32,535 nucleotides of DNA, from the IMG/VR virus record IMGVR_UViG_3300018424_000004; one strand, given 5' to 3'. Position numbers and translations under genes: made by a program. The DNA comes from a virus. Positions 1 to 32,535 of the stretch are shown piece after piece. Below the pieces are notes generated by a model. The model had not been told where the DNA came from and made no database searches. It saw only the letters and a program-made list of their open reading frames with translations. The first letter of the stretch is position 1; every line of letters starts with the position of its first letter.

Positions 1-123
1 ACAAATGTTATGGGGTATCTCGCTATGGCAGCCGGGGCTTATTTCGGTGTCGATAAGGCGGATATGATTAAGGTATTGGAGGGGCTTATCAGTCTGTTAA
101 AATGAAGCGTATAAAAACATGGC
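1..123. repeat. Terminal direct repeat, left copy (identical to 32413..32535); consistent with assembly overlap of a circular or circularly permuted genome
   Basis: Bases 1-123 (acaaatgttatgggg...aaaaacatggc) match 32413-32535 base for base. Positions 1-105 are a second copy of the 3' end of the ORF at 32326..32517. Confidence 0.95.
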
Positions 124-138
124 ATATACTATTTTTAG

Positions 139-164
139 GGCTGGCCTTTTGGCTGGCCTTTTTT
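139..164 (+). terminator. Candidate rho-independent terminator at the end of the late operon
   Basis: GGCTGGCC (139-146), TTTT loop, GGCTGGCC (151-158). This gives an 8-bp stem (6 G:C plus 2 G:U) followed by T6 (159-164), just after the last late-strand gene. Confidence 0.5.
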
Positions 165-171
165 GTTGCCT

Positions 172-822
172 ATGAATGACAACGAAATAGCGCGACACGT
201 TGGGCTTGGGTATCACTCCCACACCTATCGGGATGATGAAACGGATACTGAGGTTTATTCCGTCGATATTGCAGCGGAAAAAATCGCGCTGATTACATTC
301 AGGGGTACGGAGGTCACGGAAGGCAATTTTTCCTGGAAAGATGTTTTTACAGACCTTAAAGCCTATCCTTCCTATTCCAAGCATTTAAATTGCTGGACCC
401 ACGCGGGTTTCAGAAAGGCTGCGCGGTCTGTTTGGGCTTATGTCTGGAAGGAAATCAGGAAATATAAGGAAGAAGGCTATTGTGTGATTCTAGCCGGTCA
501 TTCTCTTGGCGGGGCCTTAGCTGTCCTTTCAGCGGCTTATTCCAAGCAAGTCGGCTGCCCCGTAGACCGATTGACCACTTTTGGCGCTCCCAGGGTCGGA
601 TATAAGGGCCTTAGAGGGTGGGTTAAGGATATTCCGGGGCATAGGTACATAAACGGGGCTGACCCCGTTCCTACAATCCCCCCTGCGACCTATTCGGGGA
701 AGTTAATCCTTTGGTATTCCCATGATCGGGATGGGACGCAACTAGGCGACAGGGGAATCCCTGTTTTATGGGATTGGACCGACCACGCCATTGAGAAATA
801 TATAACGGGTGTTCCGGGCTAA
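172..822 (+). CDS. Class-3 lipase-like alpha/beta hydrolase (Lipase_3 signature)
   Basis: ORF 163..822, first ATG at 172. Motifs: FRGT; GHSLGG nucleophile elbow (nt 496-513); FGAPRVG; GADPVPTIPP (Asp); C-terminal TDHAIEKY (His). No signal peptide in this frame. Confidence 0.8.
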   Translation: MNDNEIARHVGLGYHSHTYRDDETDTEVYSVDIAAEKIALITFRGTEVTEGNFSWKDVFTDLKAYPSYSKHLNCWTHAGFRKAARSVWAYVWKEIRKYKEEGYCVILAGHSLGGALAVLSAAYSKQVGCPVDRLTTFGAPRVGYKGLRGWVKDIPGHRYINGADPVPTIPPATYSGKLILWYSHDRDGTQLGDRGIPVLWDWTDHAIEKYITGVPG

Positions 823-830
823 AACGCTCC

Positions 831-1124
831 TCAGCGAATAGCCTGTTTCCAGGCCAAAATTATCAATACGACAGGCCAGACAAGAATTGCAGCGATGGCT
901 TCGCGACTCACCTTGAGCGTGTCGGCCACCTCTTGCATGGTAACGGTAGGATCGCCAAGCATGGCCTTAGCGGCCCTTATTTGCTTAGGCCCAAGTTTAG
1001 GCTTCCGGCCTCCTCTATGGCCTCGCGCCCTTGCAGCTTTCAAACCTGCCTTGGTGCGCTCTGAAATCAGGTCACGTTCAAATTGAGCAATCGCGCCCAT
1101 CATGTGAAAAACCATACGGCCCAC
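831..1124 (-). pseudogene. Serine recombinase (resolvase/invertase) C-terminal remnant lacking the catalytic domain
   Basis: GRMVFHMMGAIAQFERDLISERTKAGLKAARARGHRGGRKPKL matches the E-helix/hinge plus HTH region of small serine recombinases. There is an in-frame TGA at 1146-1148, only a GTG start, no catalytic Ser domain upstream in any frame I read, and an atypical hydrophobic C-terminus. Confidence 0.7.
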
Positions 1125-1329
1125 GGCGCCCTTGCGCTCCCCGCGTCATTAGGCGCACGGCAAGATCGTCAGGCTCAATACAACCGTCAAATGTGTTGCT
1201 GTCGTGGTCTTGGTGGTGTGCATAAAACTCGACATCGCCGTCCTTGCTAATCATCGGGACCAGCCGGATTTCGTGGCCTTGTTCTGCGGCGTTTTCAAGA
1301 AACGTAAAAAAAGTATCGTATTTACTCAT
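1078..1329 (-). CDS. Hypothetical protein, last gene of the leftward early operon
   Basis: ORF with an ATG start preceded by aggagaaaaacc. Its 3' end runs out of frame across the recombinase remnant, so the true C-terminus is uncertain. Confidence 0.45.
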   Translation of the reverse strand: MSKYDTFFTFLENAAEQGHEIRLVPMISKDGDVEFYAHHQDHDSNTFDGCIEPDDLAVRLMTRGAQGRRGPYGFSHDGRDCSI

Positions 1330-1374
1330 GGTTTTTCTCCTGTCTCGCTATCGCGTATGGGGGACATTTGCATA

Positions 1375-1809
1375 TTACGATGACTCCGGCATTGTTAAAA
1401 GGATTCCCTTTTCTGACCAGTGCCTAACCAATTCGTCTAGGTATCTTTTTTTCTGCTTCATTGTCATCAACCTAGTAACCGGGAAATCTAGCGGTTCCGC
1501 CATCATATTCATCTTGTATTCGTATGGTAGCGGCTTAATTATTTTATCATACTTTTCCCGAAAACCATCATTTTCTTCGCGTAAAATTGGGACGCCGATT
1601 GTTAATTTATTATAAGCCCTGATTTCTTCCGGCTTTTGGTCTCCAAGCTGTTCCGCTATTTCTTGGGTCCACTTTCTCTGAAGGGCGTTCTGTTCAACAC
1701 TACGCTTCCGCCCCTTTGTTATCGTCACGGTAAACGGTAGGCTATTTTCCTTTAAAAAGGAAAAGAGCATTTCTCTATCATGTTCCGTTGTGATAATTCG
1801 GCTTGTCAT
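1375..1809 (-). CDS. NinB/Orf-like recombination mediator
   Basis: FTVTITKGRKRSVEQNALQRKW resembles lambda NinB VVTIQERNRSLDQNRKLW. Size is similar (144 aa), the RBS is aaaggaaacga-ATG, and it lies in the recombination module. Confidence 0.55.
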   Translation of the reverse strand: MTSRIITTEHDREMLFSFLKENSLPFTVTITKGRKRSVEQNALQRKWTQEIAEQLGDQKPEEIRAYNKLTIGVPILREENDGFREKYDKIIKPLPYEYKMNMMAEPLDFPVTRLMTMKQKKRYLDELVRHWSEKGILLTMPESS

Positions 1810-1942
1810 TTCGTTTCCTTTCGCCAGCCGCCCGGCGCGTTAGCGGCGGCTAAATCACCCTCAAAGTGAACAATTCCCTTAACACTCGCCTTTCGTCTTT
1901 CATGCCGTTAATAGCCGCGCCGAAGGGCTTGGCGGTCCCTCG

Positions 1943-2233
1943 CTAGAATGGGATAGAGTCATCCAAATCATCGCTATTTGGCACATTCGGGGCCGAATCT
2001 TGCCGTGTGGCAGAATCTTGTTCAGACTCAGACGCCCCGCGAATATCGGACATTCGGACTGATTGGAATTTCCCCCGCGCACTTTCTTTTGTCCATGCTG
2101 CAAGGTTTAGCTTCTCGCCGGATTTAATATCCCGGTGGGCTATAACGTAACCCGTTGCGTCAGGGCGCTTTTCGTTGCCTTGTTTGTCGTTTTTGAATAG
2201 TGCGCCTGATCCAGGCAGGGGCTCAAATGGCAT
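1943..2233 (-). CDS. Small putative ssDNA-binding protein with an SSB-type acidic C-terminal tip
   Basis: The C-terminus ...SDDLDDSIPF mimics the bacterial SSB DDDIPF tip. The N-terminal ~60 aa (GALFKNDKQGNEKRPDATGYV...AAWTKESARGKF) is OB-like. Start chosen at MPFEP (2233); an alternative start is 2248. Confidence 0.5.
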   Translation of the reverse strand: MPFEPLPGSGALFKNDKQGNEKRPDATGYVIAHRDIKSGEKLNLAAWTKESARGKFQSVRMSDIRGASESEQDSATRQDSAPNVPNSDDLDDSIPF

Positions 2234-2780
2234 TTTTAATCTCCACATTTTTCCAGGTTAAGCGGCGTTTAATAAAGCTGATATTTTCTGGGGTAGTGTT
2301 ATAGTCCGCCGCGATTTCTACATATTTGCGTGTGTCGGCTAGTATTTTTACAACTTGCCCTGAGTTTAACTTGGCGAAAATATTTTCCTCGCCGGGCCTC
2401 CCAATGTTTTTCTGGAACATTGGATTGGACGAATTATTCACGAACCGACCCTTTCTTATGCAATCGGCCATATTGTCTTTTTGTGTCCCAACAAATAGGT
2501 GCTCTGGGTTGACGCATGACGGCTTATCGCAGGTGTGGCAAATAAGAAGGCCGTCTGGGATGGGGCCATAATGCAATTCCCATGAATACCGGCTCGCAAC
2601 CACCGCGCGGCCGTTCACTTTAATCCGCCCGTACCCGTTGCCCCTCAATGATCCGGCCCACAACCAACAGCCCGAGGACTTGTCTTTTACATAAGATTTA
2701 TGGAACCTAACATCGGCTGGCTTTGGTTTACACCCACCAAGCGTTCTCAGGTTCAGCCCCGGCTTTGCTTCATATGCCAT
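2223..2780 (-). CDS. HNH homing-type endonuclease
   Basis: GCWLWAGSLRGNGYGRIKVNGRAVVASR...ICHTCDKPSCVNPEHLFVGTQKDNMADC is the HNH_3-type signature. A C-terminal HTH-like tail is present. Confidence 0.85.
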   Translation of the reverse strand: MAYEAKPGLNLRTLGGCKPKPADVRFHKSYVKDKSSGCWLWAGSLRGNGYGRIKVNGRAVVASRYSWELHYGPIPDGLLICHTCDKPSCVNPEHLFVGTQKDNMADCIRKGRFVNNSSNPMFQKNIGRPGEENIFAKLNSGQVVKILADTRKYVEIAADYNTTPENISFIKRRLTWKNVEIKNAI

Positions 2781-3460
2781 TACATTTCATCCTTTGCTGC
2801 TAGTTTTTCTGTAGCGTCTTCTATCGCGCCCTGTGCGCCCCGCGAGTCGCCGACCGGGTAATACCAATTTGGCAGATCAACCTCTAATTGAGAGAGAATA
2901 TCATCACTAGCCTTGAGTAGTTCGTCAAGCATATCCCTTGTCGAACATTGGTTAAGGGCGTTGTGAAAATCTTTTGCGGCCTGCTTAAGTTTAGTTACGG
3001 GCAGAGGCCCAAACCATATCGCAGCGCGGTAAACCTTTTCCAGCGTGGTTATACCCTCCTGTGTTATCGCAAAACTGCGCCCTCTTGGTTCTATTGGCAC
3101 CCAAGGGGTGTCGATGTCGTAAAGATACCTGCCGATCCCCCAACGTACGGCTGCTCGCTTAAATGCGTCTGAAAACGCGCCCTTACTGCCCTCAAAATCG
3201 GTGTCACCGGCTCCATCTGCCTTCCAAATGCAGGTGTCATTTACCACAATCCCCAAGTCACAGCACGTTTTTTCCCCTGCGTGAGCATAGCGGCATTGCC
3301 AGTTTTCAGGTCCACAAACTGCGTCTAGTCGGTCCATAACCGCCCGAGCGTCCATATACGCCAAGGCCATGCCTTTGGTTTTATCTTTGTTTGTCGCGCC
3401 AACCCGCCATTCAATCTCATGGGGTCGGAATGGGCGCTTTAGTTTTTCAAAATCAATCAT
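2780..3460 (-). CDS. Rad52/Sak-family single-strand annealing protein
   Basis: KGAFSDAFKRAAVRWGIGRYLY motif, plus N-terminal HEIEWRVG...AYMDARAVMDRLD, typical of phage Rad52-like annealases. Confidence 0.8.
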   Translation of the reverse strand: MIDFEKLKRPFRPHEIEWRVGATNKDKTKGMALAYMDARAVMDRLDAVCGPENWQCRYAHAGEKTCCDLGIVVNDTCIWKADGAGDTDFEGSKGAFSDAFKRAAVRWGIGRYLYDIDTPWVPIEPRGRSFAITQEGITTLEKVYRAAIWFGPLPVTKLKQAAKDFHNALNQCSTRDMLDELLKASDDILSQLEVDLPNWYYPVGDSRGAQGAIEDATEKLAAKDEM

Positions 3461-3636
3461 CTTCCTTCCTTTCTTAAATCCCGCGCCCGGTCAATCATGT
3501 TTGCGTACTTATCCGACATTCTGGAACATGCAGCATCGGCGGTTTTGTCGTAGGCTTCCGCCTCCGTAGCCTCGGGGTGCTTTTCAAGGTATTCTTCAAT
3601 AAGTTCTTCGTGGGCTTCTATGAATAATTCTTTCAT
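3457..3636 (-). CDS. Hypothetical small protein
   Basis: ORF 3457..3696. An ATG at 3636 gives MKELFIEAHEELIEEYL...; a TTG at 3696 overlaps the upstream stop (TTGA) and is an alternative start. Confidence 0.5.
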   Translation of the reverse strand: MKELFIEAHEELIEEYLEKHPEATEAEAYDKTADAACSRMSDKYANMIDRARDLRKEGR

Positions 3637-3692
3637 GTTATTTCTCACTAACACTGGCAATGTTATTATGCAGATCGCCGTTACTTTCCATT

Positions 3693-3959
3693 TCAACCTC
3701 GCATATTGTTTTGGCGGATAATTTCTGTAAGGTTCTCACGCTTGAAATCTTCGGCAGCTTCTTCACCACTCCTTTTCCAAATAGGAATAATCCCTTCACC
3801 GCCGCATGTCGAGCAATCTTCGACGGATAAACATTCAGTTGGTTGGTAGCCGTTACCAACGCAATCAGGACAAACTTTGGACCCCGGATTATCGCGCAGC
3901 CTTGCATCAAGTTCAATTTGTAACATGGTTTCCTCGCAAGAGTGGGAAAGTTTGCTCAT
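3693..3959 (-). CDS. Small DnaJ-type zinc-finger protein (two CxxCxGxG repeats)
   Basis: CPDCVGNG ... CSTCGGEG. The ATG at 3959 overlaps the stop of the upstream micro-ORF (ATGA). An alternative ATG at 3926 has a GAGGAA RBS. Confidence 0.6.
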   Translation of the reverse strand: MSKLSHSCEETMLQIELDARLRDNPGSKVCPDCVGNGYQPTECLSVEDCSTCGGEGIIPIWKRSGEEAAEDFKRENLTEIIRQNNMRG

Positions 3960-4042
3960 AACCCATCCGCAATAAAAATAGCAAAATACAAAGTAAAGGT
4001 AATGGCAAAGCAAAAGACGATAGCTTGAGATAAGTTGTTCAT
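3956..4042 (-). CDS. 28-aa hydrophobic micro-protein (candidate)
   Basis: GGAG, 6 nt, then ATG. Translation MNNLSQAIVFCFAITFTLYFAIFIADGL. The stop overlaps the next start (ATGA). It is below the ORF-track length cutoff. Confidence 0.35.
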   Translation of the reverse strand: MNNLSQAIVFCFAITFTLYFAIFIADGL

Positions 4043-4045
4043 AAT

Positions 4046-4225
4046 CTACTCCACGTCACAGGGTTTATTGTTTCGTTCTAGCGCGTCGGCTCTTGTCGCA
4101 TTAACAGCGGCACCGGCAAGCCAATGTTTAATCAAATCAGGATCGGTTTCAATCGCAGCTTGCGCCCTACAGTGAATGGCTTGTGTTCTGTAAAAATCGA
4201 CCATTGATATGATCCTGGCGCTCAT
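4046..4225 (-). CDS. Hypothetical small protein
   Basis: ORF 4046..4234. The ATG at 4225 overlaps the upstream stop (TAATG) and follows GAGGGG. Confidence 0.5.
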   Translation of the reverse strand: MSARIISMVDFYRTQAIHCRAQAAIETDPDLIKHWLAGAAVNATRADALERNNKPCDVE

Positions 4226-4449
4226 TATACCCACCCCTCATCCTCAATGCGCCCCATTTCCTCGTTTCGGTCCTGAAGGGCGGCGTCAAGTGAGTCAACC
4301 AACATTTCGATGCAGCCTTCGCCGTCATCGTCAAGTTCAATCCCAATATCTTTATCAACCGCCTGAAGGGCCTCGATTGCCCTGCGAAGTTTTTCGGCTT
4401 CTTTGGCTGCGTCGTCGTAGCTTTGTTTGCATAAAATCGTATAAGCCAT
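4225..4449 (-). CDS. Strongly acidic 74-aa protein, first gene of the leftward early operon
   Basis: RBS GGAGGG, 4 nt, then ATG. By hand count, 21 of 74 residues are D/E against 8 K/R. It is the first cistron after the leftward promoter. Confidence 0.65.
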   Translation of the reverse strand: MAYTILCKQSYDDAAKEAEKLRRAIEALQAVDKDIGIELDDDGEGCIEMLVDSLDAALQDRNEEMGRIEDEGWV

Positions 4450-4471
4450 AATTCCCTCCGTTGTTTCTCAG

Positions 4472-4500
4472 ACTATATAAAACGGTTTATACAATGTCAA
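4472..4500 (-). promoter_or_regulatory. Leftward early promoter (PL-like)
   Basis: On the minus strand: TTGACA (4500-4495), 17 nt spacer, TATAGT (4477-4472). It lies about 20 nt upstream of the RBS of 4225..4449. Confidence 0.65.
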
Positions 4501-4522
4501 ACGATTTATCTAAAAAAATTTA

Positions 4523-4551
4523 TTGACGAAGTAAAAAGATTTTAGTATATG
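4523..4551 (+). promoter_or_regulatory. Rightward early promoter (PR-like), predicted to give a leaderless cro-like mRNA
   Basis: TTGACG (4523-4528), 17 nt spacer, TATATG (4546-4551). The seventh base after the -10 is the A of the ATG at 4558. Confidence 0.55.
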
Positions 4552-4557
4552 GTGGTT

Positions 4558-4761
4558 ATGTCTACAAAAAACGCATTAAAAAAAGCTATCAAAATCGCCG
4601 GGGGCCAATCGGCTCTTGCTAGGCTCATTGGTGTTCAACAAGAACACGTTTGGTACTGGCTACATAAATCCGGCAAAGTCTCACCGATCCAAGTGATCCC
4701 GATTGAAAAGGCCACGGGGGTATCAAGGCATGATTTACGCCCTGATATATACCCTAAATAA
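4558..4761 (+). CDS. Cro/YdaS-like HTH regulator
   Basis: AGGQSALARLIGVQQEHVWYWLHKSGKVSPIQVIPIEKATGVSRHDLRPDIYP is the YdaS/Cro-type pattern. The upstream ATG at 4549 lies inside the -10 hexamer and has no RBS. Confidence 0.75.
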   Translation: MSTKNALKKAIKIAGGQSALARLIGVQQEHVWYWLHKSGKVSPIQVIPIEKATGVSRHDLRPDIYPK

Positions 4762-4783
4762 TATTACAAAAACGGAGGAAAAA

Positions 4784-4951
4784 ATGAAAGTTTCTTGCTG
4801 GTCTGCTGATGGTAAAACGGTTGAATTGCGGGACTTCCCGCTTTCCCCAAATCAAATTCTTGACGATTCCTCCCTGGAAGCCGACTCCACGTCGGCACAA
4901 ACTAAACCCTCTGCGCCTTCGGGCGTGGGGGGTTCTTTTTTGGGGGAATGA
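4784..4951 (+). CDS. Hypothetical 55-aa protein
   Basis: GGAGGA, 5 nt, then ATG at 4784. This is the 3' part of ORF 4703..4951. Confidence 0.5.
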   Translation: MKVSCWSADGKTVELRDFPLSPNQILDDSSLEADSTSAQTKPSAPSGVGGSFLGE

Positions 4952-5403
4952 TGAAAAGGGATAAGTTAGATGCCGTTTTTTCCAATCTCGTGCGTGAACG
5001 CGCTAACTACATCTGTCAAGAATGTGGCATGGGTTACAGGCAAAAAACACAAGGGCTACATTGTTCACACCTATGGAGCAGGGCTAGGGCTAGTTGCCGA
5101 TATACCCCTGACGCCGCAGTTGCCCACTGTTACTCATGTCATCAGCGTTTATCGGGAAACCCTGTCAAATTTGCAGAAAGAATCCGAGAATACCTTGGGG
5201 ACCGCTTCTGTTTTATGCGAAGGGCCGCAAACTCAACGGTTAAACTTACTAAGTTAGAGAAAGAAGATATTTACCAGTTTTACAAAAAGGAACTAAAGAG
5301 GATTAGGGAACTGCGTAAATCCGGCCATGAGGGCAGAATTGAATTTGATATTCCGCCAATTCTTGATTTAAAACTTCGTGAGGCAGTAGCGAGGATGCAA
5401 TGA
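4948..5403 (+). CDS. NinG/Rap-like Cys/His protein (putative structure-specific endonuclease)
   Basis: FSNLVRERANYICQECG...HCSHLWSRA...HCYSCHQRLSGNPVKF parallels lambda Rap FIRERDRDLPCISCG...GHY...CVVCNQHKSGN. The ATGA start overlaps the upstream stop. Confidence 0.5.
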   Translation: MMKRDKLDAVFSNLVRERANYICQECGMGYRQKTQGLHCSHLWSRARASCRYTPDAAVAHCYSCHQRLSGNPVKFAERIREYLGDRFCFMRRAANSTVKLTKLEKEDIYQFYKKELKRIRELRKSGHEGRIEFDIPPILDLKLREAVARMQ

Positions 5404-5696
5404 ACGACCTTTTTGACCCCAAAACTCTAGCCCGGTCTAAGGACCCTGAAACATCGCATATATCCGCTAAAATGGCTGGCGGGATTCTCAAGGGCGATCA
5501 AGCCAAGATTATGAACTTCCCTGACGGCATCCATCCAATGTCTGCCACATACAAGGATATTGCGGGCGGAACAGGTTTAGAACCTGTTGCTGTCAATCGC
5601 CGGTTGAATGAACTAAAAAAACAAGGCCGGATTGTGGAAGCGGGGACGACGCTACTTGATAGCGGGCGGCCCGGTAGAACATGGATGGCGGCATGA
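5400..5696 (+). CDS. Winged-helix DNA-binding protein (MarR-like fold)
   Basis: RSKDPETSHISA...YKDIAGGTGLEPVAVNRRLNELKKQGRIVEAG is a typical wHTH recognition helix plus wing. The start is coupled to the upstream gene. Confidence 0.5.
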   Translation: MNDLFDPKTLARSKDPETSHISAKMAGGILKGDQAKIMNFPDGIHPMSATYKDIAGGTGLEPVAVNRRLNELKKQGRIVEAGTTLLDSGRPGRTWMAA

Positions 5697-5797
5697 CATT
5701 TGATGAGGCTATTCTTGGGTTAATTTGCATAGCCGTTCTTTGTGTGGCTGTATGGTGCGCCACTTTAATCATTAACAAATGGGGTGAGGATGACTGA
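5693..5797 (+). CDS. 34-aa single-TM micro-protein (candidate)
   Basis: The ATG overlaps the upstream stop (ATGA). Translation MTFDEAILGLICIAVLCVAVWCATLIINKWGEDD. It fills the otherwise non-coding gap. Confidence 0.35.
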   Translation: MTFDEAILGLICIAVLCVAVWCATLIINKWGEDD

Positions 5798-6005
5798 AAA
5801 ATGGCAACCTGCGTCTAACGTTCACTTACTGTTTAAAAACAGCGATAATTTATCTGAATGTGAAATGGCGATTCAACAGGCAAGCGCGATAAATCGGTAT
5901 TGGGCTGAGCGTGGCAAGGACGCAAAAGCGGTTCAATATCAGCCCGATCCAAGCGTAAATCTTTGGAGTGTAATGTCCAGTGTTAAGGCGGATTGGAAGC
6001 CATGA
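5790..6005 (+). CDS. Hypothetical protein
   Basis: ORF 5784..6005. The ATG at 5790 is preceded by GGGGTGAGG. Confidence 0.5.
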   Translation: MTEKWQPASNVHLLFKNSDNLSECEMAIQQASAINRYWAERGKDAKAVQYQPDPSVNLWSVMSSVKADWKP

Positions 6006-6646
6006 ATGGTTACGTTAAAATTCACCGGAAATTATGGACCCATCCAGTATTTTCGAATATATTGGAAGCTGGAGTTTTTGCGTACATGATTTCTCAAGCT
6101 TCATGGAAGCCTAGAACGGTTCGCTATAAAGATTTAATCTTAAATCTAAAGCGCGGCCAGTTAGCTATTTCGCAAAGGGACCTCGCAATTAAGACGGGGT
6201 TTTCACGCGGAAAGGTAGAAAAGCTTCTAAAAAGGCTCAAAAATGAAGCCATGATTGAAGCCACCTCGAAGCCAGGTGTTAACATCATAAGTATCTGTAA
6301 TTACGACAGTTATCAGTATGAAAATGATGAGCGAAGCCAGGATGGAAGCCACCTCCGAAGCCAGGGTGAAGCCACCCCGAAGCCACAGAACAAGAAGGAT
6401 GAAAGAAAGAAGAAAGAATATTTATATATAGGGAAGGTGATTAAGCTTGAAAAAACCGATTATCAACGGTGGCAAAAATCATTTCCAAGTTTGAACCTTG
6501 ACGCTGAATTGGAATCGCTTGATTCGTACTATGCGTCATTACCGCCGAATGAATCTAAAGGGTGGTTTATGAGGGCGGCGGCAGCTTTAAGGAATAGGCA
6601 GGCCAAGGAGGTGGCGCAGCAACCGGATCGGGCATCATGGAATTAG
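6002..6646 (+). CDS. Putative replication initiator / replisome organiser (O-like, N-terminal wHTH)
   Basis: MNGYVKIHRKLWTHPVF...RGQLAISQRDLAIKTGFSRGKVEKLLKRLKNEAMI. It sits directly upstream of the primase-helicase and contains the iteron array. Confidence 0.55.
   Translation: MNGYVKIHRKLWTHPVFSNILEAGVFAYMISQASWKPRTVRYKDLILNLKRGQLAISQRDLAIKTGFSRGKVEKLLKRLKNEAMIEATSKPGVNIISICNYDSYQYENDERSQDGSHLRSQGEATPKPQNKKDERKKKEYLYIGKVIKLEKTDYQRWQKSFPSLNLDAELESLDSYYASLPPNESKGWFMRAAAALRNRQAKEVAQQPDRASWN
6245..6385. repeat. Iteron-like array: 8 copies of GAAGCCA at 11-12 bp phasing, in two clusters
   Basis: GAAGCCA starts at 6245, 6257, 6268, 6333, 6345, 6357, 6368 and 6379. The array is followed by a purine/AT-rich tract at 6386-6432 (gaaagaaagaagaaagaatatttatatatag). 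Confidence 0.7.
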
Positions 6647-8284
6647 TATCGGAACTTGAAAAGTTAGGCGTTTATTTAAACAACCATGAAAAGGGAGACC
6701 ATAAGGCGAAGTGTCCAAAGTGCCAGAGTACACGGCGGAAAAACAAGCACGATAAGCCTTTGTGGGTAACGATTGAACATGACGGAGCCGTTGGAAAATG
6801 CTTCCACTGCGAATGGAAATTCGGGTTTAAAACTTACAGCGAAAGCCCTGGAATGGTTCAAAGACAGGGGAATCGGCGAGAAAACACTCAAGGAAATGGG
6901 CGTCGGCAGCGGTATGGCGGTATTTGGTGACATTAAGACCGAAGCGGCGATTTTTAATTATTACCGTGATGGTCTGGTTGTTAATTACAAGGCTAGGGCT
7001 TTTGATGAAAAGCTATATAAACAGAAAAAAGGCGGGGAGCAGTGTTTTTATGGCCTAGAAGCCGTTTTAAGGGGGTCTAGGGACGTTGTGTATATTACTG
7101 AGGGGGAGATGGACGCTTTAAGCTTAATTGAGTGTGGGGTGCCTAAAAACCAAGTACTGAGCGTTCCTAATGGTGCGCCTCCTGAGCGAGTAGCCGATAA
7201 GGAAAATTCAGCCAAGTATCAGTATGTATATTCTGCCTTAGATGAAGGGTTGAACGATGTTAAGAAATTCATTTTAGCCGTCGATTCTGATGAAAAGGGC
7301 GATAATTTAAGGGAAGATTTAGCAGAAATCCTTGGAACTGTTAAATGTTCGTATATAAATTGGCCCGACAAGGACGCGAATGAACATTTAATGCAGTACG
7401 GGCCGGAACGCTTACTAGATTTTGTTTTAAATAAATCAATACCTTGCCCGGTCATTGGTTTGTATTCCTTATCCGAAATCCCCGAACCGGAACCAATGGA
7501 GTTGTGGAATCCGGGTTTTTATGAATGGGAAAACAAGGTTAAATTTTCACCTAAAATGTTTTCCGTCGCTACTGGCTGGCCGGGTCACGGTAAAACTATG
7601 TTAATGATGCAGTTATGGTATCAAATGGCAAAATCTTATGATTTTAGCTTTGCTGTATTTTCGGCGGAAACAAGGGTTAAGCCTCATCATCGGCGTAATT
7701 TTCGGCGCTGGATGTTTGGTAAGTATGAGGATGAACTAACGGAGCAGCAGATCAAAACCGCCGACGATTGGACAGAGGAAAACGTTAAGTTTATTTCACA
7801 TCCAAACGCTAGGCCGACATTTGGTTGGCTCCTGGATATGATTGAAGCGGCTCACGCTAGGTTTAATTGCCGGGCGGTTGTTATTGACCCTTGGAACAAA
7901 TTAGACACTCAGAAGCCAAGGGATAAAACAGAAACAGATTGGATTGGTGAATGTATTGATGACCTTATGGACGCCGCCAGAGGGTTAAATATGCATATTC
8001 AGGTTATCGCTCATCCGTCGAAGGGTGAAAAGCAATTTCGCAAGGATGCGCCCGCTTTGTCCGATATTCATGGCTCACAGCATTGGGAGAATAGACCAGA
8101 TCAAGGCTTTGCGGTTCACCGGCCAAGTGTTTTTAAGGATGGGGAACGGCAAACAGAGGCGGAATTTTACCACAGGAAAGCGCGGTTTGAAGAACTTGGT
8201 TATCCCTGTATGTTAAATATGGATTTTGAATTAAAAACAGGGCGTTATCGGTCAGTTGATTTTAAACAGGATTATGAGGAATAA
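6637..8284 (+). CDS. Bifunctional zinc-ribbon/TOPRIM primase and RepA/DnaB-like helicase (T7 gp4-like), interrupted by a +1 frame change
   Basis: ORF 6637..6930 carries the zinc ribbon (CPKC...CFHC). ORF 6773..8284 carries TOPRIM (ITEGEMDALS, AVDSDEKGD), Walker A (GWPGHGKT) and Walker B (AVVIDPWNKL). Removing one base in ttt-aaaa (6826-6832) gives a continuous ...CFHCEWKFGFKLTAKALEWFKDRGI... Confidence 0.8.
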
Positions 8285-8285
8285 T

Positions 8286-8663
8286 ATGAAAGAAGTTTTT
8301 GAGATACTTAAAAGGGTTTGTGAAGAATTTAATATTTCGATGGATGATTTGGTTTCAAGCCGAAGTCAGAGGTTTATTAAACCCCGTCAATATGCTATAT
8401 GGCTTTGTGTTAAGGATACCAAAGTTTCCATTAAAAGTTTAGCTGAGATTTTTAATCGAGGGGAATCCGCTATAACACATTCGCACCGGCAATACGAAAA
8501 AGCTGATAATTACAACAGGAAAAGGCGCGGATTGCCGCCGCTTTATACTGCCCGATTTTATACCGCAGTTAAGGCCGATAAACAAGTGCGTCCCGTTGAT
8601 TATGGCTATATTCCCGGCGCGATTAAGAAACTTGATGAGATGTATGACGGGCGGGTGTATTGA
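8286..8663 (+). CDS. DnaA-domain-IV-like HTH protein (GafY-like candidate)
   Basis: GAGGA RBS then ATG at 8286. DLVSSRSQRFIKPRQYAIWLCVKDTKVSIKSLAEIFNRGESAITHSHRQ parallels the DnaA C-terminal pattern S.R....v..RqiAMyL.r..t..Sl..IG..f.rDHsTV.ha. Confidence 0.65.
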   Translation: MKEVFEILKRVCEEFNISMDDLVSSRSQRFIKPRQYAIWLCVKDTKVSIKSLAEIFNRGESAITHSHRQYEKADNYNRKRRGLPPLYTARFYTAVKADKQVRPVDYGYIPGAIKKLDEMYDGRVY

Positions 8664-8799
8664 AAATATACGCTTTCATTGTAACCGTTTTTTGCGTGTT
8701 CTTGTATTCCATGCTTGACCGTGAAATTAAGGTTAGAAAGGCGTATGAGAGAGAAAGAAACGCGCTTCACTGTCAATTCATTGATGAACAGGGTGAAGA

Positions 8800-8979
8800 A
8801 TGTCTAAAATGATAGAGCAAACCCAATTGGTAGCGCAGATCATTGCTAACAACCGCGCCGAGCAGATAAACGCAACACGCGGCAAGGTTGGTATGAAGCC
8901 TATACAATTTAAGGATCAATATATATTCGATTCAGATATTGAAACAGCCCGTAAGATACTGGAGGCGCTTAGTGAGTGA
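8800..8979 (+). CDS. Hypothetical 59-aa protein
   Basis: ATG at 8800. The stop at 8977-8979 overlaps the GTG start of the next gene. It is just under the ORF-track cutoff. Confidence 0.4.
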   Translation: MSKMIEQTQLVAQIIANNRAEQINATRGKVGMKPIQFKDQYIFDSDIETARKILEALSE

Positions 8980-9478
8980 ACACTCTGATTTTGGCGCGTT
9001 AGACATAAAGGCCATTATGGCCGTAGGTAAAGGAACACTGGCGCGGCGGTCAGATGGCTCCTTAGTGATGATCGAGGAAACGATGAGGGCCGGTATTCAC
9101 CGAGCGCGTATCCTTGGTTTGCTGGAAAAATGGTTCTTAGCCGGGACAATAGGGAAAAAAGACGTAAACGCCGCGAGAAACTTTCATTCTGATTTTATCA
9201 CATACAATAGACAGCCAAAATATTCATCTAGTTCAATGGTTTACGTTGATGGCGGCAGGGGGTCGGCGGATGTGGAATCATTGGGACACCTGAAAGAACG
9301 GGCTAGAAAGCGTCTAAATGCTGCTTATGCCGCTGTTGGGCAGATAGCTACGCCTGTTATCATCGAGGTTATTGGTGAAGATAAACCGCTGTATCAATGC
9401 AGGGTTCCCAAGGACCGCGCGAAAAGGGTTCTTTTGAAGGCATTACCTCTTTTAGCTGCGTCTTATGGATATAAATAA
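8972..9478 (+). CDS. DUF6456-like protein; candidate late-gene activator/antiterminator (GafZ/Q-like by position)
   Basis: GGAGG (8961-8965), 6 nt, then GTG at 8972. The C-terminal ARKRLNAAYAAVGQIATPVIIEVIGEDKPL...RAKRVLLKALPLLAASYGY resembles the DUF6456 pattern as I recall it. It lies immediately upstream of the late promoter. Confidence 0.45.
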   Translation: MSEHSDFGALDIKAIMAVGKGTLARRSDGSLVMIEETMRAGIHRARILGLLEKWFLAGTIGKKDVNAARNFHSDFITYNRQPKYSSSSMVYVDGGRGSADVESLGHLKERARKRLNAAYAAVGQIATPVIIEVIGEDKPLYQCRVPKDRAKRVLLKALPLLAASYGYK

Positions 9479-9485
9479 TAAGGGG

Positions 9486-9524
9486 TTGACAGACGCGAAA
9501 TAGTTAGAGTATAATCGCTATAAT
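9486..9524 (+). promoter_or_regulatory. Late promoter with a duplicated -10 element (candidate sigma-dependent pause signal)
   Basis: TTGACA (9486-9491), 18 nt spacer, TATAAT (9510-9515). A second perfect TATAAT at 9519-9524 straddles the predicted start site (~9522). Confidence 0.7.
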
Positions 9525-9533
9525 CTATTATTT

Positions 9534-9564
9534 GCGCCCCGGAGGAATCCGCGAGGCGTTTTTT
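9534..9564 (+). terminator. Promoter-proximal intrinsic terminator (tR'-like)
   Basis: GC-rich hairpin at 9534-9558: inner CGGA/TCCG stem with a GGAA loop, extended by five more G:C pairs across two 1-nt bulges. T6 follows at 9559-9564. It lies about 40 nt after the predicted start and before the RBS of the first late gene. Confidence 0.6.
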
Positions 9565-9602
9565 ATTACCCGCATCGCCATTCAGGAATGCACGGAGGAT
9601 TT

Positions 9603-10862
9603 ATGCCAGCTGGTCGCCCACCTATATCCGGTCTAAACATTGAGAATAGAGAGATTAACAGCCTTGTCCCATATGTAAACAATGCCCGGACCCATACAGA
9701 CGAACAAGTGGCGCAAATAGCCGCAAGCATTAAGGAATTTGGCTGGACGAATCCGGTCCTTATTGACGGGGATGGCGGAGTGGTTGCTGGCCATGGTCGA
9801 ATCCTTGCTGCAAGGCAGCTTGGGCTAACCAATGTTCCCTGCATTGAGTTGGCCTATTTATCGGAAGCGCAGAGAAAGGCTTATATCCTCGCGGATAATA
9901 AACTAGCTGAGAATGCGGGATGGGATACTGAGTTACTAAGCCTTGAATTAGGCGCTTTAGCTGAGATGGACTTTGACTTAAGCCTGATAGGCTTTGGCGA
10001 GAGTGAAATCGCGGGCTTGCTTGATAAGAATGATGGTTTAACCGATCCTGATGAAGTGCCTGAAACGCCCGAAGACCCGGTAACAAAATTGGGCGATGTG
10101 TGGCTATTGGGTAAGCATAGGCTGGTTTGCGGGGATTCTACCGACGAAGGCGCTGTGTCGGCTTGTTTAGGCGGCGTAGAGCCTCATTTAATGGTTACAG
10201 ACCCGCCATATGGGGTTGAGTATGATGCGGATTGGCGGAATCGAATGGATAGGGCCAATGGCAAGCCCAACGGCGCACGCGCCGTAGGCGTGGTGCAGAA
10301 TGATAATAAGTCAGACTGGCGAGATGCTTGGGCGCTATTCCCTGGTGACGTGGCTTACGTGTGGCATGCTGGAAATATGGCAAATATTGTTGCTGATGGC
10401 CTGATTTCTTGCGGTCTTAATATCCGGGCGCAGATCATTTGGGTGAAGAGTAATATAGTTATAGGCCGCGGGGATTATCACCCGAAGCATGAGCCCTGCT
10501 GGTATGCCGTAAGAAAGAACAAAAAAGGCCATTACTGCGGGGGGCGCAAGCAAACAACGGTCTGGGACATCGACAAGCCCATGAAATCAGAGACTGGCCA
10601 CAGCACCCAGAAGCCCGTCGAGTGCATGAGGCGCCCCATTGAGAATAATTCGAGCCCCGGCCAAGCGGTTTATGATCCGTTTTTGGGATCAGGAACGACC
10701 ATTATTGCCGCGGAAATGACCGGGCGAAGTTGCCACGGATTAGAGTTACATCCGCCCTATTGCGATGTAATTATTAAACGCTGGCAGGATTTTACTGGTG
10801 AACAGGCTGTTTTAGAGGGTAGTGGAGAGAAATTCCCCACTATAAAAGCAGATGCCGCCTAA
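9603..10862 (+). CDS. ParB-like nuclease domain fused to an N6/N4 DNA methyltransferase
   Basis: GGAGGA RBS then ATG at 9603. The N-terminal part is ParB-like: L.PY.NNARTH...IKEFGWTNPVLID..GVVAGHGR..AA. The C-terminal part is N6_N4_Mtase-like: VTDPPYGV and DPFLGSGTT. Confidence 0.85.
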   Translation: MPAGRPPISGLNIENREINSLVPYVNNARTHTDEQVAQIAASIKEFGWTNPVLIDGDGGVVAGHGRILAARQLGLTNVPCIELAYLSEAQRKAYILADNKLAENAGWDTELLSLELGALAEMDFDLSLIGFGESEIAGLLDKNDGLTDPDEVPETPEDPVTKLGDVWLLGKHRLVCGDSTDEGAVSACLGGVEPHLMVTDPPYGVEYDADWRNRMDRANGKPNGARAVGVVQNDNKSDWRDAWALFPGDVAYVWHAGNMANIVADGLISCGLNIRAQIIWVKSNIVIGRGDYHPKHEPCWYAVRKNKKGHYCGGRKQTTVWDIDKPMKSETGHSTQKPVECMRRPIENNSSPGQAVYDPFLGSGTTIIAAEMTGRSCHGLELHPPYCDVIIKRWQDFTGEQAVLEGSGEKFPTIKADAA

Positions 10863-11202
10863 AATGGTAACAAAGCCCTCATTTAAGCCAACTGAGGAAG
10901 AGCGTAAGTTGGTCGAGCAGATGACGGCGGTGGGTATCCCCCAGGAATCTGTTTGCAAGGTTGTCCGTGACGGTATTGACGATAAGACGCTTCGCAAGCA
11001 TTTCCGTAAGGAATTAGATACGGCTAAGATTAAGGCTAACGCAAAGATTGGCGGCACGTTATTCAATAAGGCTATAAACGGTGACACTACGGCAGCTATC
11101 TTTTGGGCCAAGACTCAAATGGGTTGGAAAGAGGTTGACCGAAGGGAATTGGTTGGAGAAAACGGCGGCCCAATTATTTTATGGGGAACGTCGCAAGAAT
11201 AG
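10852..11202 (+). CDS. Terminase small subunit
   Basis: Sits directly upstream of TerL and overlaps it. HTH-like MTAVGIPQESVCKVV, and a C-terminal TAAIFWAKTQMGWKE motif common in small terminases. An alternative ATG is at 10864. Confidence 0.6.
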   Translation: MPPKMVTKPSFKPTEEERKLVEQMTAVGIPQESVCKVVRDGIDDKTLRKHFRKELDTAKIKANAKIGGTLFNKAINGDTTAAIFWAKTQMGWKEVDRRELVGENGGPIILWGTSQE

Positions 11203-12434
11203 GGGCGGCAAGCCCCGTTTTTAACGATCTACTTAAACCATCACGATATAAGGCGCTCTATGGCGGGCGTGGTTCGGGCAAGTCACATTTCTTCGCTGAG
11301 GCAATGGCGGCCAACGCTAAGTTAAACACTGGCTTTCGTGCTGTCTGTATTCGCGAGGTTCAAAAGAGCCTAAAGGAATCGGCCAAGCGGCTCTTAGAGG
11401 ACAAGATAGCGCAGTTAGGGTTCTCTAATTTCTTTGATGTTCAGGCTGACAGGATCGTAACGCCTGGGAATGGCGTTATCATCTTTCAGGGTATGCAGGA
11501 CCATACTGCTGAGTCAATCAAGTCACTTGAGGGGTTTAATATTGCCTGGGTTGAGGAAGGTCAGACGCTTTCCTCTCGTTCCTTAGAGATGCTGCGGCCT
11601 ACTATTCGCGCACCGGGTTCGGAACTATGGTTCTCATGGAATCCGAGGTTAGCCAGCGATTCAGTTGATAAGTTCTTTAGGGGTGAAAGTCCGCCTGAAG
11701 ATGCAATCATACGGAAAATAAACTACGACCAGAATTTAAGGTTCCCCGCTGAATTAGAGGCGGAGCGATTACACGATAAGCAGCACAATCCTGATAGATA
11801 TGCCCATGTTTGGCTTGGTGAATATGAGCCGATGGCTGTGGGCGCGATTTGGGATCGACAGACGATCAACGACCTACGTAGAAAAGAAGCACCTGAACTA
11901 GAGAGGATCGTTGTCTCTGTTGATCCCGCCGTATCGAGCGAAGAAAACTCAGATGAGCACGGTATTATAGCTTGTGCGCTTGGTGCCGATAATCGGGGCT
12001 ATGTCGTTGATGATGTATCAATGAAGGGTTCCCCGAGGCAATGGGCTGACAGGGCTGTTGCTTTGTATGACCGCTTAGAAGCTGACGCCGTTGTGATTGA
12101 GGTCAACCAGGGCGGTGATATGGTTAGGCATACGTTAGAGAGTGTCCGGCCCGGCTTACCGATAATCGAGGTTCGCGCAACTCGCGGCAAGCACGTTAGA
12201 GCGGAACCGATTAGTGCTTTGTATGCGCTTGGCCGGATAAGCCATATAGGGACGTTTTCTAAGTTAGAAGATCAGATGTGTCAAATGACGGCAGCGGGGT
12301 TTGAAGGTGAAGGTTCGCCTGACCGTGTTGACGCATTAGTATGGGGTTTTACTGAATTATTTCCACAAATTAACCGGTCTAAACAGGCCGAGGTTCATAT
12401 AGATATGCCCGCTGAGGGCGGTTGGATGGCTTAA
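11181..12434 (+). CDS. Terminase large subunit (PBSX/Terminase_3-like)
   Basis: Walker A in YKALYGGRGSGKSHFF, Walker B-like IAWVEEGQ, and a C-terminal nuclease region VSVDPA... Confidence 0.85.
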   Translation: MGNVARIGAASPVFNDLLKPSRYKALYGGRGSGKSHFFAEAMAANAKLNTGFRAVCIREVQKSLKESAKRLLEDKIAQLGFSNFFDVQADRIVTPGNGVIIFQGMQDHTAESIKSLEGFNIAWVEEGQTLSSRSLEMLRPTIRAPGSELWFSWNPRLASDSVDKFFRGESPPEDAIIRKINYDQNLRFPAELEAERLHDKQHNPDRYAHVWLGEYEPMAVGAIWDRQTINDLRRKEAPELERIVVSVDPAVSSEENSDEHGIIACALGADNRGYVVDDVSMKGSPRQWADRAVALYDRLEADAVVIEVNQGGDMVRHTLESVRPGLPIIEVRATRGKHVRAEPISALYALGRISHIGTFSKLEDQMCQMTAAGFEGEGSPDRVDALVWGFTELFPQINRSKQAEVHIDMPAEGGWMA

Positions 12435-12896
12435 ATGGGTAGACTTTCGGATGAGTTACGCGGAGGCCGCAAAGATTGGAGCGATAGCGATTCTGTTCTT
12501 GGCCGAGTATTGGAAAATATTCTGCTCCAGGCGCGAAGGACTCAACTACAGGGCGGAGGCGGCATATCCTCAAATTCGAATAACGGCTGGAAGAATGATG
12601 TCGTACAATTTGGTGGCCAGGCTGCTACAACACTCCCCCTTCCTGAGAACCCGCTTAATCTAAATTCTTTAGACTTAAGCATTGCCGGTAATATAGGTAG
12701 GGCCAAAGTAACGGCCCCGGATCAGGCTGTTCGGGACTATGGGGTAAGGGAAAAATCCGTTTACGATTGGGGTAATATAGATTCAATCGGAGCGGCGCTT
12801 AATGGCATGGGGAACGGGCTTGGGGAAAAACGACTATCGTATGAATATACCCCAGGAAATAGCGGCCATATGCTAAAATTAAGAGTTCCATTTTAG
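12435..12896 (+). CDS. Hypothetical protein between terminase and portal
   Basis: The ORF abuts the TerL stop (TAA-ATG). No motif recognised. Confidence 0.5.
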   Translation: MGRLSDELRGGRKDWSDSDSVLGRVLENILLQARRTQLQGGGGISSNSNNGWKNDVVQFGGQAATTLPLPENPLNLNSLDLSIAGNIGRAKVTAPDQAVRDYGVREKSVYDWGNIDSIGAALNGMGNGLGEKRLSYEYTPGNSGHMLKLRVPF

Positions 12897-12958
12897 TGGG
12901 CGCTTTAGCAGATAGTTTAGGTGGGCCACACCGCACAAAGATATTGGATGTTGAATAA

Positions 12959-13141
12959 ATGAAACAGTTATACGAGCAATTAGGATTCACAGAGGCGGCA
13001 CAGAACTTGCGGGAAATCGCAAAAAGCCGCGACATTGATGATGTTAGGAAAGAATTGGACCAGTATAAACGAACGGGCCGTATGCAAGTATTAAGGCCGC
13101 ACCAACCACTACCGATGGTTTTTGATGCCCGAAACATCTGA
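12959..13141 (+). CDS. Hypothetical 60-aa protein
   Basis: ATG ORF whose end overlaps the portal start. Confidence 0.4.
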   Translation: MKQLYEQLGFTEAAQNLREIAKSRDIDDVRKELDQYKRTGRMQVLRPHQPLPMVFDARNI

Positions 13142-15275
13142 TCCCATTCTGAAAGAGGCCCTTGAGAAGTTCAAGGAGTCTCAAGACGGCTCAGAGTTTA
13201 ACCGGCAGGCGGCAGAGGATGATATTCGCTTTGCTCGGTTGTCTGACCAATGGCCGGACGATATTGCAAAGATACGGAAAGAGGAAGGCCGCCCCTTTTT
13301 AACGATTAACCGGCTGCCTGCGTACATTCGCCAAGTTGTTAATGAATCGAGGCAGAACAAGCCTGCGATTAAAGTTTCCCCTGTAGATAACGGGGCTGAC
13401 GTTAAAACTGCTGAGGTTATCGGCGGTTTGGTCCGGTCTGTCGAGCGCAAGAGCAACGCCGAGGTTGCTTACGATACGGCTATTGACCATTCAGTTACGG
13501 GTGGCTTCGGGTTCTTTCGGATTGATATTGACTACGCTCACCCTGATTCGTTTGACTTAGAAGCGCAGATAAACCGGATTCCTAATCCTTTAATGGTCCA
13601 TTGGGACACGAGTTCAACTGAATTCGACGCTTCCGATTGGGATTATGCCTTCGTGTCTGAAATGGTGCGGCTGGATGAGTATGAAAAAACATATCCCGGC
13701 GCTGACGCTGTTGACTTTGAAGGCGAGGACGAGGCCTTAACTGAGAATTGGCTTGATAATGAACAAGTTCGGGTTGCTGAGTATTGGACCCGCGAAGAGA
13801 ATAAGCGCACTATTATCCAATTATCGGACGGAAGGGTTGTTCGTGAAGATAACCTTTTTAACATAGCAAAGCGGTTCCTTGAAGACTTGGGCAAGGAATT
13901 TGCGGGGGCCGAGGAAGAACTGATTCGCTGGTTTATGGCGGAACAAGGTTTATCGGAAGTGCGCCGCCGTGAAGCTGCGTATCACGAGGTTAAGCGCCGG
14001 GTTATTTCGGGCGCTGATGTTTTAGAAGAAGAAGACTGGCCGGGTTCGACAATCCCGATTTGCCCTGTTTGGGGTGAGGAGGTTTATTCGGATGGACGCA
14101 GGCATTTCCGGTCGATGATTCGGGACGCTAAAGACCCGCAACAAATGACAAACTTCTGGCGGTCTGCTAGTACGGAATTGGTTGCATTGGCACCAAGAGC
14201 GCCTTGGGTTGTTGAAGAAGGCGCTATTCCTAAAGGTAAGGAAGCTAAGTGGCAAACGGCTAATACCCGTTCCCATCCTTATCTTGAGTATGCCAAGGGT
14301 TCTAATATGCCGCAGCGGCAGCCCTTCGCCGGTGTTCCTGCGGGCGCATTGCAAGAGGCCATGAACGCCGCTGAAGACATGCAGGACATTATGGGCATTT
14401 ACCCGTCCTCTATTGGTGCTCGGTCAAACGAAACATCCGGCAAGGCGATTCTTGCTAGAGAGCGTCAAGGTGACGTTTCCAACTTCCATTTCATCGATAA
14501 CCTTGCCCGCGCTATTCAATACGCCGGGCGGGTTCTGGTTGAGATTATCCCCTCGGTGTATTCCCCGCGCGAATCCATCCGTATTCTTGGCGAAGATATG
14601 AAGGAAGAAGTGGTTCAGCTAACCCAAGAGGCGGGCGGGGCTGATGATGAAGGCATTAACGGGCAGGATAAGCTCTACAACTTGTCGGTTGGGCGGTATG
14701 ACGTAACGGTATCAACGGGGCCGTCATTCGCGACTCAGCGAGAGGAAACCCGTGAAGCATTGATTGAGATTATGCGGAATATTCCTGACTCCGCCCAATA
14801 TATCGGTGACGTTCTCATGGAGCACATGGATTTCCAGGGCGCTGATAAGGTTTCTAAACGCTTGCAGATGCTTCTACCGCAGGCCGTAAGGGACGCGGAG
14901 AATGATGGTGATGCAATGCCGCCAGAGGCAAAGATGGCCTTGGCACAATCTCAGCAACAGGTTCAACAAATGCAACAGCAAATGCAGGAGTTGATAGGCA
15001 GATTGCAGCAGTCCGAGCAGGCGGTTAATGATAAGACGCAAGAGACGCAGGCCAGAGCTGCTAATGATGCGAGGCGCTTGGATTTAGAGGAACGCAAGGT
15101 TGCGGTGTCTGAGAGAGATATGGATTTAAAAGAAGCCATTGCTGAACATAATGCTGACGTTGACCTTGTTGACCAAGAGAATGAAGCGGTTAAGACCGCG
15201 TATGAAATAACAAACGCTGAATATCCCAACGAAGAAGCTTACGGCCCCCCGGATGACAGGGATATAGATATTTAG
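13125..15275 (+). CDS. Portal protein, P22 gp1-like
   Basis: DDIRFARLSDQWPDD...GRPFLTINRLPAYIRQVVNESRQNKPAIKVSPVD aligns by eye with P22 gp1 (NDLFFSRVSQWDDW...[24 protein letters not shown]). The long Q-rich coiled-coil C-terminus (QSQQQVQQMQQQMQELIGRLQQ) resembles the P22 portal barrel. Confidence 0.85.
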   Translation: MPETSDPILKEALEKFKESQDGSEFNRQAAEDDIRFARLSDQWPDDIAKIRKEEGRPFLTINRLPAYIRQVVNESRQNKPAIKVSPVDNGADVKTAEVIGGLVRSVERKSNAEVAYDTAIDHSVTGGFGFFRIDIDYAHPDSFDLEAQINRIPNPLMVHWDTSSTEFDASDWDYAFVSEMVRLDEYEKTYPGADAVDFEGEDEALTENWLDNEQVRVAEYWTREENKRTIIQLSDGRVVREDNLFNIAKRFLEDLGKEFAGAEEELIRWFMAEQGLSEVRRREAAYHEVKRRVISGADVLEEEDWPGSTIPICPVWGEEVYSDGRRHFRSMIRDAKDPQQMTNFWRSASTELVALAPRAPWVVEEGAIPKGKEAKWQTANTRSHPYLEYAKGSNMPQRQPFAGVPAGALQEAMNAAEDMQDIMGIYPSSIGARSNETSGKAILARERQGDVSNFHFIDNLARAIQYAGRVLVEIIPSVYSPRESIRILGEDMKEEVVQLTQEAGGADDEGINGQDKLYNLSVGRYDVTVSTGPSFATQREETREALIEIMRNIPDSAQYIGDVLMEHMDFQGADKVSKRLQMLLPQAVRDAENDGDAMPPEAKMALAQSQQQVQQMQQQMQELIGRLQQSEQAVNDKTQETQARAANDARRLDLEERKVAVSERDMDLKEAIAEHNADVDLVDQENEAVKTAYEITNAEYPNEEAYGPPDDRDIDI

Positions 15276-15391
15276 AGATTCTCTGAGCGCGGCAGCGTAG
15301 CAGGGTCATCGCCCTAACAGTCGGTTGAAAGACAGGACTTGAGGGGTAGGAGCGCAGAGATTGCGCCCCGTTCCCATAGATGGAGCAAAAA

Positions 15392-16324
15392 ATGGCAGAA
15401 GATGCAACCGTCCCCGAGGGGGAAGTTGAAGAAGTAGAAACCGAAGAAGCTGAGGAGGTTGAGGCCGAAGAGGTTGAGGCTGATGAAGCTGACGAGGTGG
15501 ACGAGTCCGATGATGAATCTGAGGATGAGTCCGAAGAAGAGGACGAGGAAGAAATCGAGGTTGATGAGTTCAACTTCGGTGGCAATAAGGTCGAAATTCC
15601 GAAGGGCGCTGTTCCCGAGGAACTAAAAGAGGCTATCCAGAAGTTCTCAGACGGCACTTGGTCCGACTACACCAAGGGAAAGCAGGATTTATCCGAGCGG
15701 GCTAAAACTATCGAAGCGCGTGAAAGCGCAGTCGAGAAGTTTGAGAGCTTGCAAGGCGAATCGCTGGAAAACTATTCACATGGCTTGAGAGTTAAAGCGG
15801 AAATTGAGCAGCTTTCGAGCGTTGATCTAAACGAGTTGTGGCAGTCCGACCCGGACCAGGCCCGCCGTGTTAGTGATGCGTTATCGGCAAAGCAGGCTGA
15901 ATTCCAAAGTATTGTTAATAAGGTCGCTCAAAGCGAGCAAGCCCTAACCAAAGCGCAAGAGGATGAAATCTCTCGGCGCAAGGAAGAGGGTAGGCAACTT
16001 ATCGAGCGCCGAATCAAGGGCTTCAACGAAAAGGAAGTTGTAGACTACGCGATTAAGGCCGGTATCAATGAAGCTGATGCTGGTAATTGGTCGCTGAATC
16101 CCGTCTTCACTGAAATGGCCCATAAGGCAATGCTTTATGACCGCGCTCAAGCCGGGGTTTCTAAGCCCAAACCTAAACCCGCGCAAGCCAAGCCCGTTAA
16201 GGCAATCAAGCCCAAAGGCAAGGCCACCGCAGCCAAGGATATTATCAAGGACGCTGAAAAGATGTCTTCTGATGAGTGGTTGCGTAGGCGCAATGCACAA
16301 ATATCGAAAAGGGCCGGACGATAG
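15392..16324 (+). CDS. Scaffolding protein with a hyper-acidic N-terminus
   Basis: Lies between portal and coat. GGAG, 6 nt, then ATG at 15392 (alternative 15380). About 60 aa of E/D/V/A repeats are followed by coiled-coil-like sequence and a basic C-terminal tail. Confidence 0.65.
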   Translation: MAEDATVPEGEVEEVETEEAEEVEAEEVEADEADEVDESDDESEDESEEEDEEEIEVDEFNFGGNKVEIPKGAVPEELKEAIQKFSDGTWSDYTKGKQDLSERAKTIEARESAVEKFESLQGESLENYSHGLRVKAEIEQLSSVDLNELWQSDPDQARRVSDALSAKQAEFQSIVNKVAQSEQALTKAQEDEISRRKEEGRQLIERRIKGFNEKEVVDYAIKAGINEADAGNWSLNPVFTEMAHKAMLYDRAQAGVSKPKPKPAQAKPVKAIKPKGKATAAKDIIKDAEKMSSDEWLRRRNAQISKRAGR

Positions 16325-16371
16325 GCCCTGGACTGTCGTGAGGCAGCCCGAATCCCTTTGAAGGAAATACA

Positions 16372-17586
16372 ATGGCTAATACCATTCTCACTCCCACCGC
16401 AGTGACGCGAGAGGCTTTGCGTATTCTGCACCAAAAGCTAAACTTTGTCGGCAACATCAACCGGCAATACGATTCGAGCTTCGCGCAATCGGGCGCAAAA
16501 ATCGGTGATAGCTTGAAAATCCGCCTTCCGAATCAATACACGGTTCGTAGCGGCGCGACGATCAACGCACAAGACACCGCAGAAACCAGCACAACGCTGC
16601 AAGTGGCGACTCAAAAGGGCGTGGATGTTAATTTCACCTCCGCCGAGTTGACGCTTGACTTGGACGACTTCTCGGATCGCATCCTTGAGCCCGCCATGAG
16701 CGTTTTGGCTGCAAACATCGAATCGGACGCTATGTCGATGTATAAGGACGTTTACAACGAGATTTCAGACGTTGGTGCGTCTGCCTCGTTGGCGCTTGTT
16801 CTTAACACGGCGAAACGTCTCACCGACAACCTGACGCCGACTTCACAGCGTTGCTTAAACATGGATACTCAGGCTAACGCCGATTTGGTATCCGCTGTCT
16901 CCGGTCTGTTTAATGATCCGGCGAAAATCAGCAAGCAATACCGTGAAGGCATGGTTGCTAACGACTTCCTGGGCTTTTCCAGTGTGTATCAAAATACGCT
17001 TTGGCCGATCCACACCACGGGAACGGATGACGGCACGGGCGATCATTTGGTTAGCTCCGCCGATCAAACCGGCGCAACCATCAACCACGGCTCGGAGGGT
17101 TCGGGTACGTTTAAGAAGGGCGATATTATCAGCTTTGTCGGTTGTAATCGCGTCCATCCCGAAACCAAAGCCGATACCGGCGTATTGATGCAGTTCGTCG
17201 TAACTGCGGATATGTCGGCAACGGATACGAGCGTTTCGATCAGCCCATCAATCGTGACTTCGGGGGCGACTCAAAACGTCTCCGCATCACCGACCAACGG
17301 CGGCGCGATCTACAAGCGCGAATCCGACAACTCGACGGCTATTGGAAACGCAGCGGACTATAAAATCTCTATGGGCTTCCATAAAGATGCGTTCGCGTTT
17401 GCTACCGCCGACTTGGTTAAGCCGAAGGGTGTTGATTTTTGCGCCCGTGAGGTCATGGACGGCATTTCGATGCGGATCGTTCGTGATTACGACATCAACA
17501 ACGACAAGCTGCCTTGCCGTATTGATGTTCTATACGGCTACAAAGCAATCCGGCCTGAGTTGGCTTGCCGCTTGGGGCTTAACTAA
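16372..17586 (+). CDS. Major capsid protein, P22 coat-like
   Basis: KGDIISFVGCNRV and the C-terminal LPCRIDVLYGYKAIRPELACRLG parallel P22 gp5 (KRGDKISFAGVKF ... [20 protein letters not shown]). Gene order also supports the call. Confidence 0.8.
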   Translation: MANTILTPTAVTREALRILHQKLNFVGNINRQYDSSFAQSGAKIGDSLKIRLPNQYTVRSGATINAQDTAETSTTLQVATQKGVDVNFTSAELTLDLDDFSDRILEPAMSVLAANIESDAMSMYKDVYNEISDVGASASLALVLNTAKRLTDNLTPTSQRCLNMDTQANADLVSAVSGLFNDPAKISKQYREGMVANDFLGFSSVYQNTLWPIHTTGTDDGTGDHLVSSADQTGATINHGSEGSGTFKKGDIISFVGCNRVHPETKADTGVLMQFVVTADMSATDTSVSISPSIVTSGATQNVSASPTNGGAIYKRESDNSTAIGNAADYKISMGFHKDAFAFATADLVKPKGVDFCAREVMDGISMRIVRDYDINNDKLPCRIDVLYGYKAIRPELACRLGLN

Positions 17587-17603
17587 GCCGTAAGGCTTTA
17601 GCG

Positions 17604-17632
17604 GGGAGGGCTTCGGCTCTCCCTGTTTTTTT
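17604..17632 (+). terminator. Rho-independent terminator/attenuator after the capsid gene
   Basis: GGGAGGGC, TTCG loop, GCTCTCCC (8-bp stem with one G:U), then TG and T7 (17626-17632). Confidence 0.7.
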
Positions 17633-17646
17633 AAGGAGAAAATAAA

Positions 17647-17901
17647 ATGGCTGTTACTTATTTGGGTGACAACAACCCCGATGGGCAATGTGTTGGATTG
17701 ACTAGCACCGAGCTCGTTGGTTTTCACGGTGCCACACCTACCGCGCAATCAAGCGGTTCGGCTGGCACAACTCTATCCGTGACGTACACGGCCAGCAACG
17801 GTTTCGGCTTCACGACTTCCGCCGAGATGGAGTCCGTGCTTGCACAGCTCGATTACATCGTGCACGTTCTTAACGAAAAGGGCCTTATCGCTGGCTCGTA
17901 A
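17647..17901 (+). CDS. Small S/T/G-rich structural protein (possible head decoration)
   Basis: AAGGAG RBS, positioned immediately after the coat gene. Contains TAQSSGSAGTTLSVTYTASNGFGFTTS. Confidence 0.5.
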   Translation: MAVTYLGDNNPDGQCVGLTSTELVGFHGATPTAQSSGSAGTTLSVTYTASNGFGFTTSAEMESVLAQLDYIVHVLNEKGLIAGS

Positions 17902-17986
17902 ACCTTTCCGGGTTAACGTCAACATTCATGGGGCGTGTAACCGGGAGGAAGCAGAAAATAACGCGCGGTATTGCGAGAGTTTAAAC

Positions 17987-18661
17987 TTGCCGCGTGTTTT
18001 GGATTACCCCGCCACGGTCGAGAGATTGGCCGTGTGCGGGAGTAGCCCAAACCTAGATATAGAAGCACTGAAAAAATTTGACGGCGATATATGGGCCGTC
18101 AATGGAACGGCTATGGTGTTAGCACACCATAAAATACCGTTTACAATGGTTTCTATTGACCCGTTTCACTATGACTGCGAGCGGATTATTAGAACGATTT
18201 TCAAGGATGTTGAAAGAGCAATATTAGCCCGGCACAGCAACCCTATTTTATTCGATTTTCTAAAAGGTAAGGACGTTAAGACGTTTAACTGTTTGCCCGA
18301 TGATGAAGATTATATTCCAGGTGGAACGACGACAGCTTCAAGAGCTGCCGTCCTTGCCTTAAAACTTGGGTATAAGGAAGTTCACTTTTTCGGCTTAGAG
18401 GGGAGTTTCTCGGGGCAATCCCATCTTTACAAGGATGAGGTTCCCGATTGGCATAAGTTAAAAATTGTGGCGGGGGAAAATTTTAATACTTGCGTCGAAT
18501 TGATGACGCAAAGCCATAATCTCGCGTCTTTTATCAAGAGATTTCCAAACATTTACAAGGACCGCTCCGGGGGGCTTCTCGCGGGGATGGTCGAGCATTT
18601 TGACACATGGGAAGTAACCGAAATGAGTGACGTTATCAGACAAAATCAGGTGGCGGCTTGA
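17987..18661 (+). CDS. DUF115/MptE-like (Maf-like) putative sugar transferase; start uncertain
   Basis: LAVCGSSPNL...IWAVNGTAMVLAHHKIPFTMVSIDP and PGGTTTASRAAVLALKLGYKEVHFFGLEGSF match the two conserved blocks of DUF115/Maf proteins. The frame has no ATG; candidate starts are TTG 17987, ATT 17924 and TTG 17840. Confidence 0.55.
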   Translation: MPRVLDYPATVERLAVCGSSPNLDIEALKKFDGDIWAVNGTAMVLAHHKIPFTMVSIDPFHYDCERIIRTIFKDVERAILARHSNPILFDFLKGKDVKTFNCLPDDEDYIPGGTTTASRAAVLALKLGYKEVHFFGLEGSFSGQSHLYKDEVPDWHKLKIVAGENFNTCVELMTQSHNLASFIKRFPNIYKDRSGGLLAGMVEHFDTWEVTEMSDVIRQNQVAA

Positions 18662-19413
18662 GCCTTTTAACGATTTGTCAGAATGCAGCGGATGAAATCG
18701 GCATAAGCCAACCGAGCACGATTGTCGGCAACACCGACTCCGAGGCGCGGAAGCTCCTTAGATATTCAAACCGTGTCGGCACAAGGTTGATGAAAAAGGT
18801 TCCGTGGGGCGTCTTGCGGGCCGAGGAAACCTTTACCGCGCTAAACCAAGAGATTCAAACGGGCATCTTACCGAGCGGATTTGACCGCTTTATTCCCGAG
18901 ACGTTTTGGGACAGAACGAACCGGCATTTATTGAGTGGCCCCGTCACTCCTGTCGAATGGAATAGTATAAAATCGGCAAACACTGTGGGGGGTAGAAAGT
19001 TTATCCTTCGCGCCGATCAGGTTCATATCTACCCGATAATGAGCGGCGGACAGGTTCTAGCGTTTGAATACGTCACTGAAAATTGGGTTTTAAACGCGAG
19101 TAGCGTTGCTAAGGCAAGTTTTACGGTAGACACCGACACATCTCGCATTGATGAGGAACTAATAACCAAAGGCGTGATTTGGGCGTTTCTACAGGGCGAG
19201 GGGCTTCCTTATTTGGAGGCCAAACAAGAATTTAACGATTACTTTGACATTATTCTTGAAAACGATCAGCCGGATTCCGGGATTATGGTAGCCGGAGATA
19301 TATTCGGCGGTGGGCGTCACTTCACCGGGGAGCCCGGTTCGCAATCCGGCGATATTGCCGGAGACGGCACGGCTTCGACCTGGGATGATAACAGCAATGT
19401 ATGGGGTAGCTAA
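18658..19413 (+). CDS. Virion structural protein, possible head-to-tail adaptor (P22 gp4-like position)
   Basis: The TTGA start overlaps the upstream stop and follows AGGTGG. The N-terminal LLTICQNAADEIGIS...DSEARKLLRYSNRVGTRL is loosely like the gp4 N-terminus. Confidence 0.35.
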   Translation: MSLLTICQNAADEIGISQPSTIVGNTDSEARKLLRYSNRVGTRLMKKVPWGVLRAEETFTALNQEIQTGILPSGFDRFIPETFWDRTNRHLLSGPVTPVEWNSIKSANTVGGRKFILRADQVHIYPIMSGGQVLAFEYVTENWVLNASSVAKASFTVDTDTSRIDEELITKGVIWAFLQGEGLPYLEAKQEFNDYFDIILENDQPDSGIMVAGDIFGGGRHFTGEPGSQSGDIAGDGTASTWDDNSNVWGS

Positions 19414-20426
19414 TGGCGGCGTCTGATTCATTAGAGGGGAAACCTTGGACCACAACCTATAAGGACTTATTACAGGTCCCCAATTCCAATGATGGAATTG
19501 ATGCGACGGCGCGGGCTGTCCAGGACGGCGAGGGCACGGAAACGCCCCTAAAGCTATCGACCACAGCGGTAAATATCGATTCAGGCTTTCAGATCGGCGG
19601 GGTGGCGGTTAGTGCGACAGCGGCGAACCTGAATGCAACCGCCGATACGGTTTCTCAGGCGGAAGCCGAGGCGGGAACGTCAACTACAGTTCGTGCCTGG
19701 ACCGCCGAGCGTGTTTCCCAGGCCATTACCGCGCTTTCTACCGGGATAACAGCGTCAAGCACGGACACATTAACAAATAAAACCGTTAACCTTGCCTCCA
19801 ATACACTGACCGGAACAACGGCGCAATTTAATACAGCTCTATCCGATGGCAGTTTTGCTACGTTGGCGGGTTCGGAGACATTAACCAATAAGACGCTAAC
19901 ATCTCCGACTATAACAACCGCCACAATTGATTTGTCCGCCGTAACGAGCGCGGGAGATTTAGCGGTCGCGGACGGCGGCACGGGTTCTTCCACGGCTTCT
20001 GGAGCAAGAACGAACCTTGGTCTTGTTATAGGAACAGACGTAGCCGCTTTAACGGGGGCTAATTCCGCTGTTGAAAGTTTCGTTGTGGCTGTTTCCGACG
20101 AAACGACAGATTTGACGATAGGTACGGCGAAGGTCACGTTTAGGATGCCTTACGCCTTCACCCTTACGGGCGTTCGGGCGAGTGTAACCACGGCTCCCAC
20201 AGGGACTACTTTAACGGTGGATATTAACGAATCCGGGACGACGATTCTTTCCACGAAATTAACCATTGATGTTAGTGAAAAAACGTCAACAACCGCTGCC
20301 ACGGCTGCGGTGATTTCCGATTCATCCCTTGCTGATGACGCTGAAATAACGATTGACATAGATCAAATTGGTTCAACGGTGGCTGGTGCCGGTTTGAAGG
20401 TTTACCTGATCGGCTATCAAACGTGA
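19413..20426 (+). CDS. Tail fibre/spike-like protein
   Basis: [25 protein letters not shown] and [22 protein letters not shown] are motifs common in phage fibre proteins. TLTNKT repeats are also present. Confidence 0.65.
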
Positions 20427-21253
20427 GTAATTTTCTAATCAATCCCTATTCCTTTTCTGCCGCCGCCGATGGTTCCTTTTATGGCGATTTGGTGACTTTG
20501 GGATTGGATACGAACTTGAAACTCTGCCTAGATGCGGGGTCGAGCGATTCCTATTCAAGTGGCCAAAAGTGGCTGGATTTAACGTCGAATGGGTATGATT
20601 TCTTCCTGGGGGCCACTGGGTCGGCAACGACGGACGACCCGACCCACAACGGGACGCCTGGTAATTTAAGCTCGTCTGAGTATTGGTCTTTCGACGGCGG
20701 GGATTATTTTCGGTACGATACGACGAATGAAACGTGGATGGAGAACATCCATAAAAATAATGCGCTGTTTTCCTTGGTCTTTTGGTATTACCCTTCAGGA
20801 ACGACTTCCGATAACAACATTATGGGTTCTTCCGGTGGGACGACTGGTATTATCTTCGGAAAAGACTCCCTTTCTGTCGGAAAGCAGGATTTTCGGGCGC
20901 AAAACGGCGGAAGCAATGCTATTTCCGTAACTGGTGACACGACGATTACAACCGCCGCGTGGCACATGATCGGGATTTCGATTGACGAAGCCACGGGGGC
21001 CGGTGGCGGGTTCTTGTACTTGGATGGTGGATACAATCAAGTTTCCGCGTCAAACACGTTCGACGCAACGTATTCCTCCCCGGCTACCGGAAGTGCAACA
21101 AACGCTCTTGAGATCGGCGCCCGCGGCGGCGCAAGTCTCCCCCTTAAATCTGGAACGCAGATTGCCGGTGTGATGGCCTGGGAAGGAACCGCTTTAACGA
21201 AGACTAATATGGATTCGATCTGGACACAACAGAAAGGCCGGTTCGGGTTATGA
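20423..21253 (+). CDS. LamG/concanavalin-A-like lectin-domain protein (putative receptor-binding accessory protein)
   Basis: W.DLTSNGYDF...FSLVFWYYP...AWHMIGISID...GFLYLDG...LEIGAR is a Laminin_G_3-like pattern. The GTGA start overlaps the upstream stop. Confidence 0.55.
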   Translation: MSNFLINPYSFSAAADGSFYGDLVTLGLDTNLKLCLDAGSSDSYSSGQKWLDLTSNGYDFFLGATGSATTDDPTHNGTPGNLSSSEYWSFDGGDYFRYDTTNETWMENIHKNNALFSLVFWYYPSGTTSDNNIMGSSGGTTGIIFGKDSLSVGKQDFRAQNGGSNAISVTGDTTITTAAWHMIGISIDEATGAGGGFLYLDGGYNQVSASNTFDATYSSPATGSATNALEIGARGGASLPLKSGTQIAGVMAWEGTALTKTNMDSIWTQQKGRFGL

Positions 21254-21513
21254 TGTTTTGGATTGTCGCGCCATCTGACAAAGAAACTGAATTGAGGGCC
21301 TTGTACGACCTAGCCATGATACCCGCCGATGAAGGCTTTGAAAAGATGGGTGTTCCGCAGTTTAATTTAGAAGGAACTAAAATTATCGTCGGAACGGGAC
21401 GGGCGACTCAGGAAGACTTCACGCGCGTTGCGGCCTACATCGTGCAGAATAATTTGGATTGGGTGGATATATATTCCGAGTTCCCTGAAGATTGGACGTT
21501 CCCAACCGAATGA
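21250..21513 (+). CDS. Hypothetical protein
   Basis: ATGA-coupled ORF of 87 aa. Confidence 0.5.
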   Translation: MMFWIVAPSDKETELRALYDLAMIPADEGFEKMGVPQFNLEGTKIIVGTGRATQEDFTRVAAYIVQNNLDWVDIYSEFPEDWTFPTE

Positions 21514-21914
21514 GTATTTTATTTTGCACACCCTGTTACGGTGGACAGGTGACGACCCATCATTTTCAGTCTTGTCTTGATCTTAAAGAAGTTCTAACGC
21601 AACGCGAAGTCGAGCATGATTGGCTTTTAATGTGGAACGAGTCTCTTGTTCAAAGAGCGAGGAACAATCTCGTTAAGCAATTTTGGGAAACCGAAAACGA
21701 AAAACTAATGTTCATTGATGCAGACATTGAGTTTACGGCGGAAGATGTTTGTGAATTATGGAACATGGAAACGGATATAGCGGTCGGTGTTTTGATCGCA
21801 ATCAGTGGCCTTAACGATATAAAGGCATCGAGGGATATGTTAAAAACGGCCATCGACGGCATGAACACGGCGCAGCTTAAGGCGCTCGACGTAAGCGACG
21901 GAATACACTGGTAA
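21510..21914 (+). CDS. Truncated GT-A-type glycosyltransferase-like protein (N-terminal half only)
   Basis: ILFCTPCYGG...NESLVQRARNNLVKQF...LMFIDADIEF is the nucleotide-sugar/DxD half of a GT2-like family. After DIAVGV the sequence diverges and ends about 40 aa later. The start is ATGA-coupled. Confidence 0.5.
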   Translation: MSILFCTPCYGGQVTTHHFQSCLDLKEVLTQREVEHDWLLMWNESLVQRARNNLVKQFWETENEKLMFIDADIEFTAEDVCELWNMETDIAVGVLIAISGLNDIKASRDMLKTAIDGMNTAQLKALDVSDGIHW

Positions 21915-23422
21915 TGTATTCAGTATCGAAGTCTCTGCCCCCGCCTGTAGGAGGATGGGACGCAAGAAACGCGCTCGCGGACATGCCGGAAGAAAACGCG
22001 GTTATTTTAGACAATTGGTTTCCATCAACCGATAAAGTGACGGTGAGGAACGGGTACTCATCTCACGCTACAGGCATGAGCGGCTCAGTTGAAAGTATTC
22101 TGGAATATACTTCGGTTTCCGGGAGCGCAAAAATATTCGCGGCGAATGACGGCAAGATTTATGATGTATCCTCTGCGGGAGCCGTAGGTGCGGCGGCGGT
22201 TTCCGGGCTGTCTAATAATAGATTTCAGTCAGTTCAAATCGGAACGTCTGGCGGGCAGTTTCTTTTAATTATGAACGGGGCCGATACGCCGAGAACATAC
22301 AACGGTTCGGCCTGGGCCAACGCAACGATGAGTGGCCCGACGATTGCCAATCTTATTTGGTGCAATCTTCACCAACGAAGACTCTGGTTCGGTGAGGAAG
22401 ACAGTTTATCGGCTTGGTATTTAGCGGTTAACTCCATTACAGGGACCGCAGTAGAATTTCCGTTAGCGGGGCTTGCTTCGCTTGGTGGATATATTATGGC
22501 GATGGGAACGTGGACTCGGGACGCGGGAGATGGCTCGGATGATGTTGCCGTGTTTATTACCTCAGAGGGCGAGGTTATCGCTTATCAGGGTACGGACCCA
22601 TCTGCCGCCGCAACGTGGGCGCTTGTCGGCGTGTTTAGAATCGGTAAACCTATCGGCAGGCGGTGCATGATTAAGGCGGGCGCTGATTTAATTATCATCA
22701 CTCAAGACGGTTTTATATCATTATCAAGTGTTATCGGGGCGGATCGGTCGCAAACCGGCAGGGTCGCGATATCGTCTCAGATTGATAAAGCTGTTAACGA
22801 CGCGGTTCAATCGACGGCAAGTACCTATGGCTGGCAGCCGATATTATACCCTAAAGGCACGATGTTGATTTTCAATGTCCCGCAAGCGGGCGGGACATAT
22901 CACCAATATGTTTTCAACACTATCACAAACGCGCCATGTAGATTTACGGGGATAGGCGCAGTATGTTGGGGCCTATTAAACGACGATGCTTATTTTGGCG
23001 GAACGGACGGGACCGTTTATAAATTCGATTCGGGGACTTCAGATAACGGAACGAATATCGAGGCAGACGCCCTGCAGGCGTTTAGCTACTTCGGATCGCC
23101 AGGCAGGAAAAAGGCTTTTAAACTTGTTGAGCCCATTTTCCAGGGTGCCGGTAGTCCTAACGCCGCACTTGAACTTAATACGGATTTTTCGATAGAAGCA
23201 CCCTCGGCTGTTGCTTCCGCTTCAGCGTCAAACGGGGCGTTGTGGGGGACTGATTTATGGGGGACCGGGCTTTGGGGCTCGGCAGATGAGGTTTATAAGG
23301 GTTGGCGGGGTGTTAGGGGGATTGGTCGCGCCGCTTCCCTGAGAATTCGCATCAATACGACGACGACAATTCCGTCTTGGATTTCCACCAACTTTATATA
23401 TGTTCCGGGGGGGCAGATTTGA
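21914..23422 (+). CDS. Tail hub protein, P22 gp10-like candidate
   Basis: About 500 aa with beta-propeller-like repeats. The C-terminal KGWRGVRGIGRAASLRIRINTTT resembles the P22 gp10 WKRVGRIRRLIGFKLRVITKS. Confidence 0.45.
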   Translation: MYSVSKSLPPPVGGWDARNALADMPEENAVILDNWFPSTDKVTVRNGYSSHATGMSGSVESILEYTSVSGSAKIFAANDGKIYDVSSAGAVGAAAVSGLSNNRFQSVQIGTSGGQFLLIMNGADTPRTYNGSAWANATMSGPTIANLIWCNLHQRRLWFGEEDSLSAWYLAVNSITGTAVEFPLAGLASLGGYIMAMGTWTRDAGDGSDDVAVFITSEGEVIAYQGTDPSAAATWALVGVFRIGKPIGRRCMIKAGADLIIITQDGFISLSSVIGADRSQTGRVAISSQIDKAVNDAVQSTASTYGWQPILYPKGTMLIFNVPQAGGTYHQYVFNTITNAPCRFTGIGAVCWGLLNDDAYFGGTDGTVYKFDSGTSDNGTNIEADALQAFSYFGSPGRKKAFKLVEPIFQGAGSPNAALELNTDFSIEAPSAVASASASNGALWGTDLWGTGLWGSADEVYKGWRGVRGIGRAASLRIRINTTTTIPSWISTNFIYVPGGQI

Positions 23423-23859
23423 GTGGCCTTATATACGGTTGCGACGATCAGGTTAAGAATTGGGTCAAAGAGAGAATAGACTTCATCCCGAATATTGATT
23501 TCGGACCCTCAACGGCAATCGGTGTCGCTACGGATAGCAAGTTGATCGCCGGGGTTGTCTATCACGAATATCAAAAGAATTTTCGCACCATACAATTAAG
23601 TATGGCGGCGGATAGCCCGATATGGGCGACAAAACGGAACATAGCCGGTTTACTAGGCTATCCGTTCATTCATTTAAATGTTTTCAAGGCGTGGATCGCG
23701 ACTCCCCTTAAGAGCCGCCACGCCCTAAAGACGTTTTTTCACGTTGGTTTTAAACAAGAGGCGGTTCTCGGTAGCGAGTTCGGCCCCGGCAATCATTGCG
23801 TAAGGGCGAAAATGGAATTGCCGGTCTACAAGCGACTTTATGGGAAATATTATGGGTAA
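23419..23859 (+). CDS. GNAT-fold (RimJ/RimL-like) acetyltransferase candidate
   Basis: IAGVVYHEY...NIAGLLGYPFIHLNVFKAWIATPLKSRHALKTFFHVGFKQEAVL resembles an Acetyltransf_3-type core. Start is TTG 23419 (TTGA overlap) or TTG 23377. Confidence 0.4.
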   Translation: MSGLIYGCDDQVKNWVKERIDFIPNIDFGPSTAIGVATDSKLIAGVVYHEYQKNFRTIQLSMAADSPIWATKRNIAGLLGYPFIHLNVFKAWIATPLKSRHALKTFFHVGFKQEAVLGSEFGPGNHCVRAKMELPVYKRLYGKYYG

Positions 23860-24721
23860 GAAATCACAACCCGCACAGCCGGACCCGGCTGCAACCGCGC
23901 AGGCTCAGGCGGCCTACAATAAAGACGCCGCGATTACACAAAACGAAATCAACATGATTAACCAGTCAACGCCATACGGGTCGTTGACGTATGAGCAAAC
24001 CGGCAAGTCCGAATACGGAACGCCGCAATACACGGCCAAGCAAGAATTATCCCCGGAGCAACAGCAGCTTTATGATTTAACATCTCAAGCGGGGATTAAG
24101 TACGGTCAAACGGCGAACAATCAGCTTGATAGCGTTTCCGGGGCGTTATCGAGCCCGCTTAATTTTGGTTCGCTAGGTGCGGCTCCCCAAGCTAATGAGG
24201 ACGTCAGAGGCTCGGTTGCGGATAGTCTTTACCAGCGCATTGACCCTCAATTACAAAGGGATGAGGCGGCGCTTCAAACGCAACTGGCTAATCAGGGGAT
24301 TATGATCGGTTCCGATGCTTACAATTCGGAAATGGATAGATTCGCCCGGCAAAAGAACGATTTAAGGCTAGGTATTGACGCGCAGGCAGGCGATGAAATG
24401 GCCCGCATGTACGGCCTGGAGTCTGCGGCCAGGAACCAAAACATCAATGAAATGCTTCAGCAACGAAGCGTTCCGATTAACGAATTGGCGGCGATGATTT
24501 CGGGCGCTCAGGTTCAAAACCCGTCATTCACCAATACGCCACAAGCGGGCGTTGCGGCTCCCGACTACCTCGGCGCGACATATCAGGGATACAATACGGC
24601 ATCGCAAGCCGCTAACGCACAAACACAGGGCATGTACGGGTTATTGGGGGCGGGTACTCAGGGGTATTTATACGGCGCTGGTAGGCAGGGCAGTTTTAAT
24701 CCGTTTAAGTGGGGAAAATAG
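23840..24721 (+). CDS. Internal virion / ejection protein candidate (Q/A/G-rich)
   Basis: Composition and position (after the hub, before the fibre) resemble the P22 gp7/gp20/gp16 region. Confidence 0.45.
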   Translation: MGNIMGKKSQPAQPDPAATAQAQAAYNKDAAITQNEINMINQSTPYGSLTYEQTGKSEYGTPQYTAKQELSPEQQQLYDLTSQAGIKYGQTANNQLDSVSGALSSPLNFGSLGAAPQANEDVRGSVADSLYQRIDPQLQRDEAALQTQLANQGIMIGSDAYNSEMDRFARQKNDLRLGIDAQAGDEMARMYGLESAARNQNINEMLQQRSVPINELAAMISGAQVQNPSFTNTPQAGVAAPDYLGATYQGYNTASQAANAQTQGMYGLLGAGTQGYLYGAGRQGSFNPFKWGK

Positions 24722-25972
24722 ATGAGCAGACGCGCATTAGCACTCTCGGGACAGTTTCGTGACGCTCCCGTTTTGTCGTCTAACAGCCGGTTTTTAAAGT
24801 TGCTACTGGCTAACAATAAGGGATTGAATAACGGGACAACTACAGGCGGGATCGCTCACGCTCTTAATATGGGCCTACAGGGCTATATTCAGGGGGCGGA
24901 TGCGAGAGACTTTCAAGAGGCCAATAGAGCGTTCAGTAAAGGTTCTGGATTACAGCACCTACCCGAAGGCGTTCAAGGCCCTCCAAGTCCAGGAACGCCA
25001 GAAACGGCTATAAACGCCTTAAACCCCCTTGTTGAAGGCGGCAATGAATACGCCGGACGGCTGGCCCGTTCTTTAATGTTCGATCAAATGAACAGGCAGC
25101 GGGAAATCGCGGATCGGGACGACGCGAGGGGGTATAAAGGTGAAATGGCCGATAAACAGCACCAGCGGGCCATTGAATTAAAGAAAATGGATTACGCTAA
25201 TCGAATCCCCAGAGTTCCCGGGACTATAAAAACAGGGGAAGGCGTGTTCTTACAAAACCCGGATGGGTCCCGTGGTGTTCGCCTTGGTAGTGTTCCAAAA
25301 GCGGCATCAACTAGCGTCAACATGCCGCCTATGGAAAAAGAAGAACAAAAAAAGTACGGCGACCTATTGGTTAAAAGGGAAGGCGCTGTTTATGAGGCGT
25401 CTGACAGCGCCAGAAAAACAAAAGCCTATTTAGGGATGGCAAAAAAGATTGTTTCAGACCCGAGAGCGGTGCCGTCAAACCTAGCTAATGTCTTGGGTTC
25501 AACGGCTAACATGCTAGGGGTTCCAATGCCGAAAGGTTTTGAGTCTAGGGTAACAACGGGCCAAGCCTTTGAAGGATTGATGGGTAATATTTTAGCGGAG
25601 AAACTCGCCGCTCAAAAAGGTCCGCAAACCGACAAGGACGCGGATCGCATGGCGCAGACGTTGGCTACCCTTAAAAACACACCCCAGGCCAAAATATTCT
25701 TGCTTGATGCGGCGAGTGCTTTAGCAAATAGGGATATTAAAAAGGCGGACTTTTATAGAAACTGGCGGGCAAACCCGGCTAATAAAGGGTCGATTGCCGG
25801 GGCTGAAAAGGCTTGGAATGAGAAGATCAGCAAGGTTCCCTTATTTGGTGTTAACAAAAATTCAAACCTTCCCGTCTTTTACGATCAATTTATGGATGCG
25901 GCAAAACAGGCTAATCCCGGCATGACCAATGAAGAAATTGAGGCGCAGTGGGTAAAACGCTATGGCGGATAA
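24722..25972 (+). CDS. Internal virion / ejection protein candidate
   Basis: Gene order only; no enzymatic motif recognised. Confidence 0.4.
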   Translation: MSRRALALSGQFRDAPVLSSNSRFLKLLLANNKGLNNGTTTGGIAHALNMGLQGYIQGADARDFQEANRAFSKGSGLQHLPEGVQGPPSPGTPETAINALNPLVEGGNEYAGRLARSLMFDQMNRQREIADRDDARGYKGEMADKQHQRAIELKKMDYANRIPRVPGTIKTGEGVFLQNPDGSRGVRLGSVPKAASTSVNMPPMEKEEQKKYGDLLVKREGAVYEASDSARKTKAYLGMAKKIVSDPRAVPSNLANVLGSTANMLGVPMPKGFESRVTTGQAFEGLMGNILAEKLAAQKGPQTDKDADRMAQTLATLKNTPQAKIFLLDAASALANRDIKKADFYRNWRANPANKGSIAGAEKAWNEKISKVPLFGVNKNSNLPVFYDQFMDAAKQANPGMTNEEIEAQWVKRYGG

Positions 25973-27884
25973 CTTTGTAGACCCGTTCGACTCAGGGTCA
26001 CCGCAGGCACCCCAACCGGCAGGCGGCCAATTTAATGACCCTTTCGACAATCCCCGACAGAGGGCAAGTATACCAATGCCCGATGAGCCCGACCAATGGA
26101 GTGTCGGGAATGTTCTCAGGCAATCTTTGGGCCAGGGGCTTGCTCTAGGTTTCGGGGATGAGATAGAGGGGCTTGTTCGTGGTGTTTACGAGGCCGCGAC
26201 GACCGGGGGAAGTTACAAAGATGCCATAAATAAAGGAATTGATTACGCCAGAGCCCAAAATAAGGCTTTTGAAGAGCAAAACCCCAAGTCAGCTCTAGCC
26301 TTACAGATTGGCGGCGGACTTCTAACGGGCGTTGCTGGCGGCGCTCGCGCTTTATCAGCGAAGGGCCTGACAATGGGCCAGAAAGTGATGAGGGGCGCGG
26401 GTGTCGGTGGTGGTGTCGGTGGCGTCACCGGGGCGGGCACGGCAGAAGGCGGCGTTACAGAACGTGCCCTTCCAGCGGCAAGCGGTGCGGTTTTGGGGGC
26501 TACGGTGGGGGCGGCAATCCCCGTTGCCGCTGCTGGCGGTAAAAAAGTGTACAACGCCGCAACTCGGATGATTCCCGGCGGGGCAAATCGCCAAGCCAAA
26601 AACCTATTGAGAAATATTGCCGATGAGGATGGGCTAACACCACAAACCATTGAACGGCGTCTTTCGGGTATGGGTGATGAGTCGGTTATAGCGGATGTTG
26701 GTGGGCAAAACACCAGGGATCTTGCCCGGTATTCTGCCAATAAGTTTGGCGGGAAGCAGGCCCAAGAAATGCTCCGCGATAGAAATGTTGGACAGGGACC
26801 GAGAATCGCGCAGGCCGTGAATAAGGATTTATCGGATGTTCCGCTTGATGATTATATTGAGCAGGTCGGCAAGTCTCGGCGGGCTATGGCGAATAAAGAT
26901 TATGGGCATATTTACGATGCCGAGATAGAATTAACGCCAGAGCTTAAAAAATTCATGGAGAATAAGGCGGTTCAAAAAGCGTATGGGGCCGCCAAGGATA
27001 TTGCGGACGCGGACGGCGTTGATTTGCCGCCATTGTTCCAGCAGTTAGATGGTGGCGTTTCGTACTTAAAGCCAAACATGAGGACGCTCGACTATATCAA
27101 GCAATCTTTAGACGATATGGTTGATTCGTCTTACAGGGGCTCAAGTCCCAAGCCCAAATTAGGCAACGCTCTAAAGAATTTACGCGATGATTTTAGAGAC
27201 CACCTAGATGAGCTAGTCCCTGAATATGCCCAGGTCCGGTCTACGTATGCCGGTCACTCTGCTTCAATGGAAGCGGCGGAACTTGGTTCGAAGTTTATTA
27301 TGACCCCTCGATCTGTTAGCGCGAACACTATTAAAAAGATGGGAGAACACGAAAGAGAGTCCTTTCTTGTCGGTGTTGCGGATGCGCTAAAGTACAAGGT
27401 TTTATCGGCTCCCGATGGCGCGGATGCAACCAAGAGAATCTTTGGCAACCATCTTGCTCGAGAGCGCCTAAAGGCCGCTTTTGGCGGGAATGAAAAAGCC
27501 TATAAAAATTTCGAAAAAACAATTCTCAATGAAGTTTCAATGGCGGAAACAAACGCCTCTGTCAATATAGGGTCAAGAACGACGCCTATGGCGATGGACG
27601 AAGGGACGTTCGGCAAGGCTGCTGAATATATTGGCGATGCAACACTAGCGGCAAAGGGTAGCCCGATTCATGCATTAAGTATAATCGGTAGGGCAACGGA
27701 ATCCTTAAAGGCCCCACCGGAGGCTGTCGCCAAGAAATTAACTAGATTGCTTTTGTCGCAAAGCCCGGCAGATAAACAAATGGCTATGGATATTCTTAAA
27801 AAGGGGCCGACTGTCGGGGGGAAATACAGTCGGTTTTTACTAGCACCGACCACGGCTGGCGGGGGCTATTTATCCGGCAGGTAG
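25962..27884 (+). CDS. Large internal virion / ejection protein candidate with a Gly-rich membrane-active segment
   Basis: GGGLLTGVAGGARAL...GAGVGGGVGGVTGAGTAEGG...GATVGAAIPVAAAGG is a glycine-zipper-like region. It is the largest protein of the trio. Confidence 0.45.
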   Translation: MADNFVDPFDSGSPQAPQPAGGQFNDPFDNPRQRASIPMPDEPDQWSVGNVLRQSLGQGLALGFGDEIEGLVRGVYEAATTGGSYKDAINKGIDYARAQNKAFEEQNPKSALALQIGGGLLTGVAGGARALSAKGLTMGQKVMRGAGVGGGVGGVTGAGTAEGGVTERALPAASGAVLGATVGAAIPVAAAGGKKVYNAATRMIPGGANRQAKNLLRNIADEDGLTPQTIERRLSGMGDESVIADVGGQNTRDLARYSANKFGGKQAQEMLRDRNVGQGPRIAQAVNKDLSDVPLDDYIEQVGKSRRAMANKDYGHIYDAEIELTPELKKFMENKAVQKAYGAAKDIADADGVDLPPLFQQLDGGVSYLKPNMRTLDYIKQSLDDMVDSSYRGSSPKPKLGNALKNLRDDFRDHLDELVPEYAQVRSTYAGHSASMEAAELGSKFIMTPRSVSANTIKKMGEHERESFLVGVADALKYKVLSAPDGADATKRIFGNHLARERLKAAFGGNEKAYKNFEKTILNEVSMAETNASVNIGSRTTPMAMDEGTFGKAAEYIGDATLAAKGSPIHALSIIGRATESLKAPPEAVAKKLTRLLLSQSPADKQMAMDILKKGPTVGGKYSRFLLAPTTAGGGYLSGR

Positions 27885-27885
27885 G

Positions 27886-28071
27886 TTATTTAAGGAATCC
27901 ATATAGCCCTAGCCCGAGAATTGATAGCGGGACAAGGAATAGGATATAAACGTCAGCACCGGCGTCTTTTTCGTCCTTAACCCGAGACACTTTATATATA
28001 CCACAAATAAACATGGCGGTTAGGAGATTGGCGGCCAGAACCGCTATTAGCGTAGGCATAATTTGCTGCAT
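27886..28071 (-). CDS. Two-TM small membrane protein encoded antisense within the late operon (moron-like)
   Basis: MQQIMPTLIAVLAANLLTAMFICGIYKV...VYILFLVPLSILGLGLYGFLK. It exactly fills the only plus-strand coding gap in the late region. No RBS, but it has its own promoter. Confidence 0.55.
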   Translation of the reverse strand: MQQIMPTLIAVLAANLLTAMFICGIYKVSRVKDEKDAGADVYILFLVPLSILGLGLYGFLK

Positions 28072-28077
28072 ATCTGC

Positions 28078-28106
28078 ATATTAGCGAATAATCTGACAAA
28101 TTTCAA
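28078..28106 (-). promoter_or_regulatory. Promoter for the antisense membrane-protein gene, predicted leaderless
   Basis: On the minus strand: TTGAAA (28106-28101), 17 nt spacer, TAATAT (28083-28078), 6 nt, then the ATG at 28071. Confidence 0.5.
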
Positions 28107-28155
28107 ATAAAACACCCCCGCCGTGAGGCGGCACAGCCCTAAGATGGAGTAATAC

Positions 28156-29373
28156 ATGGCTTTTGACGGCTCAGGCGGCTTTTCCCGTCCGGTTTCCTCA
28201 TATACATCAGGAACGGTAATAGACCAAGACAGCGTTAATTCCGAGATGGACGGCATCGCCACGGGTTTATCGACGTGCATCACGAAAGACGGGCAAACGA
28301 CCGTATCCGCTAATATCCCGATGAATAGCAAAAAGTTTACGGGCTTAACAACCGGCTCCTCTGCGAGCGATAGCCTTAATTTAGGCCAAGCGCAGGCCGA
28401 GGCTTATACATGGTGTGGCACGGCGGGCGGTACGGCGGACGCGATTACATTAACACCAACTCCCGCAATTTCGGCCTATGCAGCCGGACAACGGTTCGTT
28501 TGGATCGCTGGCGCAAGCCCAAATACAGGAGCCGCTACCGTCAATATTTCAGGCCTTGGTACTAAAGCACTCCAGAACGATGGCGCGGCATTGGCTGCGG
28601 GGGATCACGCCGCGAATAAGATGTATATGGGGATTTACGACGGGACACAGTTCCAAATTCAGCGGTTTCGACTGGAGCCCGCAGCTTCCGATACTACCTC
28701 GGGTATTGTCGAATTAGCGACAACCGCAGAAACGACCACAGGAACAGACACAACTCGCGCCGTTACACCTGATGGCCTTCACGATATGACCTCTTTGTCT
28801 GGCGCGGCTTGGATGCTTGATGAAGATGATATGTCCTCCGATAGCGCAACGAAGGTTGCCTCTCAACAATCAATAAAAGCATACGTTGATACCTACGCAG
28901 TGCCTACATTAAGCACCGCGCAAGCGTCAACATCCGGGACGGAGATAGATTTTACATCGATTCCTTCATGGGTTAAGGAAATAAATATCCTTCTTTCGGG
29001 CGTTTCTCTTTCAGGCACCGACGATTTGTTGGTGCAAATAGGCGATTCGGGCGGCTTTGAAACATCCTCTTATGTTTCACAATCATTTGAATCGAACGGC
29101 GGGGCTGCTGTTGCCACTGGAACATCCACATCTGGGTTTATTGTAAATGCAGTTGGCGCTTCGGGCGCGGCAACGGGTGTGATAACGCTGCGCTTAATGA
29201 ACTCTTCAACAAACTTGTGGATCGAGGACCATTCAGTTACCTATGGCACTGCCGGGACTTCTTCTAGGGGCGCGGGTTCTAAGGCACTTAGCGCCGCCCT
29301 TGATCGCGTTAGGATTACAAGAACAGGCACAGACACATTCGACGCCGGTTCAATCAATATCCAGTACAAATAA
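28156..29373 (+). CDS. Tail fibre protein
   Basis: GGAG RBS. The N-terminal FSRPVSSYTSGTVIDQDSVNSEMDGIATGLSTCITKDGQT and the internal SGIVELATTAETTTGTDTTRAVTPDGL are classical fibre motifs. Confidence 0.7.
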   Translation: MAFDGSGGFSRPVSSYTSGTVIDQDSVNSEMDGIATGLSTCITKDGQTTVSANIPMNSKKFTGLTTGSSASDSLNLGQAQAEAYTWCGTAGGTADAITLTPTPAISAYAAGQRFVWIAGASPNTGAATVNISGLGTKALQNDGAALAAGDHAANKMYMGIYDGTQFQIQRFRLEPAASDTTSGIVELATTAETTTGTDTTRAVTPDGLHDMTSLSGAAWMLDEDDMSSDSATKVASQQSIKAYVDTYAVPTLSTAQASTSGTEIDFTSIPSWVKEINILLSGVSLSGTDDLLVQIGDSGGFETSSYVSQSFESNGGAAVATGTSTSGFIVNAVGASGAATGVITLRLMNSSTNLWIEDHSVTYGTAGTSSRGAGSKALSAALDRVRITRTGTDTFDAGSINIQYK

Positions 29374-29400
29374 ATGGAGCGCACAGGCGAAGGAAGACGG

Positions 29401-29745
29401 ATGGGTACTATCACTGAAGATCAAATCATCCGTATAGCAGACGAAACGGCAGACCGGGCTGTTCGGAAATTTGCCTTTGGATTTGGGATAAACGCATCTG
29501 AGCCGATTGAAGTTCAAAAGGATATGGCCTTCCTTCGGAAAAAGAGGGTCTGCCACGATACGGGCGAACCGGCAATGGATAAGATGTGGGTTCGGAAGAA
29601 AAGAACTCAGGAAGAAACACAAAAGCCGTTCGTAAAAAGAACATTCATAGGTGCGATTATTGTTGCTGCTGTCTCCGGTATTTGGACGATTGCAAAGGGT
29701 GTTTGGGCGGCAATTGTTCCGTACATCCATTCAATACCAAAATGA
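29401..29745 (+). CDS. C-terminally membrane-anchored small protein (function unknown; holin-like possibility)
   Basis: ATG at 29401 after GGAAGACGG. The basic middle (RKKRV, RKKRTQEE) is followed by a TM segment, FIGAIIVAAVSGIWTIAKGVWAAIV. Confidence 0.45.
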   Translation: MGTITEDQIIRIADETADRAVRKFAFGFGINASEPIEVQKDMAFLRKKRVCHDTGEPAMDKMWVRKKRTQEETQKPFVKRTFIGAIIVAAVSGIWTIAKGVWAAIVPYIHSIPK

Positions 29746-29785
29746 TTACCTGACAGCGATGTTAAGTTTTTTAATGGGGGTATTT

Positions 29786-30124
29786 ATGCGCTATCTATTC
29801 GCTGTGGTTCTTTGTGCTTTTCTTTCGCCCCCGGTTCACGCTTTTGAACGTGGCGATATGGTGACGTTTCATTTTTTCTGCAAGGATTTAGGTGCAGCGG
29901 TCACGATAGCGAAGGCGCACGATGAAGATGATGGCGCTTTAGAAAAAACAATAATAACCTTTGTCCGCCGTGAAATGTGCGGATTTTCGCAAGCCCCGAT
30001 CACAGCAATAATCGGTGATCGGCTTTTTACCCGTAAGAATCAGGGCGACATTGAAGTCTGGAATATCCAGGGGGCGCAAGAGTTTTACGCCTTGTTTCCG
30101 CGCGAGGAAAAGGACCCAGTTTGA
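29786..30124 (+). CDS. Secreted/periplasmic small protein (Sec signal peptide)
   Basis: GGGGG, 5 nt, then ATG at 29786. MRYLFAVVLCAFLSPPVHA|FE has a signal-peptide-like n/h/c organisation with AxA-like VHA. Confidence 0.5.
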   Translation: MRYLFAVVLCAFLSPPVHAFERGDMVTFHFFCKDLGAAVTIAKAHDEDDGALEKTIITFVRREMCGFSQAPITAIIGDRLFTRKNQGDIEVWNIQGAQEFYALFPREEKDPV

Positions 30125-30342
30125 TGGATGAGGAAGAAGAAGACGGCAGCTTCTTCCCATCTCACCTTACCGGATACTTATACACAAACAGCGTTAGGCC
30201 CGATGAAGCTAGGCGGATTTTGTGTATTTATGCCGCAACCGTCTTAATGGGTACGGGTTCGGAAGACACATTAAGTGTTGCAAGATCCATAGAAATGTAT
30301 ATTAAGGGTGAAGAAAAGCCGAAACTTCAAAAGGTTAAGTAA
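30121..30342 (+). CDS. Hypothetical protein with an acidic N-terminus
   Basis: ATGA-coupled ORF of 73 aa. Confidence 0.45.
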   Translation: MMDEEEEDGSFFPSHLTGYLYTNSVRPDEARRILCIYAATVLMGTGSEDTLSVARSIEMYIKGEEKPKLQKVK

Positions 30343-30360
30343 ACAACTTGGAGTCTCCGT

Positions 30361-31311
30361 ATGAAGGCCAAGTGTGATGAAAAGCGTTTTATTGAACTAA
30401 TTACGACAATCGGCCCCGCAAGAACGTCTGAGCAGTTAGATTGTTCTGTGCGAAGTGTATACAGGCGGCGGCGAAAGATCGAGGAAAGATTGGGGGTTAA
30501 ACTCCCCTCCCCTCAAGAAAAGTCTGATTTATCAGAAATCTGCATCCCCACAGAATATCCACAAAGAATACAGGCCACGATAGAGAATGGTGTTGTCCTT
30601 GTAGGGTCTGATTCACACTATTGGCCGGACCTTATTACTCCGGCGCATAAGGGCTTTGTGGTCTTATGTAAGAAACTAAAACCTCGAATTGTTATAAAAA
30701 ACGGGGATGAGTTTGACGGGGCGAGTATATCCCGCCATCCTAAGATCGGTTGGGAAGATGTGCCGTCAGTACATGACGAATTAGAAACCGTTCGCAAGAG
30801 GTTGAACGAAATCAAAAGAGCCGCTCCTGATGCTGATTTTATGTGGCCGCTTGGAAACCATGACGCGCGGTTTGAAACGCGATTAGCTACGGTTGCGAGT
30901 GAATTTGAAAAGGTTCGGGGCGTTCATTTGCAAGACCACTTCCCGGACTTTGCGCCTTGTTGGTCTGTGTGGATCAATGACGAGGTAATTATAAAGCACA
31001 GATATAAGGGCGGGGAACATGCCGCATTTAATAATGTCGTAAAATCAGGGAAAACCATTGTCACGGGTCATGTGCATAGGCTTTTAGTGAGGCCGTTCCA
31101 TGATTATAATGGTGTAAGGTATGGCGTTGAGTGTGGTACGTTGGCGGATAACTTCGGGCCTCAGTTTGTGAATTACACCGAAGACAACCCAACGGATTGG
31201 CAATCGGGGTTTGCTGTTCTTACGTTCAAGGATGGGAAATTGCTGCCGCCTGAATTAGCCCACGTTTATGGCGATAAGATAGCGTTTCGCGGGGAGTTGA
31301 TTGACGTATGA
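30361..31311 (+). CDS. HTH-fused calcineurin-like metallophosphoesterase
   Basis: N-terminal HTH (SEQLDCSVRSVYRRRRKIEERLG). Metallophosphoesterase motifs appear in order: GSDSHYW (DxH), GDEFDG (GDxxD), GNHD (GNH[DE]), GHVH. Confidence 0.75.
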   Translation: MKAKCDEKRFIELITTIGPARTSEQLDCSVRSVYRRRRKIEERLGVKLPSPQEKSDLSEICIPTEYPQRIQATIENGVVLVGSDSHYWPDLITPAHKGFVVLCKKLKPRIVIKNGDEFDGASISRHPKIGWEDVPSVHDELETVRKRLNEIKRAAPDADFMWPLGNHDARFETRLATVASEFEKVRGVHLQDHFPDFAPCWSVWINDEVIIKHRYKGGEHAAFNNVVKSGKTIVTGHVHRLLVRPFHDYNGVRYGVECGTLADNFGPQFVNYTEDNPTDWQSGFAVLTFKDGKLLPPELAHVYGDKIAFRGELIDV

Positions 31312-31580
31312 TTGAGCCAAAAATAATTCTTAATAATGCGACATCGGCTATTTACGGCGATAGGCACGAAACACACGGCAGCTTTAGAGAGTGTTTCGAT
31401 TTACAGGCAAAGTTAATTTCTGCTTATTTGGGTGTGGAGGTAACGCCGGTAGATGTTTGCATGATTATGGACCTTGTGAAGACGGCCAGAATTAAATCAG
31501 GCAAGCCAATTAAGGACCACTTTGTTGACAAAGCCGGATATTCGGCCCTTGCTGCCGGGGTTATTGATGAAGATGAATGA
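31308..31580 (+). CDS. DUF6378-like small protein
   Basis: IYGDRHETHGSF...VTPVDVCMIMDLVKTARIKSG...DHFVDKAGYSALAA matches the pattern I associate with DUF6378 phage proteins. The start is ATGA-coupled. Confidence 0.45.
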   Translation: MIEPKIILNNATSAIYGDRHETHGSFRECFDLQAKLISAYLGVEVTPVDVCMIMDLVKTARIKSGKPIKDHFVDKAGYSALAAGVIDEDE

Positions 31581-31743
31581 ATCGAGAAAAATAGAGGTTT
31601 TTTATTTGCCGGAAACCGGCAAGGTTCGTGTGGTTGTTGACCATGACGGCGGTAGCGTTTCTTTCACGATTTCCCCTGAAAAATGGAATAAATTGGTCGT
31701 TGATACGTCTGTTATGATGGCGGAGATGAGGCGTGAAAAATAG
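31567..31743 (+). CDS. Hypothetical 58-aa protein
   Basis: This is the 3' part of ORF 31522..31743. The ATG at 31567 (or 31573) overlaps the upstream gene end. Confidence 0.4.
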   Translation: MKMNESRKIEVFYLPETGKVRVVVDHDGGSVSFTISPEKWNKLVVDTSVMMAEMRREK

Positions 31744-32017
31744 CCTTCTTTACTGGCTTGGTATACCGGGCGCTATTGTTGCGTGTGTGACGGCTGTTTA
31801 TGCAGCAACAGATTATATGGGCGTCCGGCCTGTTATGGTGCGAGAGTTAAATAAGCTTGAAACCGTTGTTTCCGCTAATCAACAGGGTGTCCAACTGATT
31901 CAATGGCAGATACTAGACCAGCGCAGGAAAACTAAGGGATTATCGCCGAGTGATATGGTTATTTATTGCAGATTATCCAAGGAATTAGGCTTTGCGGGAA
32001 AGGGTTGCTCAAAATGA
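31733..32017 (+). CDS. N-terminal single-TM protein upstream of the endolysin (holin or i-spanin-like)
   Basis: GTG start. LLYWLGIPGAIVACVTAVYAA is a TM segment, followed by a soluble helical domain. The stop overlaps the endolysin ATG (ATGA). Confidence 0.45.
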   Translation: MKNSLLYWLGIPGAIVACVTAVYAATDYMGVRPVMVRELNKLETVVSANQQGVQLIQWQILDQRRKTKGLSPSDMVIYCRLSKELGFAGKGCSK

Positions 32018-32325
32018 AGATAAAACCGGGCGTGAGAATTTTTGGTATTCAGCCGCCAATAGCCACGGCGATGGTTATTGTTGATGATGCTTACAAGAAA
32101 TACGGCGCGGAATTGGTTATTACGTCAGGGTCGGAAGGGCGGCACAGCCCTAATTCGCTGCATTATTGCGGTTTAGCTTTTGATGCTAGAACGAAAAACC
32201 TACCATCGGGGGTGGATCGTGCCAGTCTTCTGGACTTAATCAGAACATCGCTAGGTCCGGCTTTTGATGTTATTGACGAAGGCAATCATTTACACATAGA
32301 ACTAGACCCTAAAAAGGAGTTTTAG
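32014..32325 (+). CDS. Endolysin, peptidase M15 family (zinc D-Ala-D-Ala / L-Ala-D-Glu peptidase type)
   Basis: ITSGSEGRHSPNSLHYCGLAFDAR (H..G.A.D) and EGNHLHIELD (HxH) are zinc-ligand motifs. The ATG at 32014 is coupled to the upstream gene. Confidence 0.7.
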   Translation: MKIKPGVRIFGIQPPIATAMVIVDDAYKKYGAELVITSGSEGRHSPNSLHYCGLAFDARTKNLPSGVDRASLLDLIRTSLGPAFDVIDEGNHLHIELDPKKEF

Positions 32326-32517
32326 ATGAAAGCATTGTTTGGTTTTTTACCGAAAGTCGTTGGGAAGGGTGCCGCTTTTGTGGCTCAATACGCTCAGAAG
32401 AAACCCGGCGAAACAAATGTTATGGGGTATCTCGCTATGGCAGCCGGGGCTTATTTCGGTGTCGATAAGGCGGATATGATTAAGGTATTGGAGGGGCTTA
32501 TCAGTCTGTTAAAATGA
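32326..32517 (+). CDS. Small amphipathic/hydrophobic protein after the endolysin (holin, antiholin or disruptin-like candidate)
   Basis: MKALFGFLPKVVGKGAAFVAQYAQKK is a cationic amphipathic N-terminus, and GYLAMAAGAYFG is a glycine-zipper-like segment. It starts one base after the endolysin stop. Confidence 0.45.
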   Translation: MKALFGFLPKVVGKGAAFVAQYAQKKPGETNVMGYLAMAAGAYFGVDKADMIKVLEGLISLLK

Positions 32518-32535
32518 AGCGTATAAAAACATGGC
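32413..32535. repeat. Terminal direct repeat, right copy (identical to 1..123)
   Basis: Exact 123-bp identity with the window start. Confidence 0.95.

What the first reader, a model, noticed from the sequence alone, without database searches (positions are those of the whole stretch)
8286..9565. Candidate GafY/GafZ-like (Q-like) late-gene antitermination switch in a bona fide phage
Seen:
- 8286..8663 encodes a ~125-aa protein with a DnaA-domain-IV-like HTH core.
- 8972..9478 (GGAGG, 6 nt, GTG) encodes a protein whose C-terminal half looks DUF6456-like.
- Within 10 bp of its stop lies a near-perfect sigma70 promoter, TTGACA-18-TATAAT (9486-9515).
- A second perfect TATAAT at 9519-9524 straddles the predicted start site.
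- A GC-rich hairpin plus T6 follows at 9534-9564. Unmodified RNA polymerase should therefore make only a ~40-nt RNA before reaching the first late gene (RBS 9594, ATG 9603) and the ~23 kb of virion and lysis genes behind it.

Established:
- Lambdoid late control uses a constitutive PR', a -10-like sigma-dependent pause element in the initially transcribed region, a proximal terminator, and Q encoded immediately upstream.
- As I recall, gene-transfer-agent activators (GafA in Rhodobacter; GafY plus GafZ in Caulobacter) combine a DnaA-like HTH with a second module, and GafZ has been reported to act as an antiterminator.

Inference: these two proteins form a split activator/antiterminator for the late operon. 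That would be a possible phage counterpart or ancestor of the GTA regulators, with an architecture convergent on lambda Q.
Basis: partly seen in the sequence, partly recalled or inferred. Interest (0 to 1): 0.75.

Follow-up and report, generated by a model that had tools for sequence, protein, structure and literature searches.

The report
Phage late-gene antitermination switch, GafZ-type
A P22-like phage from an estuarine or marine metagenome carries, just ahead of its virion genes, a relative of the gene-transfer-agent antiterminator GafZ followed by a consensus promoter and a terminator at a fixed distance, which looks like a lambda-Q-style late switch built from a different protein family.

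Summary
ORF 8286-8663 is a DnaA-domain-IV HTH protein. ORF 8972-9478 belongs to the DUF6456 family, which holds the GafA C-terminal domain and GafZ. Seven bases after its stop lies the only perfect TTGACA-18-TATAAT in the window, then a second TATAAT, then a hairpin plus T6 ending about 43 nt after the predicted start. About 23 kb of same-strand packaging and virion genes follow.

Comparative evidence is new. DUF6456 genes sit at the "Q position" (last early gene before terminase) in most of about nine phage lineages. In four lineages (about 30-53% protein identity to the window protein) a promoter-hairpin-T-run unit recurs. In all four the hairpin's 5' arm, GCGCCC, starts exactly 48 nt after the -35. 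The arms resemble the published Caulobacter GafZ-binding palindrome.

Best reading: a GafZ-family protein is this phage's late-gene antiterminator, working like lambda Q without being a Q homolog.

The "split GafY/GafZ pair" is weakly supported. The DnaA-like gene is present in only two of nine lineages and is never adjacent. The consensus -35 also removes the need for a GafY-type activator.

Phage GafA homologs were already known in roseophage RDJLphi1. This is therefore a new variant of a known kind, of moderate to high interest.

The parts
8286..8663 (+). 125-aa DnaA-domain-IV-type HTH protein (GafY-like candidate). It lies directly after the primase-helicase gene 6773-8284.
   Evidence: Pfam Bac_DnaA_C E=3.4e-13. 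TIGR00362 DnaA C-terminal region E=5.5e-12. PDB 1j1v E=7.7e-4. The only relative among the related phages is L001 7145-7639, 37% identical over the HTH.
8660..8812 (+). 50-aa ORF with a hydrophobic N-terminus, translationally overlapping both neighbours.
   Evidence: ORF list. A 50-aa ORF sits at the same position in L029, with only a weak match (E=0.001).
8800..8979 (+). 59-aa ORF that travels with DUF6456 genes. Function unknown.
   Evidence: Homolog L029 5841-6020, E=1e-8. That protein in turn matches L001 10798-11028, E=2e-7.
8972..9478 (+). 168-aa GafZ-like (DUF6456) protein, the proposed late-gene antiterminator.
   Evidence: Pfam DUF6456 E=4.2e-5. 80 representative relatives were found, and 61 of the 72 aligned family members hit DUF6456. 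AF2 model pLDDT 85, pTM 0.74: an N-terminal 4-strand sheet plus helices, with a C-terminal HTH-like bundle. Weak sigma region 4 matches. BFVD fold hits to uncharacterised phage proteins, including one named DUF6456.
9486..9515 (+). Late promoter: -35 TTGACA (9486-9491), 18-nt spacer, -10 TATAAT (9510-9515). The spacer carries a G-N-CGCG-AAATA motif (9492-9503) shared with close relatives. The start site is predicted near 9522.
   Evidence: Only 12/12 match in the window, 0.02 expected by chance. The spacer motif is conserved in L007, L001, L005 and L009, and partly in L029.
9519..9524 (+). Second -10-like hexamer TATAAT, about -3 to +3 of the predicted start. Candidate sigma-dependent pause element; unproven.
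   Evidence: A second hexamer 3-4 nt after the first is also present in L005 (TAAGAT), L001 (TAGAAT) and L029 (TAAAAT). It is weak in L007 and L032 and absent in L033.
9534..9567 (+). Promoter-proximal intrinsic terminator: bulged hairpin GCGCCCCGGA-GGAA-UCCGCGAGGCG (9534-9558) followed by TTTTTTATT. Its arms resemble the Caulobacter GafZ-binding palindrome.
   Evidence: Folds at -14.3 kcal/mol. Equivalent hairpins in L005/L009, L033 and L032 all have GCGCCC starting exactly 48 nt after the -35 start. The cassette is 70% identical to L005 while the flanks are at the random level.
9603..10862 (+). First late gene, a ParB_N + N6/N4 DNA methyltransferase. It is followed by TerS 10852-11202 and TerL 11181-12434.
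   Evidence: Pfam and PHROG hits. L003 has the same gene order.
17600..17633 (+). Strong internal terminator directly after the major head protein gene (16372-17586). A processive antiterminator would have to read through it.
   Evidence: 12-bp stem plus T7. Folding energy -21.6 kcal/mol. Second strongest + strand terminator candidate in the window.

Best explanation
The 168-aa DUF6456 protein (8972-9478) is this phage's late-gene antiterminator. It is made from the early-right operon, which runs from the Cro-like gene at 4549 through the replication genes to 9478.

The late promoter at 9486-9515 is a consensus sigma-70 promoter and needs no activator. Unmodified RNA polymerase terminates about 40-45 nt downstream at the hairpin plus T6 (9534-9564). 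The same terminator also stops read-through from the early operon.

Once the GafZ-like protein accumulates, it engages polymerase at this promoter. The recognition site is either the conserved spacer motif or the GCGCCC...GGCG palindrome that forms the hairpin arms. Polymerase becomes termination-resistant. It then reads through the proximal terminator and the strong terminator after the capsid gene (17600-17633), expressing about 23 kb of packaging, virion and lysis genes.

Shown: protein family, gene order, promoter and terminator anatomy, and conservation of the unit and its geometry across phage lineages.

Inferred: promoter activity, termination, the antitermination activity of this protein, and which DNA or RNA element it recognises.

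The DnaA-IV-like protein (8286-8663) is probably not an obligatory partner.
For: 1. Family. DUF6456 E=4.2e-5 for the query, and 61 of the 72 aligned family members hit DUF6456. GafA BLAST hits are annotated DUF6456 (PMC9638019). GafZ is homologous to the GafA C-terminal part and acts as an antiterminator at PgtaT (PMC11150451). RDJLphi1 gp38, which I take to be the published phage GafA homolog, hits DUF6456 at E=9e-11.
2. Position. The DUF6456 gene is the last or nearly last early gene before terminase or other late genes in the window, L001/L003, L007, L029, L013, L033 and L032.
3. Promoter. It is the only perfect promoter in the window, 0.02 expected by chance. The late region has no promoter-like site better than 9/12, and fewer such sites than shuffles (16 against 22.6).
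4. Promoter-hairpin unit. It recurs in L005/L009 even though a methylase gene (plus a sigma-r4 gene in L009) lies between the DUF6456 gene and the unit. It is 70% identical there, against 51-54% in the flanks and 53 +/- 3.6% in shuffles. It recurs in L033 directly after the DUF6456 stop codon, and in L032.
5. Geometry. The distance from the -35 start to GCGCCC is exactly 48 nt in all four lineages. The strict pattern was found 5 times against 0.3 expected.
6. Folding. All four hairpins fold at -13.9 to -22.4 kcal/mol and are followed by T-rich tails. L007 has a hairpin with a U-rich tail about 150 nt downstream instead.
7. Binding-site resemblance. L033 carries GCGCCCG...CTGGCGC, identical to the two halves of the Caulobacter ZBE palindrome.
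8. Internal terminator. A strong terminator follows the capsid gene.
Against: - No experiment. Promoter use, termination and antitermination are all predicted.
- The query's own DUF6456 score is just under Pfam's gathering cut-off.
- No direct comparison with Caulobacter GafZ or Rhodobacter GafA was possible, because their sequences were not retrievable. hhalign to RDJLphi1 gp38 is weak (E=0.0012, probability 19%).
- No significant PDB fold match. No Q21 or Q-lambda structure appears among the best 50.
- L001 and L029 have the promoter motif but no canonical U-tract terminator in the leader.
- Hairpin covariation cannot be shown with four sequences.
- The window hairpin alone is only moderately better than shuffles (z=-1.8).
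- The ZBE resemblance could be a coincidence of GC-rich palindromes. In Caulobacter the element lies between -35 and -10, not at +13.
Confidence: 0.6

Rival explanations
1. The DnaA-IV-like protein (GafY-like) and the DUF6456 protein (GafZ-like) form a split activator/antiterminator complex, and both are needed for late transcription, as GafY+GafZ are for the Caulobacter GTA cluster.
For: - Both domain types are present in one overlapping operon.
- The related phage L001 also has both a DnaA_C protein and a DUF6456 protein.
- DnaA_C proteins seem uncommon in phages. The only PHROG hit is a family of unknown function, and tblastn found only 4 GenBank phage records. Two co-occurrences may therefore exceed chance.
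- In GTA hosts, 494 of 759 GafZ homologs have an adjacent GafY (PMC9632790), and GafY and GafZ interact (PMC11150451).
Against: - No DnaA_C gene is on record in L005, L010, L013, L029, L032, L033 or L034.
- At the equivalent position L029 has an unrelated 133-aa protein.
- The two genes are not adjacent in either phage that has both.
- The late promoter has a consensus -35. In Caulobacter a near-consensus -35 made the chimeric PgtaT promoter active with or without GafYZ.
- The gene sits directly after the primase-helicase gene, which fits a replication or origin-binding role equally well.
Confidence: 0.2
2. The DUF6456 protein is a conventional DNA-binding regulator (a sigma-4-like activator, or a repressor binding the palindrome at +13 to +37). 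The hairpin plus T6 is simply the terminator of the early operon, or an insulator. No processive antitermination is involved.
For: - The C-terminal part is sigma-region-4-like.
- GafA was first described as an activator that binds promoter DNA and RNA polymerase omega (PMC9638019).
- A palindrome just downstream of the start site is a classic operator position.
- L001 and L029 lack a clear terminator.
Against: - A consensus promoter placed upstream of a terminator would be futile unless its transcripts can be made to pass.
- The promoter-to-hairpin order and the exact 48-nt spacing are kept in four lineages, and the T-run is kept as well.
- The unit moved as a block relative to the genes in L005/L009.
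- A consensus promoter needs no activator.
- A second strong terminator lies inside the late operon.
- GafZ itself is reported to act by antitermination (PMC11150451).
Confidence: 0.15
3. The cassette makes a functional short RNA, or a cis-acting RNA element in the manner of HK022 put (from my own knowledge). The neighbouring DUF6456 gene is unrelated to it.
For: - The 5' arm GCGCCC is invariant while the inner stems and loops vary. This would suit recognition of a specific sequence or RNA.
- The L001 leader is unusually structured (z=-5.3).
Against: - No Rfam family matches anywhere in the window.
- The hairpin followed by a U-tract has the standard intrinsic-terminator shape.
- The link to DUF6456 genes recurs in lineages whose flanking genes differ.
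Confidence: 0.05

Closest known systems
GafZ of Caulobacter crescentus (CCNA_01112) and the C-terminal domain of Rhodobacter capsulatus GafA (DUF6456)
   Same: - Same Pfam family by profile.
- Sigma-region-4-like C-terminal HTH (PMC11150451).
- Controls a long head-tail gene cluster from one promoter with terminators downstream.
- A GC-rich palindrome at the target promoter resembles the ZBE GCGCCCG-CTGGCGC.
   Different: - Encoded by a complete phage, not a host chromosome.
- The target promoter has consensus -35 and -10 elements, whereas PgtaT has a degenerate -35 and needs GafY and IHF.
- The terminator lies at +13 to +43, whereas terGTA lies after the first gene behind a leader of about 250 nt.
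- The palindrome is split and lies downstream of the start site, not in the spacer.
- There is no conserved GafY partner.
Lambdoid Q antiterminators (Q-lambda, Q21, Q82) with PR', a sigma-dependent pause element and tR'
   Same: - The gene lies immediately upstream of a strong, apparently constitutive late promoter.
- A conserved element sits in the promoter.
- A -10-like hexamer lies near the start site.
- A terminator lies before the late genes, and further terminators lie inside the late operon.
- The lambda details are from my own knowledge and from PMC11150451.
   Different: - No sequence or fold match to any Q family. The Pfam scan returned only DUF6456, and no Q structure appears in the best 50 Foldseek PDB matches.
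- The terminator is much closer to the promoter: about 43 nt, against about 194 nt for lambda 6S RNA (own knowledge).
- The second hexamer straddles the start site instead of lying at +1 to +6.
- The hairpin position is fixed relative to the promoter.
GafA homolog of roseophage RDJLphi1 (gp38, next to a truncated CtrA gene)
   Same: A phage-encoded DUF6456 protein, already cited as a link between phages and GTA regulators (PMC6363796).
   Different: - gp38 is a 310-aa fused GafA-type protein in a 62.7-kb siphovirus.
- It lies far from the terminase gene and on the opposite strand.
- Only its last ~65 residues match DUF6456.
- No promoter-terminator cassette has been described for it.
- It is too distant from the window protein for HMM detection.
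BrrG of the Bartonella GTA (BaGTA), a Q-like antiterminator of phage origin
   Same: A phage-derived antiterminator that binds the promoter region of the structural gene cluster and lets transcription pass a terminator. The authors argue that BrrG, GafZ, GafA and Q21 share structural features (bioRxiv 10.1101/2024.11.20.624540).
   Different: It belongs to a different GTA lineage. Homology with the window protein was not tested here.

Membership tests
DUF6456 / GafZ-GafA C-terminal family | Sequence match to Pfam PF20057 over most of the domain. | tested here: met
   The query scores E=4.2e-5, 24.1 bits (gathering cut-off 26.3), covering profile 26-135 of 136. 61 of the 72 aligned family members hit the model, best E=2.1e-15. 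The query's own score is marginally below the curated cut-off.
DUF6456 / GafZ-GafA C-terminal family | C-terminal sigma-factor-like (region 4) helix-turn-helix. | tested here: inconclusive
   The AF2 model has confident C-terminal helices 99-164. The family profile weakly hits ECF sigma region 4 (E=0.25 and 0.37). The best meaningful Foldseek PDB hit is sigma-28, probability 0.75, E=0.47. The results are suggestive, not significant.
DUF6456 / GafZ-GafA C-terminal family | Direct homology to an experimentally studied member (CcGafZ or RcGafA). | not testable with these tools
   Their sequences could not be retrieved; both genome-contig scans found nothing. The link runs through the Pfam model and RDJLphi1 gp38.
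DUF6456 / GafZ-GafA C-terminal family | Dedicated binding element at the single target promoter (ZBE palindrome between -35 and -10). | tested here: inconclusive
   A conserved spacer motif G-N-CGCG-AAATA occurs in close relatives only. A ZBE-like palindrome is present but sits at +13 and forms the terminator arms.
DUF6456 / GafZ-GafA C-terminal family | [quoted passage not shown] | not testable with these tools
   Needs transcription assays or ChIP.
GafY-GafZ two-gene module | A DnaA-domain-IV-like gene adjacent to and co-inherited with the DUF6456 gene. | tested here: not met
   DnaA_C is confirmed for 8286-8663. Two ORFs intervene here, and five genes intervene in L001. No DnaA_C gene is found in L005, L010, L013, L029, L032, L033 or L034.
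GafY-GafZ two-gene module | Target promoter with a degenerate -35 that depends on GafY (and IHF). | tested here: not met
   The -35 is TTGACA here and in L001, L005, L007, L009 and L033. Compare PgtaT, whose -35 is AATCAT.
Lambdoid Q-type late switch (functional class) | Regulator gene directly upstream of a strong late promoter, with a terminator between the promoter and the late genes. | tested here: met
   Stop codon at 9478, promoter 9486-9515, hairpin plus T6 at 9534-9564, first late gene at 9603. The layout recurs in L005/L009, L033, L032 and L007.
Lambdoid Q-type late switch (functional class) | Sigma-dependent pause element (-10-like hexamer in the initially transcribed region). | tested here: inconclusive
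   A second hexamer is present at 9519-9524. Equivalents exist in L005, L001 and L029, are weak in L007 and L032, and are absent in L033. Pausing itself cannot be tested.
Q-lambda / Q21 / Q82 protein families | Sequence or fold homology to a Q protein. | tested here: not met
   The Pfam scan at E<=1 returned only DUF6456. The PDB sequence search found nothing. Foldseek against PDB gave no hit with E<=0.001 and no Q structure among the best 50.

The most novel reading that the evidence does not exclude
DUF6456/GafZ proteins are a widespread, previously unrecognised family of phage late-gene antiterminators, functionally a further 'Q' family. Their loading signal is the promoter-proximal terminator itself: a GCGCCC...GGCGC palindrome held exactly 48 nt from the -35 serves both as the stop signal for unmodified polymerase and as the recognition element (DNA or nascent RNA) for the antiterminator. 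The GafZ/ZBE system of the GTAs would then be a domesticated, rearranged descendant.
Probability: 0.3. Interest if true: 0.8.

Novelty: new variant of a known kind. Interest (0 to 1): 0.62.

Why it matters
GafZ was shown to be an antiterminator only in 2024. How it loads onto RNA polymerase, and where it came from, are both open.

A bona fide phage carries a GafZ-family gene at the Q position, next to a compact (about 80 bp) consensus promoter plus terminator unit. That gives a minimal system with sigma-70 consensus elements, which may be portable to standard in vitro transcription for studying this family. It needs no GafY, IHF or 250-nt leader.

It supports the idea that the RogA-GafYZ cascade of GTAs descends from a phage early-to-late switch.

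The family also appears in many uncultured phages, with 80 cluster representatives at 50% identity. It may therefore be a common but unannotated solution to late-gene control, useful for annotating early/late boundaries in metagenomic phage genomes.

Tried and rejected
- DNA similarity to GenBank phages found only methylase and terminase fragments and no relative of the region.
- tblastn of the 168-aa protein against GenBank phages found nothing.
- Protein-pattern scans of IMG/VR and of GTDB genomes found no relatives, so no host could be assigned.
- The metagenome scan gave only two loci.
- DNA-motif scans of IMG/VR for the spacer motif and for the hairpin returned only chance or coding hits. 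None had a DUF6456 ORF nearby.
- The PDB sequence search with the query found nothing. The Foldseek PDB search gave no significant hit, so the published claim of Q21-like features could not be reproduced or refuted.
- I tried to tie the family to cultured Rhodobacter phages. BFVD gave a fold hit to an RcRhea protein. The candidate RcCronus gp43 showed no sequence support, so I dropped this line.
- RNAalifold on four hairpins gave no usable consensus or covariation.
- Rfam and tRNA scans of the window were empty.
- The near-match of the spacer motif at 3475-3494 (3 mismatches) is at chance level, reached by 11 of 100 shuffles.
Full report
**What is in the sequence**

- ORF 8286-8663 (ATG, GAGG 6 nt upstream) follows the stop of a Toprim/DnaB-type primase-helicase gene (6773-8284) by one base.
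- Two small overlapping ORFs follow (8660-8812, 50 aa; 8800-8979, 59 aa).
- ORF 8972-9478 starts at GTG with GGAGG 6 nt upstream. Homologs begin with the same MSEHSDFGAL, which supports this start.
- Seven bases after its TAA lies TTGACA-18-TATAAT (9486-9515). It is the only 12/12 sigma-70 match in the window, against 0.02 expected by chance.
- A second TATAAT lies at 9519-9524.
- A bulged hairpin lies at 9534-9558, followed by TTTTTTATT. It folds at -14.3 kcal/mol.
- Taking the start site about 7 nt after the -10, the hairpin begins near +13 and the U-tract ends near +43.
- RBS 9594-9598 and ATG 9603 open a ParB_N-methyltransferase gene. TerS, TerL, portal, scaffold, major head protein and further virion genes follow, all on the + strand to the window end.
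- The late region has no promoter-like site above 9/12.
- A custom scan ranks the 9534 hairpin among four compact hairpin+T6 sites on the + strand. All four lie at junctions between gene blocks: 137-160, 4905-4934, 9534-9558 and 17600-17627.

**The two proteins**

The 125-aa protein is a DnaA-domain-IV HTH.
- Pfam Bac_DnaA_C gives E=3.4e-13, above the cut-off.
- The TIGR00362 DnaA C-terminal region gives E=5.5e-12.
- PDB 1j1v gives E=7.7e-4.

The 168-aa protein matches DUF6456 over nearly the whole model (E=4.2e-5, 24.1 bits, cut-off 26.3).
- A profile built from it and five close homologs found 80 cluster representatives among 1.84 billion proteins. Most are 140-200 aa.
- 61 of the 72 aligned family members hit DUF6456 on their own.
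- DUF6456 is the annotation that BLAST hits of Rhodobacter GafA carry (PMC9638019).
- Caulobacter GafZ is homologous to the GafA C-terminal part (PMC9632790, PMC11150451).
- RDJLphi1 gp38 lies beside the phage's truncated ctrA gene. I take it to be the GafA homolog cited by Fogg 2019 (PMC6363796). It hits DUF6456 at E=9e-11.

The AlphaFold2 model is confident (pLDDT 85, pTM 0.74). It shows a four-strand N-terminal sheet, two helices, a low-confidence linker and a three-helix C-terminal bundle.
- No solved structure matches significantly. The best meaningful hits are sigma factors: sigma-28 at probability 0.75 and ECF sigma region 4 at E=0.25-0.37 with the family profile. This agrees with the sigma-like HTH reported for GafZ and GafA.
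- No Q protein appears among the best 50 matches.
- In the viral structure library the top matches are uncharacterised phage proteins, one of them named DUF6456.

**Context in other phages**

I recovered the DNA around nine lineages of the family.
- Window, L001/L003 (65% identity), L007 (96%), L029, L013 and L033: the DUF6456 gene is the last gene of the early/replication block. After an intergenic gap of 180-400 nt come the small and large terminase genes or other late genes.
- L032: one gene intervenes.
- L005/L009: a methylase intervenes, plus a sigma-region-4 protein in L009.
- L010: the contig ends soon after the gene.
- L034: an HTH gene and several small genes follow.

This is the position of Q in lambdoid phages (own knowledge).

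**The promoter-terminator unit is conserved as a unit**
- L005/L009: downstream of the inserted methylase lies TTGACA, a related spacer, two -10-like hexamers, the hairpin GCGCCCGGA-TAGT-TCCGTGAGGCGC, and T7.
- This unit is 70% identical to the window's. The 80-nt flanks are 51-54% identical, no better than shuffles (53 +/- 3.6%, maximum 64%).
- L033 (protein about 34% identical): directly after the stop codon lies TTGACA-18-TAAAAA, then 18 nt, then GCGCCCGGAAC-CTAAC-CGTTCCGCTGGCGC, A, T6.
- L032: TTGAAC-18-TATAAG, 18 nt, GCGCCCGCCGG-GAAA-CCGAGCGGGCG, TTTCGATT.
- In all four lineages GCGCCC starts exactly 48 nt after the first base of the -35.
- The strict pattern TTGANN-N42-GCGCCC occurs 5 times in 11 unique loci, against 0.3 expected.
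- The 5' arm is invariant, while inner stems, loops and 3' arms differ yet keep pairing (-13.9 to -22.4 kcal/mol).
- Four sequences are too few for formal covariation.
- L007 keeps the promoter and spacer motif and has a different hairpin with a U-rich tail about 150 nt downstream.
- L001 and L029 keep the promoter motif but show no canonical terminator.
- Close relatives share a spacer motif, TTGAC[AG]G-N1-3-CGCG-AAA(A)TA. L033 and L032 do not have it.

**A lead on recognition**

Tran and Le mapped the GafZ-binding element of the Caulobacter GTA promoter to the palindrome GCGCCCG-CTGGCGC between -35 and -10.
- The phage hairpin arms are GCGCCC(C)G ... (C/T)GAGGCG(C) in the window and L005.
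- L033 carries GCGCCCG ... CTGGCGC exactly.
- This may be a coincidence of GC-rich palindromes.
- Together with the invariant 5' arm and the fixed spacing, it suggests the hairpin region may be the recognition element as well as the terminator. I rate this at about 0.3.

**The GafY-like protein**
- A DnaA_C gene accompanies the DUF6456 gene only in the window and in L001. The two are 37% identical over the HTH, and in L001 five genes lie between them.
- No DnaA_C gene is on record in L005, L010, L013, L029, L032, L033 or L034.
- L029 keeps the 50-aa and 59-aa ORFs plus the DUF6456 block but has an unrelated 133-aa protein in place of the DnaA_C gene.
- In Caulobacter, GafY with IHF compensates for a degenerate -35. 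Swapping in a near-consensus -35 made the chimeric PgtaT promoter active with or without GafYZ. Here the -35 is consensus.
- I therefore do not regard the 125-aa protein as an obligatory partner. Its place next to the primase-helicase fits a replication role equally well.
- Two co-occurrences of an otherwise uncommon phage domain leave some room for a link (about 0.2).

**Mechanism proposed**
- Early transcription from the Cro-side promoter region near 4520 yields the replication proteins and, last, the DUF6456 protein.
- The late promoter fires constitutively, but its transcripts, and early read-through, end at 9564.
- The DUF6456 protein engages polymerase at this promoter and makes it termination-resistant.
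- Polymerase then passes the proximal terminator and the strong terminator after the capsid gene (17600-17633).
- Only the anatomy and its conservation are shown. The activities are inferred from GafZ (PMC11150451) and from the logic of a promoter placed upstream of a terminator.

**Comparison and novelty**
- It works like lambda Q but is not a Q homolog.
- It is a member of the DUF6456/GafZ family but differs from the GTA system in four ways: a consensus promoter, a terminator at +13 to +43, a palindrome downstream of the start site, and no conserved GafY.
- Phage GafA homologs were already known (PMC6363796).
- A Q-like nature of GafZ and GafA has been proposed (bioRxiv 10.1101/2024.11.20.624540).
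- In full-text searches, DUF6456 occurs in two papers, and seven papers hold at least two of GafZ, GafY and anti-termination. In the passages I read in five of these papers, no phage DUF6456 late switch is described.
- I class it as a new variant of a known kind.

**Limits**
- No host could be assigned.
- No direct comparison with CcGafZ or RcGafA was possible.
- No experiment was possible.

Noticed in passing
window 4905-4934 (+ T6 to 4941): A very strong hairpin terminator (13-bp stem, -24.4 kcal/mol, z=-4.1) lies inside the early-right operon. It sits just after the Cro/YdaS-like gene 4549-4761 and before the NinG-like gene 4948-5403. This is a lambda tR1-like position and implies early attenuation or a second antitermination step.
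   Followed up: partly
window 17600-17633: A strong terminator (12-bp stem plus T7) lies directly after the major head protein gene, inside the late operon.
   Followed up: partly
window 8800-8979; L029 5841-6020; L001 10798-11028: A small protein of 59-76 aa travels with DUF6456 genes. The window and L029 copies match at E=1e-8, and the L029 and L001 copies at E=2e-7. In L001 it is the first gene downstream of the late promoter rather than upstream. Function unknown.
   Followed up: partly
L009 1152-1751: A 199-aa protein with a Sigma-70 region 4 domain (E=5.8e-11) is inserted between the DUF6456 gene and the methylase in a Tara Oceans relative. The otherwise near-identical L005 lacks it.
   Followed up: no
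window 1126-1156, 13994-14014, 14199-14224, 21117-21132, 22931-22959: Five further GCGCC...GGCGC inverted repeats, all away from the late promoter (the four from 13994 on lie inside long late-region ORFs). The total is 11 strand-counts, against 1.7 in mononucleotide shuffles. They could be extra binding or pause sites, or a composition or methylase-motif effect.
   Followed up: no
window 9603-10862; L003 1617-2840: The first late gene is a ParB_N-N6/N4 DNA methyltransferase fusion. It is conserved as the first or second late gene in the L001/L003 lineage. In L005/L009 a methylase without ParB_N sits upstream of the late promoter instead.
   Followed up: no
L001 10575-10720: The leader downstream of the late promoter in the 65%-identity relative is unusually structured (-53.3 kcal/mol, z=-5.3) but has no canonical U-tract terminator.
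   Followed up: no
window 4472-4500 (- strand) and about 4515-4550 (+ strand): This is a divergent early control region. An 11/12 promoter (TTGACA-17-TATAGT) points left toward the Rad52-like/HNH operon, and a TTGACG...TATATG promoter points right toward the Cro-like gene. The Pfam scans I ran on ten ORFs in 97-5696 found no cI-type repressor or integrase.
   Followed up: no
BFVD hit A0A0K1LM32 (Rhodobacter phage RcRhea); L031 34648-35166 (RcCronus gp43): The model has a fold match to an uncharacterised protein of a cultured Rhodobacter capsulatus phage (probability 0.99, E=0.02). A 172-aa gene just before the terminase end of the related RcCronus could be its counterpart, but sequence profiles do not confirm it.
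   Followed up: partly
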